This document shows positions 1 through 42,971 of a stretch of DNA of 42,971 nt, one piece after another (position 1 is the first letter of the stretch; every line of letters starts with the position of its first letter). Position numbers and translations under genes: made by a program. The DNA is from a virus (lineage: Duplodnaviria > Heunggongvirae > Uroviricota > Caudoviricetes). Below the pieces are notes generated by a model. The model did not search any database, was not told the origin of the DNA, and saw only the letters and a list, made by a program, of their open reading frames with translations. The DNA lies in the IMG/VR virus record IMGVR_UViG_2579778686_000011. One strand, written 5' to 3'.

Positions 1-755
1 TTCAGTAAATACAGGGTTACTGATAGTGACACCAATTTCAAAACAACCTTCAGACGTATTAACGTTTGGTAATAACGTTTCCATTATCGCGTCCTCAACA
101 ATGAATTTTGTGATGCGGTGCCTGGTGCCTCCAGGTGACGTTAACCAGTTAACAATTAACGCCGGATACAGAGAATCCACCCATAACACTGTTTTTGGTT
201 TTAACTGTTCCGCGTGCGCTCAGCCGCATTCACCGCATCACAAAATTCACTTTAAAAAGGGCGGCAGAGCAGTCACGGAGTAAAACTGATACCGCCAAAC
301 GTCACCAGAAAATTGATAACAGAGGGCGTTGCAGCGGGGTTGTCACTTAAGCGTATGGTCAACCTGACAACTCGGTGTCCTCAACGGGGAAGGAATAACC
401 CCGCCATACTTACCGCCGCGCCATTTCGCGGGTTGCCACAACCGGAAGCGCACGGTCGAATTAAATTTAACGACACCGTACAGTGAGACGAACTTCGCCG
501 TGCGCTTTCGTGTTGTATGCCTGCTTTTAACCACGTCAGGCGAGGTGGTATCCTTCTTATCCCGAATAACCAAGAAGGAAATCTATATGACTAAAGAAGA
601 ATTTGTCTCTTATATTTTTGATAAAACGGTTGAAATGTATGCCGCTACTTACGGGTCCTGTAATCCTCTGAATAAACCAGAGGGGAAAGATGATTTCGAC
701 AAAATTTACCGCTTCTTGGAGGACCGCTATATCAAAAGGTTAGAGGACGCAGGGA

Positions 756-1133
756 TCAAATCCCCAGTGAAGTCACCATTGTCCTGAGAACTTGCAGGAC
801 GTCATGATCGTAACTTCCATCCAAACCGCGACGGCAAATTGCTTCTCGTATTACCGGAAGCAGTTCGCTGGAAATCTCGGTGCATATTTCACCTGATAAT
901 ACGCCTGGCTCAAGTGAGAATATTGGTGAACTTACGGTCTTGGTCTCGACAGTTTCAGAGTCAGTGCCAACATTATAAAGCTCAACGAAAGCGGTCTTGA
1001 TTTTCCGGGCCAGATCTTTTGCTGGCTCGCTTGCAATATCTTTCCCGATTTCTCGCAGCACAGAATGCAATGTATGAGCTGCTGTTTTCTGTACATCAGA
1101 CGGTAAATCTTTAAATTCCATCGTCAGCCTCAT
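756..1133 (-). CDS. Hypothetical early-left protein (125 aa frame; start uncertain)
   Basis: Open frame co-oriented with the repressor-side leftward operon; no recognisable motif. Confidence 0.3.
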   Translation of the reverse strand: MRLTMEFKDLPSDVQKTAAHTLHSVLREIGKDIASEPAKDLARKIKTAFVELYNVGTDSETVETKTVSSPIFSLEPGVLSGEICTEISSELLPVIREAICRRGLDGSYDHDVLQVLRTMVTSLGI

Positions 1134-1285
1134 CAGTCAGTGTTTCTGGCTAACCAGCAACGCGCGCCAGATTCGGTTTTAAACGTTTTGCTTTTGGTAT
1201 ATGTCATCGCGGTGAACGTACCGTCCTGGTTGGGGAACACGCCACATACCAGAGATTCGCTGTTGCCAAGATCGATAGTATCCAT
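1133..1285 (-). CDS. Small hypothetical protein (~50 aa, MDTIDLGNSESLVCGVFPNQDGTFTAMTYTKSK...)
   Basis: Internal ATG at 1285 preceded by a GAGG-containing purine-rich stretch; the longer 1133..1441 frame reaches into the operator-like repeat at 1401-1420. Confidence 0.3.
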   Translation of the reverse strand: MDTIDLGNSESLVCGVFPNQDGTFTAMTYTKSKTFKTESGARCWLARNTD

Positions 1286-1400
1286 GCTGACCTCATTTCC
1301 CCTTAACGCCGGGGTAGCGGAACTGTTTGCTGAGAACACCGTGCGGTGTCTTGATGGAAGTAATTTAGTTTTCTCATTATTTTTCGTCAAGGTTTTTTGA

Positions 1401-1420
1401 TGAGAAAACTCAAGTATTGG
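1401..1420. promoter_or_regulatory. Operator-like palindrome copy 1 (TGAGAAAACTCAAGTATTGG)
   Basis: Contains the inverted repeat TGAG-AAAA-CTCA; 19/20 identical to the second copy at 1936-1955. Confidence 0.5.
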
Positions 1421-1477
1421 CGCAAGATAAAGCCAATACATTGAAATGTAAGGCTTTAAAATTTTGTGAAGGGATGA

Positions 1478-1885
1478 TTATTGATGCTTGTTGCGTTTGC
1501 GAGCCTCTAATAGCTCGGTGAACAGGCGATTAAAATTCTCAACGCGGGCGCGGAGTTCGCTGAGTTGTGCTTGTTGCTCTGATTTAGGAAGTGCGCGATA
1601 CAAACGCAGCATCTCTAACTCATCTTCCGATAAGTCTAAGGCACTATCGAGTGAAACAGGGGGAGCTGGTGTTTTGTCCTCGTCGCCAAACAGTATCCAG
1701 GTTGGTGAACATTGCAATACCTCGGCGAGGCGATGCAAATTTTGCCCGCGCGGGGCTGTATGGTCACTTTCCCATAATGAAATTGATGAGCCAGATACGC
1801 CAGCAGCTTTGCTTAAACCGTTTTGACTTAAGCCTACCTGCTTACGTCTTTCTCTAATGCGTTGACCTAAAGTTTTCTCGTTCAT
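1478..1885 (-). CDS. XRE-family HTH repressor (Rac-type prophage repressor-like, no S24 peptidase domain apparent)
   Basis: Translation MNEKTLGQRIRERRKQVGLSQNGLSKAAGVSGSSISLWE is a classic XRE helix-turn-helix; divergent from a Cro-like gene; start taken at ATG 1885 within the 1478..1936 frame. Confidence 0.8.
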   Translation of the reverse strand: MNEKTLGQRIRERRKQVGLSQNGLSKAAGVSGSSISLWESDHTAPRGQNLHRLAEVLQCSPTWILFGDEDKTPAPPVSLDSALDLSEDELEMLRLYRALPKSEQQAQLSELRARVENFNRLFTELLEARKRNKHQ

Positions 1886-1906
1886 ATTTAGATATCTTAA
1901 TAACCC

Positions 1907-1955
1907 TTGACTTGAGATTCCTTGAGTGATTAGCATTGAGAAAACTCAATATTGG
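1907..1955 (+). promoter_or_regulatory. Candidate rightward early promoter (-35 TTGACT 1907-1912, -10 TAGCAT 1931-1936) overlapping operator-like palindrome copy 2 (1936-1955)
   Basis: Sigma70-like hexamers with 18 bp spacing, followed by TTGAGAAAACTCAA palindrome and GGAGG RBS before the ATG at 1963. Confidence 0.45.
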
Positions 1956-1962
1956 AGGTGCG

Positions 1963-2190
1963 ATGTTTAAATCAGACGTAATTAATTTTTACGGTACGAA
2001 AGCCAAAGTAGCGAAAGCTGCTGGCGTTGACCCATCTGCTGTTTCTCAATGGCAAGAGCTGGTTCCTGAAGGTCGCGCGATGCGTCTACAGGAGGCATCT
2101 GGCGGCGAGCTTCTGTATGATCCCAAGGTTTATGACGAATATCGTAAGACGAAGCGGGCGGGGCGGTTGAACAATGAAAATCACTCCTGA
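1963..2190 (+). CDS. Cro/YdaS-like small DNA-binding protein
   Basis: 75 aa, MFKSDVINFYGTKAKVAKAAGVDPSAVSQWQ... HTH-like; GGAGG RBS 5 nt upstream; divergent from repressor. Confidence 0.7.
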   Translation: MFKSDVINFYGTKAKVAKAAGVDPSAVSQWQELVPEGRAMRLQEASGGELLYDPKVYDEYRKTKRAGRLNNENHS

Positions 2191-2695
2191 ACAGGCTCGT
2201 GAGGCTCTGGATGCCTGGATATGTCGACCAGGAATGACACAGGAGCAGGCGACGATATTAATCACTGAAGCATTCTGGGCTTTGAAAGAGCGCCCGAACA
2301 TCGATGTTCAGCGTGTCACAGATGAAGGTGGCGCGGTTGATCAGCGAGCGCTTGGCGTTAATCGAGTGAAGATATTCGAACGCTGGAAGGCTATCGACAC
2401 TAGGGATAAGCGTGAAAAGTTCACGGCGCTAGTGCCTGCAATTATGGAGGCTATCCGGATTAATGATTTCAGGTTGTATCGTGAAATTAGTGACGGAAAA
2501 AGCATCACGTACATGATCGCCGGGTTAAACAAAGAATATGGCGATGTGGTGGAGTCCGGACTGCTTTTTGCTGATCCTGCCGTAGTGGATCGTGAAACTG
2601 ACGAACTTATAGAAAAAGCAATTGCTTTCAAACTTGCGTATCGACAGCAATACCAACAAAAAGCTGGATGGAATTATGAGCCTTCTTTTTGCTGA
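2174..2695 (+). CDS. YdaT-like protein (second gene of the repressor-controlled rightward operon)
   Basis: 173 aa frame overlapping the Cro-like stop; position and size match the ydaS-ydaT arrangement of Rac-type prophages; family assignment from memory, not searched. Confidence 0.55.
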   Translation: MKITPEQAREALDAWICRPGMTQEQATILITEAFWALKERPNIDVQRVTDEGGAVDQRALGVNRVKIFERWKAIDTRDKREKFTALVPAIMEAIRINDFRLYREISDGKSITYMIAGLNKEYGDVVESGLLFADPAVVDRETDELIEKAIAFKLAYRQQYQQKAGWNYEPSFC

Positions 2696-3641
2696 ACGCC
2701 CACTGGTTATAAACACACAGCTTGCGATGAAGATTGGCTTAAATGAAGCCATTGTGTTGCAGCAGTTGCATTACTGGTTGAGAGATACCAATTCCGGCAT
2801 GGAATGTGATGGTGTTCGCTGGATTTACAACACAACGGAACAATGGCTGGAACAGTTCCCATTCTGGTCAGAGTCAACGTTAAAGCGCGCGTTTGCAAGT
2901 CTGAAAACGCTGGGGCTTTTGCGTTGTGAAAAGCTCAATAAATCAAAGCGCGATATGACCAATTTCTACACGATCAACTACGGGAGCGAGCTTTTAGATG
3001 GTGGCAAATTGAGCGAATCCATCGGTTTAAAATGCGCCGCTCCATCAGGTCAAAATGACACGATGGAAGAGGTCAAAATGAAACGCTCCATTGGTTCAAA
3101 ACGACCCAATGTCATCGGGTCAAAATGGCCTGATGATCTTACAGAGAATACAACAGAGATTACTACAGAGAATAAAAACACTTTTCGTCCGGAAGCTTCG
3201 CAACCGGACCCGCAGACCGCTGAACAGGATTTTTTAACCCGGAACCCCGACGCGGTTGTGTTTAGTGCGAAAAAACGCCAGTGGGGTAGCAGGGAGGATT
3301 TGGCGTGTGCGCAGTGGATTTGGGGGCGGATCGTGAACCTTTACGAACAGGCTGCCAGCGACGATGGAGAGATCATGCGACCAAAAGAGCCTAACTGGAC
3401 AGCCTGGGCCAATGACGTGCGCACAATGCGGATGCTGGATGGCAGAAGCCACAGACAAATTTGCGAAATGTTTGGTCGGGTACAGCGAGATCAATTCTGG
3501 GTAAAAAACATCATGAGCCCGTCAAAACTCCGCGAAAAATGGGACGAACTGGTCATCCGCCTGGGACGTTCACCTGTACAGCGTTGTATGAATCATATTT
3601 CTGAACCGGATACAGAAATTCCGCCTGGTTTCAGAGGATAA
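2676..3641 (+). CDS. Putative phage replication initiation protein (replisome-organiser-like)
   Basis: 321 aa from ATG 2676 (frame opens at 2622); follows the immunity module where lambdoid phages place O-like genes; winged-helix-like N-terminus. Confidence 0.45.
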   Translation: MSLLFAERPLVINTQLAMKIGLNEAIVLQQLHYWLRDTNSGMECDGVRWIYNTTEQWLEQFPFWSESTLKRAFASLKTLGLLRCEKLNKSKRDMTNFYTINYGSELLDGGKLSESIGLKCAAPSGQNDTMEEVKMKRSIGSKRPNVIGSKWPDDLTENTTEITTENKNTFRPEASQPDPQTAEQDFLTRNPDAVVFSAKKRQWGSREDLACAQWIWGRIVNLYEQAASDDGEIMRPKEPNWTAWANDVRTMRMLDGRSHRQICEMFGRVQRDQFWVKNIMSPSKLREKWDELVIRLGRSPVQRCMNHISEPDTEIPPGFRG

Positions 3642-3681
3642 GTTTTGATTTCAGGTCATGAGGTAATTTTAAGGGGGACTT

Positions 3682-4083
3682 GTGGCAAAAGTTTTTACAC
3701 AAGAAGAGCGGGAAAAAATTAAAGGGCAGGTGGTGGAACTCGTGCGCCAGAGCGGTCGTGAGACGTTACGGCAACTGGAAGCTAAAACAGGTGCGACTAG
3801 ATATCTGATGAGCGTTCTTGCCAGAGAGCTGGTAGCCAGTGGCGATGTATACAACTCCGGCTACGGGTTATTCCCGTCTGAACAGGCGCGTAAGGACTGG
3901 CAAAACGCCCGCAAAAAACTATCGAGGGCAAAGGTGAAGAAAACAGCTGTGGTTGATCCGGACCTTATCTGGTCGTTACCTGATGGAGAAATACGTCGCT
4001 ACGACAGTCGCCTAAACATAATCTGTCGCGAGTGCCGGATGAGTGAAGTTATGCAGCGCATACTGGCATTTTATCAGGGATAA
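3682..4083 (+). CDS. Hypothetical protein (133 aa, GTG start)
   Basis: Open frame immediately after the replication gene; no confident motif. Confidence 0.4.
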   Translation: MAKVFTQEEREKIKGQVVELVRQSGRETLRQLEAKTGATRYLMSVLARELVASGDVYNSGYGLFPSEQARKDWQNARKKLSRAKVKKTAVVDPDLIWSLPDGEIRRYDSRLNIICRECRMSEVMQRILAFYQG

Positions 4084-4234
4084 TGTTAGGTATTTTAGAC
4101 GTTACTAGATTAAAAAGCATTAGTTCAGGAGTGAATTGACATTCTCATTTTTCATGGCACAGGGTAGATCTGGCGTGGTTGTCCGCTTTGTGCCAGAAGC
4201 GGACGTTACAATACAATCACTATGCTAATGCGCA

Positions 4235-5305
4235 TTGATATGTGATATAACAATAATCAACCGTTCAAAAAGGAGCATTTATATGAGCAGGATGATAATT
4301 GATACAAATATTCTTTACTCACTAGTTGGTCTGTCGACAAACCAAAAAATAATTAACTCCCCTATAGATCAATTCAAATTATCCATTACGACACCATCAC
4401 TCATAGAAGTGATCTCTAAATATTGCAATGACTTAGGGGCTGTAAAAAAATGCATTAGCCCAATCATAAACGGAAATATTGAACTAATTAGCATTGGTCA
4501 TACTCCAATCTCAAATGAATTTCTTTATAGGTTGCATTTTTCAGACAAAATAGACGAAGTAAAAGATATTATTGATAATGTTAGAGCACTAAAAATATCT
4601 AGAGAGGCTGAGTTTTATAGGTTCATACTCATACTGGTTGTCTCTGGTTTGTTTGAGGTTATTAGAGAAGATGGATACAAGTTTGATAACGATGTACAAA
4701 ATCAAAGTCAACTTAGTCTTGTGCAGACTCTACTTGAATCTAATATGGAATTAATTTTAGACTTCTTTAAAGATGAGTTGCGGAATGGATATATTAATGG
4801 AAATGAGCAGCAATCAGCTTTGAAAGCTTTTGAAACCATGCTTATCGGACTCCTACATGCTTTTCATGTCAACTATCATATGATTAAAACTGACACAGTT
4901 AACATTTCCGGAAGCCAAGACAGACTCAAAAATCTGTATGATAGTATAAAAAATGATAATTTTGATAAAAAGTTTAAAAAATATATGGAGAATCCAATAT
5001 CCCTTGCCTGCAAAAAAAAACACGAATCAGTAGTTGATAACTACCTGAAAGAAATGGAGGAGGGGATTTCTGGCGCTCGTGGGCTTACTAAGAATTCGTT
5101 GAGCTTTCTAATGAGCAAGGTTGAGGATGCATATAAAAATGGTCGTAAATTACGAAAAAATGACATATTTGACTTTCTAATAGTTATTTCTCTAAATATG
5201 CCAGACACTTTGATTTTAACACTTGATAAAGGTTTTTTAAAAGACCTTAAAGATCTTCACCCTAACAGCTATAAAAAGTGTCTGGATTTCGGTTTTGTAA
5301 ATTAA
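4235..5305 (+). CDS. Split PIN-like domain protein in an AT-rich island (340 aa if started at ATG 4283)
   Basis: N-terminus MIIDTNILYSL matches the hhhDTNhh start of PIN/VapC nucleases; C-terminus NDIFDFLIVISL...DTLILTLDKGF resembles the distal PIN acidic strand; about 250 aa of Lys/Asn/Ile-rich sequence lies between. Confidence 0.55.
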   Translation: MICDITIINRSKRSIYMSRMIIDTNILYSLVGLSTNQKIINSPIDQFKLSITTPSLIEVISKYCNDLGAVKKCISPIINGNIELISIGHTPISNEFLYRLHFSDKIDEVKDIIDNVRALKISREAEFYRFILILVVSGLFEVIREDGYKFDNDVQNQSQLSLVQTLLESNMELILDFFKDELRNGYINGNEQQSALKAFETMLIGLLHAFHVNYHMIKTDTVNISGSQDRLKNLYDSIKNDNFDKKFKKYMENPISLACKKKHESVVDNYLKEMEEGISGARGLTKNSLSFLMSKVEDAYKNGRKLRKNDIFDFLIVISLNMPDTLILTLDKGFLKDLKDLHPNSYKKCLDFGFVN

Positions 5306-5602
5306 AAATATATTGATGTAAAATAAAACGCACCCACATTTAACTTAGCTAGACTATATCCTTCAATTATTCTATCTGCTTTTTGTTAAATGTGGGGTTG
5401 CAGATGTTACGAGTCAATTAAATTTGCAAGTCAGGTAGAATTGATAAGAATTGCAATACGAATCCGTGAACATTAATGCTAACGCTAAGTATACGAAAGA
5501 TATTGTAAATATACTTCTTTTTTTGTTTTTAAGTTCTTTTATTTGACAGTAGTTCCATCATTCAATTGCGTATTATCTTCCAATGCCAGTGACACTCCCT
5601 CA

Positions 5603-5695
5603 TTATGAGAGGATTGTGGTAATCAAAAGAAAAATTAATATCACGCCAAGAATATTCGAAACCAACCCTATGGTGTTAAGTCCTGGTGATGTCAT
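5603..5695 (-). CDS. Candidate small hydrophobic peptide (30 aa, MTSPGLNTIGLVSNILGVILIFLLITTILS)
   Basis: Hand-translated from the minus strand; single predicted transmembrane helix; weak RBS; in otherwise ORF-free AT-rich DNA. Confidence 0.2.
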   Translation of the reverse strand: MTSPGLNTIGLVSNILGVILIFLLITTILS

Positions 5696-6075
5696 TTAGT
5701 TTGCTCTAGGTTTATTATTCAGAAAGCAAAGAATATTCGTTAAATTATTATGTTAGCTTTAATTATTAAAAAACATGTTAATTATCATCAAATGAGCACT
5801 TATCATCATTTTAGTCAAAGAGGTAGTGAGTATTCATTCTGGATCATAACTGCCTTCCTGTTTACGCTAGTGTTTTTTAAAGTCGATGTCCGCTCATCGC
5901 TCAAAGCGGACTAGAAGGTTAGCTTGTGTCGGACTTTGCGTATTAAATGACTAGTGGTTGAGCCCCATTTCCACAGAAAAAATCAGAGAAACTATACCCA
6001 ATAGTTGTATTGAATCACTGACGAGACAGCCTCATATTCATCAGGACTGGTGTACGTCCAATACAGGAGGTTGTG

Positions 6076-6165
6076 GTGCTGGTTCTCAAATGTGCGCTGG
6101 CTATTACGGCTGTAATGGCGATTTATTGTCTTGCTATTGTTCTTATGGATCGCCTTTCTGACTGA
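6076..6165 (+). CDS. Candidate small hydrophobic peptide (~30 aa, VLVLKCALAITAVMAIYCLAIVLMDRLSD; GTG start)
   Basis: AGGAGG at 6065-6070 five nt before GTG 6076; overlaps in another frame the 5958..6161 Cys/Gly-rich ORF. Confidence 0.25.
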   Translation: MLVLKCALAITAVMAIYCLAIVLMDRLSD

Positions 6166-6376
6166 TTTCACATTGGCGAGGTAACGGTAGTTAAGTAGAA
6201 TGGCTGCGGGTGCTTGAGGCTATCTGCCTCGGGCATGAACACCAACGGCAGATAGAGAAAAGCCCCAGTTAACATTACGCGTCCTGCAAGACGCTTAACA
6301 TTAATCTGAGGCCAATTTCATGCTAGACACATGTAGGTTAGCCTCTTACGTGCCGAAAGGCAAGGAGAAGCAGGCT

Positions 6377-6532
6377 ATGAAGCAGCAAAAGGCGATGTTA
6401 ATCGCCCTGATCGTCATCTGTTTAACCGTCATAGTGACGGCACTGGTAACGAGGAAAGACCTCTGCGAGGTACGAATCCGAACCGGGCAGACGGAGGTCG
6501 CTGTCTTCACAGCTTACGAACCTGAGGAGTAA
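6377..6532 (+). CDS. hok: Hok/Gef-family type I toxin
   Basis: MKQQKAMLIALIVICLTVIVTALVTRKDLCEVRIRTGQTEVAVFTAYEPEE is collinear with Hok, including the TRK-LCE-R core; AAGGAGA RBS; in-frame upstream ATG at 6320 gives a mok-like leader; hok-like 5' UTR and 3' fold-back elements present. Confidence 0.85.
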   Translation: MKQQKAMLIALIVICLTVIVTALVTRKDLCEVRIRTGQTEVAVFTAYEPEE

Positions 6533-6601
6533 GAGACCCGGCGAGGGAGAAATCCCTCGCCACCTCTGATGTGGCAGGCATCCTCAACGCACCCGCACTT
6601 A

Positions 6602-6627
6602 ACCCGCTTCGGCGGGTTTTTGTTTTT
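6602..6627 (+). terminator. Rho-independent terminator ending the hok transcript
   Basis: CCCGC-TTCG-GCGGG hairpin followed by TTTTTGTTTTT. Confidence 0.7.
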
Positions 6628-6748
6628 ATTTTCAACGCGTTTGAAGTTCTGGACGGTGCCGGAATAGAATCAAAAATACTTAAGTAGCGCGCAGGGATAA
6701 GAGGGATGGTCCCTTAAAGGGGAGAGCTAATTATCCGGAAGGATTCTG

Positions 6749-7000
6749 ATGATGAACATCGAAGAACTGCGTAAAATTTTTTGTGAAGATGGCCTCTATG
6801 CGGTGTGCGTTGAAAATGGAAATCTTGTTAGTCATTACCGCATTATGTGTTTGCGAAAGAATGGGGCTGCGTTAATTAATTTTGTGGATGGTCGAGTGAC
6901 AGACGGATTTATCTTGCGCGAAGGTGAGTTTGTCACTTCATTACAGGCACTGAAAGAGATCGGAATAAAAGCAGGCTTTTCAGCTTTTGCAGAAGAATAA
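6749..7000 (+). CDS. Hypothetical NinR-region protein (83 aa)
   Basis: Open frame with plausible start; no recognisable motif. Confidence 0.4.
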   Translation: MMNIEELRKIFCEDGLYAVCVENGNLVSHYRIMCLRKNGAALINFVDGRVTDGFILREGEFVTSLQALKEIGIKAGFSAFAEE

Positions 7001-7066
7001 ACTCATCTACAATCTTGCGCGGGGCTGAACTCCCGCTGAGTAACACCGTGCCACCGGAGAAAACCG

Positions 7067-7345
7067 ATGGCACGCAACGTAAAATATTACAATTCTGATA
7101 ATTCGCCCGTTCTTGCCTGCACGCACGAGCGGTATTCTCACGCATTCAAGTCTGAATGGTTCCAACACCCTCCATGCACTGAAGAGCAGGCTGAATGGAT
7201 AATTCAGTGTTACCGCAGGCGCGGATACGAGGTTAAGAAAGCCCTTAGTCTCGACTACCGTCACTGGATAATCTCAGTCAGATTGCCTTACTCCGAACGC
7301 CCACCACGTGCGTCCCGCACTTTCCAGCAACGGATCTGGAGGTAA
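7067..7345 (+). CDS. Hypothetical protein (92 aa)
   Basis: Open frame; 3' end overlaps the next gene. Confidence 0.3.
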   Translation: MARNVKYYNSDNSPVLACTHERYSHAFKSEWFQHPPCTEEQAEWIIQCYRRRGYEVKKALSLDYRHWIISVRLPYSERPPRASRTFQQRIWR

Positions 7346-8396
7346 CGTGCGGGTATTACTTAGACCTGTTCTGGTGCCTGAGCTTGGGCTGGTGGTCCTT
7401 AAGCCGGGCCGTGAATCCATACAGATATTTCATAATCCTCGAGTGCTGGTGGAACCGGAACCAAAAAGCATGCGTAATCTGCCATCCGGAGTCGTTCCTG
7501 CCGTTGGCCAGCCGCTGGCGGAAGACAAAACATTGCTGCCGTTTTTTAGTAACGAACGGGTGATTCGTGCTGCTGGCGGCGTTGGCGCATTGTCTGACTG
7601 GCTATTACGTCATGTTACATCCTGCCAGTGGCCTAATGGAGATTACCATCACACTGAAACAGTCATTCACCGTTATGGTACCGGCGCAATGGTGTTGTGT
7701 TGGCACTGCGACAACCAACTGCGTGACCAGACATCGGAATCACTGGAGCTGCTTGCTCAACAAAATCTGACAGCATGGGTGATTGACGTCATCCGTCACG
7801 CAATAAGCGGTACGCAGGAGCGGGAATTATCTTTGGCTGAATTATCCTGGTGGGCGGTCTGCAATCAGGTGGTGGATGCACTACCTGAGGCTGTATCGCG
7901 TCGTTCGCTGGGATTACCAGCGGAAAAAATCTGCTCGGTGTACCGCGAAAGCGACATCGTACCGGGAGAGCAGACCGCCACCAGCATACTGAAACAGCGC
8001 ACAAAAAATCTTGCGCCGCTGCCTCACGCCCACCAGCAACAGAACCCACCACAGGAAAAGACGGTGGTCAGCATTGCCGTTGATCCTGAGTCTCCGGAAT
8101 CTTTCATGAAACGACCTAAACGTCGCCGCTGGGTTAACGAGAAATACAAACGCTGGGTGAAGACACAGCCGTGTGCGTGTTGTGGTAAGCCAGCCGACGA
8201 TCCCCATCACCTGATTGGTCATGGTCAGGGCGGAATGGGGACAAAATCTCACGATATTTTCACGCTACCGCTGTGTCGGGAGCATCACAACGAGCTTCAT
8301 GCGGATCCTCTGGCGTTCGAAGAAAAGCATGGTTCTCAGGTTGATTTAATTTTTCGTTTTCTTGATCACGCCTTTGCAACTGGCGTGCTTGGGTAA
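7308..8396 (+). CDS. DUF968-like NinR-region protein with Cys/His-rich C-terminus (start GTG 7308 or ATG 7470)
   Basis: C-terminal CACCGKPADDPHHLIGHGQGGMGTKSHDIFTLPLCREHHNELH is a metal-binding-like motif recalled from YdfU-type prophage proteins. Confidence 0.55.
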   Translation: MRPALSSNGSGGNVRVLLRPVLVPELGLVVLKPGRESIQIFHNPRVLVEPEPKSMRNLPSGVVPAVGQPLAEDKTLLPFFSNERVIRAAGGVGALSDWLLRHVTSCQWPNGDYHHTETVIHRYGTGAMVLCWHCDNQLRDQTSESLELLAQQNLTAWVIDVIRHAISGTQERELSLAELSWWAVCNQVVDALPEAVSRRSLGLPAEKICSVYRESDIVPGEQTATSILKQRTKNLAPLPHAHQQQNPPQEKTVVSIAVDPESPESFMKRPKRRRWVNEKYKRWVKTQPCACCGKPADDPHHLIGHGQGGMGTKSHDIFTLPLCREHHNELHADPLAFEEKHGSQVDLIFRFLDHAFATGVLG

Positions 8397-8408
8397 AAGA
8401 GGTGACTG

Positions 8409-8765
8409 ATGCTCATAGATTTGGTTTTACCTTACCCGCCGACGGTGAACACTTACTGGCGACGCCGTGGCAGCACATATTTTATCTCGGAGGAGGGAAA
8501 GCGTTATCGCCGGGCTGTGGCGCTTATTGTTCGCCAGCAGCGGCTGAAATTAAGCCTGTCCGGAAGGCTGGCGATAAAGGTGATTGCAGAGCCACCGGAT
8601 AAGCGTCGTCGCGACCTGGACAATATCCTGAAAGCACCGCTGGATGCGCTGACGCATGCGGGAGTGTTAATGGACGATGAGCAGTTTGATGAAATCAATA
8701 TCGTTCGTGGTCAGCCAGTATCTGGCGGACGTCTGGGGGTGAAGATTTACCCCATAATGCATTAA
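8409..8765 (+). CDS. rusA: Holliday junction resolvase RusA
   Basis: 118 aa with LPYPPTVNTYWRRRG and RRRDLDNILKAPLDALT matching the RusA catalytic motif. Confidence 0.85.
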   Translation: MLIDLVLPYPPTVNTYWRRRGSTYFISEEGKRYRRAVALIVRQQRLKLSLSGRLAIKVIAEPPDKRRRDLDNILKAPLDALTHAGVLMDDEQFDEINIVRGQPVSGGRLGVKIYPIMH

Positions 8766-8779
8766 GAGCAGGTCAAAAA

Positions 8780-9601
8780 ATGAAACTGGAAGATTTACCG
8801 AAATACTACTCCCCAAAATCCCCTGGCCTGACCGATGCATCGGCCTCAACGTCAAAAGATGCGCTGAGTATCACTGATGTGATGGCCGCGCAGGGCATGA
8901 CACAGAATCGGGCTGAGATGGGTTTTTCTGCGTTCCTGGGGAAAATGGGCATCAGTATGAATGACAGGGCGCGGGCAACAGAATTACTGGCAGATTATGC
9001 ACTCAGTCGGTGCGATCGTGTGGCGGCGTTGAGAAAACTTCCGGCAGAAATAAAACCGGTAGTGATGCGCATTATGGCTTCGTACGCTTTTGAGGATTAT
9101 GCCCGCAGCGCAGCGAGTAAAAAGCAGTGCCCTTGTTGCTATGGGGAAAAATTTATTGAAAGCATAGTTTTTACAAACAAGGTCCAGTATCCGGATGGTA
9201 AGCCGCCGGTATGGGCAAAGTGTACGAAAGGTGTGTATCCGTCTTACTGGGAAGAATGGAAAAAAGTCAGGGAGGTGGTAAAAGTTGCCTGTCCGGAGTG
9301 TGGCGGAAAGGGTGAGGTTTCCACCGCCTGTAAGGATTGCCGTGGGCGTGGTGTCGCCATTCATCGTGAAGAGTCGGTAAAACGTGGTATGCCTGTTGTC
9401 AGAGACTGCCAGCGTTGTGGTGGTCGTGGCTATGAAAGACTACCATCAACGGAGGCATTTAATGCTATATGCGAGGTGACAAACCAGATAACACGCGCGT
9501 CATGGGAAAAAACAGTTAAGAAATTCTATGATGCGCTGGTGACCCGGTTTGATATTGAAGAAGCATGGGCTGAGCGGCAGTTAAAAAAGGTAACTAGGTA
9601 A
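8780..9601 (+). CDS. Late-gene antiterminator Q-like protein
   Basis: 273 aa with several CxxC pairs (CPCC, CPECGGKG, CKDCRGRG, CQRCGGRG); sits immediately upstream of a late-promoter-like region and tRNAs. Confidence 0.7.
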   Translation: MKLEDLPKYYSPKSPGLTDASASTSKDALSITDVMAAQGMTQNRAEMGFSAFLGKMGISMNDRARATELLADYALSRCDRVAALRKLPAEIKPVVMRIMASYAFEDYARSAASKKQCPCCYGEKFIESIVFTNKVQYPDGKPPVWAKCTKGVYPSYWEEWKKVREVVKVACPECGGKGEVSTACKDCRGRGVAIHREESVKRGMPVVRDCQRCGGRGYERLPSTEAFNAICEVTNQITRASWEKTVKKFYDALVTRFDIEEAWAERQLKKVTR

Positions 9602-9606
9602 CAAGG

Positions 9607-9634
9607 TTGATTTTTCCGGAATCTGTGGTAAATT
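9607..9634 (+). promoter_or_regulatory. Candidate late promoter pR'-like (-35 TTGATT, 16 bp spacer, -10 TAAATT)
   Basis: Hexamers read directly, just downstream of the Q-like gene. Confidence 0.4.
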
Positions 9635-9682
9635 CGTCATAATGATGGGCTTTTTATGCCTGACGTTAGAAGAGTTTCTACA

Positions 9683-9704
9683 ACCCGCCGCCGAGCGGGT
9701 TTTT
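9683..9704 (+). terminator. Candidate tR'-like terminator
   Basis: CCCGC...GCGGG hairpin followed by TTTTTTATT, about 50 nt downstream of the candidate promoter. Confidence 0.45.
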
Positions 9705-9744
9705 TATTGCGGAATTAATTACGGACCGTTATTATTCTGCTCCC

Positions 9745-9820
9745 GGCCCTTTAGCTCAGTGGTGAGAGCGAGCGACTCATAATCGCCAGGTCGCTGGTTC
9801 AAATCCAGCAAGGGCCACCA
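9745..9820 (+). tRNA. tRNA with CAT anticodon (Met or lysidine-type Ile2), 76 nt with encoded CCA
   Basis: Acceptor stem GGCCCTT/AAGGGCC, GTTCAAATC T-loop, anticodon loop CTCATAA. Confidence 0.85.
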
Positions 9821-9920
9821 TCACAAACCGCCATTAGCTTATCAGGAAGAGCAGACGACACGATAACAGGGTTGTTGGTGCGGGGGCGGGTCCCCGATGG
9901 CGGTCCATTATCGGTATTCA

Positions 9921-9997
9921 GCGTTGTTAGCTCAGCCGGACAGAGCAATTGCCTTCTAAGCAATCGGTCACTGGTTCGAATCCAGTACAGCGCGCCA
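9921..9997 (+). tRNA. tRNA-Arg (anticodon TCT), 77 nt with encoded CCA
   Basis: Acceptor stem GCGTTGT/ACAGCGC, GGTTCGAATCC T-arm, anticodon stem ATTGC/GCAAT with loop CTTCTAA. Confidence 0.85.
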
Positions 9998-10107
9998 TAT
10001 TCATTCTTCCAGATTCCTTCCGGCAGAGCCTTATACTGGAATATACCTGGCTCAGGATATTGTTGAAAACATAATATGTTTGTCAAAAATAAAAGTTCTG
10101 TTAAGTA

Positions 10108-10461
10108 TTGATTGAGTGTTTGTTATACGGTCTAATGGTTTTTTCAGCATTAAATATTTATCATTCATATGGTGTGGGTAGAGTGAATATTGATGAGGCG
10201 TCGGGGTGTTTCATCCTTAGGCAGCGTATTGATATAGTCAATGCAGAACGAGCAAAGGCCTTCAGCCGTTTGACAGTTTTGTTCTGTACTCCTGATCGTC
10301 TTTCGGGAAGAGACGTTATTATTCTGAATAGTGATGCTATACAGAGGGTTTGCGATGAGTTCATGGTGGCTAATTCAGAATTATTTGCTCTTGTTCAGGA
10401 GTACAACAGAATAGCCAGGACCTGTGGTATGGATGAACTTCGGATTACTCATCTGGGGTAG
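10108..10461 (+). CDS. Hypothetical protein (117 aa; start uncertain)
   Basis: Open frame in the slot between the tRNAs and the esterase gene; no recognisable motif. Confidence 0.3.
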   Translation: MIECLLYGLMVFSALNIYHSYGVGRVNIDEASGCFILRQRIDIVNAERAKAFSRLTVLFCTPDRLSGRDVIILNSDAIQRVCDEFMVANSELFALVQEYNRIARTCGMDELRITHLG

Positions 10462-10851
10462 ATACATATCTGGATTATCACCGGTTACGGTAAAAAGTGA
10501 TTGCTTACTGTTTTTGTGAATGGCATTGCAGCAGCCGGATAATGTCAGTGCTGGCTGACGGTGTGCTGGTGGCGGGTGTGGTGGTTGCTGCTTTCCCGTT
10601 GCTGAAAAAGAAAACGCCAGACTGTTAGCCGGGTATCAGTTAGCGGGAGAAATTTTTAAATACTTCACAATTCAGGCGGTTGACTGTTGTCTGGTTTGCG
10701 GGGAGTTTGTTAAAAGAAACTGGCATGGTGAATCCCCCTGTGCGGAGGGGCAATCAGCGAGTAGGTATATGGGATAATCGCGGATTCAGGTGCTGGTACT
10801 GAATTCACCGGGAGGCACCCGGCACCATGCAATGGCACATAGCGCCACTCT

Positions 10852-10880
10852 CCAGCCCCTCTCCGGAGGGGCTGTTTATA
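10852..10880 (+). terminator. Rho-independent terminator
   Basis: Perfect 8 bp stem AGCCCCTC-TCCG-GAGGGGCT followed by GTTTATATTGATTTT. Confidence 0.6.
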
Positions 10881-10908
10881 TTGATTTTGTCAGATGTGAG
10901 TAAACTCC

Positions 10909-11244
10909 TTATGGACTTTGTTGTTTTAGCCCATAAGGACATATTTGCAGAGTGCAACGGTTATTAAAGCATTCATTCAATACGTTATCTGTATTTGTAG
11001 GGCATTCCTGGCTGTTTTTGATTAAATTCCAGAATGTTTTATTGAATGGTACTACGTTGTAAATGGTTACAGGCAGCACTTTGTTATTGAGCATGATGCC
11101 TGTGTGAGTCAGTGTAAATATACTTTCAGGAGGTAAGAAAGCATCCGATTGATACCAGATTATTAATTTTATTTTACTCCATATGACTGAAAAAGATATT
11201 CCGCATGATGGCTGGATAACTGTATCAATCACAATCCACTTCAT
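10909..11244 (-). CDS. Hypothetical protein (111 aa) in AT-rich DNA, opposite strand to the late operon
   Basis: Open frame only; Cys-containing, no motif recognised. Confidence 0.3.
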
Positions 11245-11504
11245 TTAGTTTCCTTGTTTATGCCTTGCTGGTGATGTTCTGAAAAGTATAAATGATATTT
11301 TTGATTGTAAACCATAGAGCAGAATTATTTTTCTGATGTTGTTTATTGTTTATTTAAATGCAGGGTGGTTTATATCTCGTCTTGTAGTTTATCCATGCAT
11401 ATCTGCTTGATGATGAGGTTTTTAATTAAGGTATGGTTTTGTGTTTTTTCTGTATTACATGTCAGGTATTTTAAAGAATCATTTTTCAGATGGTGGAAAG
11501 AACC

Positions 11505-13358
11505 ATGGCATTTAAACACTATGATGTTGTCAGGGCGGCGTCGCCGTCAGATCTTGCGGAAAAGCTGACACATAAACTGAAAGAGGGCTGGCAGCCGTTT
11601 GGTAGTCCGGTGGCCATAACCCCTTATACCCTGATGCAGGCGATTGCAGCAGAAGGTGATGTGGTCGTCAGTGGTGCAACTGAGCCGGAGTGGTACTACG
11701 TCATCGTACTGGCCGGGCAGTCCAATGCCATGGCTTACGGTGAAGGGCTTCCGCTTCCGGATTCATACGATGCGCCCCATCCGCGCATTAAGCAACTGGC
11801 CCGTCGTAACACAGTGACTCCCGGTGGTGAAGTATGCGTATTTAACGACATCATTCCTGCTGACCATTGTCTGCATGATGTTCAGGATATGAGTACGATT
11901 AACCATCCCCGGGCTGACCTGAGCAAAGGGCAGTACGGCTGTGTCGGACAGGGCTTACATATTGCCAAAAAACTGCTTCCGTATATCCCTAATAACGCGG
12001 GGATCCTGCTGGTACCATGCTGTCGTGGTGGTTCGGCATTCACCCAGGGCACGGAGGGGACATTCAGCGAGTCCACGGGGGCCAGTCAGGATTCGGCTCG
12101 CTGGGGAGTGGGTAAGCCGTTATATCAGGATCTGCTTTTCCGCACGAAGGCAGCATTGCAGAAAAACCCGAAAAACGTTTTGCTGGCGATATGCTGGATG
12201 CAGGGGGAATTCGATATGACGAATGCCAGTTACGCCCAGCAGCCAGCAGCATTTCTTGCAATGGTACAGCAGTTCCGTGCTGACCTTGCCGGGCTGGCGG
12301 CGCAGTGTCACGGTGGAAGTCCGGCATCAGTCCCCTGGATTTGTGGCGACACGACATACGCGTGGAAACAAGAACACGGTACGCAATATGAAGTGGTATA
12401 TGGTGCATATAAAGGTAAAGAATCCCAGCAGATTTATTTTGTTCCCTTTATGACCGATGGTAGCGGAGTTAATACACCGACAAACAACCCGTCAGAAGAT
12501 CCTGATATTGTCGGGTCTGGTTATTACGGTTCGGCATCCCGAACGAACAAAAACTGGGTATCATCAAATCGCCCGACGCATTTCAGCTCATGGGCGCGTC
12601 GTGGCATTATTCCCGATCGTATGGCAACCGCTATTCTGAACGCAGCCGGGCGCACCTCAGCCTTCATCAGTGGTAAGGCACCGGAAATCAAACCCTCGCC
12701 CGGCGGCGACACGCCATCGGGTCCGTCTGCAGATACGTCCGTTCGCACAATCTCCCTGCTGCCGACAGCCGGAGAGGCTGCTGCGCAGGGCTGGAGCATT
12801 AAGAATGGCGGAATTCAGTTGTCAGATGGTGTATTTAAGATCACCAAGCAGAGCAATAAAGCCTGGTCCCTGACGCGCCCGGTGGATGACGCAGTCTCCC
12901 TGCTGACACGGGGTGGCAGACTGAGCTGTAAGTTTCGACTGTCAGGCGCACTGACCAACAACCAGTTCGGTCTGGGAATTTATCTGTATACCGATGTAGC
13001 GTTACCTGACGTCGTGGCGATGACCGGGACTGGTAACCCGTTCCTGATGTCGTTCTTCACCCAGACCACAGACGGCAAACTGAATCTGATGCATCACAAG
13101 AAAGCCGGAAACACAAAGTTGGGCGAGTTCGGGAATTACAGTAACGACTGGCAGACGCTGGAGCTGGTGTTCACCGCCGGCAGTGCCACGGTTACTCCGA
13201 AACTGAATGGAGTGGCTGGCCCGGCATTCCAGGTCATAAAAGACAGTCTGACAGTGGGACTAAATGCACTGACGCTGACGGATATTACCAAAAATGCAAC
13301 GTATGGCGTTGAGATAGAAAGTCTGGTGCTGGAGATAAATGCACCGGCATCATCATAA
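11505..13358 (+). CDS. nanS: Prophage sialate O-acetylesterase NanS-p-like protein (SASA/SGNH esterase N-domain plus C-terminal domain)
   Basis: [14 protein letters not shown] matches the GQSN esterase motif; size and position (downstream of the tRNAs, upstream of lysis genes) match NanS-p of Stx-type phages; alternative start ATG 11490. Confidence 0.75.
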
Positions 13359-13507
13359 AAAGTGAGCCAGTCAAATGGAAGGTATCGTTAAACTCACCGG
13401 TAGTGTCAGTGGGTCGTCTGAGACGCCTGCATGAGTTATCAGAGCCATCAGTACTTAACTGGTGGCTTTTTTATTGTTGTCAGCTTCCGGATAACGGGAG
13501 ACGGGGT

Positions 13508-13723
13508 ATGTACCAGATGGAAAAAATCACAACAGGTGTGTCATACACCACGTCAGCGGTGGGAACGGGCTACTGGTTCCTGCAGTTGCTGGACAGGGTT
13601 TCCCCGTCTCAGTGGGCGGCAATAGGCGTGCTGGGGAGTCTGCTGTTTGGGCTGCTGACATATCTGACTAACCTGTATTTCAAAATCAGAGAGGACCGTC
13701 GTAAGGCTGCACGGGGAGAGTAA
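13508..13723 (+). CDS. S: Holin with dual-start motif (MYQM)
   Basis: 71 aa, two hydrophobic segments and a charged C-terminus ([13 protein letters not shown]); Met1 and Met4 mirror the lambda holin/antiholin dual start. Confidence 0.8.
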
Positions 13724-13727
13724 TTCA

Positions 13728-14042
13728 ATGACTCAAAACTATAAACTGATTGTGAAAGGGATCCGCAATTTTGAGAATAAAGTTACGGTAACTTTAGCGT
13801 TACGGGACAAAAAACGCTTTGACGGTGAAATTTTTGACCTGGACATCTCGCTGGACCGTGTTGAAGGTGCCGCGCTGGAGTTTTATGAGGCAGCAGCCAG
13901 AAGGAGCATCAGACAGGTCTTCCTGGATGTTGCTGCCGGGTTATGTGAAGGGGACGAGCTGTTGCCAGAAACGCGCCCCTGTTCAGAGGCGCGGTATACC
14001 ATAAAAATTAACAGTTCTGATAACTCGATTACGGGTTGTTAG
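13728..14042 (+). CDS. Hypothetical protein between holin and endolysin (104 aa)
   Basis: Tightly packed open frame in the lysis cassette; no motif recognised. Confidence 0.45.
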   Translation: MTQNYKLIVKGIRNFENKVTVTLALRDKKRFDGEIFDLDISLDRVEGAALEFYEAAARRSIRQVFLDVAAGLCEGDELLPETRPCSEARYTIKINSSDNSITGC

Positions 14043-14097
14043 CTTTTTGCAGTTGGCTTTCCGGTATCTTTCATTGGTAGCATCCTGATAAATATCC

Positions 14098-14631
14098 ATG
14101 AGCGCAAAAATCAAATACGGCCTGTCAGCTGCTGTTCTGGCGCTGATTGCTGCAGGCGCGTCTGCTCCTCAAATACTTGACCAGTTTCTGGATGAAAAAG
14201 AGGGTAACCACACTACGGCATACCGCGATGGTTCCGGTTTATGGACCATCTGTCGTGGTGCCACAATGGTGGATGGTAAGCCCGTCATACCGGGAATGAA
14301 GCTGTCGAAGGAAAAATGCGACCAGGTTAACGCTATTGAACGTGATAAGGCGCTGGCATGGGTGGAGCGCAATATTAAAGTACCACTGACCGAACCACAG
14401 AAAGCGGGTATAGCGTCATTCTGTCCCTATAACATTGGCCCCGGTAAGTGTTTCCCGTCGACGTTTTATAAGCGGCTGAATGCCGGTGATCGTAAGGGCG
14501 CATGCGAGGCGATTCGCTGGTGGATAAAAGATGGTGGGCACGATTGCCGCATACGTTCAAATAACTGCTATGGACAGGTTATTCGTCGTGACCAGGAAAG
14601 CGCATTAGCCTGTTGGGGGATAGATCAGTGA
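14098..14631 (+). CDS. R: SAR endolysin (lysozyme-like, signal-anchor-release type)
   Basis: N-terminal weakly hydrophobic Ala/Gly-rich segment [15 protein letters not shown] followed by a lysozyme-like core ([18 protein letters not shown]). Confidence 0.85.
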
Positions 14632-15086
14632 GCAGAGTCGCAGCGATTATTTATACTCTGGTTATCTGCACCATCGTCTGCCTGTCGTGGGCGGTCAATC
14701 ATTACCGTGATAACGCCATCGCCTACAAAGAGCAGCGCGATAACAAGGCCAGTGAACTGGAGAAGGCGAACGCCACCATCGCTGACATGCGGAAGCGTCA
14801 ACGTGATGTAGCAGAACTCGACGCAAGATACACAAAGGAGCTTGCTGATGCTAACGCGACTATCGAAAGTCTCCGTGCTGATGTTTCTGCTGGGCGTAAG
14901 CGCCTGCAAGTCGCCGCCACCTGTGCAAAGTCAACGACCGGAGCCAGCGGCATGGGCGATGGAGAAAGCCTAGGACTTACAGCAGATGCTGAACTCAATT
15001 ATTACCGTCTCCGAAGTGGAATCGACAAGATAACCGCGCAGGTCAACTACCTGCAGGAGTACATCAGGACGCAGTGCTTAAAATAA
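14628..15086 (+). CDS. Rz: i-spanin Rz
   Basis: GTG start overlapping the endolysin stop; N-terminal TM helix then a coiled-coil-rich periplasmic domain; Rz1 embedded in the +1 frame. Confidence 0.75.
14848..14973 (+). CDS. Rz1: o-spanin Rz1 (embedded lipoprotein, 41 aa)
   Basis: Hand translation [41 protein letters not shown]: lipobox LGVSAC, Pro-rich mature part, AAAGGAG RBS 7 nt upstream, entirely inside Rz. Confidence 0.75.
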
Positions 15087-15126
15087 TTTTAATTTCACTG
15101 AAATTTAATACGTGACTTTCAGGAAA

Positions 15127-15153
15127 ATGCCTCGCAGATGCGGGGCATTTTTG
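15127..15153 (+). terminator. Rho-independent terminator after the lysis operon
   Basis: ATGCCTCGC-AGA-TGCGGGGCAT hairpin (one mismatch) followed by TTTTTG. Confidence 0.6.
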
Positions 15154-15445
15154 TACAGGTATTTCACCGCGCACCGCAGCGCACTCAACCACGTCGAACC
15201 AAACCCTTTGGAATGAGCCTTTGAGTAGTCAGTTAGTGCTGGTGAGCCTTGACGGGCTGATCTCCTATGCAGCAAAGGTTCATCTCAAAGTAAGGCGAAC
15301 GCTATGACAAACCAAGATTCTATAGACCTATCTGATCTTCGTGGAATGGTCAGTTTTCCAGACAAAAGGTAATCACCATAGTCGTATGGCTATGAATCTT
15401 GTTGCTGCAGATAAGCATTTTGTGATTGAAGTGGTCAAATCTCTC

Positions 15446-15474
15446 AAATGCAGTAAAATGCAGTGCGCTATAAT
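15446..15474 (+). promoter_or_regulatory. Candidate promoter/operator for the cargo gene at 15503 (tandem AAATGCAGT repeats then perfect -10 TATAAT at 15469-15474)
   Basis: Direct repeat AAATGCAGT at 15446-15454 and 15456-15464 abutting TATAAT; AAGGAG RBS at 15493-15498. Confidence 0.4.
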
Positions 15475-15502
15475 TCAATAACGGAGGGAGTAAGGAGAAG
15501 TC

Positions 15503-16123
15503 ATGAAAGATCAAGATGTTAGGTTCGCGGTGCATCATAAGCTTTTGAAAGAATCGCATTTAGATCCAGACTGCCTTGTGGTCGATGAATTTTCCATATC
15601 CCTTGGCGCCAGTAGAGCAGACATTGCTGTAATAAATGGTGTTATACACGGGTACGAGCTCAAAAGTGAATATGACTCTTTGGAGCGTTTGCCTCTTCAA
15701 ATCAAGCATTATTCTTCTGTAATGGACAAGGTTACTCTTGTCGTAGCTGAGAAACATCTTGAGGGAGCATTAAAGTTAATCCCAGGTTGGTGGGGCGTTA
15801 AAACGGTTTCTGTTGGGCCAAAAGGCGCCATTCTTATAAAGCACATGCGTGGAGAAAAGCTTAATCGAAACCATGACACATTGATGCTCGCTCAATTGCT
15901 TTGGAAAGATGAATGTATCGACGTACTTGAACGATGGGGCTATTCCAAAGGAATCAAAAGCAAGCCCCGATTTGAGTTATGGAATATTATTGCGGAAAAT
16001 ATTCCAATAGCGAATCTCAGGCTTGAAGTCAGAACAGCCTTAAAGAAACGCGTAGGCTGGAAAGTTAAGGCTTGGCAGGCTGAGTCTGCGCCAACCAATA
16101 AAGCTGTTTCACGACTAACGTAA
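15503..16123 (+). CDS. PD-(D/E)xK-like nuclease-fold protein (206 aa), cargo gene
   Basis: Spacing of acidic and lysine residues (VVDEF ... RADIAVINGVIHGYELKS) fits a restriction-endonuclease-like D...D...ExK core; strong RBS; AT-rich context. Confidence 0.6.
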   Translation: MKDQDVRFAVHHKLLKESHLDPDCLVVDEFSISLGASRADIAVINGVIHGYELKSEYDSLERLPLQIKHYSSVMDKVTLVVAEKHLEGALKLIPGWWGVKTVSVGPKGAILIKHMRGEKLNRNHDTLMLAQLLWKDECIDVLERWGYSKGIKSKPRFELWNIIAENIPIANLRLEVRTALKKRVGWKVKAWQAESAPTNKAVSRLT

Positions 16124-17132
16124 TATGGTGCGTATGTGCAACTTTACGCCATTCTTTAGAGCCGCCAGATTTGTTAGCGCCTAATGATCTTTGGTAAATG
16201 TAATCATCCCCCCAACTAAATTTGGAACCAAAGACTTGATACTCTGGCGAACTAACAAGGGTAGTACATAAGTTTTTAGTTTGGCCCCATCCATTTCCTT
16301 TAACTGCGGTACCTTTTACAAAGATCCATGAGGTATCGTTCGAATATCTCACTGAGACATACTGAGACATGAAGCGTGGGTCTACGCTCGTAATGGTAGA
16401 GCTAGCGGTGGGATAATCACTAAAACTTGGCGTTCTTCCATTGCTAAAATTCTGTACTACGTGCATCCAAAGATCGTATTCATGGCGCGGAATATGATGA
16501 ACTTGATGTTGCGGTATCCCTGCCTGTGATGCTGGGTATGCGGTTGAAGATAAAATCAAGTTTCTCCACGGAGCTTGGCCTGATAATGTGTTGACCATGC
16601 TTAATGCTTGTTGTTTTAAACTATCAGTTGCGTTTTGAATATCTCCAAAATCAATGATTACATCAATTAAACTAGGATGAATATTTAAGTGGTTAACCAG
16701 ACTTGTGAATTGGTGCCATGTCTGGGGGGTGATAGATATAGCGAGCCCATTGATTAAGTTGCGTTGAACAGCATGTATATAGTTTGTTGAATATGCGGGA
16801 GAAACAACAGGGATAATTTCCTTACCATTTACTCTAGCATCTTGGATACACATATCTAGAGGATGATGGCGGCTCGAACCATGTTTATCTAAATATTTAA
16901 CATCCAGCAAAACAGGACGATTGGCTTTCCAGGATGCCGCAAGGTTAATACCGAAGTCAGATAAGTAAGAACTCAAACTCTTCTTGTAGCATTCGTTTTC
17001 ATAATCCCAGTCTATGTCTGGAATGGTAATGATCGGAGTAAAACCAGAGAGCGTAGTTTGATCTAAAAGCATCAGAGATTCATATTCAGCAGGCTTCCAT
17101 TTCAGCTGTGGATAATATTGATGTTGACTCAT
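16065..17132 (-). CDS. Uncharacterised 355 aa protein convergent with, and overlapping, the PD-(D/E)xK-like gene
   Basis: AAGGAG RBS 5 nt before ATG 17132; N-terminal motif YYPQLKWKPAEYESLMLL; 3' ends of the two genes overlap by 59 bp. Confidence 0.65.
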   Translation of the reverse strand: MSQHQYYPQLKWKPAEYESLMLLDQTTLSGFTPIITIPDIDWDYENECYKKSLSSYLSDFGINLAASWKANRPVLLDVKYLDKHGSSRHHPLDMCIQDARVNGKEIIPVVSPAYSTNYIHAVQRNLINGLAISITPQTWHQFTSLVNHLNIHPSLIDVIIDFGDIQNATDSLKQQALSMVNTLSGQAPWRNLILSSTAYPASQAGIPQHQVHHIPRHEYDLWMHVVQNFSNGRTPSFSDYPTASSTITSVDPRFMSQYVSVRYSNDTSWIFVKGTAVKGNGWGQTKNLCTTLVSSPEYQVFGSKFSWGDDYIYQRSLGANKSGGSKEWRKVAHTHHITLVVKQLYWLAQTQPAKP

Positions 17133-17339
17133 TAAAACTCCTTAAAATCTTTACTTATCCTAAGTATAGTGTTATGGCGTAACGCCAATTGTTTTTATAC
17201 ACTTGAAAACATTAGGAAAAGTTGAGCTATATCTAAATTTACAAAATTGGATGTTATAGAAATCGAGGTTTCAACTAGGCATGGAACTGCAAAATTTTTA
17301 ATGCCTGCACGCGAAAGTCGTTGGCGGGTCCTTTCCGGT

Positions 17340-17520
17340 GATCCAGACCGTTACGGGGCGGCGACCTCGCGGTTTTTCACTATTTATGAAAATTTTTCAG
17401 GGAAAATCGTGTCGGTACTTCTCGAATATAACTTTTTGTTTTTTTTAATATTGCATTCATAAATGTCCGACATGAAAGTGTCCGAAAATGCCTTTTTCTG
17501 GCGTTTTCATGTCGGGCCTT
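17340..17520. other. cos: cos site: cosN cohesive-end sequence GGGCGGCGACCT at 17356-17367 with downstream cosB-like repeats
   Basis: ...GTTACG|GGGCGGCGACCTCGCGG...TATTTATGAAAATTTT closely matches the lambda left end; repeated CATGTCGG/CCGACATG elements between cosN and Nu1. Confidence 0.8.
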
Positions 17521-17542
17521 GTATTTGATAATGGGTTGTTCT

Positions 17543-18091
17543 ATGAAGGTTAATAAAAAGAGGCTTGCCGAAATTTTTAACGTGGACCCGCGGACGATTG
17601 AACGCTGGCAGTCTCAGGGGCTCCCTTGCGTCTCCAAAGGCAGTAAGGGCATTGAATCTGTATTTGATACTGCCATGGCAATTCAGTGGTATGCGCAGAG
17701 GGAAACTGATATCGAAAACGAAAAGCTCCGCAAAGAACTGGCCGATTTGCGTGCGGCAGCGGAGTCAGATTTACAACCCGGCACCATTGACTATGAACGC
17801 TACCGGCTCACAAAAGCGCAGGCAGATGCGCAGGAACTGAAAAATGCCCGTGAAGACGGAGTGGTGCTGGAAACTGAACTGTTTACCTTTATTCTGCAAC
17901 GTGTGGCACAGGAGATTTCGGGGATACTTGTGCGTGTGCCGTTGACATTACAGCGTAAATATCCGGACATTTCACCATCACACCTTGATGTGGTGAAAAC
18001 TGAAATCGCGAAAGCCTCCAATGTTGCAGCTAAGGCCGGTGAAAACGTGGGCGGGTGGATCGATGATTTCAGACGCACAGAAGGCAGCTAA
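17543..18091 (+). CDS. nu1: Terminase small subunit
   Basis: [28 protein letters not shown]...[47 protein letters not shown] is collinear with lambda gpNu1. Confidence 0.9.
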
Positions 18092-19991
18092 TGCAGCCGG
18101 TGCGATAGCTACAGGGCTTTTATCTCTCATTATTCCTGTTCCACTGACGACAGTTCAGTGGGCCAATAAACATTATTACCTTCCTAAAGAGTCGTCTTAT
18201 ACCCCGGGGCGGTGGGAAACACTGCCGTTTCAGGTTGGCATCATGAACTGTATGGGCAACGATTTGATTCGCACTGTTAACCTGATTAAATCTGCCCGTG
18301 TTGGTTATACAAAGATGTTGCTGGGAGTGGAGGCTTATTTTATTGAGCATAAATCACGCAACAGCCTTCTTTTTCAGCCCACGGACTCAGCTGCTGAAGA
18401 TTTTATGAAATCTCATGTTGAGCCAACGATAAGGGATGTTCCTGCATTGCTGGAGCTGGCTCCATGGTTCGGAAGAAAACACCGCGATAATACGCTCACC
18501 CTGAAGCGTTTTTCCTCCGGTGTGGGTTTCTGGTGTCTGGGGGGAGCGGCAGCAAAAAACTACCGTGAAAAATCCGTGGATGTGGTTTGTTATGACGAGC
18601 TTTCCTCGTTCGAACCGGATGTTGAAAAAGAGGGTTCGCCAACCCTGCTGGGGGATAAACGTATTGAGGGCTCTGTATGGCCAAAATCCATTCGCGGCTC
18701 GACGCCTAAAATCAAAGGCTCCTGCCAGATCGAAAAAGCCGCTAACGAGTCGGCACATTTCATGCGTTTTTATGTGCCCTGTCCGCACTGTGGGGAGGAG
18801 CAGTATCTGAAATTTGGCGATGATGCCTCGCCTTTCGGTCTTAAGTGGGAGAAGAATAAGCCAGAAAGTGTTTTCTACCTTTGTGAGCATCATGGCTGTG
18901 TGATCCATCAGTCTGAGCTTGACCAGAGTAACGGGCGGTGGATCTGTGAAAACACGGGCATGTGGACTCGTGACGGTCTGACATTTTTCAGCGCCGCGGA
19001 TAATGAAATTCCGCCGCCGCGCTCCATCACATTCCATATCTGGACGGCGTACAGTCCGTTCACCACCTGGGTACAGATTGTCTATGACTGGCTGGATGCA
19101 CTGAAAGATCCCAACGGCCTGAAAACCTTTGTGAACACCACGCTGGGCGAGACCTGGGAAGAGGCCGTGGGCGAAAAACTCGATCACCAGGTGCTGATGG
19201 ATAAGGTTGTGCGTTACACGGCTGCGGTGCCTTCCCGGGTGGTTTATCTGACGGCGGGCATTGACTCGCAGCGAAACCGTTTTGAGATGTATGTCTGGGG
19301 ATGGGCTCCGGGAGAGGAAGCCTTTCTGGTGGATAAAATCATCATTATGGGGCGTCCCGATGAGGAAGAGACGCTGTTACGTGTGGATGTGGCGATCAAC
19401 AAAAAATACCGCCATGCAGACGGAACCGAAATGACCATTTCCCGTGTCTGCTGGGACACCGGGGGGATCGATGGCGAAATTGTCTATCAGAGGTCAAAAA
19501 AACACGGTGTTTTCCGGGTGCTGCCGGTAAAAGGTGCATCTGTTTATGGCAAGCCGGTGATCACCATGCCAAAAACCCGCAATCAGCGGGGCGTGTATCT
19601 GTGCGAAGTGGGGACGGACACCGCAAAAGAAATTCTCTATGCCCGTATGAAAGCCGATCCCACGCCTGCGGATGAAGCCACGTCGTATGCCATCCGTTTT
19701 CCTGATGATCCGGAGATTTTTTCGCAGACAGAGGCGCAGCAACTGGTGGCGGAAGAGCTTGTGGAGAAGTGGGAAAAAGGAAAGATGCGTCTGCTGTGGG
19801 ATAACAAAAAGCGGCGTAACGAAGCGCTGGACTGCCTGGTGTATGCCTACGCGGCATTACGTGTGTCCGTGCAACGCTGGCAGCTTGATCTGGCTGTACT
19901 GGCAAAATCCCGGGAAGAAGAGACGACCCGGCCAACCCTTAAAGAACTGGCAGCGAAGCTGTCCGGAGGAGTGAATGGTTACAGTCGCTGA
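18063..19991 (+). CDS. A: Terminase large subunit
   Basis: Collinear with lambda gpA along its length ([48 protein letters not shown]); start overlaps the Nu1 3' end as in lambda. Confidence 0.92.
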
Positions 19992-20181
19992 ACTGCAGGC
20001 GCTGCGTCAGGCGCGCCTTGATTTATTAACCGGTAAACGGGTGGTGTCTGTTCAGAAAGATGGTCGCAGAATTGAATATACGGCAGCTTCTCTGGATGAG
20101 CTTAACCGGGCGATCAATGATGCGGAGTCGGTACTGGGGACAACCCGCCGTCGCCGTCGTCCGCTGGGAGTGAGGTTATGA
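19975..20181 (+). CDS. W: Head-tail joining protein W
   Basis: 68 aa with LLTGKRVVSVQKDGRRIEYTAASLDEL matching lambda gpW. Confidence 0.85.
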   Translation: MVTVAELQALRQARLDLLTGKRVVSVQKDGRRIEYTAASLDELNRAINDAESVLGTTRRRRRPLGVRL

Positions 20182-21770
20182 AACGAACGCCTGTCCTGAT
20201 TGATGTGAACGGCGTTCCGCTTCGGGAGAGCCTCAGCTACACCGGTGGCGGTGCAGGATTTGGCGGGCAAATGGCAGAGTGGTTGCCACCCTCGCAGAGT
20301 GCCGATGCGGCCCTGCTGCCCGCGTTGCGTCTGGGGAATGCCCGTGCAGATGATCTGGTGCGCAATAACGGAATAGCGGCCAATGCGGTGGCCCTGCATA
20401 AGGATCACATTGTCGGGCATATGTTTCTGATTAGCTACCGTCCGAACTGGCGCTGGCTGGGGATGCGGGAGACCGCGGCAAAAAGTTTTGTCGATGAGGT
20501 GGAGGCGGCCTGGTCAGAATACGCAGAAGGGATGTTTGGTGAGATCGACGTGGAAGGGAAACGCACGTTTACGGAATTTATCCGTGAAGGTGTGGGCGTT
20601 CATGCGTTTAACGGCGAAATCTTTGTGCAGCCGGTCTGGGATACGGAGAGTACGCAACTGTTTCGTACGCGTTTTAAAGCCGTGAGTCCGAAACGGGTGG
20701 ACACGCCAGGACACGGTATCGGGAACCGTTTTCTGCGGGCCGGTGTGGAGGTTGATCGATATGGCCGTGCCGTTGCGTACCATATCTGTGAGGATGATTT
20801 TCCTCGCTCCGGGAGTGGACGATGGGAACGGATCCCGCGTGAACTACCCACCGGGCGTCCGGCCATGCTGCATATTTTCGAGCCGGTGGAGGACGGGCAG
20901 ACCCGTGGAGCCAATCAGTTTTACAGCGTTATGGAACGGCTGAAGATGCTGGATTCCCTGCAGGCAACACAGCTTCAGTCGGCCATAGTGAAGGCGATGT
21001 ATGCAGCGACGATTGAAAGTGACCTTGATACCGAAAAGGCCTTTGAATATATCGCCGGTGCGCCGCAGGGGCAGAAGGATAATCCGCTTATTAATATTCT
21101 GGATAAGTTCTCCACCTGGTATGACACGAATAGCGTGACGCTGGGCGGTGTCAAAATTCCGCACCTTTTCCCCGGTGATGATCTGAAACTTCAGACCGCG
21201 CAGGATTCAGACAATGGATTTTCGGCGCTTGAACAGGCGCTGCTGCGGTATATCGCCGCCGGTCTTGGCGTTTCCTACGAACAGTTGTCCCGTGATTACT
21301 CGAAGGTCAGTTACTCAAGTGCCCGCGCATCCGCCAATGAGTCGTGGCGCTATTTTATGGGGCGGCGAAAATTTATTGCGTCCCGGCTGGCCACGCAGAT
21401 GTTTTCCTGCTGGCTGGAAGAGGCACTTCTTCGGGGGATTATTCGTCCGCCACGGGCACGGTTTGATTTTTATCAGGCGCGATCAGCCTGGTCACGGGCT
21501 GAGTGGATTGGAGCCGGAAGAATGGCCATTGACGGGCTCAAGGAGGTTCAGGAATCAGTGATGCGCATTGAGGCCGGACTGAGCACGTATGAGAAAGAGC
21601 TGGCGCTGATGGGCGAGGATTATCAGGACATTTTCCGCCAGCAGGTCAGGGAATCTGCAGAGCGGGAAAAAGCCGGACTCTCACGTCCGGTGTGGATAGC
21701 GCAGGCGTATCAGCAGCAGATAGCGGAGAGTCGCAGGCCGGAAGAGGAGACAACACCACGTGAGACGTAA
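20178..21770 (+). CDS. B: Portal protein
   Basis: 530 aa, position and sequence collinear with lambda gpB. Confidence 0.9.
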   Translation: MKRTPVLIDVNGVPLRESLSYTGGGAGFGGQMAEWLPPSQSADAALLPALRLGNARADDLVRNNGIAANAVALHKDHIVGHMFLISYRPNWRWLGMRETAAKSFVDEVEAAWSEYAEGMFGEIDVEGKRTFTEFIREGVGVHAFNGEIFVQPVWDTESTQLFRTRFKAVSPKRVDTPGHGIGNRFLRAGVEVDRYGRAVAYHICEDDFPRSGSGRWERIPRELPTGRPAMLHIFEPVEDGQTRGANQFYSVMERLKMLDSLQATQLQSAIVKAMYAATIESDLDTEKAFEYIAGAPQGQKDNPLINILDKFSTWYDTNSVTLGGVKIPHLFPGDDLKLQTAQDSDNGFSALEQALLRYIAAGLGVSYEQLSRDYSKVSYSSARASANESWRYFMGRRKFIASRLATQMFSCWLEEALLRGIIRPPRARFDFYQARSAWSRAEWIGAGRMAIDGLKEVQESVMRIEAGLSTYEKELALMGEDYQDIFRQQVRESAEREKAGLSRPVWIAQAYQQQIAESRRPEEETTPRET

Positions 21771-23265
21771 TCTTTCACACATTATTGCAGCAGCATTCAA
21801 TGAACCGCTGCTTCTGGAGCCCGCCTATGCGCGGGTTTTCTTTTGCGCGCTGGGGCGCGAGATGGGGGCAGCAAGTCTTTCGGTACCGCAACAGCAGGTA
21901 CAGCTTGATGCTCCCGGGATGCTGGCTGAAACGGACGAGTACATGGCCGGAGGTAAACGACCGGCCCGTGTTTACCGGGTGGTGAACGGTATTGCGGTAC
22001 TGCCGGTGACCGGCACGCTGGTGCACCGGCTGGGGGGGATGCGGCCATTTTCCGGAATGACTGGCTATGACGGCATTGTCGCCTGTCTTCAGCAGGCAAT
22101 GGCAGATAGCCAGGTGCGGGGCATACTGCTGGACATTGACAGTCCGGGCGGGCAGGCCGCCGGCGCGTTTGACTGCGCTGACATGATTTACCGCCTCCGG
22201 CAGCAGAAGCCGGTCTGGGCACTGTGTAATGACACGGCCTGTTCTGCGGCCATGCTGCTGGCGTCGGCCTGCTCCCGACGGCTGGTTACCCAGACATCCC
22301 GTATCGGTTCCATTGGCGTGATGATGAGCCATGTCAGCTATGCCGGTCATCTGGCGCAGGCCGGTGTGGATATCACGCTGATTTACTCAGGGGCGCACAA
22401 GGTGGATGGCAATCAGTTTGAAGCGTTGCCGGCAGAGGTTCGCCAGGACATGCAGCAGCGGATTGATGCGGCGCGCCGGATGTTTGCCGAAAAAGTGGCG
22501 ATGTTTACCGGTCTGTCTATTGATGCAGTCACGGGAACAGAGGCCGCTGTTTTTGAAGGTCAGTCCGGCATTGAGGCCGGGCTGGCGGATGAATTAATCA
22601 ATGCGTCGGATGCCATCAGTGTGATGGCCACGGCGCTGAACAGTAATGTCAGAGGAGGCACTATGCCGCAATTAACTGCAACGGAAGCCGCCGTGCAGGA
22701 GAACCAGCGAGTGATGGGGATCCTGACATGCCAGGAAGCGAAAGGACGTGAACAGCTTGCCACGATGCTGGCAGGGCAACAGGGCATGAGCGTTGAACAG
22801 GCCCGGGCGATTCTGGCCGCGGCGGCACCGCAGCAGCCGGTGGCATCCGCGCAGAGTGAAGCCGATCGCATTATGGCGTGTGAAGAAGCGAACGGTCGTG
22901 AACAACTGGCGGCAACGCTGGCGGCGATGCCGGAGATGACGGTGGAAAAAGCCCGCCCGATCCTGGCGGCTGCACCACTGGCGGATGCCGGGCCCTCACT
23001 TCGTGATCAGATCATGGCCCTGGATGAGGCAAAAGGGGCAGAAGCGCAGGCTGAAAAACTGGCGGCCTGCCCGGGAATGACCGTGGAGAGCGCCCGGGCT
23101 GTGCTGGCTGCGGGATCAGGTAAGGCAGAACCGGTCTCTGCATCCACAACCGCCCTGTTTGAACATTTCATGGCGAACCATTCACCGGCTGCGGTCCAGG
23201 GGGGCGTGTCACAGGCGTCAGAAGACGGTGATGCGGACGTGAAAATGCTCATGGCCATGCCATGA
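21760..23265 (+). CDS. C: Head maturation protease C (S49 family) with in-frame Nu3-like scaffold region
   Basis: N-terminal AAFNEPLLLEPAYARVFFCAL and VTQTSRIGSIGVMMSH match lambda gpC; the C-terminal part carries three tandem copies of the Nu3-type motif. Confidence 0.88.
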   Translation: MRRNLSHIIAAAFNEPLLLEPAYARVFFCALGREMGAASLSVPQQQVQLDAPGMLAETDEYMAGGKRPARVYRVVNGIAVLPVTGTLVHRLGGMRPFSGMTGYDGIVACLQQAMADSQVRGILLDIDSPGGQAAGAFDCADMIYRLRQQKPVWALCNDTACSAAMLLASACSRRLVTQTSRIGSIGVMMSHVSYAGHLAQAGVDITLIYSGAHKVDGNQFEALPAEVRQDMQQRIDAARRMFAEKVAMFTGLSIDAVTGTEAAVFEGQSGIEAGLADELINASDAISVMATALNSNVRGGTMPQLTATEAAVQENQRVMGILTCQEAKGREQLATMLAGQQGMSVEQARAILAAAAPQQPVASAQSEADRIMACEEANGREQLAATLAAMPEMTVEKARPILAAAPLADAGPSLRDQIMALDEAKGAEAQAEKLAACPGMTVESARAVLAAGSGKAEPVSASTTALFEHFMANHSPAAVQGGVSQASEDGDADVKMLMAMP

Positions 23266-23301
23266 AGTCAGTGCTGAACATCAATACGAGGTTTTAACAA
23301 T

Positions 23302-23649
23302 ATGGTGACGAAAACCATCACTGAACAGCGTGCGGAAGTACGTATTTTTGCCGGTAATGATCCGGCTCACACCGCCACAGGCAGCAGCGGGATTTCCTCG
23401 GCAACACCGGCACTGACACCCCTGATGCTGGATGGGGCCACCGGGAAACTGGTGGTCTGGGACGGACAGAAAGCCGGTAGTGCGGTTGGCATACTGGTAC
23501 TGCCGCTTGAAGGCACAGAGGCGGTGCTGACCTATTACAAGTCGGGGACCTTTGCGACGGAGGCAATCCGCTGGCCTGAAAGTGTGGATGAACACAAAAA
23601 GGCCAACGCCTTTACCGGCAGTGCCCTGAGTCACGCGGCGCTGCCGTAA
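23302..23649 (+). CDS. D: Head decoration protein D
   Basis: NDPAHTATG...TPLMLD...KLVVWDG...AVGILV...YYKSGTF collinear with lambda gpD. Confidence 0.88.
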   Translation: MVTKTITEQRAEVRIFAGNDPAHTATGSSGISSATPALTPLMLDGATGKLVVWDGQKAGSAVGILVLPLEGTEAVLTYYKSGTFATEAIRWPESVDEHKKANAFTGSALSHAALP

Positions 23650-23706
23650 CACGTTATCAGGCCACCGCGTTGGCCTGACTGATTTCTTAATGAAAGGAAC
23701 TGATTT

Positions 23707-24735
23707 ATGGGATTGTTTACGACCCGCCAGTTACTCGGTTATACCGAACAAAAAGTTAAATTCCGTGCGCTGTTTCTGGAGCTGTTTTTCCGCCGTACGG
23801 TGAATTTCCACACCGAAGAGGTGATGCTGGACAAAATTACCGGAAAAACGCCGGTGGCGGCCTATGTCTCCCCGATCGTTGAAGGAAAAGTGCTTCGCCA
23901 TCGCGGTGGTGAAACCCGCGTGTTACGTCCGGGCTACGTCAAGCCCAAACACGAATTTAATTACCAGCAGGCGGTTGAGCGCCTTCCTGGTGAAGATCCG
24001 GCTCAGCTGAACGACCCGGCCTACCGTCGTCTGCGTATCATTACCGATAACCTCAAACAGGAAGAGCACGCCATTGTCCAGGTGGAAGAAATGCAGGCGG
24101 TGAATGCCGTGCTGTATGGCAAATACACCATGGAAGGGGAACAGTTTGACACGGTCGAGGTGGATTTCGGACGCTCTGAAGGAAATAACATTGAGCAGGC
24201 CGACGGTAAAAAATGGTCTGAGCAGGACCGTGATACGTTTGATCCGACGCATGATATTGACCTTTACTGCGATCAGGCCAGCGGTCTTGTGAATATTGCC
24301 ATTATGGACGGTACGGTCTGGCGTCTGCTGAATGGCTTTAAGCTGTTCCGCGAAAAACTGGATACCCGTCGCGGCTCAAATTCACAACTCGAAACGGCAG
24401 TGAAAGACCTGGGAGCGGTGGTGTCTTTCAAAGGGTATTACGGTGATCTGGCCATTGTGGTGGCGAAAACGTCTTATGTGGCAGACGACGGTACCGAAAA
24501 ACGTTATCTGCCGGTGGGCACACTGGTCCTGGGGAATACGGCAGCAGAGGGCATTCGTTGCTATGGTGCCATTCAGGATGCGCAGGCGTTGTCCGAAGGT
24601 GTGGTGGCCTCTTCCCGTTATCCGAAACACTGGCTGACTGTGGGCGATCCGGCCCGTGAATTCACCATGACGCAGTCCGCACCGCTGATGGTGCTGCCGG
24701 ATCCGGATGAGTTTGTGGTGGTGCAGGTGAAATAA
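23707..24735 (+). CDS. E: Major capsid protein E
   Basis: 342 aa; YVSPIV, PGYVKPKHE, DTRRGSNSQLETAVKDLG and TVGDPAREFTMTQSAPLM match lambda gpE. Confidence 0.92.
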   Translation: MGLFTTRQLLGYTEQKVKFRALFLELFFRRTVNFHTEEVMLDKITGKTPVAAYVSPIVEGKVLRHRGGETRVLRPGYVKPKHEFNYQQAVERLPGEDPAQLNDPAYRRLRIITDNLKQEEHAIVQVEEMQAVNAVLYGKYTMEGEQFDTVEVDFGRSEGNNIEQADGKKWSEQDRDTFDPTHDIDLYCDQASGLVNIAIMDGTVWRLLNGFKLFREKLDTRRGSNSQLETAVKDLGAVVSFKGYYGDLAIVVAKTSYVADDGTEKRYLPVGTLVLGNTAAEGIRCYGAIQDAQALSEGVVASSRYPKHWLTVGDPAREFTMTQSAPLMVLPDPDEFVVVQVK

Positions 24736-24786
24736 TCCGTGAGCGGGGGCGAAATGCCCCCGTGTCTTTTTTCACAGGAGGCTGAG

Positions 24787-25170
24787 ATGGCAACAAAAGA
24801 AGAAAATCTGAATCGTCTTCGTCAACTGGCTGGCCTGCTGGGGCGCGAGGCGGATATGTCGGGGAGTGCTGCGGATATTGCGCAACGTGTGTCTGAGTGG
24901 GAAGAGGAGCTTGCTGTTTCCCCGGAGGGCATTATGCACTCTGATGAGAGCGGGGCTGATCAAAATCACACAGACGATGGTGAGCAGTTGAACAACACGG
25001 ATGCTCCGGATGATGTTAAAGCCGTCCGGGTACGGAAGTGCCTGCAAGTAATGGGGTATTGCCCGGAGACAGGTCGTCCCGTTGAGCTGGCGTTACGGGG
25101 TATGCGTGTTCTGGTGCCATCATCACTGGCAACGGCCATGATACAGCACGGAACGGCTGAATATGCGTGA
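24787..25170 (+). CDS. FI: DNA packaging protein FI
   Basis: Position between E and FII; AGGAGG RBS before ATG 24787; acidic central region as in lambda FI. Confidence 0.7.
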   Translation: MATKEENLNRLRQLAGLLGREADMSGSAADIAQRVSEWEEELAVSPEGIMHSDESGADQNHTDDGEQLNNTDAPDDVKAVRVRKCLQVMGYCPETGRPVELALRGMRVLVPSSLATAMIQHGTAEYA

Positions 25171-25516
25171 TTTTCAGAATGCCTTTGATGCTGCCCTCGC
25201 CGGGGTAGACAGTACGATCGTTGAAGTGATGGGACTCTGTGCGCAGTTCACCTCGGGGGCACAGTGTGGCAGCGAAGTTCAGGGGGTTTTTGACGATCCG
25301 GAGTCGCTGGGGTTTGCCGGTGGCGGGGTCCGTATTGAAGGAAGCTGCCCGTCATTATTTGTGCGGACGGATACGGTTCGTGCCGTGCGGCGTGGTGACA
25401 CGCTGACCATTAATGGTGAGACATTCTGGGTGGATCGTGTTTCTCCGGATGACGGGGGCAGCTGTTATCTCTGGCTCAACCGTGGGCAACCACCCGCAGT
25501 TAACCGGCGACGATAA
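25163..25516 (+). CDS. FII: Head-tail connector FII
   Basis: 117 aa; ...TLTINGETFWVDRVSPDDGGSCYLWLNRGQPPAVNRRR matches the lambda gpFII C-terminus. Confidence 0.88.
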   Translation: MRDFQNAFDAALAGVDSTIVEVMGLCAQFTSGAQCGSEVQGVFDDPESLGFAGGGVRIEGSCPSLFVRTDTVRAVRRGDTLTINGETFWVDRVSPDDGGSCYLWLNRGQPPAVNRRR

Positions 25517-25530
25517 ACGCAGGGTGAATT

Positions 25531-26106
25531 ATGGCGATAAAAGGGCTTGATCAGGCGATTGACAATCTGAGCCGGGTTCGTAAAAACGCCATTCCGGCTG
25601 CTTCTGCAATGACCATTAACCGCGTGGCCATAACGGCGATTAATCAGTCTTCGTCACAGGTTGCCCGGGAAACCAGGGTGAGACGGAAACTGGTAAAGGA
25701 ACGGTCCAGACTGAAACGGGCGACGGTCAGAAATCCGAATGCCAGAATTATCGTTAACCGCGGTGATCTCCCTGTGATTAAGCTGGGGATCAGAATGCTG
25801 GGGCGTCGTCCGAACAGCATACTCAAAGCCGGTCAGCATCGTTATCAGCGGGCATTTATCCAGCGATTAAATAATGGGCGCTGGCATGTTATGCAACGTC
25901 TTCCCCAGGCCAGATATGAGGAGGGCAATGACGACAAGGGAAGGAAAAAGCGTAATCGCCTTCCCATTCAGGTGGTGAAAATCCCGATGGCGGCCCCACT
26001 GAAACAGGCATTTGATGAGAATGTTGACCGTATCCGGCGTGAACGCCTGCCTAAAGAACTGGCATACGCGCTGAAACAACAACTGAGGATTGCGATAAAA
26101 CGATGA
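25531..26106 (+). CDS. Z: Tail completion protein Z
   Basis: MAIKGLDQAIDNLSR...[23 protein letters not shown] collinear with lambda gpZ. Confidence 0.88.
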   Translation: MAIKGLDQAIDNLSRVRKNAIPAASAMTINRVAITAINQSSSQVARETRVRRKLVKERSRLKRATVRNPNARIIVNRGDLPVIKLGIRMLGRRPNSILKAGQHRYQRAFIQRLNNGRWHVMQRLPQARYEEGNDDKGRKKRNRLPIQVVKIPMAAPLKQAFDENVDRIRRERLPKELAYALKQQLRIAIKR

Positions 26107-26498
26107 AACACACTGACATTCGTGCCGCAGTGCTGGATGCACTCGAGCAGCATGAACACGGGGCGACGCTGTTTGATGGTCGCCCCGTTGTTTTTGACGA
26201 AGAGGATTTTCCTGCGATCGCGGTTTATCTGACGGATGCAGAGTATACCGGTGAAGAGCTGGATGCAGATACCTGGCGGGCCACGCTGCACATTGAGGTG
26301 TTTTTACCGGCACAGGTACCGGATTCAGAGCTTGATCAGTGGATGGAAAGCCGGATTTACCCGGCGATGACCGCGATCCCGGCACTGGCAGGACTGATTA
26401 CCACGATGGTTACGCAGGGCTATGAGTATCGTCGTGATGACGATATGGCGTTATGGAGTTCTGCAGATCTGACTTATTCCATTACATACGAGATGTGA
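26103..26498 (+). CDS. U: Tail terminator U
   Basis: 131 aa, near-identical in motif order to lambda gpU ([15 protein letters not shown] ... LTYSITYEM). Confidence 0.9.
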
Positions 26499-26505
26499 GG
26501 ACGAT

Positions 26506-27258
26506 ATGGCAACACCAAATCCCCTTGAGCCGGTAAAAGGTGCCGGTACCACTCTGTGGGTTTACAACGGCAAGGGTGATGCTTATGCAAACCCGTTGTC
26601 AGACGATGACTGGCAGCGACTGGCTAAGGTGAAGGATCTGACGCCGGGCGAGATGACGGCAGAATCCTACGATGATAACTACCTGGATGATGAAGACGCG
26701 GACTGGACCGCGACCGGGCAGGGGCAGAAATCTGCAGGTGATACCAGTTTTACGCTGGCCTGGAAACCGGGAGAGGAAGGCCAGAAAGGGCTTATAGGCT
26801 GGTTTGAAAGCGGCGATGTCCGGGCCTATAAAATCCGTTTTCCGAATGGCACGGTGGATGTGTTTCGTGGCTGGGTCAGCAGTATCGGTAAGGCCGTGAC
26901 GGCGAAAGAAGTGATCACCCGCACGGTGAAAGTCACTAACGTGGGTAAACCTTCTGTAGCGGAAGAACGCAGCAAAATTACGCCGGTCAGTGCGATTAAG
27001 GTGACGCCGACATCCGGTACGGTGGCAAAAGGGAAAACAACCACCCTGACGGTTTCTTTTGAGCCGGAAAGTGCAACCGACAAGACGTTCAGAGCGGTTT
27101 CCGCCGATCCGTCGAAAGCCACCATTAGTGTGAAAGATATGACAATTACGGTAAACGGCGTGGCGACAGGTAAGGTGCAGATCCCTGTGGTGAGCGGAAA
27201 TGGTCAGTTCGCCGCAGTGGCTGAAGTCACCGTTACTGAAGCGGGCGCTGCAGGGTAA
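26506..27258 (+). CDS. V: Major tail tube protein V
   Basis: [16 protein letters not shown]...[38 protein letters not shown] collinear with lambda gpV, including the C-terminal Ig-like region. Confidence 0.92.
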
Positions 27259-27271
27259 ACGGAGGTAATAC

Positions 27272-27703
27272 ATGTTTCTGAAAACAGAACAATTTGAATA
27301 TAACGGTGTGTCTGTCACGCTTTCCGAATTGTCTGCGCTGCAGCGTATCGAGCATCTTGCCCTCCTGAAACGGCGTGCAGAACAGGCAGAATCCTGCGGC
27401 AACCTGCAGGTAAGCGTGGAAGATCTCGTCAGAACCGGCGCGTTTCTGGTGGCGATGTCCCTGTGGCATAACCATCCACAGAAAACGCAGTCACCGTCAA
27501 TGAATGAGGCCGTGATGAAGATAGAGCAGGAAGTGCTCACCACCTGGCCTGCCGATGCCATTGCCCGGGCGGAAGACGTGGTGTTGTGCCTGTCCGGGAT
27601 GATCGAAGCTGTTCGTCCGGATACTGATATTACTGAAGTGGCGAAAAATAACACGCTGACTGATGATGATTTTTCTGCGGGAAAGTCTTCGACGGCGAGC
27701 TGA
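27272..27703 (+). CDS. G: Tail assembly chaperone G
   Basis: MFLKTEQFEYNGVSVTLSELSALQRIEHLALLKRRAEQAES matches lambda gpG; slippery heptamer near the 3' end. Confidence 0.88.
   Translation: MFLKTEQFEYNGVSVTLSELSALQRIEHLALLKRRAEQAESCGNLQVSVEDLVRTGAFLVAMSLWHNHPQKTQSPSMNEAVMKIEQEVLTTWPADAIARAEDVVLCLSGMIEAVRPDTDITEVAKNNTLTDDDFSAGKSSTAS
27679..27685 (+). promoter_or_regulatory. -1 programmed ribosomal frameshift slippery site G GGA AAG (G to G-T)
   Basis: Heptamer GGGAAAG lies in the G zero frame as G.GGA.AAG; the downstream T frame (27730..28143) is the -1 frame. Confidence 0.75.
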
Positions 27704-28143
27704 ACTTTGCCCTCAGACTGGCGCGTGAGATGGGGAGACCCGACTGGCGCGCCATGCTTGCCGGGATGACATCCACCGAATATGCCGACTGGCACCGTTT
27801 TTACCGCACGCATTATTTTCAGGATACCCAGCTGGATATGCATTTTTCCGGGCTGACGTACGCTGTACTCAGCCTGTTTTTTTGCGATCCGGATATGCAT
27901 CCCTCTGATTTCAGTCTGCTTGTCCCCCGGCATGAGGAAGAGCAGGTGGAGAGGCCGGATGAGGACAAAATGCTGATGCAGAAAGCGGCAGGACTTGCCG
28001 GAGGCGTCCGGTTCGGTGGGGACGGAGGGCGCGATATTTTATCGTCTGCGGATGTGGCGGATGTCATGGTGGATGATGCCGCATTAATGATGGCTTCAGC
28101 GGGGATTCCGGGAGGTGTGAGATATGTCCCAGCCGGTTGGTGA
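27685..28143 (+). CDS. T: T portion of the G-T fusion chaperone (expressed via -1 frameshift from G)
   Basis: -1 frame open from the slippery site to 28143, overlapping the H start as in lambda. Confidence 0.75.
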   Translation, partial: VFDGELNFALRLAREMGRPDWRAMLAGMTSTEYADWHRFYRTHYFQDTQLDMHFSGLTYAVLSLFFCDPDMHPSDFSLLVPRHEEEQVERPDEDKMLMQKAAGLAGGVRFGGDGGRDILSSADVADVMVDDAALMMASAGIPGGVRYVPAGW

Positions 28144-30697
28144 TCTTGTTATTGACCTGAGTCTGGATGCTGTCCGTTTCGATGAGCAGATGAGCCGGGT
28201 AAGGCGTCATTTTTCAGGTCTGGATACCGACGCCAGAAAAACCGCCAGTGCTGTTGAACAGGGCCTGAGCCGCCAGGCGCTGGCTGCACAAAAAGCCGGG
28301 ATTTCCGTCGGGCAGTATAAAGCGGCCATGCGAACCCTGCCCGCACAGTTTACGGATATCGCCACGCAGCTTGCAGGTGGTCAGAATCCCTGGCTGATCC
28401 TGCTGCAACAGGGCGGTCAGGTGAAGGACTCCTTCGGCGGGATGATCCCCATGTTCAGGGGGCTTGCCGGTGCGATCACCCTGCCGATGGTCGGGGTCAC
28501 CTCGCTGGCGGTGGCGACAGGTGCGCTGGTGTACGCCTGGTACCAGGGAGATTCCACGCTTTCAGCGTTTAATAAAACCCTGGTTCTTTCCGGTAATCAG
28601 TCCGGACTGACTGCCGATCGTATGCTGACTCTCTCAAGAGCCGGGCAGGCAGCAGGGCTGACGTTTAACCAGGCGAGAGAGTCACTGGCAGCCCTGGTGA
28701 ATGCCGGTGTGCGTGGTGGTGAACAGTTTGATGCCATCAACCAGAGTGTCGCGCGTTTTGCGTCTGCATCCGGTGTGGAGGTGGATAAAGTCGCTGAAGC
28801 CTTCGGGAAGCTGACCACTGACCCGACGTCGGGACTGATGGCGATGGCGCGCCAGTTCCGTAACGTGACGGCAGAGCAGATTGCGTATGTTGCACAGCTG
28901 CAGCGTTCCGGAGACGAGGCCGGGGCATTGCAGGCGGCGAACGATATCGCCACGAAAGGCTTTGATGAGCAGACCCGTCGCCTGAAAGAAAACATGGGAA
29001 CACTGGAGACCTGGGCGGATAAAACAGGGAAGGCATTCAAATCGATGTGGGATGCCATTCTGGATATCGGTCGTCCGGAATCCTCAGCGGATATGCTCGC
29101 CAGTGCGCAGAAGGCATTTGATGAGGCGGATAAAAAATGGCAGTGGTACCAGAGCCGGAGCCAGCGCCGCGGTAAAACCTCCTCTTTCCGGGCCAACCTT
29201 CAGGGCGCATGGGATGACCGGGAAAATGCCCGTCTGGGTCTGGCAGCGGCAACGCTGCAGTCGGATATGGAAAAAGCCGGTGAACTGGCGGCAAGGGACA
29301 GGGCTGAGCGTGAGTCGTCACAGCTGAAGTATACCGGAGAGGCGCAGAAGGCGTATGAGCGCCTGCTGACGCCACTGGAGAAATATACCGCCCGGCAGGA
29401 AGAGCTGAATAAGGCCCTGAAAGACGGGAAAATCCTGCAGGCGGATTACAACACGCTGATGGCGTCGGCAAAAAAGGATTATGAGTCGACGCAGAAAAAG
29501 CCGTCCGGTGTGAAGGTGTCTGCCGGTGAGCGCCAGGAAGACCAGGCGCATGCAGCCCTGCTGGCGCTTGAAACCGAGCTCAGGACGCTGGAAAAACACA
29601 GCGGTGTGAATGAGAAAATCAGCCAGCAGCGCCGGGATTTATGGGAAGCGGAAAATCAGTATGTGGTCCTGAAAGAGGCCGCCACGAAACGGCAGTTATC
29701 TGAGCAGGAAAAATCCCTGCTGGCCCATGAGAAAGAGACGCTGGAGTACAAACGCCAGCTGGCTGAGCTGGGCGACAAGATTGAACACCAGAAACGGCTG
29801 AATGAGCTGGCACAGCAGGCGGCGCGGTTTGAACAGCAGCAGAGCGCGAAGCAGGCGGCAATCAGCGCAAAAGCCCGCGGACTCACCGACCGTCAGGCGC
29901 AGCGGGAGTCGGAAGAGCAGCGCCTTCGTGAGGTGTACGGTGATAATCCGGCTGCGCTGGCGAAGGCCACATCTGCACTGAAGAACACCTGGTCTGCGGA
30001 GGAGCAGCTTCGTGGAAGCTGGATGGCCGGGATGAAGTCCGGCTGGGGCGAGTGGGCGGAAAGTGCGACGGACAGTTTTTCGCAGGTTAAAAACGCGGCC
30101 ACGCAGACCTTTGACGGTATTGCACAGAATATGGCAGCGATGCTGACCGGCAGCGAACAGAACTGGCGTGGTTTCACCCGTTCTGTGCTGTCCATGCTGA
30201 CAGAGATTTTTCTGAAGCAGGCGATGGTGGGGATAGTCGGGAGTATCGGCAGCGCCATTGGCGGGGCTGTTGGTGGCGGCGCATCCGCGTCAGGCGGTAC
30301 AGCCATTCAGGCTGCGGCGGCGAACTTCCATTTCGCGACCGGGGGATTTACGGGGACGGGGGGTAAATATGAACCTGCGGGGATTGTTCATCGCGGGGAG
30401 TTTGTCTTCACGAAGGAGGCGACCAGCCGGATTGGTGTCGGCAATCTGTACCGCCTGATGCGGGGCTATGCGGAAGGTGGTTATGTCGGCGGTGCCGGAA
30501 GTCCGGCGCAGATGCGGCGGGCGGAAGGCATTAATTTTAATCAGAACAATCACGTGGTGATTCAGAACGACGGCCCCAACGGGCGGGCAGGGCCGCAGCT
30601 GATGAAAGCGGTGTATGAGATGGCCCGCAAGGGGGCACAGGATGAACTCCGGCTGCAGTTGCGTGATGGCGGTATGTTATCAGGGAGCGGTGGATGA
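28124..30697 (+). CDS. H: Tail tape measure protein H
   Basis: 857 aa collinear with lambda gpH (PVGDLVIDLSLDAVRFDEQM, GISVGQYKAAMRTLPAQFTD, C-terminal GGFTGTGGKYEPAGIVHRGEFVFTKEATSRIGVGNLYRLMRGY). Confidence 0.92.
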   Translation: MSQPVGDLVIDLSLDAVRFDEQMSRVRRHFSGLDTDARKTASAVEQGLSRQALAAQKAGISVGQYKAAMRTLPAQFTDIATQLAGGQNPWLILLQQGGQVKDSFGGMIPMFRGLAGAITLPMVGVTSLAVATGALVYAWYQGDSTLSAFNKTLVLSGNQSGLTADRMLTLSRAGQAAGLTFNQARESLAALVNAGVRGGEQFDAINQSVARFASASGVEVDKVAEAFGKLTTDPTSGLMAMARQFRNVTAEQIAYVAQLQRSGDEAGALQAANDIATKGFDEQTRRLKENMGTLETWADKTGKAFKSMWDAILDIGRPESSADMLASAQKAFDEADKKWQWYQSRSQRRGKTSSFRANLQGAWDDRENARLGLAAATLQSDMEKAGELAARDRAERESSQLKYTGEAQKAYERLLTPLEKYTARQEELNKALKDGKILQADYNTLMASAKKDYESTQKKPSGVKVSAGERQEDQAHAALLALETELRTLEKHSGVNEKISQQRRDLWEAENQYVVLKEAATKRQLSEQEKSLLAHEKETLEYKRQLAELGDKIEHQKRLNELAQQAARFEQQQSAKQAAISAKARGLTDRQAQRESEEQRLREVYGDNPAALAKATSALKNTWSAEEQLRGSWMAGMKSGWGEWAESATDSFSQVKNAATQTFDGIAQNMAAMLTGSEQNWRGFTRSVLSMLTEIFLKQAMVGIVGSIGSAIGGAVGGGASASGGTAIQAAAANFHFATGGFTGTGGKYEPAGIVHRGEFVFTKEATSRIGVGNLYRLMRGYAEGGYVGGAGSPAQMRRAEGINFNQNNHVVIQNDGPNGRAGPQLMKAVYEMARKGAQDELRLQLRDGGMLSGSGG

Positions 30698-31023
30698 AAA
30701 CCTTTCGCTGGAAAGTGAAGCCGGATATGGAGGTGAACTCGCAGCCATCGGTGCGTGAAGTGCGTTTTGGTGACGGGTACTCACAGCGTATGGCGGCAGG
30801 GCTGAATGCTGACCTGAAAACATACAGGGTGACGCTTTCCGTGACCCGGGAGGAGGCCCGGCATCTGGAAGCGTTCCTGGCAGAGCACGGTGGCTGGAAG
30901 GCATTTTTGTGGAAGCCACCCTATGCATACCGGCAGATAAAGGTGACCTGTGCCGGGTGGTCTGCGCGGGTCGGGATGTTGCGCGTTGAGTTCAGCGCGG
31001 AGTTTAAGCAGGTGGTGAACTGA
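30694..31023 (+). CDS. M: Minor tail protein M
   Basis: 109 aa, MKTFRWKVKP...RVEFSAEFKQVVN matches lambda gpM. Confidence 0.9.
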   Translation: MKTFRWKVKPDMEVNSQPSVREVRFGDGYSQRMAAGLNADLKTYRVTLSVTREEARHLEAFLAEHGGWKAFLWKPPYAYRQIKVTCAGWSARVGMLRVEFSAEFKQVVN

Positions 31024-31721
31024 TGCAGGATATTCGAGAAGAAAGTCTGAACGAGTCGGTTAAGTCAGAGCAGTCACCGCGGGTGGTACTCTGGGAAATC
31101 GACCTGACGGTACAGGGTGGTGAGCGGTATTTTTTCTGTAATGAGCTGAATGAAAAAGGGGAGCCGGTCACCTGGCAGGGGCGTAAGTATGAGGCATACC
31201 CGATTGACGGCAGCGGCTTTGAGATGAACGGCCGGGGCAGCAGTGCCAGACCGTCGCTGACGGTGTCCAATCTGTTCGGTCTGGTCACCGGGATGGCGGA
31301 AGACCTGCAGAGTCTGGTGGGGGCCACGGTGGTCCGCCGCCGGGTGTATGCCCGTTTTCTGGATGCGGTGAATTTCGTTGCGGGCAATCCGGAGGCGGAC
31401 CCGGAGCAGGAGCTGAGTGACCGCTGGGTGGTGGAGCAGATGTCGCAGCTGACAGCCATGACGGCCTCGTTTGTGCTGGCTACACCGACCGAGACGGACG
31501 GGGCGCTGTTTCCCGGTCGCATCATGCTGGCGAACACCTGTATGTGGGATTACCGGGGAGATGAATGCGGGTATAACGGTCCTGCGGTGGCGGATGAGTT
31601 CGACAACCCCACCACGGATATCCGTAAGGACAGATGCAGCAAGTGCATGCGCGGGTGTGAACTGCGCAGGAATGTCGGCAATTTTGGCGGTTTCCTTTCC
31701 ATTAATAAACTTTCGCAGTAA
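31023..31721 (+). CDS. L: Minor tail protein L
   Basis: 232 aa, MQDIREESLNE...VVLWEIDLT... with C-terminal Cys cluster as in lambda gpL. Confidence 0.9.
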   Translation: MQDIREESLNESVKSEQSPRVVLWEIDLTVQGGERYFFCNELNEKGEPVTWQGRKYEAYPIDGSGFEMNGRGSSARPSLTVSNLFGLVTGMAEDLQSLVGATVVRRRVYARFLDAVNFVAGNPEADPEQELSDRWVVEQMSQLTAMTASFVLATPTETDGALFPGRIMLANTCMWDYRGDECGYNGPAVADEFDNPTTDIRKDRCSKCMRGCELRRNVGNFGGFLSINKLSQ

Positions 31722-31731
31722 ATCCCGGTTT

Positions 31732-32475
31732 ATGACACAGACTGAATCAGCGATTCTGGCGCATGCCCGGCGGTGTGCGCCTGCGGAGTCGTGCGGCTTC
31801 GTGATAAGCACGCCGGAGGGGGAGTGGTATATCCCTTGTGTGAATATTTCTGCAGAGCCGGAGGCGTATTTTCGTATCGCACCGGAAGACTGGCTGCGGG
31901 CAGAGATGCAGGGGGAGATTGTGGCACTGGTCCACAGTCATCCCGGTGGGCTGCCCTGGCTGAGCGAGGCTGACCGGCGGCTGCAGATAAAAAGCGCACT
32001 GCCCTGGTGGCTGGTCTGCCGGGGTGACATTCACAAATTCCGCTGTGTGCCACATCTGACAGGACGGCGCTTTGAGCACGGGGTGACGGACTGTTACACG
32101 CTGTTCCGGGATGCTTATCATCTGGCGGGGACTGAAATGCCGGATTTTCATCGCGAGGATGACTGGTGGCGCAACGGTCAGAACCTTTACCTGGACAATA
32201 TGGCGGTCACCGGCTTTTACCGGGTGCCCCTGTCCTCTGCACAGGCGGGCGATATTCTGCTGTGCTGCTTTGGTGCTTCGGTACCGAACCATGCCGCCAT
32301 TTACTGCGGCAACGGTGAGCTTCTTCACCATCTGCCTGAACAACTGAGTAAACGGGAGAGGTATTCCGAAAAATGGCAACGACGAACGCATTCTGTCTGG
32401 CGTCACCGCCACTGGCACGCATCTGCCTTCACGGGGATTTACAACGATTTGGCCGCCGCCTCAGCCTGTATGTGA
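31732..32475 (+). CDS. K: Tail assembly protein K (MPN/JAB plus NlpC/P60-like)
   Basis: MTQTESAILAHARRCAPAESCGFV...HSHPGG...HGVTDCYTLFRDAYH matches lambda gpK from ATG 31732; the longer 31471 frame is an upstream read-through artefact. Confidence 0.88.
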   Translation: MTQTESAILAHARRCAPAESCGFVISTPEGEWYIPCVNISAEPEAYFRIAPEDWLRAEMQGEIVALVHSHPGGLPWLSEADRRLQIKSALPWWLVCRGDIHKFRCVPHLTGRRFEHGVTDCYTLFRDAYHLAGTEMPDFHREDDWWRNGQNLYLDNMAVTGFYRVPLSSAQAGDILLCCFGASVPNHAAIYCGNGELLHHLPEQLSKRERYSEKWQRRTHSVWRHRHWHASAFTGIYNDLAAASACM

Positions 32476-33053
32476 ACACGGCAGCGGAAGCCATCCGGGC
32501 GCTGTCGTTACAGGTGCCGGGCTTTCGCCGTCAGATGAACGAAGGCTGGTACCAGATACGTATTGCCGGTTATGACACGGCACCGGAGGCGGTGTACGCC
32601 CGTCTTCACGAACAGCTGGGTGAGGGAACGGTCATCCATATTGTGCCGCGACTGGCCGGGGCCGGAAAGGGTGGACTGCAGATTGTGCTGGGGGCGGCAG
32701 CCATCGTGGGCTCTTTCTTCACTGCCGGTGCCTCGATGGCGTTATGGGGTACAGCCCTGAGTGCCGGCGGTTTTTCTGCCACCACGATGCTGTTTTCACT
32801 GGGGGCCAGCATGATACTGGGCGGTGTGGCCCAGATGCTGGCCCCGAAGGCAAAAACACCGGAGTACAAAAGCACGGATAACGGTAAACAGAACACGTAC
32901 TTTTCCTCCCTGGATAACATGATTGCCCAGGGTAACCCGATGCCGGTGCCTTACGGGGAAATGCTGGTTGGCTCCCGCCGTATATCCCAGGACATCAGTA
33001 CCCGTGATGAAGGCGGGGGCGGAAAGGTCGTGGTTATCGGGCGGCAGGGGTAA
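32373..33053 (+). CDS. I: Tail assembly protein I
   Basis: LASPPLARICLHGDLQRFGRR...KQNTYFSSLDNMIAQGNPMPVPYGEMLVGSR collinear with lambda gpI. Confidence 0.88.
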   Translation: MATTNAFCLASPPLARICLHGDLQRFGRRLSLYVNTAAEAIRALSLQVPGFRRQMNEGWYQIRIAGYDTAPEAVYARLHEQLGEGTVIHIVPRLAGAGKGGLQIVLGAAAIVGSFFTAGASMALWGTALSAGGFSATTMLFSLGASMILGGVAQMLAPKAKTPEYKSTDNGKQNTYFSSLDNMIAQGNPMPVPYGEMLVGSRRISQDISTRDEGGGGKVVVIGRQG

Positions 33054-33263
33054 AAAGAATAAAAAAATCCCGCAGTGATCGCGGACAGGAACTGCGGGAG
33101 AGTTACGAAGATTAAGTGTAAGGAATTATTCTTATATCACGACAAAAAAATTAACGCAGAGAAATTATACGCGCCACAGTCAGTTTGTGAAAATGTGAAG
33201 ATATTCAGAATTTTTATGCCATTACCGGTTTTAACCAACAGGATTATCGGTGGGCATGAAAGA

Positions 33264-33299
33264 AAACCCCGGTATCTGCTGATACCGGGGTTTCTCTTT
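33264..33299. terminator. Hairpin with U-tracts on both sides in the I-J intergenic insert (possible bidirectional terminator)
   Basis: AACCCCGGTATC-TGCTG-ATACCGGGGTT perfect stem flanked by TTCTCTTT on plus and TTTCTTTC on minus. Confidence 0.5.
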
Positions 33300-33396
33300 A
33301 GCATGGCAGAAATGTGTTTCATGCTTTTCGGGCGAAGGATATCCGACTTCTGTACGGAATGGCAAGTGGCGGTTAATTTATTCAGGGGAAGGCTGT

Positions 33397-36300
33397 ATGG
33401 GAAAAGGTGGCGGTAAGGCACACACGCCTCGTGAGGCGAAGGATAATCTCAAATCCACGCAGATGATGAGTGTGATTGATGCGATTGGTGAGGGACCGAT
33501 AGAAGGTCCGGTGAAGGGACTGCAGAGTATTCTGGTGAACAAAACCCCACTGACGGACACGGACGGCAATCCCGTGATACACGGTGTGACGGCGGTCTGG
33601 CGCGCCGGGGAGCAGGAGCAGACACCACCGGAAGGCTTTGAGTCCTCCGGAGCTGAAACCGGACTGGGCGTGGAAGTGACGAAGGCAAAACCGGTGACGC
33701 GCACCATTACGTCCGCGAACATTGACCGCCTGCGGGTTACCTTCGGGGTGCAGTCACTGGTGGAGACCACCTCAAAGGGTGACCGTAACCCGGCATCCGT
33801 CCGCCTGCTGATTCAGTTACAGCGTAACGGTAACTGGGTGACAGAAAAGGACGTCACCATTAACGGCAAGACCACCTCACAGTTCCTGGCCTCGGTGATT
33901 CTGGATAATCTGCCTCCCCGGCCCTTTAACATCCGGATGGTCAGGGAGACGGCGGACAGCACCACGGACCAGCTGCAGAATAAGACGCTGTGGTCGTCAT
34001 ACACCGAAATCATCGATGTGAAACAGTGCTACCCGAACACGGCCATTGTGGGGCTGCAGGTGGATGCGGAGCAGTTCGGCGGCCAGCAGATGACGGTGAA
34101 CTACCATATCCGCGGTCGCATCATCCAGGTGCCGTCAAACTATGACCCGGAAAAACGCACGTACAGTGGTATCTGGGACGGCAGTCTGAAACCGGCATAC
34201 AGCAACAACCCGGCCTGGTGCCTGTGGGACATGCTGACTCACCCGCGCTACGGCATGGGAAAACGTCTGGGGGCGGCGGATGTGGACAAGTGGGCGCTGT
34301 ATGCCATCGGGCAGTACTGCGACCAGACGGTCCCGGATGGTTTCGGGGGGACCGAGCCGCGGATGACCTTTAATGCGTACCTGGCACAACAGCGTAAGGC
34401 GTGGGACGTTCTCAGTGATTTCTGCTCTGCGATGCGCTGTATGCCGGTATGGAACGGTCAGACGCTGACGTTCGTTCAGGACCGCCCGTCGGATGTGGTG
34501 TGGCCGTACACCAACAGCGATGTGGTGGTGGATGATAACGGCGTGGGATTCCGCTACAGCTTCAGTGCCCTGAAGGACCGGCACACGGCGGTGGAGGTGA
34601 ATTACACCGACCCGCAGAACGGCTGGCAGACCTCCACGGAACTGGTGGAAGACCCGGAAGCCATACTGCGCTACGGACGCAACCTGCTGAAGATGGACGC
34701 GTTCGGCTGTACCAGCCGCGGTCAGGCCCACCGTGCCGGACTGTGGGTGATAAAGACCGAACTGCTGGAAACGCAGACGGTGGATTTCACGCTCGGGTCT
34801 CAGGGGCTGCGGCACACACCCGGTGACATCATTGAAATCTGTGATAACGACTATGCCGGGACCCTGACCGGCGGACGTGTCCTGTCCATTGATGCTGCCA
34901 CCCGCACCCTGACGCTGGACCGTGAAGTGACACTTCCGGAGACCGGTGCCGCCACGGTGAACCTGATTAACGGCAGCGGTAAGCCGGTGAGTGTGGACAT
35001 CACCGAACACCCCGCGCCGGACCGGATACAGGTCAGTACCCTGCCTGATGGTGTGGAGACATACGGGGTGTGGGGACTCTCCCTGCCGTCACTGCGCCGT
35101 CGTCTGTTCCGCTGTGTCTCCGTCCGGGAAAACACGGACGGCACCTTTGCCATCACGGCGGTGCAGCACGTACCGGAAAAAGAAGCCATCGTGGATAACG
35201 GTGCCCGCTTTGAGCCGCAGTCAGGTTCCCTGAACAGCGTCATCCCACCGGCAGTGCAGCACCTGACGGTGGAGGTGAGCGCAGCTGACGGCCAGTATCT
35301 GGCGCAGGCGAAATGGGACACGCCGCGGGTGGTGAAGGGTGTGCGCTTCAGTCTGCGCCTGACCAGTGGTAAGGGAACGGATGCCAGACTGGTGACCACC
35401 GCCATCACCGCAGACACGGAGCACCGTTTCAGCGGCCTGCCGCTCGGGGAATACACCCTGACGGTGCGGGCGATAAACAGCTATGGCCAGCAGGGTGAAC
35501 CTGCCACCACCACCTTCCGGATTACCGCACCGGCAGCACCGTCGCGGATTGAGCTGACGCCGGGCTATTTTCAGATAACCGCAACGCCACATCTTGCCGT
35601 TTATGACCCGACGGTACAGTTTGAGTTCTGGTTCTCGGAAAAGCGGATTGCGGATATCAGGCAGGTTGAAACCGCAGCCCGCTATCTTGGCTCGGCGCTG
35701 TACTGGATAGCTGCCAGTATCAATATCAAACCGGGCCATGATTATTATTTTTATATCCGCAGTGTGAATACTGTTGGCAAATCGGCATTCGTGGAGGCTG
35801 TCGGTCGGGCGAGCGATGATGCGGAAGGTTACCTGGATTTTTTCAAAGGAGAAATCGGGAAAACACATCTGGCCCAGGAGCTGTGGACGCAGATTGATAA
35901 CGGTCAGCTTGCGCCGGACCTGGCTGAAATCAGGACGTCCATTACGAATGTCAGCAATGAAATCACGCAGACCGTCAATAAAAAACTGGAAAATCAGAGT
36001 GCGGCAATCCAGCAGATACAGAAAGTTCAGGTTGATACAAATAATAACCTGAACAGCATGTGGGCCGTGAAACTGCAGCAGATGCAGGACGGACGCCTTT
36101 ATATTGCGGGTATCGGTGCCGGTATTGAGAATACGCCAGCAGGAATGCAGAGTCAGGTGCTGCTGGCGGCAGACAGGATTGCGATGATTAATCCTGCGAA
36201 TGGCAACACAAAGCCGATGTTTGTTGGTCAGGGCGATCAGATATTTATGAATGAAGTGTTCCTGAAATATCTGACGGCTCCCACCATTACCAGCGGCGGT

Positions 36301-36870
36301 AATCCTCCGGCATTTTCCCTGACACCGGACGGGCGGCTGACGGCGAAAAATGCCGATATCAGCGGTAACGTGAATGCGAACTCCGGGACGCTCAACAACG
36401 TCACGATTAACGAGAACTGTCGGGTTCTGGGAAAATTGTCCGCGAACCAGATTGAAGGCGATCTCGTTAAAACAGTGGGCAAAGCTTTCCCCCGGGACTC
36501 CCGTGCACCGGAGCGGTGGCCATCAGGAACCATTACCGTCAGGGTTTATGACGATCAGCCGTTTGACCGGCAGATTGTTATTCCGGCGGTGGCATTCAGC
36601 GGCGCTAAACATGAGAAAGAGCATACTGATATTTACTCCTCATGCCGTCTGATAGTGCGGAAAAACGGTGCTGAAATTTATAACCGTACCGCGCTGGATA
36701 ATACGCTGATTTACAGTGGTGTTATTGATATGCCTGCCGGTCACGGTCACATGACACTGGAGTTTTCGGTGTCAGCATGGCTGGTAAATAACTGGTATCC
36801 CACAGCAAGTATCAGCGATTTGCTGGTTGTGGTGATGAAGAAAGCCACTGCAGGCATCACGATTAGCTGA
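33397..36870 (+). CDS. J: Tail tip / host specificity protein J
   Basis: 1157 aa collinear with lambda gpJ ([22 protein letters not shown] ... [31 protein letters not shown]). Confidence 0.92.
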
Positions 36871-36937
36871 ATTTTATAACCCAGATACGGGCGCCAGAAA
36901 TGGCGCCTTTTTTATTGCAGAAAAGCTAGAGGTAATT

Positions 36938-37537
36938 ATGCGTAAATTATGTGCTGTTATTTTGTCCGCAGTAGTCTGGCAGGTCGCCGCTGCTACGCCA
37001 GCGAGTGCAGCAGAACATCAGTCCACGCTGAGCGCGGGGTATCTCCATGCCTCGACGAACGTTCCCGGTAGTGATGATCTGAACGGGATTAACGTGAAAT
37101 ACCGTTATGAGTTTACGGACGCGCTGGGGCTGATTACGTCCTTCAGTTATGCCAATGCTGAGGATGAGCAAAAAACGCGCTACAGCGATACCCGCTGGCA
37201 TGAAGATTCCGTGCGTAACCGCTGGTTCAGCGTGATGGCGGGGCCGTCTGTACGCGTGAATGAATGGTTCAGCGCGTATGCGATGGCGGGTGTGGCTTAC
37301 AGCCGTGTATCGACTTTCTCCGGGGATTATCTCCGCGTAACTGACAACAAGGGGAAAACGCACGATGTGCTGACCGGAAGTGATGACGGTCGCCACAGCA
37401 ACACGTCTCTGGCGTGGGGGGCTGGCGTGCAGTTTAACCCGACCGAATCCGTGACCATTGACCTTGCTTATGAAGGTTCCGGTAGTGGCGACTGGCGAAC
37501 GGATGCATTTATTGTTGGTATCGGATACCGTTTCTGA
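36938..37537 (+). CDS. lom: Outer membrane protein Lom (Ail/Lom family)
   Basis: Signal peptide then beta-barrel with C-terminal AYEGSGSGDWRTDAFIVGIGYRF as in lambda Lom. Confidence 0.88.
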   Translation: MRKLCAVILSAVVWQVAAATPASAAEHQSTLSAGYLHASTNVPGSDDLNGINVKYRYEFTDALGLITSFSYANAEDEQKTRYSDTRWHEDSVRNRWFSVMAGPSVRVNEWFSAYAMAGVAYSRVSTFSGDYLRVTDNKGKTHDVLTGSDDGRHSNTSLAWGAGVQFNPTESVTIDLAYEGSGSGDWRTDAFIVGIGYRF

Positions 37538-37688
37538 CAACAGACGCCGATTTATCTTCTGTAAATATTGTTATGATACGCAGGTTCATCCACCTTATGG
37601 GGTGAACTGCGTTTGAGGAAACGTAAAGTTACACTGTCCTGAAGCCCGTGGCGTCACTGCTGCGGGCTTTTTTTATTGGTGGAAAAGT

Positions 37689-40600
37689 ATGACAGTAAAA
37701 ATTTCTGGCGTGCTTAAAGATGGCACAGGAAAACCAGTACAGAACTGCACCATTGTGCTGAAGGCCAGACGAACCAGCAGCACGGTGGTGGTGAACACGG
37801 TGGCCTCTGAAAATCCGGATGAAGCCGGACGTTACAGCATGGATGTTGAGCATGGTCAGTACAGCGTCACCCTGCTGGTTGAAGGTTTTCCGCCTTCACA
37901 TGCCGGGACCATTACCGTCTATGAAGGTTCCAGACCAGGTACGCTGAATGATTTTCTCGGTGCCATGACGGAGGATGATGTCCGACCGGAGGCACTGCGC
38001 CGCTTTGAGCAGATGGTGGAAGAGGTGTCACGTAACGCCTCAGCGGTTGCACAGAATACGGCAGCCGCGAAAAAATCAGCCAGCGATGCCAGTGCATCAG
38101 CCAGCGAGGCGGCAACTCATGCAACCGATGCTGCAGCCTCAGCACGTGCCGCCAGCACGTCAGCCGGACAGGCCGCGTCGTCGGCTCAGTCAGCGTCTTC
38201 CAGCGCAGGAACGGCATCGACAAAGGCCCGTGAAGCAGCAAAAAGTGCTGCTGCTGCAGAGTCATCAAAAAGCGCGGCAGCTACCAGCGCCAGTGCCGCG
38301 AAAACGTCAGAAACGAATGCCGCAGCATCACAAAAATCGGCAGCCACTTCTGCATCCACAGCGACCACGAAGGCGTCAGAAGCTGCCACCTCGGCACGGG
38401 GTGCGGCGGCCTCAAAAGAGGCAGCGAAATCTTCAGAAACGAATGCATCATCAAGTGCCAGTAGTGCAGCTTCCTCGGCAACGGCGGCAGGAAATTCCGC
38501 GAAGGCGGCAAAAACGTCCGAGACGAACGCTAAGTCTTCTGAAACAGCAGCGGGACAGAGCGCCTCAGCTGCGGCAGGTTCAAAAACAGCGGCTGCATTA
38601 TCTGCCAGTGCCGCGTCAACAAGTGCCGGGCAGGCCTCAGCCAGTGCCACCGCCGCCGGAAAATCGGCAGAAAGCGCCGCATCATCCGCTTCAACAGCCA
38701 CAACGAAGGCTGGCAAAGCCACTGAGCAAGCCACTGCAGCAGCGAGGTCTGCTTCTGCAGCAAAAACCTCTGAAACAAATGCAAAGACTTCAGCAGACAA
38801 TGCTGCTTCCTCTAAGGCGGCAGCCGCATCGTCAGCCAGTTCAGCGGCGTCATCGGTATCATCTGCGTCTGCTTCAAAAGATGAGGCGACCAGACAAGCG
38901 TCAGCAGCGAAAGGTAGTGCCACGACAGCAACAACGAAAGCATCAGAGGCGGCAGGCAGTGCGACGGCTGCATCTCAGAGCAAAGTTGCTGCTGAATCCG
39001 CGGCAACGCGCGCCGAGACAGCAGCAAAACGGGCAGAGGATATTGCATCCGCCGTGGCGCTGGAGGATGCGAGCACGACGAAAAAGGGGATAGTACAGCT
39101 CAGCAGTGCAACAAACAGCACCAGTGAAAAGCTGGCGGCAACGCCAAAGGCAGTTAAAACTGTTAAAGATAGTTCAGTTCAAAAAACTGGCGACACAATG
39201 GGAGGGCAGTTAAAAATCAGCACGATAAATGCTCTTCGAATATTCAACCAAGCCTTTGGCCTTATTTTTAGGCGTTCCGAAGATCATCTTCATCTTATTC
39301 CGACTAATGAAGGGGAGGGGGAAAATGGAGACATCGGTTCATTAAGACCATTCTCTATAAACTTAAGATCAGGGTTGGTGTCCATCGGTAATGGACTAAA
39401 AGTTGGTGGTAGTGTTACTGGTAATTTGACCGGAAACGCAGATACTGCGACCAAGATCAAGACAGCACGTAAGATTGGGGGCGTGGCATTTGATGGATCG
39501 GCAGATATCAACTTGCCTGGAGTCAACGCTACCGGTAATCAAAACACTACAGGTAATGCTGCGACCGCCACGAAACTTCAGGCAGCCAGAACGATTAACG
39601 GTGTGTCATTTGATGGTAGTGCAAATATCACATTGACCCCTTCAAATATTGGGGCATTGGCATTAACTGGAGGGACTCTTTCAGGTGGTTTAACTGCTGC
39701 TGGTGAGGTTATTTCAAGGTCAGCAAATGGTCTGCGTATTGCCTATGGCAACTATGGATTCTTTATCCGAAATGATGGATCAAACACATATTTTATGTTG
39801 ACAGATTCGGGTAACAGTCTTGGTACGCACAATAGCTTAAGGCCGTTTATAATTAGTAACCATACTGGCAATGTTACAATTGCAACTAAATTAAACGCGA
39901 GTGGTGGTATCACTGGATCTTTATCGGGTAATGCAAGCACAGCAACCAAATTGCAAACTGCAAGGACAATTAACGGCGTAAAATTTGACGGCTCGGCAAA
40001 TATTGAAGCGTTTCCGCCAGGTGTTCCGCTGCCGTGGCCATCAGATACACCACCTGCAGGTTATGCAATCATGCAGGGGCAGACGTTTGATAAGGCAGCA
40101 TATCCGAAACTGGCTATTGCCTATCCTTCAGGTGTTATTCCAGATATGCGCGGCTGGACAATCAAGGGCAAACCCGCCAGTGGCCGGGCCGTATTGTCTC
40201 AGGAACAGGACGGCATTAAATCGCACACCCACAGCGCCAGCGCATCCAGTACGGATTTGGGGACGAAAACCACATCGTCGTTTGATTACGGCACTAAATC
40301 CACGAATAACACCGGGGCGCATACGCACAGTCTGAGTGGCTCTACGGGGTCTGCCGGTGTTCATACTCATGGTAATGGTATTCGTTGGCCAGGAGGCGGC
40401 GGTTCTGCGTTAGCATTTTATGATGGCGGTGGGTTCACTTATGTCCAGAATTCACAGTATCAAGTAAGCCCGGAGACTTCTTCCTATAGATCGTATTATC
40501 AACGTATTCAGACACAGTCAGCAGGTGCTCATACCCACTCGCTGTCTGGTACTGCAGCAAGTTCTGGCGCACATGCACATACTGTAGGTATTGGTGCGCA

Positions 40601-40715
40601 TACGCACTCCGTTGCGATTGGTTCACATGGACACACCATCACCGTTAACGCTGCGGGTAACGCGGAAAACACCGTCAAAAACATCGCATTTAACTATATT
40701 GTGAGGCTTGCATAA
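37689..40715 (+). CDS. stf: Side tail fibre protein Stf
   Basis: Conserved N-terminus ([26 protein letters not shown]), long Ala/Ser-rich low-complexity shaft, C-terminal His-containing GAHTHS-type repeats. Confidence 0.88.
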
Positions 40716-41299
40716 TGGCATTCAGAATGAGTGAACAAGCACGGACCATAAAAATTTATAATCTGCTGGCCGGAACTAATGAATTTATTGGTGAAGGTGA
40801 CGCATATATTCCGCCTCATACAGGTCTGCCAGCAAACAGTACCGATATTGCACCACCAGATATTCCTGCTGGCTTTGTGGCTGTTTTCAACAGTGATGAG
40901 GCATCGTGGCATCTCGTTGAAGACCATCGGGGTAAAACGGTTTATGACGTAGCGTCAGGGGACGAGTTATTTATTTCTGAACTCGGTCCGTTACCGGAAA
41001 ATGTTACCTGGTTATCGCCGGAAGGGGAGTTTCAGAAGTGGAACGGCACAGCCTGGGTGAAGGATACGGAAGCAGAAAAACTGTTCCGGATCCGGGAGGC
41101 GGAAGAAACAAAAAACAACCTGATGCAGGTAGCCAGTGAGCATATTGCGCCGCTTCAGGATGCTGCAGATCTGGAAATTGCAACGGAGGAAGAAACCTCA
41201 TTGCTGGAAGCCTGGAAAAAGTATCGGGTATTGCTGAACCGTGTTGATACATCAACTGCACCTGATATTGAGTGGCCTGTAAATCCTGTCAGGGAGTAA
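40715..41299 (+). CDS. tfa: Tail fibre assembly protein Tfa
   Basis: 194 aa immediately after stf; N-terminus [39 protein letters not shown] as in lambdoid Tfa. Confidence 0.88.
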
Positions 41300-41350
41300 T
41301 CATTGGGATTATGCCGCAGCACGTCTTAAGCAAGAACGTGCTGCGGTTGG
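41136..41350 (+). repeat. Direct repeat copy 1 (~215 bp: tfa 3' end plus downstream hairpin)
   Basis: About 90% identical by eye to 42184-42399, including the CCGCAGCACGT...ACGTGCTGCGG inverted repeat. Confidence 0.8.
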
Positions 41351-41353
41351 ATG

Positions 41354-42022
41354 CTATTTTTTCCCTGAAGCGGAAAACATTACTACAGTACCTTGAACCT
41401 TGGTTTTAACATTCTCGAAATGCTCTGAGAGTATGTGTGTTAAGCCTTCTTCGGAATCTTTTGTGTTTGAAAAGATGCCTTTCTGATTGTAAATGCGCAT
41501 CAGTTTTTGACCGAAGCTATTGTGCACAACTCCATCGCCAAGAATTGTGGCTCCGTATAGAGTTCCATCGTCAGTTAAGGCCTGCGCCGCATTGCGTATT
41601 ACACAGCTTTTTGTAGATATATTTCCAGGCAGGCAGTGAAGAAGGTAAAACATGGAAATGGAATCAAATTGACCATGTAACGCCGCGGGATAAGGTTCAA
41701 AAACATCATGGCTAATTTTATGTTTAATTTTTGATTCCCCAGCCCTTGTAGATGCCGCGTTCAGGCTAGCTTCGTTCAAATCCATTAAAGATATCAGACT
41801 ACTCTCAGGTACGTGAGTAAGGTAAAACCCAGTTCCAACACCAATATCCAGATGGTTGTTACCTACATGTTCCAGAAAGTGTGGAAGAAGGTGTTCCTTT
41901 GTAGGACATCCCCATGCAAGCCGATTTGATACTCCCAAAACCCACCAGTCATAAAGCTTTAGGGTAAGTGGTGTGTAAATTTTAGCCCCATCATCTGTGT
42001 TTTTTTTCATTGATTTCACCAT
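41354..42022 (-). CDS. Class I SAM-dependent methyltransferase (cargo gene)
   Basis: 222 aa with motif I LDIGVGTGF; opposite strand to the tail genes; flanked by the direct repeats. Confidence 0.75.
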   Translation of the reverse strand: MVKSMKKNTDDGAKIYTPLTLKLYDWWVLGVSNRLAWGCPTKEHLLPHFLEHVGNNHLDIGVGTGFYLTHVPESSLISLMDLNEASLNAASTRAGESKIKHKISHDVFEPYPAALHGQFDSISMFYLLHCLPGNISTKSCVIRNAAQALTDDGTLYGATILGDGVVHNSFGQKLMRIYNQKGIFSNTKDSEEGLTHILSEHFENVKTKVQGTVVMFSASGKK

Positions 42023-42078
42023 GTTATAGTTTTATTTGTGAATTAAATCAATTATGGCGATGAATTACAAGGGGTTAA

Positions 42079-42348
42079 ATGCTGCCGCAGCATAGCGATA
42101 TTGAAATAGCCTGGTATGCTTCGATACAGCAGGAGCCGAATGGCTGGAAGATCGTCACCACACAGTTCTACATCCAGGAATTCAGTGAGTATATTGCGCC
42201 ACTGCAGGATGCTGTAGATCTGGAAATCGCAACGGAGGAAGAAAGATCGTTGCTGGAGGCATGGAATAAATATCGGGTATTGTTGAATCGTGTTGATACA
42301 TCAACTGCACCTGATATTGAGTGGCCTGCAAATCCTGTCAGGGAGTAA
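42079..42348 (+). pseudogene. Remnant 3' portion of a second tfa allele (89 aa frame)
   Basis: C-terminal 55 aa near-identical to the end of Tfa at 40715..41299; N-terminal part differs; far too short for a functional Tfa. Confidence 0.55.
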
Positions 42349-42399
42349 TCATTGGGATTATGCCGCAGACACGTCGTATGCAGGAACGTGCTGCGGTTA
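42184..42399 (+). repeat. Direct repeat copy 2
   Basis: See copy 1. Confidence 0.8.
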
Positions 42400-42633
42400 G
42401 TTTGTGAGCTTTCGATAGTGGTTGTTATTTTTGCCCTTATTTGTTCCGGAGGCCATGGTTCAATGGTCCGTCTGCCCCCTGTGGTGATGTCAGCAAAATC
42501 AGCCACTGCGCGAACCACAATAGCCCGGGAAGATGCTGAAGATCACCAGGTAAAGCTATCAGCGCAGAAACTGGAAGAACTGCTCGCATCAATGGTTAAG
42601 GATGAGGTTGATCGCAATGATGGGATTTATTGA
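42352..42633 (+). CDS. Hypothetical protein (93 aa frame; probably shorter)
   Basis: Open frame only. Confidence 0.25.
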   Translation: MGLCRRHVVCRNVLRLVCELSIVVVIFALICSGGHGSMVRLPPVVMSAKSATARTTIAREDAEDHQVKLSAQKLEELLASMVKDEVDRNDGIY

Positions 42634-42971
42634 CGTCAGCGAGAGCAGAAGGAAGAACTGAATAACCTGAATGATTTACGCTCAATCAGAGCGATGATGA
42701 TTGGCAGTAATTAGCGGTCAATTTCGGTTTTTTTGGCTGTGCGCTCCCCGCCCAGCATTGCGCGTCAATTAGCCCCAAAAAAACGAAAAAGTTACAATCA
42801 AGTAAAAAATTCCTTCTGCAAAACTAAAAAAGATTTCAATAAAATCAGACAGTTAAAAACATAAAAAAAAGGTACAAAAAAACATCTCAAAGTCTTGTTT
42901 TTTGCTTCAAATACAATTGGTTATTGTGTTTTTTGAAACCTACCAGTGTGGTACATGGATATCGATACCAC

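What the first reader, a model, noticed from the sequence alone, without database searches (positions are those of the whole stretch)
1395..2700. Rac-type immunity switch with duplicated operator-like palindromes
The immunity region is not cI/cro-like: an XRE repressor lacking an obvious S24 autopeptidase domain is divergent from a Cro/YdaS-like and a YdaT-like gene. As I recall, the ydaS-ydaT pair in Rac is toxic when derepressed. Two near-identical operator-like sites (TGAGAAAACTCAA-G/T-TATTGG) occur, one overlapping the rightward promoter (1936-1955) and one 535 bp away past the repressor 3' end (1401-1420), a spacing that would allow repressor-mediated looping or control of the leftward genes.
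Basis: partly seen in the sequence, partly recalled or inferred. Interest (0 to 1): 0.45.

Follow-up and report, generated by a model that had tools for sequence, protein, structure and literature searches.

The report
DicA/DicC-type phage immunity switch

Summary
TGAGAAAACTCAA occurs exactly twice, at 1401-1413 and 1937-1949. One copy lies at the rightward promoter and one lies past the repressor's 3' end. After the 13-mer the copies differ by a 1-nt indel, not a G/T substitution, and the "TATTGG" tail is not conserved.

This is a non-cI immunity switch whose repressor lacks an S24 peptidase domain, next to a Cro-like and a YdaT/CII-like gene. It is not Rac-type. The repressor is a full-length DicA-family protein with no similarity to RacR, and the Cro is DicC/P22-Cro family.

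The sites form a classical operator set. OR1, OR2 and OR3 are spaced 24-25 bp apart across the divergent promoters. Two OL sites, 36 bp apart, flank the -35 of the leftward promoter.

Four other DicA-type phages have the same layout with different operator sequences. The operator cores are unchanged in a lineage whose flanking DNA differs by about 16%.

A Rem antirepressor homologue (6749-7000) is the likely induction route. The window matches the published phage mEp460_ev081, whose dicA/dicC/rem homology is already in the literature. Repressor binding is inferred, not shown. This is ordinary: a new specificity within a known kind.

The parts
1360..2061 (.). Immunity cassette. This is the block that differs from K-12 Qin while both flanks are homologous. 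It holds the OL operators, the repressor gene, the OR operators and the HTH-coding first 33 codons of the Cro-like gene.
   Evidence: blastn against K-12 Qin gives 90% identity over 1142-1359 and 97.7% over 2062-2453. In between, only 1655-1720 aligns, at 82%.
1478..1885 (-). Prophage repressor, 135 aa, DicA family. It has a P22-C2-like N-terminal HTH domain and a short helical C-terminal part, and no S24 peptidase domain.
   Evidence: NCBIfam NF007257 DicA, 239 bits against a cut-off of 101, matched end to end. It is 57% identical to K-12 DicA. PDB P22 C2 N-terminal domain 1adr matches at E = 8e-16 over residues 1-72. Pfam finds HTH families only. The start at 1885 is the one used.
1935..1950 (+). 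OR1, ATTGAGAAAACTCAAT, the best operator. It overlaps the -10/+1 of the rightward promoter and sits where the experimentally supported Qin DicA site Oc sits.
   Evidence: Its centre is 57.5 bp from the repressor ATG; Qin Oc is at 59.5 bp (Oc from PMC3441716). The core 1935-1949 is invariant in 78 of 80 relatives (position 1935 differs in two close relatives; 1936-1949 is invariant in all 80), while 1933-1934 and 1950-1952 vary.
1911..1926 (+). OR2, CTTGAGATTCCTTGAG, a weak site matching OR1 at 10 of 16 positions. It has one good half-site and overlaps the -35 and spacer of the rightward promoter.
   Evidence: Read from the sequence. PPompW and the Klebsiella phage have an equivalent site at -31.5 to -33.5 from the repressor ATG. 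The only variation among the 80 relatives is G>A at its last base, 1926, in three loci.
1886..1901 (.). OR3, ATTTAGATATCTTAAT, an imperfect palindrome matching OR1 at 12 of 16 positions. It abuts the repressor start codon.
   Evidence: (repeat I5). Equivalent sites lie at -8.5 to -9.5 from the repressor ATG in Qin, PPompW and BUCT709.
1907..1936 (+). Rightward promoter-like site TTGACT-18-TAGCAT. This is the PR / dicCp equivalent and would drive cro, the ydaT-like gene and the replication genes.
   Evidence: It is the only + strand hit of the promoter scan in 1250-2000. The -35 TTGACT is shared by all five family members.
1399..1414 (+). OL-distal, GATGAGAAAACTCAAG, just upstream of the -35 of the leftward promoter.
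   Evidence: The core 1400-1413 is nearly invariant in 80 relatives, while 1392-1399 and 1414-1421 vary.
1363..1378 (-). OL-proximal, AATGAGAAAACTAAAT, matching OR1 at 14 of 16 positions. It overlaps the spacer and -10 of the leftward promoter.
   Evidence: (repeats I1, I2). It lies 36 bp centre to centre from OL-distal; the same pair is 34-36 bp apart in Qin, PPompW, the Klebsiella phage and BUCT709.
1362..1390 (-). Leftward promoter-like site TTGACG-17-TAAATT. This is the PL / dicBp equivalent and would drive the ydfA-like gene, DicF, dicB and the exonuclease gene.
   Evidence: It is the only - strand hit of the promoter scan. It aligns with the K-12 dicBp region.
1428..1458 (-). Terminator-like hairpin followed by a U-rich tail, downstream of the repressor stop codon. 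It would keep repressor transcripts out of the leftward operon. This role is inferred.
   Evidence: It is part of the minimum-energy fold in both the window and the 90%-identity lineage, with z-scores of -3.1 and -3.9. The simple terminator scan did not call it.
1963..2190 (+). Cro-like regulator, 75 aa, DicC / P22-Cro family.
   Evidence: NCBIfam NF007282 DicC, 165 bits against a cut-off of 130. Pfam P22_Cro, 59 bits. It is 70% identical to K-12 DicC. PDB P22 Cro 1rzs matches at E = 2e-12.
2174..2695 (+). YdaT-family, CII-like regulator, 173 aa. Its start overlaps the end of cro.
   Evidence: Pfam YdaT_toxin, 26.1 bits against a cut-off of 21. PHROG 163 'CII-like transcriptional activator', E = 2.3e-40. 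Matches to the YdaT structures 3c4r and 8bt1 are weak, E = 0.05-0.07.
1133..1285 (-). First gene of the leftward operon: DUF1391, YdfA-like, 50 aa.
   Evidence: Pfam DUF1391, 94 bits. It is annotated as ydfA / DUF1391 in RefSeq genomes.
259..310 (-). DicF small RNA in the leftward operon. The 5' part of dicB lies at 1-84 on the - strand.
   Evidence: Rfam RF00039, 76.7 bits against a gathering score of 48. The dicB position follows from the annotation.
6749..7000 (+). Rem homologue, 83 aa. It is the putative antirepressor of the DicA-type repressor.
   Evidence: tblastn gives 96% identity to K-12 Rem over all 83 residues. Rem relieves DicA repression of dicBp in K-12 (PMC10448788).

Best explanation
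Window 1360-2700 is the immunity (lysis/lysogeny) region of an mEp460-like lambdoid prophage. It belongs to the DicA/DicC family known from the cryptic prophage Qin.

Proposed mechanism:
- A 135-aa repressor has a P22-C2-like HTH domain, a short helical C-terminal part and no autocleavage domain. It is proposed to bind 16-bp quasi-palindromic operators with the consensus A(A/T)TGAG-AAAA-CT(C/A)AAT.
- On the right, OR1 covers the -10/+1 and OR2 covers the -35 of the rightward promoter. Binding there shuts off cro, the YdaT/CII-like gene and the replication genes.
- OR3 abuts the repressor start codon and would serve negative autoregulation or Cro action.
- On the left, two operators 36 bp apart bracket the -35 and cover the -10 of the leftward promoter. 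Binding there shuts off the ydfA-DicF-dicB-exonuclease operon.
- By analogy with Qin DicA at Oc, repressor bound at OR1 probably also stimulates the repressor's own weak promoter.
- The Cro-like protein has its HTH-coding part inside the same exchangeable cassette. It most likely uses the same operators to turn the repressor gene off.
- The repressor cannot be cleaved through RecA. Induction is expected to go through the Rem antirepressor homologue at 6749-7000 and/or stochastic flipping of the DicA/DicC bistable switch.

Shown here: the sequence features, the family memberships, the positional conservation and the covariation.
Inferred: binding, repression, autoactivation and the induction route.
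For: 1. Identity. Window 1100-2750 is 100% identical to Escherichia phage mEp460_ev081 and to an E. coli prophage. 781 of 5426 complete E. coli genomes carry at least 80% of it.
2. Family. The repressor scores 239 bits on NCBIfam DicA and the Cro scores 165 bits on NCBIfam DicC. They are 57% and 70% identical to K-12 DicA and DicC. The repressor's N-terminal domain matches the P22 C2 structure and the Cro matches the P22 Cro structure.
3. Sites. Three copies with at most 3 mismatches to the 16-mer were found against 0.13 expected, and all lie at the only two promoter-like sites of the region. A shared 13-mer was reached in 1 of 3000 shuffles.
4. Architecture. Qin, PPompW, Klebsiella phage ST405-OXA48phi1.2 and BUCT709 share the layout, each with its own operator sequence. 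O1 lies at -57.5 to -59.5, O2 at about -32 and O3 at about -9 from the repressor ATG. Two OL sites 34-36 bp apart flank the -35.
5. Covariation. The four types with recognition helix (S/A)HV(T/S)(I/V)SQWE use TTAG...CTAA half-sites. This type has SGSSISLWE and uses TGAG...CTCA.
6. Experimental anchor. The position of O1 equals that of Qin Oc, where DicA binding was shown in vivo (PMC3441716).
7. Footprint. In a lineage with the same HTH, the operator cores show 0 differences in 44 positions. The other non-coding positions show 28 differences in 171. Fisher p = 0.001.
8. Cassette. The boundaries 1360 and 2061 enclose exactly the operators, the repressor and the Cro HTH.
9. Antirepressor. A Rem homologue with 96% identity is present. 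Rem derepresses dicBp in K-12, and the same paper notes dicAC, dicB, dicF and rem homologues in mEp460_ev081 (PMC10448788).
Against: - No binding or expression data exist for this repressor or these sites.
- In Qin, only Oc was bound in vivo. The sequence-predicted sites Om and Oa were not bound (PMC3441716), so OR2 and OR3 here may be non-functional or may be Cro sites.
- OR2 is a weak match, 10 of 16.
- No promoter for the repressor gene was found by consensus scanning.
- No LexA box or other signal was found near rem, so the trigger for induction is unknown.
- The close relatives used for the footprint are not independent samples.
Confidence: 0.85

Rival explanations
1. The region is a Rac-type module: a RacR-like repressor holds down a toxic YdaS/YdaT pair, so it is in effect a repressor-toxin system.
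For: - The gene order matches Rac: an HTH repressor divergent from a small HTH gene and a YdaT-family gene.
- The YdaT_toxin Pfam score passes its cut-off.
- There are weak local similarities to K-12 YdaS (33% over 46 aa) and to YdaT (41% over 29 aa).
- RacR depletion is lethal through ydaS/ydaT expression (PMC5700373, PMC5700377).
Against: - The repressor shows no similarity to RacR (E = 5) and is a full-length DicA.
- The Cro falls below the YdaS_toxin gathering score and is DicC / P22_Cro family.
- YdaS and YdaT are now interpreted as Cro and CII equivalents rather than toxins (PMC5917428, PMC9986795, PMC8630535).
- The element is a complete, functional temperate phage type (PMC10448788), so the switch governs phage development rather than a toxin.
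Confidence: 0.05
2. In addition to local repression, repressor bound at OL (1363-1414) and OR (1886-1950) forms a DNA loop of about 0.5 kb, as lambda CI does. The loop would sharpen repression and autoregulation.
For: - Multiple operators lie on both sides of the repressor gene, 536 bp apart.
- A confident long C-terminal helix (residues 101-134) in a poor single-sequence model could mediate oligomerisation.
Against: - No evidence bears on the oligomeric state. The model is of low confidence, with mean pLDDT 62.9.
- The OL-OR distance is not conserved in the family: 496, 511, 534, 536 and 549 bp.
- The arrangement is fully explained by two separate promoters, each needing its own operators.
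- DicA lacks the lambda-CI C-terminal domain that mediates octamerisation.
Confidence: 0.12
3. The repeated 13-mer is a chance or historical duplicate with no binding function, for example a remnant of recombination between promoter regions.
For: - With 3 mismatches allowed, the 13-mer is not enriched over the whole window: 17 matches against 12.5 expected.
- The extra copy at 1867-1882 looks like chance or a coding effect.
Against: - Exact and near-exact copies occur only at the two promoters.
- The shuffle test gives about p = 3e-4.
- The cores are conserved while their flanks vary.
- The sites are positionally equivalent to sites in four other immunity types and to the experimentally supported Qin Oc.
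Confidence: 0.03

Closest known systems
Qin cryptic prophage immunity locus of E. coli K-12 (dicA-dicC, Oc/Om/Oa operators, dicBp, Rem antirepressor)
   Same: - The protein families match: DicA, DicC, YdfA/DUF1391, DicF, DicB and Rem.
- The gene order is the same.
- The repressor is 135 aa and lacks an S24 domain in both.
- The operators sit at the same distances from the genes and promoters.
- The flanks are 90-98% identical in DNA.
   Different: - The central cassette (1360-2061) is replaced. The recognition helix is SGSSISLWE against SHVSVSQWE. The operator is TTGAG-AAAA-CTCAA against TTGTTAGT-CATA-ACTAACAA. A different immunity specificity is therefore predicted.
- The YdaT/CII-like gene is intact here, at 173 aa. 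K-12 keeps only the remnant ydfX.
- This element is part of a complete, apparently functional phage.
Phage P22 immC region (C2 repressor, Cro, tripartite OR and OL)
   Same: - The repressor's N-terminal domain is homologous (47% identity over 72 aa; PDB 1adr, E = 8e-16).
- The Cro is homologous (PDB 1rzs, E = 2e-12).
- Both have quasi-palindromic operators with an A/T-rich centre, arranged as three sites about 24 bp apart between divergent promoters.
   Different: - P22 C2 is 216 aa with a LexA-like cleavage and oligomerisation domain and is inactivated through RecA. This repressor stops at 135 aa with an unrelated short helical tail.
- The key recognition-helix residues differ. P22 has VSNVAISQWE.
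Rac prophage racR-ydaS-ydaT (E. coli K-12)
   Same: - The layout is analogous: a repressor without an S24 domain, divergent from Cro-like and CII-like (YdaT family) genes.
- A DUF1391 gene (ydaF) lies on the leftward side.
   Different: - RacR is unrelated in sequence.
- YdaS belongs to a different Cro family; the Pfam YdaS_toxin score here is below threshold.
- The YdaT similarity is only distant.
CP-933P paaR2 / ydaS / ydaT switch of E. coli O157:H7
   Same: Both are bistable CI/Cro/CII-like circuits that include a YdaT-family CII analogue (PMC8630535, PMC9986795).
   Different: - The YdaT here matches the solved CP-933P YdaT only weakly (8bt1, E = 0.07).
- No TTGATT-N6-AATCAA-like inverted repeat or PRE-like promoter was found at the cro/ydaT junction.
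- The repressor family is different.
Gifsy-type antirepressor-controlled prophage repressors (Salmonella)
   Same: Both have a short, non-cleavable repressor that is expected to be inactivated by a small antirepressor protein (PMC10448788).
   Different: The Gifsy antirepressors are under LexA control. No LexA box was found near rem here.

Membership tests
DicA/DicC (Qin-type) immunity region | The repressor belongs to the DicA protein family, is about 135 aa long, and has an HTH domain but no S24 peptidase domain. | tested here: met
   NCBIfam NF007257 scores 239.4 bits against a cut-off of 101, matched over 1-135 of 135. Identity to K-12 DicA is 57%. Pfam finds HTH families only.
DicA/DicC (Qin-type) immunity region | A divergently transcribed Cro-like gene of the DicC family is present. 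| tested here: met
   NCBIfam NF007282 scores 165.3 bits against a cut-off of 130. Identity to K-12 DicC is 70%.
DicA/DicC (Qin-type) immunity region | A leftward operon lies downstream of the repressor gene and carries ydfA (DUF1391), DicF RNA and dicB. | tested here: met
   DUF1391 scores 94 bits. DicF matches Rfam at 76.7 bits, at 259-310 on the - strand. dicB is annotated in the identical records.
DicA/DicC (Qin-type) immunity region | Operator palindromes lie at the dicCp-equivalent and dicBp-equivalent promoters. | tested here: met
   Sites lie at -57.5, about -33 and -8.5 from the repressor ATG, and two sites flank the -35 of the leftward promoter. The positions match those in Qin.
DicA/DicC (Qin-type) immunity region | The repressor binds the operators and represses both promoters. 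| not testable with these tools
   This needs EMSA, footprinting or reporter assays. Support here is indirect only: conservation and covariation.
DicA/DicC (Qin-type) immunity region | A Rem antirepressor is encoded on the same element. | tested here: met
   tblastn finds 96% identity to K-12 Rem at 6749-6997. Its function here was not tested.
Rac-type (RacR-YdaS-YdaT) | The repressor is homologous to RacR. | tested here: not met
   BLASTP against K-12 RacR gives a best E-value of 5.
Rac-type (RacR-YdaS-YdaT) | The Cro-like protein belongs to the YdaS family (Pfam PF15943). | tested here: not met
   The score is 22.7 bits against a gathering score of 30. P22_Cro scores 59.3 bits.
Rac-type (RacR-YdaS-YdaT) | A YdaT-family protein (Pfam PF06254) follows the Cro-like gene. 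| tested here: met
   The score is 26.1 bits against a gathering score of 21. PHROG 163, CII-like, matches at E = 2.3e-40. The relation to K-12 YdaT is only distant.
Lambda/P22 CI-type SOS-cleavable repressor | A C-terminal LexA-like S24 autopeptidase domain with an Ala-Gly cleavage site is present. | tested here: not met
   Pfam gives no Peptidase_S24 hit. The protein ends at 135 aa. Homology to P22 C2 stops at residue 72.
Type II toxin-antitoxin module (ydaS/ydaT as toxins) | A dedicated toxin is neutralised by a cognate antitoxin. | not tested
   Nothing in the sequence supports this reading, and the literature argues against it (PMC5917428, PMC9986795).

The most novel reading that the evidence does not exclude
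The operators of this immunity type are asymmetric. Every strong copy has the same AAAA centre, and the copies sit in inverted orientation as pairs. OL-proximal (-) and OL-distal (+) are 36 bp apart. A further weak copy in codons 2-6 of the repressor gene (1867-1882, -) faces OR1 (+) 68 bp away. If these orientations matter, the short DicA-type repressor might assemble a higher-order complex through its C-terminal helix. Such a complex would wrap or loop OL and OR and give cooperative, CI-like bistability without a CI-like C-terminal domain.
Probability: 0.07. Interest if true: 0.4.

Novelty: new member of a known kind. Interest (0 to 1): 0.15.

Why it matters
- It corrects a family assignment: this is Qin/DicA-type, not Rac-type.
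- It gives a concrete, testable operator map for an immunity specificity carried by about one in seven complete E. coli genomes and by a functional gut phage.
- The map has five sites and the consensus A(A/T)TGAG-AAAA-CT(C/A)AAT.
- This locus controls DicF and DicB, which affect cell division and phage susceptibility. Knowing the operators and the distinct recognition helix would therefore help in predicting heteroimmunity among co-resident Qin-like prophages and in designing reporters.
- It does not change the understanding of how such switches work.

Tried and rejected
1. The 20-nt motif including 'TATTGG'. Rejected as an operator extension. The two copies differ by an indel, and positions 1414-1421 vary among close relatives.
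2. A fourth copy at 1867-1882 (-), inside repressor codons 2-6 (11 of 16). No equivalent exists in the four other immunity types, and its conservation can be explained by coding. It is treated as probably chance.
3. A hairpin at 1414-1439 as the repressor terminator. Rejected, because one arm is destroyed in the 90%-identity lineage. The conserved hairpin is at 1428-1458.
4. A LexA box near rem or anywhere relevant. The only CTGT-N8-ACAG in the window is at 30188, and none lies upstream of rem.
5. A YdaT-type inverted repeat or PRE-like promoter at the cro/ydaT junction. None was found.
6. The close-relative search in viral contigs. It returned only loci with 96-100% identical repressors. These were useful for a footprint but not for covariation, so diverse relatives were taken from the phage collection instead.
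7. Structure prediction of the repressor. The single-sequence model was poor (pLDDT 62.9), so no fold search was run and nothing is concluded about oligomerisation.
8. The 152-aa ORF starting at 1936 and the 102-aa ORF at 1133-1441. Both are mechanical extensions that overlap operators. The annotated genes are 1478-1885 and 1133-1285.

Full report
**What is in the sequence.** The 13-mer TGAGAAAACTCAA occurs exactly twice in the 42,971-bp window, at 1401-1413 and 1937-1949, both on the + strand and 536 bp apart. It is a quasi-palindrome, TGAG-AAAA-CTCA. At the right-hand site it extends to ATTGAG-AAAA-CTCAAT (1935-1950). That is not quite right, because the right copy lacks one base relative to the left copy. 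The TATTGG tail varies among close relatives.

Weaker relatives lie at 1886-1901 (ATTTAGATATCTTAAT, 12 of 16) and 1911-1926 (CTTGAGATTCCTTGAG, 10 of 16).

The repeats are not chance. At most 3 mismatches to the 16-mer gives 3 sites against 0.13 expected per shuffle. A shared word of 13 nt or more between the two intergenic regions arose in 1 of 3000 shuffles.

A consensus scan of 1250-2000 finds exactly two promoter-like sites. They are TTGACT-18-TAGCAT on the + strand (1907-1936) and TTGACG-17-TAAATT on the - strand (1390-1362). The copies sit on these promoters. OR1 covers the -10/+1 of the rightward promoter. OL-proximal covers the spacer and -10 of the leftward promoter. OL-distal lies just upstream of the leftward -35.

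**The genes.**
- The repressor is 1478-1885 (-), 135 aa. The 152-aa frame from 1936 is a mechanical extension. It matches NCBIfam 'transcriptional repressor DicA' end to end, at 239 bits against a cut-off of 101. It is 57% identical to K-12 DicA. Its first 72 residues are homologous to the solved P22 C2 DNA-binding domain (E = 8e-16). There is no S24 domain.
- The rightward gene 1963-2190 is DicC family by NCBIfam (165 bits against 130). It is P22_Cro family by Pfam (59 bits) and 70% identical to DicC. It falls below the YdaS_toxin threshold.
- The next gene, 2174-2695, passes Pfam YdaT_toxin at 26.1 bits against 21. It matches PHROG 163, 'CII-like transcriptional activator', at E = 2.3e-40.
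- After it comes an O-like replication initiator at 2676-3641.
- Leftward of the repressor lie a DUF1391/YdfA-like gene (1133-1285), DicF RNA (259-310) and the start of dicB.
- Against K-12 Rac, the repressor shows no similarity to RacR (E = 5). The other two proteins show only short weak matches to YdaS and YdaT.

The locus is therefore Qin/DicA-type, not Rac-type, although the two are functional analogues.

**Where it comes from.** Window 1100-2750 is 100% identical to Escherichia phage mEp460_ev081 (LR597641.1) and to a prophage of E. coli FDAARGOS_497. 781 of 5426 complete E. coli genomes carry at least 80% of it. Compared with K-12 Qin, the flanks are homologous: 1142-1359 at 90% and 2062-2453 at 97.7%. 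The segment 1360-2061 is replaced. That cassette begins at the first OL operator and ends just after the HTH-coding part of cro. This is the classical structure of an exchangeable immunity region.

**Evidence that the palindromes are operators.**

(a) Position. In K-12 Qin, in vivo assays support DicA binding to Oc (TTGTTAGTCATAACTAACAA). Single-base changes in Oc abolish binding. DicA at Oc represses dicC and activates dicA (PMC3441716). Oc is centred 59.5 bp from the dicA ATG, and OR1 here is centred 57.5 bp from the repressor ATG.

(b) Architecture. Five DicA-type immunity regions share the layout:
- this one;
- Qin;
- PPompW;
- Klebsiella phage ST405-OXA48phi1.2;
- BUCT709.

In each, O1 lies at -57.5 to -59.5, O2 near -32 and O3 near -9. 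Two OL sites 34-36 bp apart bracket the -35 of the leftward promoter. Each type has its own operator sequence.

(c) Covariation. The four types with recognition helix (S/A)HV(T/S)(I/V)SQWE use TTAG...CTAA half-sites. This type has SGSSISLWE and uses TGAG...CTCA.

(d) Footprint. Among 80 IMG/VR loci, seven belong to a lineage about 90% identical in DNA with the same HTH. In that lineage the three strong cores (44 positions) show no difference. The remaining non-coding positions show 28 differences in 171 (Fisher p = 0.001).

**How it most likely works.** In the lysogen the repressor occupies OR1, and perhaps OR2, and blocks the rightward promoter. It also occupies the two OL sites and blocks the leftward promoter. 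That keeps DicF, DicB and the recombination genes silent. The repressor gene has no recognisable promoter. This is also true of Qin, where DicA at Oc acts as its own activator, so the same mechanism is inferred here.

A conserved hairpin with a U-rich tail at 1428-1458 (-) probably terminates repressor transcripts before the leftward operon. The Cro-like protein's DNA-reading part travels with the operators in the cassette. It presumably binds the same sites and shuts off the repressor gene. This would give the bistability reported for DicA/DicC (PMC10448788). The YdaT-like protein is expected to act as the CII analogue (PMC9986795, PMC8630535). I could not find its binding site or a PRE-like promoter.

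The repressor lacks a cleavage domain, so induction cannot follow the RecA/autocleavage route. The window encodes a Rem homologue 96% identical to K-12 Rem at 6749-7000. Rem relieves DicA repression 165-fold in K-12 (PMC10448788). No LexA box precedes it, so the trigger remains unknown. All binding and regulatory steps are inferences from sequence and from the Qin and P22 precedents.

**The looping idea.** Operators on both sides of the repressor gene are what any lambdoid region needs for its two early promoters. They do not by themselves argue for looping. The OL-OR distance is not conserved across the family, ranging from 496 to 549 bp. The only structural hint is a confident C-terminal helix in an otherwise poor single-sequence model. 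I leave looping as a low-probability addition, not a rival.

**Novelty.** The DicA/DicC locus and its lambdoid-like operators have been known since the 1980s, as cited in PMC10448788 and PMC3441716. The 2023 paper explicitly notes that mEp460_ev081 carries dicB, dicF, dicAC and rem homologues. I found no description of the operator sequence and map for this immunity specificity in the papers I searched. That map, together with the recognition-helix/operator correspondence across the family, is what appears to be new. It is a new member of a known kind and of low general interest.

Noticed in passing
window 4100-6000: This is an AT-rich island (31-35% GC, against about 45-53% around it). It holds a 340-aa ORF at 4283-5305 (+) with no Pfam, PHROG or PADLOC match. 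The otherwise identical phage record LR597641 has a different gene in this slot, on the opposite strand. It looks like a variable cargo ('moron') position between the DUF977 gene and hok/sok.
   Followed up: partly
window 6208-6532: A hok/sok-type toxin-antitoxin lies here. The sok RNA is at 6208-6382 (Rfam, 115 bits). A Hok-like ORF is at 6320-6532. A strong terminator-like hairpin follows at about 6600-6625, just upstream of rem.
   Followed up: partly
window 259-310 (-): The DicF small RNA (Rfam, 76.7 bits) lies in the leftward operon. The 5' part of dicB is at window 1-84 (-). The window therefore starts inside the dicBF-like operon that the left operators would control.
   Followed up: yes
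window 2062-2453; L003 2358-2749: K-12 ydfX appears to be the N-terminal remnant of the YdaT/CII-like gene. The window's cro 3' end plus the first about 280 nt of the ydaT-like gene are 97.7% identical to K-12's dicC 3' end plus ydfX.
   Followed up: partly
window 1428-1458 (-): A hairpin with a U-rich tail lies downstream of the repressor stop codon. It is kept in the 90%-identity lineage and is likely an intrinsic terminator that insulates the leftward operon. The simple terminator scan did not detect it.
   Followed up: partly
window 1867-1882 (-): An extra operator-like copy, AACGAGAAAACTTTAG (11 of 16), lies in codons 2-6 of the repressor gene. It is in inverted orientation to OR1, 68 bp away. 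It is absent from the four other immunity types, so it is probably chance or a coding effect.
   Followed up: yes
L087 (Cronobacter phage phiES15), 1148-1500 and 1906-2210: The putative operators of this more distant DicA-type repressor look like CTAAC-TTTT-GTTAG. The half-sites are in the opposite order to those of the other family members.
   Followed up: no
L086 (OM816835.1, 'Stenotrophomonas phage vB_SmeS_BUCT709'): This phage carries a DicA/Cro immunity region of the enterobacterial type, with the same operator architecture. The stated host looks unusual for this module.
   Followed up: no

What the first reader, a model, noticed from the sequence alone, without database searches (positions are those of the whole stretch)
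5306..6170. ORF-poor AT-rich spacer with two candidate small hydrophobic peptides
About 750 bp downstream of the PIN-like gene there is no frame of 60 aa or more on either strand. Hand translation reveals a minus-strand 30 aa peptide (5603..5695, MTSPGLNTIGLVSNILGVILIFLLITTILS) and a plus-strand ~30 aa peptide (6076..6165, VLVLKCALAITAVMAIYCLAIVLMDRLSD) preceded by a consensus AGGAGG. Both look like single-helix membrane peptides of the type I toxin kind. The plus-strand one overlaps, in a different frame, the 5958..6161 ORF whose product is Cys/Gly-rich (GGCGAGSQMCAGYYGCNGDLLSCYCSYG), so two mutually exclusive readings exist. Either could be an unannotated small toxin or membrane effector next to the hok locus.
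Basis: seen in the sequence. Interest (0 to 1): 0.45.

Follow-up and report, generated by a model that had tools for sequence, protein, structure and literature searches.

The report
Hok-linked small membrane protein gene
The "empty" spacer holds two things: a broken gene left over from an imported gene cassette, and a real, usually unannotated 29-residue membrane protein gene that nearly always sits just upstream of the hok toxin gene in E. coli and Shigella.

Summary

- **5306-5911** is the tail of a 1.7-kb AT-rich cassette (4181-5911). Two 24-nt hairpins bound it, and it is shared hairpin-to-hairpin with Serratia, Enterobacter and Proteus.
- **The minus-strand 30-aa peptide (5603..5695)** is the N-terminal stump of a convergent 96-aa two-helix membrane protein gene. 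That gene is intact in the other genera. Here frameshifts and stop codons break it, and all 72 E. coli copies of the segment are at least 99.8% identical.
- **The plus-strand peptide (GTG 6076..TGA 6165, AGGAGG 5 nt upstream)** is a real small-protein gene.
  - It has 18 distinct alleles in two clades (29 and 34 aa), none with a stop.
  - Its Shine-Dalgarno and start are kept even where the upstream flanks are unrelated.
  - Changes favour third codon positions (p = 0.003) and dN/dS is 0.35.
  - The EHEC Sakai homolog (XECs145) has published ribosome-profiling support.
  - A hok gene follows 52 of 56 assessable copies, in prophages, a chromosomal site and a plasmid. The Shigella virulence plasmid keeps the small gene beside a decayed hok.
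- **The 67-aa Cys/Gly-rich frame** is not under selection.
- **A type I toxin role** has no support. No antisense RNA signal was found, the mRNA is not unusually structured, and the homolog is heavily translated in growing cells. The protein's function is still open.

The parts
4181..4204 (.). Left ('type A') boundary hairpin of the AT-rich cassette: GTCCGCT-TTGTGCCAGA-AGCGGAC.
   Evidence: This is one of only two matches to the motif in the 43-kb window, where 0.02 are expected. Homology to Enterobacter, Serratia and Proteus starts here. Folding energy is -16.8 kcal/mol, z = -3.8.
4283..5305 (+). 340-aa hypothetical protein, the 'PIN-like' neighbour and the main gene of the cassette.
   Evidence: PGAP calls it WP_022645725.1. 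It matches no Pfam, PADLOC or NCBIfam family. Homologs are 85-87% identical in Serratia, Enterobacter and Proteus. The AF2 model has pLDDT 91. Foldseek hits are weak (E about 0.7) but include many PIN-domain proteins such as VapC and Utp24.
5330..5401 (.). Stem-loop between the two convergent genes, with a perfect 12-bp stem (5333-5344 / 5385-5396). It looks like a bidirectional terminator.
   Evidence: Found (I5). It folds better than shuffles on both strands, z = -4.0 and -3.2, and a UUUUAUUUU run follows it on the minus strand. The stem is invariant in all four genera.
5427..5695 (-). Pseudogene of a 96-aa two-TM membrane protein.
   Evidence: Intact 95-96-aa ORFs occur in Serratia L031 (4131..4421 minus) and Enterobacter L033 (4133..4420 minus). 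In the window, tblastn finds residues 1-24, 22-64 and 59-91 in three different frames, with two in-frame stops. The window has a 2-nt deletion relative to the other genera at alignment columns 348-349.
5696..5887 (.). Conserved non-coding upstream region of the decayed minus-strand gene. Candidate sigma-70 sites on the minus strand lie at 5743-5714 and 5791-5762.
   Evidence: Most alignment columns here are identical across the four genera. The 54-aa ORF 5750..5914 loses its frame through 1-nt indels in relatives. IS elements have inserted in the 5306-5890 segment in some E. coli strains, one of them at about 5785.
5888..5911 (.). Right ('type B') boundary hairpin: GTCCGCT-CATCGCTCAA-AGCGGAC. 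It is the junction between the cassette and the sORF-hok module.
   Evidence: Homology with the other genera ends here. Homology with phage mEp460 and with other E. coli prophages that carry other cargos starts here.
5912..6064 (+). Leader region upstream of the sORF, conserved within the 29-aa clade. A candidate promoter is TTGAAT 6010-6015 / 17 nt / CATATT 6033-6038. This promoter is inferred (8 of 12 matches to consensus).
   Evidence: The full 5880-6200 element is conserved at 84-100% in at least 1,636 E. coli genomes, and more weakly on Shigella pINV. It is unrelated to the upstream flanks of other sORF clades. It has no unusual RNA structure.
6065..6070 (+). Shine-Dalgarno AGGAGG of the sORF, 5 nt before GTG 6076.
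   Evidence: An SD-like motif at matching spacing is kept in every clade, even where the upstream flanks are unrelated.
6076..6165 (+). sORF: a 29-aa single-TM small protein, M(GTG)LVLKCALAITAVMAIYCLAIVLMDRLSD, plus stop.
   Evidence: Profile hits have E down to 1e-14 against 29-34-aa 'hypothetical' or 'membrane' proteins of E. coli, Shigella and E. albertii. None of 18 distinct alleles has a stop. The third-position share of changes is 0.49 (p = 0.0026) and dN/dS is 0.35. The best 19-aa hydropathy window scores 2.58. The homolog XECs145 has Ribo-seq support.
6173..6201 (+). hok promoter (TTGGCG, 17 nt, TAGAAT). It starts 7 nt after the sORF stop codon.
   Evidence: The Rfam sok/hok-leader model starts at 6208.
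6208..6627 (+). hok/mok/sok locus. The hok CDS is 6377-6532 and the terminator is at 6601-6618 plus a T-run.
   Evidence: RF01794 scores 115 bits at 6208-6382. PGAP annotates hokD.

Best explanation
The interval is a junction between two unrelated modules.

(1) 5306-5911 is the 3' part of a horizontally transferred, AT-rich, hairpin-bounded cassette (4181-5911). The cassette originally carried two convergent genes: the 340-aa PIN-like protein and a 96-aa two-helix membrane protein. In this E. coli lineage frameshifts and stop codons have inactivated the second gene. Its first 24 codons, plus 6 out-of-frame codons, survive as the 30-aa minus-strand ORF. This explains why the stretch is ORF-poor.

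(2) 6076-6165 is a genuine gene for a 29-residue single-pass inner-membrane protein. It is translated from its own AGGAGG-N5-GTG signal and belongs to the hok toxin-antitoxin module, not to the phage backbone or the cassette.

Shown:
- The gene is conserved and shows a coding-type substitution pattern in its own frame.
- It keeps its ribosome-binding site in every context examined.
- A close homolog is translated in vivo.
- It is physically coupled to hok in prophages, a chromosomal site and plasmids.

Inferred, with much lower confidence (about 0.35): the protein works with or on Hok in the membrane, for example as a modulator or tolerance factor, and is not itself a silenced type I toxin. 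The reason is that its homolog is well translated in healthy growing cells and no antitoxin RNA features are visible.
For: Cassette and pseudogene:
- Homology to Enterobacter, Serratia and Proteus runs exactly 4181-5911, 4185-5907 and 4187-5906.
- GC is 29-33% up to 5887.
- The 95-96-aa minus-strand ORF is intact in Serratia and Enterobacter.
- tblastn splits the window copy over three frames with two in-frame stops.
- All 72 E. coli copies are at least 99.8% identical and PGAP annotates nothing there.
- IS insertions are tolerated in the segment.

sORF:
- At least 1,636 of 5,426 complete E. coli genomes carry the full 5880-6200 element at 84-100% identity.
- GTG 6073 is GTC in most relatives, whereas GTG 6076 is invariant, or ATG on pINV.
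- The SD and start are kept although the upstream flanks are unrelated between clades.
- There are 103 database proteins with E up to 10 in two clades plus intermediates.
- None of 18 distinct alleles has a stop. Changes by codon position are 24/15/38, p = 0.0026. dN/dS of 0.35 is the lowest of the six frames.
- Frameshifted alleles are rare singletons, whereas the main 34-aa allele is indexed in 8,485 blocks of the collection.
- XECs145 in EHEC Sakai has translatome RPKM 346, RCV 4.35 and coverage 0.99 in LB (PMC5597208 S2 Table).

Linkage to hok:
- hok starts 214-257 nt downstream of 52 of 56 assessable copies.
- The pairing holds in two prophage clades, a chromosomal site, next to higBA and on an IncY plasmid, where PGAP annotates WP_077779993.1.
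Against: - There is no direct expression data for the 29-aa clade or for this strain. The Ribo-seq evidence is for a roughly 45%-identical homolog, in a genome with several similar prophages, so multi-mapping is possible.
- dN/dS of 0.35 over 28 codons from 18 related alleles is only moderate evidence.
- The sORF is not more conserved at the DNA level than its 5' leader within the 29-aa clade, so recent common descent accounts for part of the conservation.
- Linkage to hok could be hitch-hiking. Only 7 nt separate the stop codon from the hok -35, and my sample of loci was partly selected through the sORF itself.
- Stx-phage hok loci (933W, Sakai) lack the sORF. The sORF also persists without a functional hok on pINV and in L013, L054 and L107. 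Neither gene strictly needs the other.
- The family is confined to Escherichia and Shigella, and no function was tested.
Confidence: 0.8

Rival explanations
1. The 29-aa protein is itself a type I toxin, a second membrane-depolarising peptide beside Hok, kept silent by an antisense or divergent sRNA that has not been recognised yet.
For: It has the size and hydrophobicity typical of type I toxins: a single 19-residue hydrophobic helix with hydropathy 2.58. It sits in a toxin-antitoxin neighbourhood. Type I loci often occur in tandem. My promoter scan also missed the known sok promoter, so failing to find an antisense promoter is weak evidence.
Against: No Rfam family and no antisense promoter-like site was found in 5900-6300. 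The mRNA region is not more structured than shuffles (z = +1.19) and the SD is not stably sequestered. There is no similarity to Hok/Gef or any other Pfam or NCBIfam toxin family. The EHEC homolog has one of the higher ribosome-coverage values in growing cultures (RCV 4.35), unlike a translationally silenced toxin. In the 34-aa clade the sORF lies in an operon-like array directly after other phage genes.
Confidence: 0.12
2. The conservation is at the nucleotide or regulatory level. The sORF is an upstream leader ORF, or part of an extended hok promoter, whose translation or transcription tunes hok expression. The peptide itself has no function.
For: The stop codon lies only 7 nt from the hok -35, so transcription or translation through the sORF must run into the hok promoter. 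Within the 29-aa clade the untranslated leader is about as conserved as the ORF. The pairing with hok is nearly obligate.
Against: Between clades the DNA has diverged strongly, yet the reading frame, the length, the hydrophobic helix and the YCL...LMDR motif are all retained, and changes concentrate on third positions. The distance to the hok promoter is not conserved: 7 nt in one clade against about 55 nt plus an extra palindrome in the other. The ORF stays intact on pINV and in L013, where hok is gone.
Confidence: 0.1
3. The real gene is the overlapping 67-aa Cys/Gly-rich ORF (5958..6161), or the antisense 59-aa ORF (5992..6171), and not the 29-aa frame.
For: The 67-aa frame stays open within the close E. 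coli clade, at 44-102 aa from the first start codon. One phage annotation (HannyBb) calls the antisense ORF a hypothetical protein.
Against: The 67-aa frame has a TTG start with no SD. Its N-terminal part and length are not conserved. It collapses to 11 aa on pINV, L029 and L030, and has no start in the 34-aa clade. Changes fall on its first codon position (third-position share 0.19) and dN/dS is 1.2. The antisense frame has stops in 6 of 18 alleles. No family matches either ORF.
Confidence: 0.02
4. The truncated 30-aa minus-strand product (5603..5695) is still made and has taken on a role as a single-helix membrane peptide or toxin.
For: The ATG, the first transmembrane helix and the upstream conserved region with promoter-like sites are intact. 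The ORF ends cleanly after the helix.
Against: It exists only as one nearly invariant allele in 72 genomes, so there is no evidence of selection. The downstream remnants of the parent gene carry further frameshifts and stops, the pattern of neutral decay. The SD is weak. IS elements insert in the segment, one of them in the upstream conserved region, without apparent cost.
Confidence: 0.05

Closest known systems
XECs145 (Huecker et al. 2017, PLoS One, PMC5597208) and NCBI 'hypothetical/membrane protein' entries of 29-34 aa, such as WP_077779993.1
   Same: Same protein family. They share the single TM helix, the YCL...LMDR(L/M)(S/G)(D/N) C-terminal motif, their own SD, and a position just upstream of a prophage hok gene.
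   Different: The window carries the 29-aa clade, about 45-52% identical to the 34-aa clade, with a GTG start and a short basic N-terminus in place of the acidic one. XECs145 was listed with an over-long N-terminal extension and without function. I found no paper describing its linkage to hok.
Type I toxins of E. coli (Hok/Gef, Ldr, TisB, ShoB, ZorO, DinQ, Ibs)
   Same: A small, very hydrophobic, single-helix inner-membrane peptide encoded in a toxin-antitoxin neighbourhood.
   Different: There is no sequence or profile similarity, no detectable antitoxin RNA and no unusually structured mRNA. The homolog is well translated in growing cells.
mok, the known accessory reading frame of hok loci
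   Same: An extra short reading frame that belongs to the hok module and lies 5' of hok.
   Different: mok lies inside the hok mRNA, overlaps hok and acts through translational coupling. The sORF lies wholly upstream of the hok promoter (stop at 6165, hok -35 at 6173, TSS at about 6208). It encodes a conserved membrane helix and can persist without hok.
Regulatory or accessory small membrane proteins of enterobacteria (MgrB, MgtS, PmrR, AcrZ, KdpF); named from my own knowledge of the field
   Same: Similar size (29-49 aa), one TM helix, constitutive translation, and frequently missed by annotation.
   Different: Those proteins are core-genome genes with identified protein partners. This one is mobile-element borne, restricted to Escherichia and Shigella, and has no known partner.
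Phage 'morons' and prophage defence hotspots (for example the P2/P4 hotspots of Rousset et al. 2022, PMC9122126)
   Same: The position between the DUF977 gene and hok holds a different cargo in each prophage. Cargos seen here include RelA/SpoT, YobI NTPase, DUF262+TPR and SIR2+deaminase genes. The AT-rich 340-aa cassette is one such cargo.
   Different: Here each cargo is bracketed by a pair of conserved 24-nt hairpins with identical stems (types A and B), and the same cassette moves hairpin-to-hairpin between genera. My searches found no description of this.

Membership tests
Type I toxin-antitoxin toxin (generic definition) | Small (under 60 aa) hydrophobic peptide with one predicted transmembrane helix | tested here: met
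   The protein is 29 aa with GRAVY 1.74. Its best 19-aa window, CALAITAVMAIYCLAIVLM, scores 2.58.
Type I toxin-antitoxin toxin (generic definition) | Cognate antisense or divergent sRNA antitoxin with its own promoter and terminator | tested here: inconclusive
   There is no Rfam hit other than the hok leader. No minus-strand promoter-like or terminator-like site lies in 5900-6300. The same scan did not flag the known sok promoter either, so its sensitivity is low.
Type I toxin-antitoxin toxin (generic definition) | Toxin mRNA highly structured and translationally inert in growing cells | tested here: not met
   Folding of 5912-6210 gives z = +1.19 against shuffles, and the SD region is unpaired in the centroid. 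The homolog XECs145 has RCV 4.35 and coverage 0.99 in LB.
Type I toxin-antitoxin toxin (generic definition) | Growth arrest or membrane depolarisation on expression | not testable with these tools
   This needs inducible expression.
Hok/Gef (Pfam PF01848) | Significant match to the HOK_GEF profile; about 50 aa with a periplasmic Cys-containing C-terminal domain | tested here: not met
   There is no Pfam hit at E up to 10. hhalign of the sORF profile against Hok gives probability 1.5%. Only 5 residues follow the helix.
sORF family (XECs145 / WP_077779993.1-like small membrane proteins) | Profile similarity, including the YCL...L(M/I)(D/E)R C-terminal motif | tested here: met
   hmmsearch E-values go down to 1e-14. 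Alignment A5 has invariant A, V, Y, C and L columns. The exhaustive search returns the same narrow family.
sORF family (XECs145 / WP_077779993.1-like small membrane proteins) | Own Shine-Dalgarno and start codon; length 29-34 aa | tested here: met
   The window has AGGAGG-N5-GTG. Equivalent signals are present in all clades despite unrelated upstream flanks.
sORF family (XECs145 / WP_077779993.1-like small membrane proteins) | Located just upstream of a hok gene on the same strand (hok ATG about 210-260 nt after the sORF) | tested here: met
   In the window the sORF stop is at 6165 and the hok ATG at 6377. This holds for 52 of 56 assessable copies.
96-aa two-TM partner protein of the AT-rich cassette (for the minus-strand peptide) | Uninterrupted ORF of about 95 aa with two hydrophobic helices, convergent to the 340-aa gene | tested here: not met
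   The position and the first 24 residues match, but the rest is spread over three frames with two in-frame stops. The gene is intact in Serratia and Enterobacter.
   There is no Pfam PIN match. The AF2 model is confident (pLDDT 91), but the best Foldseek PDB hits are only E 0.66-3; they include VapC, Utp24 and PAE0151. Invariant D7, D294, D297 and D315 in alignment A6 are compatible with a PIN site.

The most novel reading that the evidence does not exclude
The 29-34-aa protein is a dedicated protein-level component of a large subfamily of hok loci. It would be a membrane partner that sets the threshold for Hok action, either by protecting the carrier cell from leaky Hok or by priming Hok pore formation. 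On this reading these widespread hok/sok loci are protein-plus-RNA-controlled modules, not purely RNA-controlled ones. The orphan copy next to icsP on the Shigella virulence plasmid would then be a retained, functional remnant.
Probability: 0.2. Interest if true: 0.7.

Novelty: new member of a known kind. Interest (0 to 1): 0.45.

Why it matters
hok/sok is the textbook type I toxin-antitoxin system, and the latest survey reports it in nearly 80% of Enterobacteriaceae genomes. That survey examined only 50 nt upstream of hok.

A conserved, translated small membrane protein sits 7-55 nt in front of the hok promoter in at least 30% of complete E. coli genomes. It has been missed by most annotation and is absent from the K-12 hokD locus. 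It is therefore an untested variable in hok biology, whether in toxicity thresholds, phage exclusion or persistence.

BL21(DE3) carries it, so the question can be tested directly.

The case also shows how a frameshifted gene can look like a toxin-like micro-ORF. In addition, it exposes hairpin-bracketed cargo cassettes at a prophage defence hotspot.

Tried and rejected
- **Rfam.** Gathering and permissive scans found only the hok/sok leader. Nothing was found in 5306-6170.
- **Short repeats.** Matches between 5327-5344 / 5520-5536 and the hok 3' end (D3 and D5) looked like a second decayed hok. The match weakens in the other genera, so I treat it as chance.
- **Hok paralogy of the sORF.** Rejected by Pfam and hhalign.
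- **Family libraries.** Pfam, NCBIfam, PHROGs and PADLOC gave nothing meaningful for the sORF, the 96-aa protein or the 340-aa protein.
- **tblastn of the 34-aa peptide against phage records.** It found nothing. A DNA search showed that sequenced Stx-type phages lack the sORF.
- **The 29-aa query.** It was too short for the big protein search. I used a stop-to-stop translation as the first row of an alignment instead.
- **54-aa ORF 5750..5914.** Rejected because its frame is not conserved.
- **Terminator-like hairpin inside the sORF (6100-6119).** It is not conserved in the 34-aa clade.
- **Partner gene next to distant 340-aa homologs.** I looked for the 96-aa partner beside 43-63% homologs and found none.
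- **Literature.** Searches for the peptide strings, the hairpin sequences and the hotspot found nothing except the XECs145 supplementary entry.
Full report
**Context.** The window is a Rac/Qin-like lambdoid prophage of E. coli. It carries dicF and dicB, a DUF977 gene, a 340-aa hypothetical gene at 4283-5305, hokD with an Rfam sok/hok-leader hit at 6208-6382, then rem, ydfU, rusA, Q and tRNAs. The 4200-6400 segment is 100% identical in the top-listed complete E. coli genomes, and 72 genomes carry it in full. In the three annotated copies I inspected, PGAP places no native gene between 5306 and the hok start at 6377.

**Checking the observation.** AGGAGG lies at 6065-6070, 5 nt before GTG 6076. 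The interval without ORFs of 60 aa or more is 5306-5957. Only 5306-5887 is AT-rich, at 29-33% GC. From 5888 onward GC rises to 40-47%. Small hydrophobic ORFs are abundant by chance in such DNA: one search lists 102 ORFs of at least 20 aa in 6 kb. The question therefore had to be settled by comparison with relatives.

**Two modules meet at 5888-5911.** The segment 5306-5890 occurs in only 72 of 5,426 complete E. coli genomes. All copies are at least 99.8% identical and always accompany the 340-aa gene. The segment 5880-6200 occurs in full in at least 1,636 genomes at 84-100% identity and is never annotated. In those genomes it forms the right edge of a variable cargo site between the DUF977 gene and hok. 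Cargos seen there include RelA/SpoT, YobI NTPase, DUF262+TPR, deaminase+SIR2 and integrase genes. BL21(DE3) has no cargo. The break point is a 24-nt hairpin, GTCCGCT-N10-AGCGGAC, at 5888-5911. A second copy lies at 4181-4204. These are the only two matches in the window, against 0.02 expected.

**The AT-rich part and the minus-strand peptide.** The 340-aa protein has homologs of 85-87% identity in Serratia liquefaciens, Enterobacter hormaechei and Proteus terrae. DNA homology to those loci runs exactly from hairpin to hairpin: 4181-5911, 4185-5907 and 4187-5906.

- In Serratia and Enterobacter the supposedly non-coding tail contains an intact convergent ORF of 96 or 95 aa. It reads MTSPELNAIGLISNILGVILIFFFGLPQPSHDEGVSLG...FACLALVLMIMGFALQLLSILPDL and has two hydrophobic helices.
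- In the window, a 2-nt deletion relative to the other genera and further indels break this gene.
The 30-aa peptide is therefore the stump of a pseudogene spanning about 5427-5695.
- The perfect 12-bp stem at 5333-5344 / 5385-5396 lies between the two convergent genes. It is invariant in the four genera, folds far better than shuffles on both strands, and is followed by a U-run on the minus strand. It is probably a bidirectional terminator.
- The stretch 5696-5887 is the conserved upstream region of the dead gene. The 54-aa ORF there is not frame-conserved. IS elements have inserted in the 5306-5890 segment in some strains, one of them at about 5785.
- More distant homologs of the 340-aa protein (43-63% identity) sit beside DarTG or BrxC/D-helicase genes and lack this partner gene.
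- The 'PIN-like' label is plausible but unproven.

**The plus-strand peptide.** In an alignment of eleven loci, the 90 nt from GTG 6076 to TGA 6165 are the most conserved part of the element. GTG 6073 is GTC in most relatives, so 6076 is the start.

- tblastn found the same ORF at 72% identity, with an ATG start, on 135 Shigella and EIEC virulence plasmids. It lies about 290 bp upstream of icsP, next to a hok leader truncated after about 80 nt.
- A 43%-identical, PGAP-annotated 34-aa protein (WP_077779993.1) lies upstream of hok on an IncY plasmid.
- A profile search of 5.8 billion proteins returned 103 entries with E up to 10. All named entries come from E. coli, Shigella or E. albertii and are labelled 'hypothetical' or 'membrane protein'. 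They form a 29-aa clade, a 34-aa clade (MSDDISLAMEGALAVVAVVGVYCLVVFLMDRLGN) and intermediates.
- An exhaustive HMM search of 1.84 billion cluster representatives added almost nothing, so the family is narrow.
- No Pfam, NCBIfam, PHROG or PADLOC family covers it.
- Across clades the upstream flanks are unrelated, yet an SD and a start codon at proper spacing are always present.
- In 18 distinct alleles the sORF frame never contains a stop. Minimum changes by codon position are 24/15/38, giving a third-position share of 0.49 and binomial p = 0.0026. Pairwise dN/dS is 0.35, the lowest of the six frames.
- Hücker et al. 2017 listed the 34-aa-clade homolog as the novel intergenic gene XECs145 of EHEC Sakai. 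They reported translatome RPKM 346, ribosome-coverage value 4.35 and coverage 0.99 in LB, and a predicted inner-membrane location (PMC5597208).

**The competing frames.** The 67-aa Cys/Gly-rich frame stays open inside the close E. coli clade. However, its start and N-terminal half are not conserved. It collapses to 11 aa on pINV and in two other lineages, and it has no start in the 34-aa clade. Substitutions fall on its first codon position and dN/dS is 1.2. The antisense 59-aa frame has stops in 6 of 18 alleles. Both readings are rejected.

**Relation to hok.**

- The sORF stop (6163-6165) lies 7 nt before the hok -35 (6173-6178). The hok leader model starts at 6208.
This sample is biased, because many loci were fetched through the sORF itself.
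- The pairing recurs in two prophage clades, in a chromosomal site flanked by cytochrome-c-peroxidase-like and BOF-domain (YgiW-type) genes, next to higBA, and on the IncY plasmid.
- Exceptions run both ways. Stx-phage hok loci begin their homology at about 6189 and lack the sORF. pINV and three other loci keep the sORF without an intact hok.
- At K-12 hokD, relBE abuts hok and the sORF is absent. This probably explains why the gene has escaped study.

**Is it a type I toxin?** It has the size and hydrophobicity of one. Against that:

- I found no antisense RNA signal.
- The mRNA is not unusually structured (z = +1.19).
- The SD is not sequestered.
- There is no similarity to Hok.
- The EHEC homolog is among the better-translated novel ORFs in growing cells.

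I therefore favour a constitutively made small inner-membrane protein that belongs to the hok module and may modulate Hok. This functional step is inferred, and I put it at about 0.35. The toxin reading is not excluded; I put it at about 0.12.

**Literature.** No paper in the library contains the peptide strings in its main text. The recent Hok survey analysed only 50 nt upstream of hok. A UPEC small-protein preprint does not mention the sORF.

**Verdict.**

One peptide is a genuine but already catalogued and uncharacterised small-protein gene with a previously unremarked linkage to hok. The other is a pseudogene fragment. The third reading is spurious.
- Novelty: a new member of a known kind.
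- Interest: moderate.

Noticed in passing
window 4181-4204 and 5888-5911; also L033 2899-2922, L057, L072, L125, L134, L149, L052: Cargo genes at this prophage hotspot are bracketed by two 24-nt hairpins with identical stems (GTCCGCT/AGCGGAC). Their loops differ and are conserved: type A is yTGTGCCArr and type B is nnTCGCTCAw. In an IMG/VR scan 48 hairpins were type A and 32 type B. Type A has a conserved upstream flank and a variable downstream flank; type B is the reverse. A...B pairs lie 1.2-2.5 kb apart, and B-A tandems lie about 18 nt apart in cassette arrays. The same cassette is shared hairpin-to-hairpin among E. coli, Enterobacter, Serratia and Proteus. No T-run follows either hairpin, so they are not intrinsic terminators. 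No paper in the library contains these sequences.
   Followed up: partly
L014 (Shigella flexneri pWR501, NC_002698.1 220153-220239), about 290 bp upstream of icsP: An intact 29-aa sORF homolog (MLVLKGTLAIAAVMTIYCLIVVLMERFSD, ATG start, AGGAGG) and an 80-nt remnant of a hok leader lie in the upstream region of the virulence protease gene icsP. They occur on 135 Shigella and EIEC plasmids and are unannotated there.
   Followed up: partly
L016 1366-1449 and the equivalent position in L017-L024: In the 34-aa clade a second small hydrophobic ORF (MNWPEAFAITGVAMAIAFLVYVICRWG, 27 aa) lies directly upstream of the sORF and overlaps the stop of the preceding DUF551-type gene. Together they form a run of micro-membrane-protein genes before hok.
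   Followed up: no
window 4283-5305 and loci L031, L033, L035, L037, L039, L040: The 340-aa protein has no family assignment but gives a confident AF2 model, with four beta-strands split by a large helical insert and weak PIN-like fold hits. Its distant homologs sit beside DarTG and BrxC/D-helicase genes. It looks like an uncharacterised single-gene defence candidate.
   Followed up: partly
L005 (BL21(DE3), NZ_CP081489.1) 2204-2613: BL21(DE3) has no cargo at the hotspot. A deletion fuses a shortened DUF977 gene (119 aa) to the region just upstream of the sORF, so the DUF977 stop overlaps the sORF start region. The sORF and its SD-like CAGGAGA are retained.
   Followed up: no
L013 (E. coli CUVET21-424) 2501-2830; also L054, L107: In a recurrent arrangement the sORF (SD weakened to AGGGGG in L013) is followed by unrelated DNA instead of hok; in L013 this DNA carries a minus-strand DUF1971 gene. 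The sORF-hok junction has therefore recombined more than once.
   Followed up: no
window 6320-6532: The mok-like upstream start (ATG 6320) is in the same frame as hok, giving a 70-aa N-terminally extended Hok. Several pipelines call this 70-aa product as the HOK_GEF gene, while PGAP calls the 51-aa product.
   Followed up: no

What the first reader, a model, noticed from the sequence alone, without database searches (positions are those of the whole stretch)
6170..6630. Complete hok-family type I toxin locus inside the prophage
The product is collinear with Hok/Gef toxins. The upstream leader resembles hok mRNA 5' elements (GCTTGAGGCTATCTGCCTC, TAGCCTCTTAC, GCAAGGAGAAG) and the 3' end has a fold-back and terminator (ACCCGCTTCGGCGGGTTTTTG). 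Unlike plasmid R1 hok/sok as I recall it, the upstream mok-like ATG at 6320 is in frame with hok (57 nt apart), which would change how translational coupling works here. An antisense sok-like RNA is expected on the minus strand around 6280-6360.
Basis: partly seen in the sequence, partly recalled or inferred. Interest (0 to 1): 0.45.

Follow-up and report, generated by a model that had tools for sequence, protein, structure and literature searches.

The report
Intact prophage hokD/sok toxin–antitoxin locus
This is an ordinary, already described small-toxin/antisense-RNA ("hok/sok") cassette carried by a lambda-like prophage of E. coli: complete and probably working, but found in most E. coli genomes and studied before under the names hokD and hokW-sokW.

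Summary
Window 6173-6628 holds a complete hok/sok-type type I toxin-antitoxin locus.

- **Parts present:** hok promoter, structured leader, mok ORF, 51-aa Hok ORF identical to K-12 HokD, 5'-3' fold-back pairing, terminator, and a 71-nt antisense Sok gene (6328->6258, minus strand).
- **How common:** the 471 bp are 100% identical in many E. coli chromosomes and in phage mEp460_ev081. 3928 of 5426 complete E. coli genomes carry a full-length copy.
- **Closest characterised relative:** the locus is 94% identical to hokW-sokW of Stx2 phage 933W/Sp5. That locus has had mokW, hokW and sokW annotated since 1999.
- **Antisense promoter:** the sokW -10 (TAACCT), identical here, was tested by mutation in 2021.
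- **In-frame mok:** the ATG is indeed 57 nt upstream and in frame, against 58 nt and out of frame in R1. This is not new: K-12 mokC/hokC and 933W mokW/hokW are annotated the same way. Close relatives use 56, 57 or 58 nt, so the frame is not a conserved property.
- **K-12 comparison:** K-12 hokD is a derivative in which relBE replaces everything upstream of the hok Shine-Dalgarno sequence.

Verdict: already known, low interest. One side observation may be worth a look: sequence diversity among close copies is concentrated in the 16 nt that form the Sok 5' tail and its target.

The parts
6173..6201 (+). hok promoter: -35 TTGGCG (6173-6178), 17-nt spacer, -10 TAGAAT (6196-6201)
   Evidence: Consensus scan, 9 of 12 matches. 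The -10 is identical in 933W hokW. The TSS at about 6208 is inferred from the start of the Rfam model and from alignment with the R1 5' end.
6208..6622 (+). Full-length hok mRNA (about 415 nt), from the inferred TSS to the terminator T run
   Evidence: MFE -173 kcal/mol, z = -8.5 against shuffles. The Rfam RF01794 hit covers 6208-6382. The ends are inferred, not mapped.
6208..6221 (+). tac element (5' end GGGUGCUUGAGGCU)
   Evidence: Pairs with 6582-6594 in the MFE structure. Conserved across relatives, with compensatory changes in the partner. GAGGCU (6216-6221) is complementary to ucb AGCCUC (6340-6345), as in R1.
6258..6328 (-). Sok antisense RNA (71 nt): 15-nt single-stranded 5' tail, long hairpin, then CUUUU
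   Evidence: The annotated 933W sokW maps exactly here. The K-12 SokC and SokB 5' ends map to 6328 and 6327. Fold -28.7 kcal/mol, z = -5.1. Expression was not tested for this copy; sokW was detected by northern blot in Sp5 (PMC8621323).
6335..6363 (-). sok promoter: -35 TTGCCT (6363->6358), 17-nt spacer, -10 TAACCT (6340->6335)
   Evidence: Read from the sequence. Identical to 933W/Sp5. Primers YO-421/422 of PMC8621323 replace + strand TAGGTTA with CCGGCTC, which destroys this -10 and abolished antitoxin activity. T1, A2 and T6 of the -10 are kept in all relatives. The strict consensus scan missed it because the -10 matches only 3 of 6 positions.
6308..6311 (+). mok Shine-Dalgarno sequence GAGG, 8 nt before the mok ATG
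   Evidence: Invariant among relatives. Complementary to ucb (truncated folds).
6320..6532 (+). mok ORF (70 codons), in frame with hok and sharing its stop codon
   Evidence: Same arrangement as annotated mokC and mokW.
6313..6328 (+). Target of the Sok 5' tail (SD-AUG spacer plus mok codons 1-3); hot-spot of diversity among close loci
   Evidence: Mean column entropy 0.775, against 0.2 or less in the other leader elements. At least 12 alleles in 65 unique loci.
6340..6349 (+). ucb element AGCCUCUUAC
   Evidence: Invariant in window, hokC, hokB and R1. 6343-6349 pairs with 6529-6535 in the full-length MFE structure.
6364..6367 (+). hok Shine-Dalgarno sequence GGAG, within the conserved CAAGGAGAAG
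   Evidence: Invariant block in alignment A2. Homology with K-12 hokD begins here.
6377..6532 (+). hokD toxin ORF (51 aa, MKQQKAMLIALIVICLTVIVTALVTRKDLCEVRIRTGQTEVAVFTAYEPEE)
   Evidence: Pfam HOK_GEF 1.2e-23. Annotated hokD in RefSeq. The CDS differs from K-12 hokD only by a synonymous change, GGG versus GGC. 47 of 51 residues identical to HokW.
6529..6535 (+). dcb element GUAAGAG, overlapping the hok stop codon
   Evidence: Pairs with ucb 6343-6349 in the full-length MFE structure.
6582..6594 (+). fbi element CCUCAACGCACCC (fold-back inhibition)
   Evidence: Pairs with 6208-6219 in the MFE structure. A partner for the 5' end lies 45-50 nt after the stop codon in nearly all relatives, with compensatory changes.
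6601..6628 (+). Intrinsic terminator: hairpin AACCCGCUUCGGCGGGUU plus T run
   Evidence: Shared with K-12 hokD but not with 933W hokW, whose sequence diverges from about 6604.

Best explanation

**Shown here by sequence and comparison**
- A sigma-70-type promoter (6173-6201) would start a roughly 415-nt hok mRNA at about 6208.
- The 5' end of that RNA (tac, 6208-6221) pairs with fbi (6582-6594).
- ucb (6340-6349) pairs with dcb (6529-6535).
- The leader carries a mok ORF (ATG 6320) whose SD and first codons are fully complementary to a 71-nt antisense RNA, Sok.
- Sok is transcribed from TTGCCT-17-TAACCT on the minus strand, starting at 6328.
- The toxin ORF (6377-6532) equals K-12 HokD.

**Inferred from the R1 hok/sok and Sp5 hokW-sokW work**
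- The full-length mRNA is stable and translationally silent.
- Slow 3' trimming removes fbi, the 5' end switches to ucb, and the mok initiation region opens.
- While Sok is made, it binds there and the duplex is cut, partly by RNase III.
- When Sok synthesis stops, the short-lived Sok disappears. This could follow prophage induction, prophage loss or a transcription shut-off.
- Ribosomes then translate mok and so unmask the hok SD. HokD, and here also a 70-aa Mok-Hok fusion, inserts into the inner membrane and depolarises or lyses the cell.

The frame of mok relative to hok is incidental to this mechanism. The physiological role is most likely the one shown for hokW-sokW, namely help with lysis and phage release on induction. 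Prophage retention and defence against other phages remain possible and are not distinguished here.
For: **Identity**
- Rfam RF01794 at 115 bits and Pfam HOK_GEF at 1.2e-23.
- 100% identity to regions annotated hokD in many genomes and to phage mEp460_ev081.
- 94% identity to 933W mokW/hokW/sokW.

**Promoters and terminator:** for hok; for sok.

**Structure**
- The MFE structure pairs 6208-6219 with 6582-6594 and 6343-6349 with 6529-6535.
- z = -8.5 for the mRNA and -5.1 for Sok.
- The fbi partner keeps its position, with compensatory changes in Photorhabdus, Kluyvera and hokB.
- Forcing tac/ucb costs about 13 kcal/mol in the full-length RNA and 5-7 in the truncated RNA, the same as for R1.

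**Function of relatives**
- HokW is toxic, and the sokW promoter mutation releases toxicity.
- sokW is seen on northern blots and disappears after mitomycin C.
- Phage release is halved in the deletion mutant (PMC8621323).
- The HokD CDS is toxic when expressed (bioRxiv 10.1101/2025.08.07.668861).
- mok translation is required only up to the hok start (PMC9841398).

**Frame variability:**
Against: - No expression data exist for this copy.
- The sok -10 (TAACCT) matches the consensus at only 3 of 6 positions, and the strict scan found no minus-strand promoter.
- MFE prediction does not favour the 'active' tac/ucb conformer in the truncated RNA. This is equally true of the experimentally proven R1 RNA, so the test is uninformative.
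- Chromosomal hokA, hokB and hokC loci with all elements were reported not to mediate post-segregational killing or to be activated by rifampicin (Pedersen & Gerdes 1999, as summarised in the preprint). An intact architecture therefore does not guarantee activity.
- Compared with hokW, this locus has a different 3' terminator, a different Sok 5' tail and a different position in the prophage. The phenotype shown for Sp5 may not transfer.
Confidence: 0.85

Rival explanations
1. The locus is structurally intact but physiologically silent. The hok mRNA stays locked, or Sok is always in excess, so the cassette is a selfish passenger with no phenotype, as was proposed for chromosomal hokA, hokB and hokC.
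For: The report that chromosomal loci do not mediate post-segregational killing and are not activated by rifampicin (summarised; also PMC12214031). The weak -10 of sok and the very stable closed mRNA fold.
Against: The 94% identical hokW-sokW is active in its native prophage. The regulatory elements are nearly invariant across 65 unique close loci. Compensatory changes maintain tac/fbi, which argues for continuing selection.
Confidence: 0.15
2. One reading: because mok is in frame, coupling works differently. The main toxic product would be the 70-aa Mok-Hok fusion made by ribosomes starting at 6320, with no independent initiation at the hok AUG.
For: The ORF 6320-6532 is open and in frame. 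In-frame is the majority state in this subfamily, 82 of 107 loci. The fusion contains the whole Hok transmembrane domain.
Against: The hok SD and AUG block (CAAGGAGAAG...AUG) is invariant. Near-identical loci have mok at 56 nt (19 codons, stop overlapping the hok AUG) or 58 nt (out of frame), yet keep all other elements. K-12 hokD lacks mok altogether, and its 51-aa product is the toxin. In R1, mok translation past the hok start is dispensable.
Confidence: 0.1
3. Alternative role: the cassette acts mainly as a prophage-retention (post-segregational killing) module or as abortive-infection defence against other phages, rather than as a lysis helper.
For: 933W annotators called it 'prophage maintenance'. 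R1 hok/sok reduces T4 plating (cited). hok genes are about four-fold enriched in prophages.
Against: No direct test for any hokD or hokW locus. The preprint found no enrichment of hok near defence systems. The only experimental phenotype in a prophage is enhanced release after induction.
Confidence: 0.3
4. The locus is a decayed remnant or a chance resemblance.
For: None found. K-12 hokD shows only that such loci can decay.
Against: Every element is present and matches functional relatives.
Confidence: 0.01

Closest known systems
hokW-sokW (with mokW) of Stx2 phage 933W / Sakai prophage Sp5
   Same: 94% nucleotide identity over window 6189-6604. Same 57-nt in-frame mok, a 71-nt Sok at the same coordinates, an identical sok promoter and identical sequence from 6327 to 6471. 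Hok proteins share 47 of 51 residues. Experimentally a type I toxin-antitoxin system (PMC8621323).
   Different: Seven substitutions in the Sok 5' tail and its target, and one in the Sok loop. Four C-terminal Hok residues differ (TAYEPEE versus VDYESEK). The sequence downstream of about 6604, including the terminator, is unrelated. hokW lies near the right end of the Stx phage genome, not in the nin region.
hokD (relF) of E. coli K-12 cryptic prophage Qin
   Same: Identical HokD protein, with one synonymous difference in the CDS. Identical 3' UTR apart from one substitution (A/G at window 6544), with fbi and the terminator unchanged, the same downstream gene rem, and the same prophage neighbourhood.
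   Different: In K-12 the similarity stops about 13 nt upstream of the hok ATG. relB-relE replace the hok promoter, tac, sok, mok and ucb. The window carries the complete form. The relE-hokD junction is found in 1165 of 5426 genomes, and a full-length locus in 3928 of 5426.
hokC (gef)/mokC/sokC of E. coli K-12
   Same: Same subfamily. mokC is in frame with hokC, 57 nt apart. The SokC 5' end maps to window 6328.
   Different: About 80% protein identity. The Sok hairpin is shorter (59-nt SokC). In K-12, IS186 lies downstream and no fbi partner sits at the normal position.
hok/sok (parB) of plasmid R1
   Same: All named elements are present in the same order: tac, Sok target, mok SD/ATG, ucb, hok SD, dcb and fbi. 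GCUUGAGGCU, AGCCUCUUAC and CAAGGAGAAG are conserved. In-silico energetics of the tac/fbi to tac/ucb switch are comparable.
   Different: In R1, mok is 58 nt upstream and out of frame. Takada et al. give 44% identity between the near-identical HokW and R1 Hok. R1 is plasmid-borne, with proven post-segregational killing.

Membership tests
[quoted passage not shown] | Small (about 50 aa) Hok/Gef membrane toxin ORF | tested here: met
   Pfam PF01848 at 82.9 bits (cut-off 22). PHROG 251 at 2.8e-33.
[quoted passage not shown] | Cis-encoded antisense RNA gene (Sok) with its own promoter, overlapping the mok initiation region | tested here: met
   Promoter hexamers, TSS and hairpin plus U tail lie at the positions of annotated SokC, SokB and SokW. 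The promoter is identical to the mutationally tested sokW promoter. Transcription of this copy was not tested.
[quoted passage not shown] | Leader ORF mok with an SD, overlapping the hok start | tested here: met
   GAGG at 6308-6311, ATG at 6320, ORF open through hok.
[quoted passage not shown] | Long-range 5'-3' pairing (tac/fbi) that closes the full-length mRNA | tested here: met
   MFE pairs 6208-6219 with 6582-6594. Position conserved, with compensatory changes in relatives.
[quoted passage not shown] | ucb/dcb boxes and the alternative tac/ucb pairing | tested here: inconclusive
   The boxes are present and conserved, and ucb/dcb pair in the MFE structure. The tac/ucb conformer is 5-7 kcal/mol above the MFE in truncated RNA, as for R1, so thermodynamic prediction cannot decide.
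[quoted passage not shown] | Slow 3' processing of the mRNA; unstable Sok versus stable hok mRNA | not testable with these tools
   Needs a rifampicin chase with northern blots.
[quoted passage not shown] | Toxicity of Hok and its neutralisation by Sok | not testable with these tools
   Literature only. The HokD CDS is toxic. HokW is toxic and is neutralised by sokW.
hokD (as named by RefSeq/PGAP) | Protein identical to K-12 HokD (WP_000813254.1) | tested here: met
   The CDS alignment shows a single synonymous change. Annotated hokD in 100%-identical genomes. NCBIfam Hok HMMs score below their cut-offs (48.5 against 73), so the name rests on sequence identity.
R1-type mok arrangement (out-of-frame overlap) | mok ATG 58 nt upstream of hok, in a different frame | tested here: not met
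   57 nt and in frame here. 58 nt in R1 and K-12 mokB. This separates subtypes, not the family.

The most novel reading that the evidence does not exclude
The 16 nt that form the Sok 5' tail and its target (6313-6328: mok SD-AUG spacer plus mok codons 1-3) may be a diversifying specificity module. Under this reading, prophage-borne hokD/hokW loci that are otherwise nearly identical fall into at least 12 'recognition alleles'. Several copies in one genome (median 2, up to 9 per E. coli genome) would then not cross-protect each other, and each prophage would keep its own addiction or lysis switch. One-nucleotide indels in the same stretch would also explain, as a by-product, why the mok frame flips between 56, 57 and 58 nt.
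Probability: 0.35. Interest if true: 0.35.

Novelty: already known. Interest (0 to 1): 0.1.

Why it matters
It matters little as a discovery. The cassette was annotated in phage 933W in 1999 with its in-frame mokW and its sokW, and a 94% identical copy was characterised experimentally in 2021. RefSeq names the gene hokD, and most E. coli genomes carry a full-length copy.

There are two practical points:
- RefSeq/PGAP annotates only the hokD CDS, so the Sok RNA, mok and the mRNA elements are invisible in standard annotation.
- The K-12 reference hokD is a truncated derivative. This window is a better model of a native hokD locus.

If the side observation holds, the hypervariable Sok recognition stretch would offer a simple system for studying how antisense RNA specificity diversifies among co-resident prophages.

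Tried and rejected
1. **Strict promoter scan.** It found no minus-strand promoter. I do not read this as absence, because the validated sokW -10 (TAACCT) has only 3 of 6 consensus matches, below the tool's threshold.
2. **MFE folding of 3'-truncated RNA to demonstrate the tac/ucb switch.** The MFE structure does not adopt it, but neither does R1, so the test cannot discriminate.
3. **Rfam strand.** The 'sok' hit is on the + strand. I checked this and concluded that the model represents the hok leader, not the orientation of Sok.
4. **In-frame mok as a novelty.** Rejected after finding the same arrangement in the mokC and mokW annotations, and mixed frames among relatives.
5. **Co-resident copies.** I tested whether copies in one genome always carry different Sok tails. 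Only 7 genomes had more than one locus in my sample, and a random pair shares a tail with probability 0.11. The sample is too small to conclude.
6. **Small upstream ORF.** PHROG and NCBIfam searches for the ORF at 6076-6165 found nothing.
7. **Not used.** The large protein-database searches, structure prediction and metagenome scans were not needed for a 51-aa protein of known family.
8. **Not accessible.** Pedersen & Gerdes 1999 and Poulsen 1991 are not in the library. Statements about them come from later papers that cite them or from my own memory, and are marked as such.

Full report

Yes.
- The ORF at 6377-6532 encodes a 51-aa protein that matches Pfam HOK_GEF (82.9 bits, E 1.2e-23) and PHROG 251 'MokW-like host killing'.
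- An ATG at 6320 lies 57 nt upstream and in frame, giving a 70-codon ORF.
- Rfam RF01794 ('sok') matches 6208-6382 at 115 bits, against a gathering score of 59. The hit is on the + strand because that model describes the hok leader. It does not give the orientation of Sok.
- A sigma-70-like promoter (TTGGCG-17-TAGAAT, 6173-6201) and a terminator-like hairpin (6601-6618 plus T run) bracket the unit.
- The 415-nt transcript they define folds at -173 kcal/mol, z = -8.5 against dinucleotide shuffles.

This is far beyond chance.

**2. What is it?**

The 471 bp are 100% identical to stretches annotated only as 'hokD' in many E. coli chromosomes.
- 4722 of 5426 complete genomes have a match, and 3928 have a copy covering at least 80% of the query.
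- Phage mEp460_ev081 carries a 100% identical copy in the same position.
- The surrounding genes are those of a Qin/mEp460-like lambdoid prophage. The order is dicB, DicF RNA (259-310), dicA/dicC, ydaT, O, DUF977, hokD, rem, ydfU, rusA, Q, tRNAs, holin.

Comparison with the K-12 reference shows identity from about 13 nt upstream of the hok ATG through rem. Upstream of that point K-12 has relB-relE instead. K-12 hokD therefore lacks the hok promoter, tac, sok, mok and ucb, and the window holds the complete form. The K-12 relE-hokD junction occurs in 1165 of 5426 genomes, so the complete form is the commoner one.

**3. The antisense gene**

On the minus strand the sequence reads TTGCCT (6363->6358), a 17-nt spacer, then TAACCT (6340->6335). 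A start 7 nt further on falls at 6328.
- Through alignment A2, the annotated 5' ends of K-12 SokC and SokB map to 6328 and 6327, and their 3' ends to about 6252.
- Phage 933W (AF125520) annotates mokW, hokW and a 71-nt sokW. With no indels across this stretch, sokW corresponds to window 6258-6328.
- That RNA folds into a 15-nt single-stranded 5' tail, a long hairpin and CUUUU (-28.7 kcal/mol, z = -5.1).
- The window and 933W are identical from 6327 to 6471, which covers the whole promoter.
- In Takada et al. 2021 (PMC8621323), the 'pro-less' mutant was made with primers that change + strand TAGGTTA to CCGGCTC. This destroys exactly that TAACCT, and HokW toxicity was released. sokW was also seen on northern blots.
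- The -10 keeps T1, A2 and T6 in every relative examined, from Escherichia to Photorhabdus.

The strict consensus scan missed this promoter because the -10 matches only 3 of 6 positions.

**4. mRNA fold elements**

The MFE structure of the full-length RNA contains two long-range pairings:
- 6208-6219 with 6582-6594 (tac/fbi);
- 6343-6349 with 6529-6535 (ucb/dcb, the latter overlapping the stop codon).

An alignment-free search in 30 diverse loci finds the best 3'-UTR partner of the 5' end at 45-50 nt after the stop codon in nearly all of them. The partners show compensatory changes:

| Locus | 5' end | 3' partner |
|---|---|---|
| Window | GGGUGCUUGAGG | CCUCAACGCACCC |
| Photorhabdus | GGGCGCUUGAGA | UCUCAAGCGCCC |
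| Kluyvera | GGGUGCUUGAGA | UCUCAACGCACCC |
| K-12 hokB | GGGUGCCUGAGA | UCUCAUGGCACCC |

K-12 hokC, which has IS186 downstream, lacks such a partner.

Forcing the alternative tac/ucb helix costs about 13 kcal/mol in the full-length RNA and 5-7 in 3'-truncated RNA. The values for the experimentally proven R1 RNA are 13 and 5-9.5. The window therefore behaves like R1 in silico, but thermodynamic prediction cannot by itself show the switch.

**5. The in-frame mok**

The in-frame state, however, is already annotated for K-12 mokC/hokC (same stop, 57 nt) and 933W mokW/hokW.

Among 107 unique HokC/HokD-type loci from IMG/VR and GTDB genomes, the mok-position ATG has these spacings:

| Spacing to hok ATG | Unique loci | Consequence |
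|---|---|---|
| 57 nt | 82 | In frame |
| 58 nt | 8 | Out of frame, as in R1 |
| 56 nt | 10 | 19-codon ORF whose TGA overlaps the hok ATG (ATGA) |

The remaining 7 loci have no ATG at that position.

Le Rhun et al. 2022 showed that in R1, mok must be translated only up to the hok initiation region (PMC9841398). Together with the natural variation, this says the frame is incidental. The one consequence of the in-frame state is that ribosomes starting at mok would make a 70-aa N-terminally extended Hok. Whether that product accumulates is untested.

**6. Mechanism**

*Shown here:* the architecture, the complementarity, the conservation and the covariation.

*Inferred from R1 and hokW-sokW:*
- The full-length mRNA is stable and closed.
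- 3' trimming activates it.
- Sok binds the mok initiation region and triggers cleavage, partly dependent on RNase III and Hfq in hokW.
- Loss of Sok allows Mok and Hok translation, followed by membrane damage.

For hokW-sokW in Sp5, mitomycin C treatment made sokW disappear. HokW then appeared in the inner membrane in a RecA-dependent way, and phage release was halved in the deletion mutant. I take this as the most likely role here too. I am only moderately confident, because this locus differs from hokW in its Sok 5' tail, its terminator and its position in the prophage.

A caveat applies. Chromosomal hokA, hokB and hokC loci were reported not to give post-segregational killing, and the literature treats K-12 hokD as inactivated by rearrangement.

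**7. Comparison and novelty**

The locus belongs to the hok/sok family, in the HokC/HokD/HokW subfamily. Its toxin is that of K-12 hokD, and it is about 94% identical to hokW-sokW. Nothing about its architecture is new. Standard annotation shows only the CDS, which probably explains why it looked noteworthy in raw sequence.

**8. Side observations**

- **Diversity hot-spot.** Among 65 unique close loci, nucleotide diversity is concentrated in 6313-6328, which is the Sok 5' tail and its target. Mean entropy there is 0.775, against 0.02-0.2 in mok SD, ucb, the Sok hairpin, hok SD and fbi. At least 12 alleles occur. The CDS values are biased low because loci were selected by protein identity, but the leader values are not. 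Co-resident copies mostly differ, though the sample is too small to test this. Selection for Sok specificity would fit, but it remains a hypothesis.
- **RNA-editing motif.** The HokD Tyr47 codon lies in a UACG motif (6515-6518). K-12 hokD mRNA is reported to be A-to-I edited at a low level at the corresponding site.
- **Small upstream ORF.** A 29-aa hydrophobic ORF with a strong SD (6076-6165) sits immediately upstream of hok. It has homologues or analogues in the same slot in other prophages and is unannotated.

Noticed in passing
window 6313-6328 (both strands): The Sok 5' tail and its target (mok SD-AUG spacer plus codons 1-3) form a sharp hot-spot of diversity among otherwise near-identical hokD/hokW loci. 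Mean entropy is 0.775 against 0.2 or less elsewhere in the leader, with at least 12 alleles in 65 unique loci. This may be a specificity determinant that limits cross-talk between co-resident copies.
   Followed up: partly
window 6076-6165 (+): An unannotated 29-aa hydrophobic ORF (MLVLKCALAITAVMAIYCLAIVLMDRLSD), with a GTG start 5 nt after AGGAGG, lies directly upstream of the hok promoter. Other hokD/hokW prophages carry, in the same slot, a homologue sharing the YCL..V.LMDRL motif or a different 27-aa family (MTWPEAF...ICRWG). No PHROG or NCBIfam match.
   Followed up: partly
window 6515-6518 (+): The HokD Tyr47 codon lies in a UACG motif (GCUUACGAA), the TadA A-to-I editing context. Editing would recode Tyr to Cys. 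K-12 hokD mRNA is reported as edited at about 6% (PMC12214031).
   Followed up: partly
window about 5305-5900: An AT-rich stretch (GC 0.29-0.36, against about 0.5 in the hok locus) has no annotated gene in the closest genomes. It lies between a hypothetical gene and the small ORF/hok unit. In mEp460_ev081 a different gene on the opposite strand occupies the corresponding region, so this is a variable prophage cargo slot.
   Followed up: no
window 259-310 (-): DicF antisense sRNA (Rfam RF00039, 76.7 bits), next to dicB. This confirms the Qin-like immunity and division-inhibition region.
   Followed up: no
window 9745-9817 and 9921-9994 (+); 10694-10883 (+); 41058-41256 (+): Two prophage tRNA genes (Ile and Arg in the closest genome) lie just downstream of the Q antiterminator. 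There are also Rfam hits to sRNA STnc100 (132 bits) and IS009 (224 bits).
   Followed up: no
window 6571-6687 (+): A 38-aa ORF spanning fbi, the terminator and the downstream spacer is annotated 'hypothetical protein' in phage mEp460_ev081. It runs through the hok 3' UTR and terminator and is most likely a spurious call.
   Followed up: no
window 6641-6670 (+): A promoter-like site, TTGAAG-18-TAGAAT, lies just after the hok terminator and about 80 nt upstream of rem (6749-7000). It could drive rem independently of hok.
   Followed up: no

Follow-up and report, generated by a model that had tools for sequence, protein, structure and literature searches.

The region between about 9600 and 11500 of the window (the whole 42,971-nucleotide stretch of DNA that was analysed, virus record IMGVR_UViG_2579778686_000011) can with good confidence be read as the accessory genes lying between the late antiterminator gene Q and the lysis genes of a lambdoid E. 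coli prophage. The features that frame it are as follows.

8780..9601, plus strand: late-gene antiterminator Q, 273 aa (PF03589 E 1.4e-54; phrog_127 and phrog_25523)
9608..9635, plus strand: pR'-like late promoter candidate, TTGATT-16 nt-TGgTAAATT, read by eye
9682..9709, plus strand: tR'-like intrinsic terminator (hairpin and T run), putative end of a short leader transcript
9745..9820, plus strand: tRNA with CAT anticodon, ileZ type (ARAGORN; Rfam tRNA 72.5 bits)
9830..9906, plus strand: degenerate argN remnant, a pseudo-tRNA alignable with the argN genes of CFT073 and the Stx2a phage
9921..9997, plus strand: tRNA-Arg(UCU), argO type, left anchor of the cargo slot (ARAGORN; Rfam 68 bits)
11490..13358, plus strand: NanS-p type sialate O-acetylesterase, 622 aa (DUF1737, SASA and DUF6645; phrog_143)

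All the features named in a sequence-only reading of this DNA (Q, the late promoter and terminator candidates, the tRNAs, NanS-p, ORFs of 117 aa and 111 aa, and AT-rich DNA) were recovered where that reading had placed them. It had also recognised the late-region order of Shiga-toxin-converting phages, and the order does run from Q through pR'/tR', the ileZ, argN and argO type tRNAs and the slot to nanS-p and the lysis genes, with argN degenerate and Q of another type. The window itself lacks both stxA and stxB, as had been claimed: a tblastn search with Stx2A and Stx2B over its whole length gave a best E of 0.26.

The Q product scores 182.6 bits against PF03589 ('Antitermination protein Q'), is labelled 'antitermination protein' by PGAP in near-identical DNA, and is encoded upstream of the terminator and the promoter read by eye. 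That promoter was not listed by the promoter scanner because its score, 8/12, falls below threshold. A full-length, weak isrK-like match at 9637-9705 (18 bits, below threshold) is compatible with a short leader RNA that would begin at the pR' candidate. The tR'-like stem (9682-9701) comprises 7 pairs followed by TTTTTATTG, and homology to Stx phages begins directly past this terminator, at 9705. The scan for intrinsic terminators found 5 against 2.1 expected, a count weakly above chance; the two that matter here, the tR'-like terminator and the 3' hairpin of the small RNA considered below, are backed independently by homology. As for the tRNAs, PGAP calls the CAT species tRNA-Ile in identical DNA (tRNA-Ile2), and relatives carry it as tRNA-Ile or ileZ. 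In the argN remnant the region of the anticodon arm is scrambled, and neither ARAGORN nor Rfam calls a tRNA at 9830-9906. The block containing the argO-type tRNA is 88% identical to Stx2 phages and ends at 10005. At the far side, nanS-p shares 72% nucleotide identity with yjhS/nanS-p of the Stx2a phage, and its product, a putative esterase, has the DUF1737, SASA and C-terminal domain architecture of NanS-p and is encoded upstream of the holin gene.

The sequence-only reading let the toxin slot take in everything between the tRNAs and nanS-p, and counted among its occupants the 111 aa ORF, a strong terminator and AT-rich DNA. Comparison with a Stx2a phage narrows it considerably, to the first of the features below.

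10006..10664, plus strand: cargo cassette of 659 bp equivalent to stx2AB, delimited by blastn breakpoints against L005 and L006
10183..10461, plus strand: orf92, the conserved core of the 117 aa ORF (10108-10461), phrog_2873/4827 family
10497..10628, plus strand: gene for a 43 aa DUF3927 small membrane protein, 'TciB-like' in PHROGs (PF13064 E 1.3e-26; phrog_1470)
10694..10883, plus strand: STnc100 sRNA (RF02076, by cmscan), right anchor of the slot

In blastn comparisons homology to the Stx2a phage is broken at 10005/10665: window 9705-10005 corresponds to 3501-3800 of the Stx2a phage sequence L005 and window 10665-12638 to its 5169-7121, and stx2A and stx2B lie at 3883-5123 of L005, between the two homologous blocks. 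By alignment, then, the interval equivalent to stx2AB is 10006-10664 only, with tRNA-Arg(UCU) to its left and STnc100 to its right; in the Stx2a phage, equivalents of the terminator, of the 111 aa ORF and of the AT-rich spacer are all found past stx2B. The slot measures 659 bp in the window, 1368 bp in the Stx2a phage and 57 bp, free of cargo, in phage phi296. In the window it holds two plus-strand genes, the 117 aa ORF (orf92), which had been noticed, and the 43 aa DUF3927 gene, which had been overlooked; Stx2 phages carry stx2AB in it, and in a STEC prophage it is occupied by a TolA-like gene, an AraC-type regulator and an orf92 homologue. Mapped in this way from tRNA-Arg(UCU) to STnc100, the slot has at least four alternative fillings, the cargo-free state included. 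The cassette of the window is present at 80% coverage or more in 1183 of 5426 complete E. coli genomes, where it is 98-99% conserved, and is 99.2% identical in phage mEp460_ev081. Direct or inverted repeats, sought around the cassette as a sign of site-specific insertion, were not convincingly found, and the fillings were most likely exchanged through recombination in the conserved flanks.

The right anchor scores 132.4 bits over the full STnc100 model (1-206; gathering threshold 47), its hairpin and U tail included. The strong terminator reported at 10852-10880 does contain a hairpin, and corresponds to the 3' end of this sRNA: a stem at 10853-10874 with 9 pairs, 7 of them G-C, precedes a T-rich tail. 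The family recurs in the Stx2a phage (154 bits), where it lies 75 nt past stx2B, and in phi296 (158 bits), and in another of the loci compared (L004) cargo genes are flanked by four STnc100 copies. STnc100 has been described downstream of stx2B or of the toxin slot, just upstream of the sialate esterase gene (PMC12370729; bioRxiv 10.64898/2026.05.13.724894), and related copies have been detected in STEC vesicles by qPCR (PMC12370729). In its full length, its terminator hairpin and its place between slot and esterase, the window copy agrees with this STnc100/PasD family of prophage sRNAs. PGAP annotates a partial "hypothetical protein" on the minus strand at 10713-10838, wholly inside STnc100.

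Beyond the sRNA the GC content drops to 0.32-0.34 (10900-11500), against about 0.52 in the flanks, and the minus strand carries the 111 aa ORF together with its control region.

10909..11244, minus strand: iraL, encoding an IraM-family RssB anti-adaptor of 111 aa (NF007393; identity to the CFT073 protein)
11245..11377, minus strand: iraL 5' UTR and sigma-70 promoter (TSS 11277; -10 TATACT at 11290-11285; -35-like TTTACA at 11311-11306)

The product scores 162 bits against NF007393 (cutoff 121) and is 100% identical to WP_000871291.1 of the CFT073 potB prophage, which binds RssB and stabilises RpoS, as shown experimentally (PMC4045071). The published 5'-RACE sequence of iraL (PMC4045071) aligns to 11277-11246 with a single mismatch (chance matches: 0), and 130 of 133 positions from -100 to +33 are identical to CFT073, so that the window has a promoter and transcription start of the iraL type. 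The protein is only 62% identical to IraM of K-12; iraL is regulated differently from K-12 iraM (PMC4045071), and the upstream regions of the two genes, compared with regard to PhoP-box regulation, do not align. The ORF had been presented as uncharacterised, as a slot occupant and as a candidate late-expressed cargo. The first two descriptions fall because the protein is identical to the characterised one of CFT073 and a homologue (73% identical) adjoins stx2B in the Stx2a phage; the third falls because the gene lies on the opposite strand and has its own mapped promoter.

There remain the two genes of the cassette. The DUF3927 product scores 92.7 bits against PF13064 (gathering score 25), is annotated by PGAP as WP_000562553.1 in elppa4 and CFT073, and is predicted to be a single-helix membrane protein; searches on TciB and DUF3927 yielded no usable literature. 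It might be supposed that this peptide is the sole real gene of the cassette, the 117 aa ORF being a chance frame in otherwise non-coding spacer. In keeping with that idea, PGAP leaves the ORF unannotated in RefSeq complete genomes, neither Pfam nor NCBIfam contains a match to it, no clear Shine-Dalgarno sequence precedes either GTG 10183 or TTG 10108, and codons 1-25 resemble non-coding DNA, with a dN/dS of 0.6 and no codon-position bias relative to a 56%-identical homologue. Against the same homologue, however, codons 26-117 show a dN/dS of 0.27 and a third-position bias, with changes distributed 24/22/42 by codon position and the frame kept despite a divergence of about 32% (88/276 sites). 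The reading frame is intact in 50 of 50 full-length copies, and its polymorphism is lower than that of the flanking spacers. Two PHROG families match it, phrog_2873 (E 1.7e-70) and phrog_4827, and the 92 aa form by itself reaches E 2.5e-58; among 11 aligned family members all match phrog_2873 and 9 match phrog_4827. The family comprises 21 representatives of conserved length, mostly 91-95 aa, which begin where codon 26 lies in the window ORF; a set of 1.84 billion representative sequences contains about 21 clusters of it, and one such homologue elsewhere also follows a Q gene and a tRNA. An AF2 model built from only 11 sequences reaches a pLDDT of 88.7. A chance frame is accordingly unlikely, and the substitution pattern marks orf92 as a real gene under purifying selection. 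Thus the claim of an uncharacterised plus-strand gene in the slot, which would lie within the late transcript, holds; its length does not, as translation probably starts at GTG 10183 to give 92 aa. For a hypothetical gene that is widespread and absent from RefSeq annotation, this would correct the start codon. Residues 1-25 of the 117 aa ORF were considered as a signal or membrane anchor and rejected, being unconserved, without codon bias and missing in all distant homologues. The best candidate for a promoter of orf92 itself is a 9/12 consensus match at 10063-10090, and such sites are no more numerous than in shuffled sequence. Its product is predicted to be a cytoplasmic protein folded as an antiparallel two-helix hairpin. 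A profile search of PDB sequences returned nothing below E 0.1, and PADLOC gave no match; because fold searches gave generic helical-hairpin matches only, the suggestion that its most probable mode of action is to bind a partner protein is a guess, offered with low confidence.

The cassette might also be a deletion scar or decayed remnant in a former Stx phage that has lost its toxin genes. The flanks are homologous to Stx2 phages until 82 nt before stx2A and again from 45 nt after stx2B, and the degenerate argN bespeaks some local decay. Yet the 659 bp between are unrelated to stx, the tblastn search revealed no remnant of it, the slot gene orf92 is under selection, and the same cassette is maintained with little change in 1183 genomes as well as in mEp460_ev081. 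Moreover, in its Q module and elsewhere the prophage belongs to the CFT073 potB type and not to that of Stx2 phages, and loss of the toxin is quite improbable. The original proposal, in which the 117 aa and 111 aa ORFs are both uncharacterised toxin-slot cargo that the late promoter expresses strongly, can draw on the position of both between the tRNAs and nanS-p and on the AT-rich DNA around the 111 aa ORF, typical of acquired genes. It meets the published function and transcript start of IraL (PMC4045071), the antisense orientation of iraL to late transcription and the presence of an IraL homologue alongside stx2AB in the Stx2a phage, and is very improbable indeed.

With orf92 and the DUF3927 gene taken as the cassette, the working of the region can be sketched. 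By analogy with lambda, 82 and 933W, Q would after induction modify RNA polymerase at pR', and the modified polymerase would pass tR' and the STnc100 terminator. The resulting late transcript would comprise, in order, the ileZ- and argO-type tRNAs, the cassette at 10006-10664, STnc100, nanS-p and the lysis genes. In the lysogen iraL would be transcribed from its own sigma-70 promoter, against the direction of late transcription, and IraL would bind the adaptor RssB, shield RpoS from ClpXP and raise RpoS during growth, as indicated by experiments on the identical CFT073 protein. A more far-reaching scheme makes orf92 a Q-dependent late cargo that alternates with Shiga toxin at the argO/STnc100 slot, has a host-directed or phage-competition function, and is exchanged with STnc100 copies as recombination joints; as a whole this scheme is doubtful. 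Carriers of orf92 make up about one fifth of complete E. coli genomes, and if the gene turned out to have a role on induction, stx would have in it a common counterpart that is not a toxin.

Much of the locus is familiar from other prophages. Three of its four non-tRNA elements have been catalogued already, IraL by experiments, STnc100 in Rfam and DUF3927 in Pfam, and the locus, already known, almost duplicates in sequence a published prophage region of the urinary-tract strain CFT073. Taken block by block, the aligned parts of the window prophage share 88-98% identity with the CFT073 potB prophage; window 9703-11731 is 97.4% identical to the potB-island prophage, IraL is the same protein, and the gene order (Q-tRNAs-DUF3927-iraM-esterase-holin) is shared. 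CFT073 also has an intact orf92, with two substitutions relative to the window (E47A, C82S). The two differ in that CFT073 carries an IS200C inserted between Q and the tRNAs, has argN intact and has lost most of nanS-p to a deletion that truncates the esterase, whereas in the window no IS is present, argN is degenerate and nanS-p is intact.

Stx2a-converting phages (e.g. Stx2_EH2246, LC567837) have the tRNAs, STnc100, a minus-strand iraM-family gene and nanS-p in the order of the window, the tRNA block being 88% identical and the stretch from STnc100 into nanS-p 72%. In the Stx2a phage compared, Q has 126 aa and is of another type than that of the window (PF03589, 273 aa), and its Q and tRNAs are separated by a methylase gene and hypothetical genes that the window lacks. 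At the slot itself, stx2AB (1368 bp) stands in these phages where the window has orf92 and the DUF3927 gene (659 bp).

The late region of the window follows the gene order of Stx phages, as sequence comparison shows, and the modular analogy drawn in the sequence-only reading is right: the sequence does contain Q, the promoter and terminator candidates, the tRNAs, the esterase, both ORFs and the hairpin at 10853-10874, each where that reading put it. The absence of stx that it stated is also borne out, since tblastn with Stx2A and Stx2B over the whole window gave no match. The features are as follows.

8780-9601, Q, 273 aa (PF03589, E 1.4e-54; phrog_127)
9608-9635, promoter-like site TTGATT-16 nt-TGgTAAATT, read from the sequence (8/12, under the scanner threshold)
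9682-9701, stem of a good intrinsic terminator, then a T run
9745-9820, tRNA with a CAT anticodon (ARAGORN and Rfam)
9921-9997, tRNA-Arg(TCT) (ARAGORN and Rfam)
10497-10628, 43 aa ORF for a DUF3927 small membrane protein (PF13064, E 1.3e-26)
10694-10883, plus strand, STnc100 sRNA (RF02076; full model, cmscan 132.4 bits against a gathering cutoff of 47)
11490-13358, NanS-p-type esterase, 622 aa (DUF1737, SASA and DUF6645 architecture)

The promoter-like site and terminator are placed immediately after Q. The short pR'-to-tR' leader (9637-9705, plus strand) resembles Salmonella IsrK weakly but over its full length, at a sub-threshold 18 bits, and is consistent with an early-terminated late leader RNA of the 6S/StxS/IsrK kind. 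The CAT tRNA is annotated as tRNA-Ile by PGAP in identical DNA and as ileZ in Stx-phage records. The middle member of the ileZ-argN-argO trio is degenerate: 9830-9906 aligns with argN in both CFT073 and the Stx2a phage, yet has a scrambled anticodon-arm region, and no tRNA is called there by either ARAGORN or Rfam.

The toxin slot was mapped by aligning the window to the Stx2a phage LC567837. Window 9705-10005, the tRNA block, corresponds to 3501-3800 of that locus, and 10665-12638 to 5169-7121. Because stx2A and stx2B lie between both aligned blocks, at 3883-5123, the 1368 bp stx2AB cassette corresponds to window 10006-10664, a filling of 659 bp. To the right of 10665 everything has a counterpart downstream of stx2B: terminator, minus-strand ORF, AT-rich spacer and nanS-p. 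Across 10900-11500 the GC content is only 0.32-0.34. Thus, of the features that had been assigned to the slot, the 117 aa ORF lies inside it, but the terminator and the 111 aa ORF lie outside. In the stx-negative phage phi296 the two flanks are 57 bp apart, and the slot there is therefore without cargo; in the STEC1585 prophage (3041-6256 of its locus) a TolA-like gene fills it together with a methyltransferase fragment, an AraC-type regulator and a homologue, unannotated there, of the 117 aa ORF. The window cassette sits at the same junctions as stx2AB, and what the data show is a set of alternative cassettes between junctions that stay fixed, not the scar of a deletion. The comparison of stx-positive and stx-negative relatives that had been proposed yields this pattern, but does not separate loss, non-acquisition and replacement.

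The 117 aa ORF (10108-10461) matches phrog_2873 (E 1.7e-70) and, weakly, phrog_4827, and has no match in Pfam, NCBIfam or PADLOC. Another prophage has a 56%-identical homologue at this position of its late region, also upstream of nanS-p. Against this homologue dN/dS is 0.27 for codons 26-117, where the differences at codon positions 1/2/3 number 24/22/42, and 0.6 for codons 1-25 (11/10/12), so that the latter stretch looks like non-coding DNA. The GTG at codon 26 is conserved in both. HMMER, run over all 1.84 billion representatives, yields a family of only 21, most of them 91-95 aa long with a start that corresponds to codon 26; in one case the gene is again found downstream of both a Q-type gene and a tRNA. 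The reading frame is intact in all 50 full-length copies from IMG/VR and the reference loci, among which variable sites number 2.5 per 100 nt in the gene versus 5.7-5.9 in the adjacent spacers. Given the codon bias, the conserved GTG, the family lengths and the intact copies, the ORF is treated as a real gene, though of 92 rather than 117 aa (orf92, 10183-10461), and these comparisons show it to be under purifying selection. AlphaFold models the product as a confident antiparallel two-helix hairpin (pLDDT 88.7), for which fold and sequence searches returned only generic coiled-coil hairpins; our best guess, a tentative one, is a small cytoplasmic protein that acts by binding a partner.

The 43 aa ORF was overlooked in the sequence-only reading. 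PHROGs labels its family "TciB-like", and a literature search on the DUF3927/TciB-like protein gave nothing usable. The two genes assort independently of each other: in phage vB_EcoS-640R1 the DUF3927 sequence occurs and orf92 is missing, while loci L003 and L004 (the latter the STEC1585 prophage) have an orf92 homologue but not the DUF3927 sequence.

The hairpin read as a strong terminator is there, but according to cmscan it is the 3' terminator of a catalogued sRNA, STnc100. In the Stx2a phage this sRNA follows stx2B at a distance of 75 nt, in agreement with a published placement 75 nt downstream of stx2 (PMC12370729); it also adjoins the cargo-free slot of phi296 and is found in CFT073. 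In the STEC1585 prophage four copies flank cargo genes, and three of these form a tandem array directly ahead of nanS-p, an arrangement that suggests that STnc100 marks cassette boundaries. A preprint on Pas sRNAs relates STnc100 to PasD and reports that in lambdoid prophages Pas sRNA genes adjoin those for sialate esterases (10.64898/2026.05.13.724894), as in the window. A partial "hypothetical protein" pseudogene called by PGAP in identical DNA of elppa4 and CFT073 (10713-10838, minus strand) falls wholly inside STnc100 and probably represents an artefact of annotation.

The minus-strand 111 aa ORF (10909-11244) had been taken for an uncharacterised ORF and a candidate for late-expressed cargo, and neither description holds. 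Its product matches NCBIfam NF007393, "anti-adapter protein IraM" (162 bits, cutoff 121), and is 62% identical to K-12 IraM, 73% to the product of the iraM adjoining stx2B in the Stx2a phage, and 100% to its IraM-family counterpart in the CFT073 potB prophage, whose gene is named iraL (PMC4045071). The function of that CFT073 protein is known from experiment: it binds RssB and stabilises RpoS (PMC4045071). The 5' end of iraL mRNA was mapped as ACATCACCAGCAAGGCATAAACAAGGAAACCA (PMC4045071), which has a single site in the window (11277-11246, minus strand; one mismatch, no chance matches); the -100 to +33 region is identical to CFT073 at 130 of 133 positions, and a -10 hexamer, TATACT, is located 7 nt upstream of the transcript start. 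The ORF is therefore IraL, an experimentally characterised regulator that has its own promoter and runs antisense to late transcripts. As an optional module, iraL is present in CFT073 and the Stx2a phage and absent from phi296 and the STEC1585 prophage, and is not an alternative to stx.

Following the lambda/82/933W paradigm, we infer that Q-modified polymerase from pR' would proceed through tR' and the STnc100 terminator, so that the tRNAs, orf92, the DUF3927 gene, STnc100, nanS-p and the lysis genes would be co-expressed after induction, with iraL presumably expressed independently in the lysogen. Cassette exchange may go through recombination in the two conserved flanks, the tRNA block and STnc100. 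The family memberships of STnc100 and the DUF3927 gene, and the identity and promoter of IraL, come from sequence comparison or cited experiments.

A second cargo site (15503-17132) lies between Rz (14613-15086) and the small terminase gene Nu1 (17519-18091). There a minus-strand 355 aa Beta_protein (PF14350; PADLOC PD-Lambda-2_C match) and a convergent 206 aa ORF (PADLOC 'cll' match) together make up a candidate anti-phage defence module. Elsewhere Rfam places DicF at 259-310 (minus strand), a sok antitoxin adjoining a hok-type gene at 6208-6382 (plus strand) and IS009 near the tail-fibre end at 41058-41256 (plus strand); downstream of the tail-fibre genes, the distal prophage end carries a 222 aa SAM-dependent methyltransferase-like ORF (41354-42022, minus strand).

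This configuration of the region is already known and very common. Among 5426 complete E. coli genomes, 863 carry the whole 1.9 kb interval at a coverage of at least 80% and 1183 the 659 bp cassette, whose best match is at least 95% identical in 1360 of 1391 matching records. Phage mEp460_ev081 carries the cassette too, at 99.2% identity. RefSeq annotates only the DUF3927 gene in the cassette; GenBank submissions carry orf92 as "hypothetical protein" on at least 1000 contigs. The CFT073 potB prophage is 88-98% identical to the window across aligned blocks, but shows two changes that the window lacks (21568-22159 and 24062-24408 of the CFT073 locus): an IS200C insertion, matched by STnc490 RNA, which separates Q from the tRNAs, and a deletion by which nanS-p, intact in the window, is reduced to its DUF1737 start; the degenerate argN, conversely, sets the window apart from CFT073.

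What the first reader, a model, noticed from the sequence alone, without database searches (positions are those of the whole stretch)
15090..17240. Convergent, 3'-overlapping two-gene cargo module (PD-(D/E)xK-like protein plus 355 aa partner) between Rz and cos: best candidate for an undescribed defence system
The interval between the spanin genes and cos is where lambda carries the bor moron. Here it holds two genes that each have a strong AAGGAG RBS, point at each other, and overlap by 59 bp at their 3' ends (15503..16123 plus strand, 16065..17132 minus strand). The 206 aa protein has acidic and lysine spacing consistent with a PD-(D/E)xK nuclease core (RADIAVINGVIHGYELKS). The 355 aa partner opens with YYPQLKWKPAEYESLMLL, which I recall resembles the N-terminus of the uncharacterised 'beta protein'/sce7725-like family, often found next to small nuclease-like partners; that resemblance is from memory and unverified. 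Tandem AAATGCAGT repeats abut a perfect TATAAT -10 upstream of the plus-strand gene, so the module is probably transcribed in the lysogen. The local sequence looks AT-rich relative to the structural genes. I am not aware of a functional characterisation of this pair, but cannot rule one out without a search.
Basis: partly seen in the sequence, partly recalled or inferred. Interest (0 to 1): 0.85.

Follow-up and report, generated by a model that had tools for sequence, protein, structure and literature searches.

The report
Gop-less beta/cII defence-type prophage cassette
The two convergent, overlapping prophage genes are real; they are distant relatives of the beta and cII genes of satellite phage P4's known gop-beta-cII anti-phage system but lack the gop toxin, so this is an untested two-gene variant of a known kind, not an undescribed system.

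Summary
In detail: ORFs 15503-16123 (+, 206 aa) and 16065-17132 (-, 355 aa) converge and overlap by 59 bp between Rz and cos, in AT-rich DNA. The 355 aa protein is a full-length Pfam Beta_protein, modelled as a TIM barrel. The 206 aa protein is an NCBIfam sce7726 member with a PD-(D/E)xK fold and an invariant E29/D40/E52-x-K54 motif. Both are distant homologues (22% and 27% identity) of beta and cII of P4's gop-beta-cII system, which protects against lambda and P1. Beta proteins are also component C of PD-lambda-2. P4 beta and cII are convergent too. The window has no gop, HigB or Xre-peptidase gene. In 80 genomes from many phyla, 77 sce7726 genes have a convergent beta gene. In 69 of 72 non-redundant pairs the 3' ends overlap, always in the same relative frame, and the anchor codons are exactly 39 nt apart in 57 of 68. 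The pair is therefore an old, interlocked core, and known systems add a toxin module to it. This cassette is in 126 of 5,426 complete E. coli genomes, against 39 for the P4 type. Three independent IS insertions disrupt beta and leave sce7726 intact, which argues against a simple toxin-antitoxin pair. Defence activity is inferred, not shown.

The parts
15503..16123 (+). sce7726 / P4-cII-like gene (206 aa): PD-(D/E)xK nuclease-fold core (about residues 1-120), a helical C-terminal part, and a disordered tail (192-206)
16065..17132 (-). beta-family gene (355 aa), predicted TIM barrel
16065..16123 (.). 59 bp dual-coding 3' overlap of the two convergent genes
   Evidence: In 69 of 72 non-redundant pairs the 3' ends overlap (median 50 nt) and every overlap is 2 mod 3. 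The anchor codons (sce7726 R183, beta H336) are 39 nt apart in 57 of 68 pairs and 78 nt apart in this clade. No conserved RNA structure was found.
15418..15497 (+). Conserved upstream block of the sce7726 gene: TGGTCA (15432-15437), two AAATGCAGT repeats (15446-15464), TAAAAT (15454-15459), TATAAT (15469-15474), RBS AAGGAG (15492-15497)
   Evidence: The block is conserved in Edwardsiella, Klebsiella, Pantoea and Pectobacterium, while the DNA further upstream is unrelated.
17138..17236 (-). Conserved upstream block of the beta gene: TTAGATATAGCTCAA (17236-17222), TATAAA (17199-17194), hairpin TGGCGTTACGCCA (17187-17175), RBS AAGGAG (17143-17138)
   Evidence: conserved across five genera. On the + strand the hairpin is a terminator-like site followed by a T-run.
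15124..15151 (.). 13-bp-arm inverted repeat AAAATGCCTCGCA/TGCGGGGCATTTT just after Rz, read as a possible bidirectional intrinsic terminator at the left edge of the cargo region
   Evidence: the repeat finder I3, 92% complementary. The T-run follows in the sequence. The terminator role is an inference.
17356..17367 (+). cosN-like sequence GGGCGGCGACCT, the right-hand landmark of the slot
   Evidence: The terminase small subunit gene follows at 17519.

Best explanation
This is a self-contained cargo cassette of about 1.8 kb (15418-17236) in a lambdoid E. coli prophage. It carries the two-gene core shared by the P4 gop-beta-cII loci and by the PD-lambda-2-type loci found in the sce7726 survey: a TIM-barrel 'beta' protein and a convergent PD-(D/E)xK protein (sce7726, the P4 cII family). 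Most likely it protects the lysogen against other phages. In the proposed mechanism, which is inferred, the PD-(D/E)xK protein is a latent effector that binds and cuts DNA, and beta senses infection or licenses the nuclease. Beta is probably an enzyme or ligand-binding protein, because it keeps a set of invariant acidic, basic and histidine residues. Each gene has its own conserved promoter region. No terminator-like site was found between or inside the two genes, so the two transcripts must be complementary at their 3' ends, and mutual antisense or transcriptional interference probably sets their ratio. Shown here: homology, folds, conserved motifs, the conserved interlocked architecture, absence of gop, HigB and Xre-peptidase genes, and distribution. 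Inferred: anti-phage activity, the division of roles, nuclease activity and antisense control.
Against: No phenotype exists for any two-gene form; the only tested relatives contain an extra toxic component (Gop, or PD-lambda-2B). Identity to the P4 proteins is low (22% and 27%). Ghisotti 1990, as cited, describes P4 beta as the antidote of Gop, and no Gop is present here. The name cII and some 'regulatory protein' annotations hint at a regulatory rather than a nucleolytic role. The promoter scan gives no more sites than chance, so expression in the lysogen is unproven. The viable IS-disrupted beta alleles could also mean the cassette is dispensable or costly.
Confidence: 0.55

Rival explanations
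1. The pair is a selfish addiction (toxin-antitoxin-like) module that stabilises the prophage and has no anti-phage role. The nuclease would be the toxin and beta the antidote.
For: P4 gop/beta was described as toxin/antitoxin-like. PD-lambda-2 is TA-derived. The two genes are tightly interlocked and never separated.
Against: Three independent IS insertions inactivate beta with sce7726 intact in viable strains. The genes are convergent, not a co-directional autoregulated operon. PD-lambda-2C is not needed to neutralise that system's toxin.
Confidence: 0.15
2. The pair serves the phage's own life cycle: lysogeny or late-gene regulation (as the name cII suggests), or DNA repair and processing by an MmcB-like nuclease. 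It would not be immunity.
For: Some sources name homologues 'regulatory protein' or 'DNA repair protein MmcB-like'. The best structural match, 3dnx, is an uncharacterised protein. sce7726 is co-directional with the late operon in three prophage contexts.
Against: The pair occurs widely outside prophages and in many phyla. It is absent from nearly all deposited phage genomes: the DNA search matched only a 218 bp flank in 34 records, and the protein search matched 6 records. P4 carries it in a non-essential region that is a defence hotspot. Its known relatives have defence phenotypes.
Confidence: 0.15
3. The cassette is a decayed, non-functional remnant of a three-gene gop-beta-cII system that lost its toxin.
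For: No gop is present. Several E. coli copies have IS insertions in beta.
Against: Both ORFs are intact, with all family-invariant residues. The cassette is at least 99% identical in 126-127 genomes. The gop-less form is the majority form across phyla, and P4's gop is the exception. The upstream regulatory blocks are conserved across genera.
Confidence: 0.05
4. The pair works like a restriction-modification system: beta, a TIM-barrel enzyme, modifies nucleic acid, and sce7726 cuts unmodified DNA.
Against: The transglycosylase hits score no better than dozens of unrelated TIM barrels. Losing the 'modifier' (beta) while keeping the nuclease is tolerated in three lineages, which a classic restriction-modification pair would not allow.
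Confidence: 0.05

Closest known systems
gop-beta-cII of satellite phage P4 (Rousset et al. 2022; called Rst_gop_beta_cll in preprint 10.1101/2024.10.26.620412; PADLOC models 'gop', 'beta', 'cll')
   Same: It has a beta-family protein of identical length (355 aa) and an sce7726/cII-family protein. The two genes are convergent. The module lies next to cos in a non-essential cargo region of a temperate element in E. coli.
   Different: There is no gop here. Identity is only 22% and 27%. The window's cII homologue is 206 aa rather than 264 aa. The genes overlap by 59 bp here but are 28 bp apart in P4. The host element is a lambdoid prophage, not a P4-like satellite. The defence phenotype is known only for the three-gene P4 locus.
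PD-lambda-2 (Vassallo et al. 2022): HigB-like A, Xre-peptidase B, beta-family C
   Same: The window's beta matches PADLOC PD-Lambda-2_C models more strongly than the P4 'beta' model (2.7e-32 against 2.3e-10). In 14 of 80 surveyed loci, PD-Lambda-2 B (and A in 12 of them) sits directly upstream of a beta gene that has the same convergent sce7726 partner.
   Different: The window has no HigB-like or Xre-peptidase gene. The validated ECOR42 clone extends only 396 bp past the beta 3' end, so it cannot contain a whole convergent sce7726 gene. I could not determine whether ECOR42 has one. The HigB/ImmA-IrrE pair also exists without beta.
PD-(D/E)xK nucleases: closest solved structure 3dnx (SPO1766, function unknown), then Can2 nuclease domain, NucS, SdaI, YaeQ
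   Same: [quoted passage not shown]
NCBIfam sce7726 family, and the 'Sce7725/Sce7726' adjacent pair seen in genome annotations
   Same: The 206 aa protein is a clear member (2.3e-54 against a cut-off of 70 bits). Papers list Sce7726 and Sce7725 proteins as neighbours.
   Different: These are names only, with no function attached. No NCBIfam model in the library matched the beta partner, including the one from Sorangium, so whether sce7725 equals the beta family is unverified.

Membership tests
gop-beta-cII defence system (P4 type) | Beta-family protein (Pfam PF14350) | tested here: met
   PF14350 1.8e-55 over the full length. PADLOC 'beta' 2.3e-10. Collinear alignment with P4 beta.
gop-beta-cII defence system (P4 type) | cII / sce7726-family protein encoded convergently to beta | tested here: met
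   PADLOC 'cll' 4.3e-31. NF033832 2.3e-54. 27% identity to P4 cII. Convergent in both P4 and the window.
gop-beta-cII defence system (P4 type) | Gop: a small membrane toxin encoded directly upstream of beta in the same operon | tested here: not met
   tblastn of P4 Gop against the whole window gives a best E of 0.054, elsewhere in the window. The hit upstream of beta (E 0.18) contains stop codons. No co-directional ORF of 50 aa or more lies within 200 bp upstream of beta.
gop-beta-cII defence system (P4 type) | Anti-phage phenotype (lambda, P1) | not testable with these tools
   Requires cloning and phage challenge.
PD-lambda-2 | HigB-like component A and Xre-HTH/ImmA-IrrE peptidase component B upstream of beta | tested here: not met
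   Nothing is encoded upstream of beta before cos. For contrast, L038 gives PD-Lambda-2_B 2.5e-150 and PD-Lambda-2_A 4.8e-41.
PD-lambda-2 | Beta-family component C | tested here: met
   PDLC03984 2.7e-32 and PDLC03983 2.2e-25.
PD-(D/E)xK nuclease superfamily (206 aa protein) | [quoted passage not shown] | tested here: met
PD-(D/E)xK nuclease superfamily (206 aa protein) | Catalytic D...(D/E)-x-K signature on strands 2 and 3 | tested here: met
   D40 and E52-L-K54, plus E29, are invariant in 54 sequences, conserved in P4 cII, and at least 95% conserved in 72 unique sequences from many phyla.
PD-(D/E)xK nuclease superfamily (206 aa protein) | Metal-dependent nuclease activity | not testable with these tools
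   Biochemistry is needed.
Type II toxin-antitoxin system | Loss of the antitoxin is lethal while the toxin gene is intact | tested here: not met
   IS1, IS5 and IS66-family insertions disrupt beta with sce7726 intact in sequenced isolates. Caveat: expression levels are unknown.
Type II toxin-antitoxin system | Co-directional bicistronic operon | tested here: not met
   The genes are convergent with separate upstream regions.
NCBIfam sce7725/sce7726 pair | sce7726-family member | tested here: met
   NF033832, 184.1 bits against a cut-off of 70.
NCBIfam sce7725/sce7726 pair | Partner is an sce7725-family member | tested here: inconclusive
   No NCBIfam model hit the window's beta, P4 beta, or the Sorangium and Pyrinomonadaceae partners. 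RefSeq names the partner 'beta family protein'.

The most novel reading that the evidence does not exclude
The beta/sce7726 pair is an ancient, autonomous two-gene immune core. Its convergent, frame-locked, dual-coding 3' junction has kept the two genes inseparable across bacterial phyla and forces mutual antisense control. Beta would be a true enzyme or ligand sensor that licenses the PD-(D/E)xK nuclease on infection. Gop-beta-cII and PD-lambda-2 would then be derived forms that bolt an extra toxin module onto this core. If so, current annotation undercounts the system by requiring the accessory genes.
Probability: 0.25. Interest if true: 0.7.

Novelty: new variant of a known kind. Interest (0 to 1): 0.5.

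Why it matters
The mechanisms of gop-beta-cII and PD-lambda-2 are unknown, and both are currently described by their toxin-like parts. This analysis indicates that the conserved part is the beta plus sce7726 pair. The sce7726 family has 3,581 representatives at 50% identity (E up to 1e-10). The pair is found in Proteobacteria, Firmicutes, Myxococcota, Acidobacteriota, candidate-phyla bacteria and others, whereas Rst_gop_beta_cll is reported only from Proteobacteria. The lambdoid cassette is a minimal natural version without any accessory toxin, and it is three times more common in complete E. coli genomes than the P4 form. That makes it a convenient object for asking what beta and cII actually do. 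The frame-locked convergent overlap maintained across phyla is also an unusual case of long-term dual coding in bacteria.

Tried and rejected
1. A gop remnant upstream of beta. The tblastn hit at 17293-17081 has E 0.18, contains stop codons and runs into beta in another frame, so it is chance.

2. A conserved RNA hairpin or bidirectional terminator in the overlap. RNAalifold on 57 junctions aligned in register gives no structure, and the mean z of single folds is -0.38.

3. Sequence relatives with solved structures. Profile searches of both families against PDB sequences found nothing meaningful.

5. The sce7725 link. No NCBIfam model hit.

6. Whether the validated ECOR42 PD-lambda-2 locus has a convergent sce7726 gene. 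I could not retrieve that contig. A protein search with a PD-Lambda-2_B homologue returned no named E. coli entry among the 120 rows shown, and the plasmid hits I inspected were HigB/ImmA pairs without beta.

7. More divergent copies of the pair in E. coli. A distant blastn search found only the copies that are at least 99% identical.

8. The Ghisotti 1990 paper on P4 gop, beta and cII is not held in the library, so what I say about it comes from citing papers.

9. Literature on 'PF14350', 'Beta_protein', 'sce7726' and 'gop_beta_cll'. No functional study of the two-gene form turned up.
Full report
**Observation.** The window holds ORF 15503..16123 (+, 206 aa) and ORF 16065..17132 (-, 355 aa). 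They converge and share 59 bp at their 3' ends. Each start codon has AAGGAG 5 nt upstream. Two copies of AAATGCAGT (15446-15454 and 15456-15464) lie four bases before TATAAT at 15469-15474. The pair sits between the Rz-type lysis gene, which ends at 15086, and a lambda-type cosN sequence, GGGCGGCGACCT, at 17356. The terminase small subunit gene follows. The cassette has GC 0.406 against 0.508 for the whole window.

**What the proteins are.**
- The 355 aa protein is a full-length member of Pfam Beta_protein (PF14350, 1.8e-55). It also hits the PADLOC models PD-Lambda-2_C (2.7e-32) and 'beta' (2.3e-10).
- The 206 aa protein is a member of NCBIfam sce7726 (2.3e-54) and hits the PADLOC model 'cll' (4.3e-31).
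- PHROGs has both families, with unknown function.
- The PADLOC 'gop', 'beta' and 'cll' models match the three genes of the non-essential region of satellite phage P4. In the P4 genome, gop (247-648, +) and beta (651-1718, +, also 355 aa) are followed by cII on the opposite strand (1746-2540). So beta and cII are convergent there too, and RefSeq gives them the same two family names.
- Direct comparison gives 22% identity over the whole length for beta (E 3e-7) and 27% for cII (E 1e-18).

**What is known about the relatives.**
- Rousset et al. 2022 showed that gop-beta-cII protects E. coli against lambda and P1. Citing Ghisotti 1990, they note that Gop is toxic without beta (PMC9122126).
- Vassallo et al. 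2022 showed that PD-lambda-2 consists of a HigB-like protein, a toxic Xre-peptidase fusion and a beta-family protein. The beta component is required for defence but not for neutralising the toxin (PMC9519451).
- A preprint reports that a phage accessory gene, orf184, triggers cell death through gop-beta-cII (10.1101/2023.04.06.535777).
- I found no mechanism for beta or cII in the literature I could search.

**What is missing here.** Neither a gop homologue nor a PD-lambda-2 A or B gene lies next to the pair. A tblastn search with P4 Gop gives only chance-level hits, and no co-directional ORF lies upstream of beta before cos. The module is therefore not a member of either named system as defined. 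It has two of the three parts of one system and one of the three parts of the other.

**Structures.**
[quoted passage not shown] Its tail (residues 192-206), which is the part encoded in the overlap, is disordered.
- E29, D40, E52 and K54 are invariant in the first alignment, including P4 cII. They are at least 95% conserved in 72 unique sequences from many phyla.
- Beta keeps E16, D161, R216, D239, D309 and H336 in at least 95% of 68 unique sequences. I read this as an active or ligand-binding site.

**Conserved architecture.**
- A scan of one genome per species found 389 loci that encode an sce7726 relative, and I analysed the best 80.
- In 77 of these 80 a beta-family gene lies immediately downstream on the opposite strand. 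Two exceptions are cut by contig ends, and one (L009) truly lacks beta.
- Among 72 non-redundant pairs, 69 overlap at their 3' ends (11-158 nt, median 50), and every overlap length is 2 mod 3.
- Measured between conserved anchor codons (sce7726 R183 and beta H336), the spacing is exactly 39 nt in 57 of 68 pairs. It is 78 nt in the window's clade, and 65 of 68 pairs share the same phase.
- The conserved C-terminal ends of both proteins are thus encoded on the same DNA in a frozen register. The junction shows no conserved RNA structure.
P4, with a 28 bp gap and a longer cII, is an exception.

**Accessory genes.**
- In 14 loci a protein of about 400 aa lies directly upstream of beta. The one I scanned, from L038, matches PD-Lambda-2_B at 2.5e-150. 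In 12 of the 14 a HigB-like protein precedes it, and the L038 copy matches PD-Lambda-2_A at 4.8e-41.
- A few loci, like P4, have a small hydrophobic protein in that position.
- Twenty or more loci, including most of the Enterobacterales relatives surveyed, have nothing there.
- HigB/ImmA-IrrE pairs also occur without beta.
- The simplest reading is a conserved two-gene core onto which toxin modules are sometimes docked.
- The validated PD-lambda-2 clone reaches only 396 bp past its beta gene. If a convergent sce7726 gene exists there, the clone did not contain all of it.

**Cassette and distribution.**
- Both genes have private upstream blocks conserved in Edwardsiella, Klebsiella, Pantoea and Pectobacterium, while the surrounding DNA is unrelated. 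For sce7726 the block contains the AAATGCAGT repeats and the -10 element.
- This conservation is the real support for function. The consensus promoter scan found no more sites than chance.
- The cassette is at least 99% identical in 126-127 of 5,426 complete E. coli genomes, against 39 for the P4-type locus.
- In Photorhabdus and Xenorhabdus the sce7726 gene also follows Rz directly; the Photorhabdus locus has the convergent beta gene, while the Xenorhabdus one (L009) lacks it.
- The sce7726 family has 3,581 representatives at 50% identity with E up to 1e-10.

**Natural knock-outs.** IS1 (strains 1532MA and 1532WA), IS5 (strain 100416) and an IS66-family element (RM10410) each interrupt beta and leave sce7726 intact. 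Three of three insertions falling in the longer gene is not a significant bias. It does show that lysogens lacking beta are viable, which argues against beta being an essential antidote to a constitutively active nuclease. It agrees with the PD-lambda-2 result that beta acts in defence, not in neutralisation.

**Most likely mechanism.**
- Roles (inferred): a prophage-borne defence cassette in which beta senses infection or licenses the effector, and the PD-(D/E)xK protein cuts DNA.
- Transcription (inferred): no terminator-like site lies between or inside the two genes. Besides two weak sites around the 5' end of sce7726, the sites found on the relevant strands lie beyond the partner gene: 17175-17187 on the + strand, and 15055-15037 on the - strand, plus the 15124-15151 hairpin. 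The two mRNAs must therefore be complementary at their 3' ends.
- Orientation: sce7726 runs in the direction of the late operon, so late transcription would favour it over beta.
- None of this is shown experimentally.

**Verdict.** This is an untested, minimal, gop-less variant of a known defence-associated gene pair, not an undescribed system. The interest lies in the pair being the conserved core of two known systems, and in its frame-locked convergent overlap.

Noticed in passing
window 15090-15307: The first 218 bp after Rz are 86.5% identical to the rha/ORF201 region of Salmonella phage P22 and its relatives. This looks like a remnant of a different cargo gene, left at the same slot by recombination.
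   Followed up: partly
L038, L046, L054, L058, L061, L062, L064, L071, L073, L075-L079 (beta side of each locus): In these loci from diverse phyla, PD-lambda-2-type operons (HigB-like, Xre-peptidase, beta) are followed by a convergent, overlapping sce7726 gene. This possible fourth component is not part of the published three-gene definition.
   Followed up: partly
L083 (E. coli 1532MA), L086 (strain 100416), L087 (RM10410): Three different insertion sequences (IS1, IS5, IS66-family) interrupt the beta gene. None interrupts sce7726.
   Followed up: yes
window 16049-16127: The window's clade carries exactly 39 nt (13 codons) more than the common 39-nt spacing between the sce7726 R183 and beta H336 codons. 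The sequence GGCTGGAAAGTTAAGGCTTGGCAGGCTG looks partly repetitive, so it may be a junction duplication.
   Followed up: no
window 16351-16370: A perfect tandem duplication, ACTGAGACAT x2, lies inside the beta coding region.
   Followed up: no
L009 (Xenorhabdus koppenhoeferi) 6001-9409: This locus has an intact sce7726 gene just after an Rz homologue but no detectable beta gene in the 2.8 kb downstream. It is the only solo case among the informative loci.
   Followed up: partly
window 9745-9997 and 10900-13360: Upstream of the lysis genes lie two tRNA genes (ARAGORN calls the first Met/CAT, RefSeq annotates it Ile; the second is Arg/TCT). They are followed by an AT-rich patch (GC 0.34-0.37 at 11000-11600) that by offset from L001 corresponds to an iraM-like gene, and by a SASA-family esterase gene. 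This is a typical late region of an E. coli lambdoid prophage.
   Followed up: no
phage records KU052037 (Rac-SA53), MN234218 and MT024859 (Gordonia phages), PQ356897 (Mycolicibacterium phage): Only six deposited phage genomes encode a detectable beta homologue (23-30% identity), annotated as hypothetical. I did not check whether an sce7726 partner is present.
   Followed up: no

Follow-up and report, generated by a model that had tools for sequence, protein, structure and literature searches.

How does a methyltransferase gene come to lie between two copies of the end of a tail-fibre assembly gene, and what is it doing there? Both questions are raised by the right-hand part of a 42,971-nucleotide stretch of viral DNA (IMG/VR record IMGVR_UViG_2579778686_000011; the window hereafter is the whole stretch that was analysed). 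In the best explanation, a lambda-like prophage has integrated at ompW/yciE and the region is its right-hand cargo end. The side tail fibre gene stf (37689–40715, plus strand; 1008 amino acids) matches Pfam phage_tail_N, Gp34_trimer, Collar and Phage_fiber, and the 99.99%-identical genome NZ_AP022098 lists it as a prophage tail fibre. It is followed by an intact tfa of the lambda type (40715–41299, plus strand; 194 amino acids), which covers the whole Caudo_TAP profile (150.7 bits) and has about 92% DNA identity to lambda tfa. Further right lies the stub of a DUF4376 tail-fibre-related gene with an internal stop (42445–42714, plus strand; NZ_AP022098 annotation, with tail-fibre matches to phrog_1141 and phrog_7703), an intact 72%-identical homologue of which is found about 2 kb upstream of the methyltransferase gene in other phages. 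After this stub, the prophage ends in ompW from about position 42937, according to the NZ_AP022098 annotation. Our overall reading, to which we assign a probability of about 0.7, is that the repeats at this cargo end arose illegitimately and later served for exchange, and that the enzyme between them is of a small-molecule or lipid type.

The arrangement is already known: it is tfaD–ybcY–tfaX of the DLP12 prophage of Escherichia coli K-12, and the annotation of phage PhiR26_1 names the methyltransferase gene YbcY. Gene order and orientation are the same, DNA identity is 96.5% over 1465 bp, and the two loci share the spacer in which RNA polymerase and H-NS sites are listed for K-12. They differ in their state of preservation and in what follows. 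At the DLP12 position, K-12 W3110 reads tfa′–methyltransferase (frameshifted)–tfa′–appY–ompT, with tfaD truncated, ybcY frameshifted and an internal stop in tfaX, whereas the window has intact tfa and methyltransferase genes in a seemingly complete prophage, with the DUF4376 stub and the ompW attachment site next. As the K-12 ybcY is a pseudogene, the gene is dispensable in the laboratory.

The two copies of the tfa end are direct repeats. A repeat search of the window paired 41123–41319 with 42172–42368 (197 nt, 90%) and 41320–41348 with 42370–42398 (29 nt, 90%), at an offset of 1049–1050 bp. In a MAFFT alignment, similarity truly begins at the CAGTGAG at 41134/42183; counted on this alignment, 170 of 185 positions are identical between 41134–41318 and 42183–42367, copy 2 then has one extra A at 42369, and 26 of the following 29 positions match. 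By BLAST, the copies are 91.2% identical across 216 columns, with one 1-nt indel. Copy 1 (41134–41348) comprises the last 166 bp of tfa and 49 bp downstream, including a hairpin; copy 2 (42183–42398), delimited by repeat search, alignment, BLAST and RNA folding, includes a second hairpin. The preliminary description had given the repeated segment some 165 bp of tfa and 50 bp beyond it, roughly 215 bp in all, with the copies about 1.05 kb apart, and proper alignment bears these figures out. A 215-bp match of 91% identity cannot have arisen by chance within a 3-kb region.

The methyltransferase gene is the sole complete gene between the repeats. No recombinase or transposase gene was found between or near them, and, apart from the two hairpins, the repeat search returned no inverted repeats on the flanks. 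As the repeats are direct and a recombinase is absent, a transposon or other self-mobile cassette (insertion sequence or integron cassette) is ruled out, as is an invertible segment. Invertible tail-fibre segments (Mu G, P1 C and e14 P, with the Gin, Cin or Pin invertases) likewise bring duplicate tail-fibre or tfa ends near one another at the close of a tail operon; however, those repeats are inverted and require a neighbouring serine invertase, whereas the window repeats enclose a methyltransferase gene, are direct and have no recombinase nearby.

Hairpin 1 (41314–41346) has a perfect 11-bp stem (41314–41324 with 41336–41346) that continues past one bulged base. Folded as RNA, it reaches −29.9 kcal/mol on the plus strand (z = −4.0) and −26.3 kcal/mol on the minus strand (z = −3.4). 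The tfa and methyltransferase genes converge on it, and it probably serves both as a transcript-end structure; the stem is not directly followed by a U-tract, and a terminator scan made no call there. Hairpin 2 (42363–42396), in repeat copy 2, contains a single bulged nucleotide at 42369 (CCGCAGaCACGT). The 11-bp inverted repeat previously ascribed to both copies is perfect in copy 1 and bulged by one nucleotide in copy 2.

Copy 2 overlaps the 3′ part of an 89-amino-acid ORF (42079–42348), which had been taken for the remnant of a different tfa allele. This applies to the last 58 or so codons; the first 31 are unrelated to tfa. Judged by its sequence matches, the ORF is a chimera in which residues 1–31 come from an unrelated phage ORF family and residues 32–89 from tfa. 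The 5′ part (42079–42171, plus strand) belongs to a family of small phage ORFs (phrog_3893, 79 amino acids; match over residues 3–37), with tblastn matches in phage Ayreon and Klebsiella phages, and 18 of 36 residues (50%) are identical to a 79-amino-acid Klebsiella phage ORF (E = 3e-11). The 3′ part (42172–42348, plus strand) is a tfa stub of the tfaX type, made up of the C-terminal 58–59 codons; residues 32–86 match positions 76–130 of the 131-position Caudo_TAP profile, which is not a full-length domain. Stop codons lie immediately upstream of the ATG of the ORF, and the tfa stub is recorded in NZ_AP022098 as a pseudogene "missing N-terminus". The junction between the two parts is identical in all 80 related viral contigs, and in many related loci the stub is frameshifted, truncated or equipped with other 3′ alleles.

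Could the second repeat have been retained for a function of its own, as a short Tfa-like chaperone of 89 amino acids or as a small RNA? In favour of this, the window and most of the 80 loci have the ORF intact, PHROG assigns it a separate family (phrog_2341), and changes in tfaX/ylcE transcripts have been reported from mixed biofilms (PMC3646849). Moreover, both copies match Rfam RF02111, "IS009", a candidate sRNA family: copy 1 together with the 76 bp upstream matches the full model (41058–41256, plus strand; 224.5 bits against a gathering score of 117), and a second match at 42102–42305 falls just under that score, with 112.8 bits. The model, however, corresponds to tfa 3′ coding sequence read in the sense direction, so that the protein accounts for its conservation. 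The stub is also poorly kept, with frameshifts, truncations or deletions in at least 12 of the 80 loci and alternative 3′ ends in several; it has an internal stop in K-12, is split in phage 2G7b, and is missing altogether from ST131 and one IMG/VR locus. We therefore consider a function of the stub itself improbable.

The 80 IMG/VR loci share a constant core that comprises the hairpin, the methyltransferase gene, the 149 bp that lead to the second repeat and this repeat's first 132 bp. Of these loci, 77 have the core complete; a deletion has removed the stub from one, and two contigs break off early. Homology to the window begins on the left at repeat positions 1, 32, 57, 80 and 192 and stops on the right at positions 132, 155 or 227. 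About 30 of the 80 loci have a stub in place of an intact tfa upstream of the methyltransferase gene, and phage 2G7b has tfa stubs on both sides of it. A 99–100% identical methyltransferase protein is encoded behind different tail-fibre modules and before different downstream DNA. Because the copy-2 junction is non-homologous and the same in all 80 contigs, the duplication appears to have arisen once, by illegitimate recombination.

On these comparisons of sequence, the repeats most likely began as the scar of a tail-fibre module replacement and not by homologous insertion. A module comprising stf, tfa and the hairpin, with ybcY and a small divergent ORF behind, would have been joined illegitimately into the middle of a resident tfa, the last ~58 codons of which, with their hairpin, would survive as a stub attached to the 5′ end of the small ORF. 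The DUF4376 stub just downstream and the stub-only upstream tfa of the ~30 related phage contigs would be similar scars. The preliminary description had instead proposed entry by recombination between tfa genes, such that the repeats would be the footprint of a homologous insertion, and several observations are in keeping with this: tfa 3′ ends lie on both flanks, some empty sites carry hybrid repeats (see below), the right-hand end of similarity varies in copy 2, and genes for nearly the same methyltransferase protein follow different upstream sequences. The variable ends and the shared methyltransferase fit a block that was later transferred whole, by crossovers within the tfa ends. On its inner side, however, copy 2 is bounded in every locus by the same non-homologous fusion to an unrelated ORF, and the upstream tfa stubs cut at positions 32, 57, 80 and 192 are non-homologous junctions too. 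Homologous insertion as the origin of the repeats is therefore unlikely, if the most credible of the alternatives.

After such an illegitimate origin, the conserved tfa 3′ end would provide homology for RecA- or Red-type exchange, leaving the cassette present or absent at the same prophage site. In about 20 genomes, tfa, the repeat and the downstream DNA run in one unbroken alignment and the cassette is absent; about 366 prophages at the ompW site carry it. Two of the four empty sites examined have a single repeat that is a hybrid of copies 1 and 2, and both carry a window-like tfa, the Tfa protein being identical in one. This is NZ_CP048934 (same attachment site; Tfa WP_000885578.1), in which the repeat is of copy-1 type through 41280 and of copy-2 type from 41319; in NZ_CP043406, the type switches between 41240 and 41280. 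The switches fall in the two longest stretches (38 and 40 bp) without a difference between the copies. Some of the sites that distinguish the copies are polymorphic among tfa alleles generally. NZ_CP048934, the best of the empty-site genomes, is not a recent derivative of the window prophage, as its stf is only 95–97% identical, and recent excision was dropped as an explanation on this ground. The hybrid repeats could reflect deletion, double-crossover insertion or a swap of tfa alleles. The population pattern is consistent with the repeats serving as recombination substrates once formed, and gain or loss of the cassette through them, as had been suggested for its excision, accords with the two hybrid sites. 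Phage Ayreon lost the methyltransferase gene by a different route, an illegitimate 659-bp deletion that did not involve the repeats.

The gene itself (41354–42022, minus strand; 222 amino acids) encodes a ybcY-type class I S-adenosylmethionine-dependent methyltransferase, in line with the earlier assignment. Its true start is likely to be Met5 at 42010, which would give a protein of 218 amino acids: this residue is invariant among homologues, which are 218 amino acids long. Motif I (HLDIGVGTGF) occupies residues 57–66, with D59, G61, G63 and G65 invariant in 40 homologues. Four Pfam families score above their cut-offs (bits, cut-off in parentheses): Methyltransf_12, 37.5 (30); Methyltransf_23, 29.0 (27); Methyltransf_25, 27.7 (27); and Methyltransf_11, 24.6 (21.2). 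There is no NCBIfam equivalog match, and the PHROG family, phrog_2132, is annotated as of unknown function. The AlphaFold model (pLDDT 90.5) has a seven-stranded β-sheet fold similar to that of solved class I members. Its best Foldseek matches are juvenile hormone acid methyltransferase, phosphatidylethanolamine N-methyltransferase and SgvM, generic matches at 13–21% identity and TM-scores of 0.55–0.66. A library of viral structures yielded generic methyltransferases only, and sequence relatives with solved structures are weak (juvenile hormone acid methyltransferase, E = 5e-6 by profile; UbiG, E = 8e-4). The predicted fold points to an enzyme of the small-molecule or lipid type.

Orphan DNA methyltransferases are frequent in phages, and motif I is common to these and other class I enzymes; the protein might on that account protect phage or host DNA from restriction or have an epigenetic role. 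Such a role is highly improbable. The DNA-methyltransferase motif IV, (D/N/S)PP(Y/F/W) or PC, is absent from the 222-amino-acid sequence, no DNA-methyltransferase family in Pfam or NCBIfam matches at an E value of 0.01 or better, and none of the top fold matches is a DNA methyltransferase, so that the reading was ruled out on motifs, family models and fold neighbours. The earlier caution that motif I alone does not indicate a DNA methyltransferase was well placed. An anti-phage defence gene was also considered and dropped, as PADLOC gave only a negligible mad2 match (E = 0.009).

The gene is found in 3832 of 5426 complete E. coli genomes (71%), at 4877 places (≥95% identity). It is intact in all 80 viral-contig copies, and its dN/dS of 0.11–0.17, including comparison with the ST131 copy, indicates that it is under purifying selection. 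E. coli CFT073 also has an intact copy. Homologues of 56–87% identity in other Enterobacterales stand alone, in chromosomal, plasmid and island settings that have nothing in common: between cybB and the gene for a PMT_2 glycosyltransferase in Salmonella, beside liv transport genes in Enterobacter, in Yersinia, between torS and sodC in a Citrobacter prophage remnant, on a ccdAB plasmid contig and in IS-rich islands. No conserved neighbour was present in the six contexts examined, and gene neighbourhood was therefore set aside as a guide to function.

Given that it adjoins tfa in thousands of prophages, the methyltransferase could be a working part of the tail-fibre module that modifies Stf or Tfa, for example. 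This, too, is highly improbable. Lambda, in which tfa and the hairpin are followed by ea47, and the ~20 E. coli genomes with the same tfa and an empty site lack the gene, which is hence not a conserved component of the module in all relatives. Conversely, it occurs behind unrelated tail-fibre modules and bare stubs, and persists in remnants without tail genes, such as the heavily deleted DLP12 of ST131 (int′–tfa′–methyltransferase–ompT), where it is intact. The Salmonella, Enterobacter, Yersinia and Citrobacter relatives stand alone as non-phage genes, and it runs antisense to the late operon. The evidence supports the view that the methyltransferase is accessory cargo, a moron, and not part of the tail-fibre module.

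Lambdoid morons, a concept of Hendrix and colleagues, include lom and bor, which encode outer-membrane and serum-resistance proteins. ybcY resembles these in being an extra gene, present or absent between otherwise collinear relatives, with lower G+C content (0.39–0.45, compared with about 0.5 for stf and tfa), a putative promoter region of its own and an end hairpin, and in probably serving the lysogen more than the phage; it differs in being flanked by a duplicated piece of a neighbouring gene. The putative promoter region is the 56-bp spacer divergent from the chimeric ORF (42023–42078, minus strand). A promoter-like TTAACC-16-CATAAT on the minus strand of the spacer does not score above shuffle expectation. 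For the K-12 ybcY/tfaX spacer, an RpoD holoenzyme constitutive-promoter site from genomic SELEX and H-NS are listed, with TTGATT-17-TATAAC (PMC3946193), and both hexamers also occur in the window spacer. ybcY would be transcribed independently of the late operon, from a promoter in this spacer to the tfa hairpin. The substrate would be a small metabolite, a xenobiotic or a lipid head group, methylated in the lysogen to the benefit of the host; the enzyme would have no role in DNA modification or tail-fibre assembly.

The arrangement as a whole is ordinary lambdoid mosaicism, already annotated and common in the lambda-like prophages of E. coli. Tail-fibre mosaicism with orphan tfa fragments (the tfaR, tfaQ and tfaE family) is familiar from E. 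coli prophages, and tail-fibre exchange among P2, Mu, P1 and lambda is classical work. As there, tfa 3′ ends are common to otherwise different prophages, module junctions cluster at them and old stubs remain; the difference is that a non-tail cargo gene is trapped here between a live tfa and a stub. The locus provides a clean, countable case of how lambdoid prophage ends evolve, in which sloppy module joins leave stubs that then supply homology for the loss, gain or re-linking of adjacent cargo.

What makes the locus interesting is chiefly the enzyme: about 70% of E. coli genomes carry this solitary methyltransferase, and it is under purifying selection. In the literature found, ybcY, tfaX and IS009 appear in gene lists only, and no paper deals with the enzyme or the repeat structure; the role of the enzyme has gone unstudied in these papers because the standard laboratory strain has a broken copy. 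More speculatively, ybcY may be more than passive cargo: a domesticated, selectively maintained enzyme for a specific host-relevant small molecule or membrane lipid, with the tfa 3′ end and hairpin as a portable homology handle. This tentative proposal leans on its being intact in most of the 71% of genomes that carry it, on a dN/dS of about 0.15 and on its retention in stripped prophage remnants; its phenotype would have escaped notice, the K-12 copy being a pseudogene that is frameshifted and bound by H-NS. If it is true, the handle would carry ybcY from one lambdoid prophage to another in the same host, through recombination of the RecA or Red type. Conserved tfa 3′ ends occur at a median of three places per genome.

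The direct repeats lie 1,049-1,050 bp apart. Copy 1 (41134-41348) consists of the last 166 bp of tfa (40715-41299; intact, 194 aa, with a complete Caudo_TAP domain) and 49 bp with a strong hairpin, and copy 2 (42183-42398) supplies the 3′ end of an 89-aa ORF (42079-42348). The methyltransferase ORF (41354-42022; 222 aa, containing HLDIGVGTGF) occupies the minus strand of the interval between them. A repeat search of the window returned a 197-nt pair (41123-41319/42172-42368, 90%) and a second, 29-nt pair (41320-41348/42370-42398, 90%), and alignment of the copies revealed a sharp onset of similarity at 41134/42183. The copies are identical at 170 of 185 sites up to 41318 and at 26 of 29 beyond an indel (one extra A in copy 2, at 42369), that is, 91.2% across 216 columns. 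The repeats are real and lie where the preliminary description had placed them, and its methyltransferase is present; its one slip concerns the 11-bp inverted repeat, which is interrupted in copy 2 by a 1-nt bulge.

E. coli WP4-S18-ESBL-09 is 99.99% identical to the window (one mismatch in 8,272 bp). In that strain a lambda-like prophage carries the block at its right-hand end, in the order J, lom, stf, tfa, methyltransferase, tfa pseudogene, DUF4376 pseudogene, ompW fragment and yciE/yciF/trp. The DUF4376 tail-fibre-related pseudogene (42445-42714, plus strand, internal stop) contributes a third tail-fibre stub layer beside the attachment site, and the start of the ompW fragment (42937-42971) marks the right end of the prophage. 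The methyltransferase is labelled YbcY in the annotation of phage PhiR26_1. An equivalent block occupies the DLP12 position in E. coli K-12 W3110 (a tfa fragment and a frameshifted methyltransferase, followed by a second tfa fragment, interrupted by an internal stop, and by appY and ompT); the block is the annotated tfaD-ybcY-tfaX arrangement of DLP12. The methyltransferase gene is found at 95% identity or more in 3,832 of 5,426 complete E. coli genomes, at 4,877 places and up to four times per genome. The arrangement is thus common, already annotated and not novel. It sits in the tail-fibre and tfa genes, a well-known mosaic zone, and behaves like a classical lambdoid moron. An invertible segment was rejected because the repeats are direct and a recombinase is absent, and a transposable cassette on the same grounds.

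The 89-aa ORF had been taken for the remnant of a different tfa allele, and the cassette for the product of recombination between tfa genes; neither proposal is supported. The Caudo_TAP match is confined to residues 32-86, residues 3-37 instead match the unrelated phrog_3893 family (about 79 aa), and in-frame stop codons lie immediately 5′ of the ATG. The inner edge of copy 2 (around 42172) is therefore a junction at which a small divergent ORF was fused, without homology, to mid-tfa, which argues against homologous insertion. Phage Ayreon and Klebsiella phages have the N-terminal part with no tfa attached (tblastn); in the latter, a 79-aa ORF shares 50% identity with the 89-aa ORF across 36 residues (E = 3e-11).

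Variation of the cassette was followed in 80 IMG/VR contigs carrying the methyltransferase gene, each oriented and dissected. Wherever a contig includes the flank, a constant core was observed, which runs from the hairpin and the methyltransferase through the 149 bp that separate the gene from the second repeat (42023-42171) and into copy 2 for 132 bp; all of it was present in 77 of the 80 loci, the others being one locus with the stub deleted and two contigs that end early. Homology to the window starts on the left at repeat position 1, 32, 57, 80 or 192, and ends on the right at position 132, 155 or 227, with different DNA beyond. An intact 194-aa tfa lies upstream of the methyltransferase in about 50 loci, and a tfa stub or the hairpin alone in about 30. 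In phage 2G7b the gene is flanked by two stubs, downstream of an unrelated tail-fibre module, and the DUF4376 pseudogene has an intact, 72%-identical homologue within the tail-fibre region of some of the 80 phages. The prophage end is thus most likely an accumulation of 3′ stubs from repeated replacement of the tail-fibre module, copy 2 being one of them.

Parts of this block are also lost in other ways. Phage Ayreon (MF807953, 3250-3610) keeps the copy 1/tfa stub, the hairpin and the 3′-terminal 36 bp of the methyltransferase gene, which abut the equivalent of 42049-42165 (distal spacer and truncated small ORF), and is a cassette scar produced by a 659-bp illegitimate deletion of ybcY. ST131 strains have the order int′-tfa′-methyltransferase-ompT, with the methyltransferase intact, and lack the stub; in NZ_CP103710 (3393-6283), this DLP12 remnant at tRNA-Arg comprises an int fragment, a tfa fragment, the intact methyltransferase and ompT. 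Cargo genes here outlast every phage function.

The repeats had also been proposed to excise the cassette. A synthetic junction, in which the tfa end was fused directly to the DNA 3′ of copy 2, was matched in a single unbroken alignment by about 20 genomes. In NZ_CP048934, whose prophage occupies the same ompW/yciE site and whose Tfa accession is identical to that of the window's genome, the single repeat is of copy-1 type at all differing sites through 41280 and of copy-2 type from 41319. In NZ_CP043406, which shares 99.5% identity with the window across the upstream 1.8 kb, the switch falls between 41240 and 41280. Both switches lie within the two longest identical runs between the copies (40 bp, 41240-41279; 38 bp, 41281-41318), as homologous exchange predicts, and excision through the repeats is thus plausible from these hybrid sequences. 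However, insertion by double crossover would yield the same hybrid repeat, as would a swap of tfa allele; tfa alleles in general vary at some of these differing sites, and NZ_CP048934 differs from the window elsewhere (stf 95-97% identical). Excision, although plausible, is therefore not proven.

The methyltransferase ORF matches Pfam Methyltransf_12/23/25/11 above cut-offs and no NCBIfam equivalog; its PHROG is a family of unknown function. AlphaFold modelling from 40 homologues gave a confident structure (pLDDT 90.5), whose best Foldseek matches are juvenile hormone acid methyltransferase, the N-methyltransferases of phosphatidylethanolamine and phosphoethanolamine, SgvM, and natural-product methyltransferases. 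The earlier caution against a DNA methyltransferase proved sound: the (D/N/S)PP(Y/F/W) motif is absent from the sequence, no DNA-methyltransferase family model matches (Pfam, NCBIfam), and none of the best fold matches is such an enzyme. Homologues (56-68% identity) are spread through Enterobacterales and beyond; those examined, found on chromosomes and a plasmid contig, in IS-rich islands and in prophage remnants, are solitary genes with no conserved neighbour. The earlier view of the gene as accessory was also right. Met5 is invariant and a length of 218 aa prevails among homologues, so the real start is probably at 42010. The gene is intact in all 80 viral contigs; comparison with relatives in Salmonella, Citrobacter and Enterobacter gives dN/dS values of 0.11-0.17, and comparison with the ST131 copy a value of 0.17. 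Its G+C content is 0.39-0.45, versus about 0.5 in its neighbours, and for the K-12 ybcY/tfaX spacer a published genomic SELEX table (PMC3946193) gives an RpoD holoenzyme site with H-NS. We read the gene as H-NS-dampened cargo encoding a small-molecule or lipid methyltransferase.

The Rfam candidate sRNA IS009 (RF02111) matches copy 1 (41058-41256, plus strand; 224.5 bits) and, just below the gathering score, the second copy (42102-42305, plus strand; 112.8 bits). Its model lies on the sense strand, within the 3′ coding part of tfa, and the family probably reflects protein-coding conservation. A literature search found ybcY, tfaX and IS009 in gene lists only.

Elsewhere in the prophage, a 355-aa ORF with a full match to Pfam PF14350, Beta_protein (16065-17132, minus strand; E = 1.8e-55), lies antisense between upstream ORFs and the large plus-strand ORFs from about 17.5 kb, and resembles a further cargo gene. 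A 622-aa protein (11490-13358, plus strand) with DUF1737, SASA (sialate O-acetylesterase) and DUF6645 has the architecture of the NanS-p-like esterases common in lambdoid and Stx prophages. Small-RNA and tRNA features lie at 259-310 (minus strand) and at 6208-6382, 10694-10883, 9745-9820 and 9921-9997 (plus strand); Rfam matches above gathering scores in the window are DicF, sok and STnc100, and tRNA-Met (CAT) and tRNA-Arg (TCT) were detected with ARAGORN and Rfam. Such small RNAs and tRNAs are typical lambdoid prophage cargo. The N-terminal half of stf contains a long alanine/serine-rich stretch of recurring units (37975-39093), which gives rise to long spurious ORFs in the remaining reading frames of the two strands.
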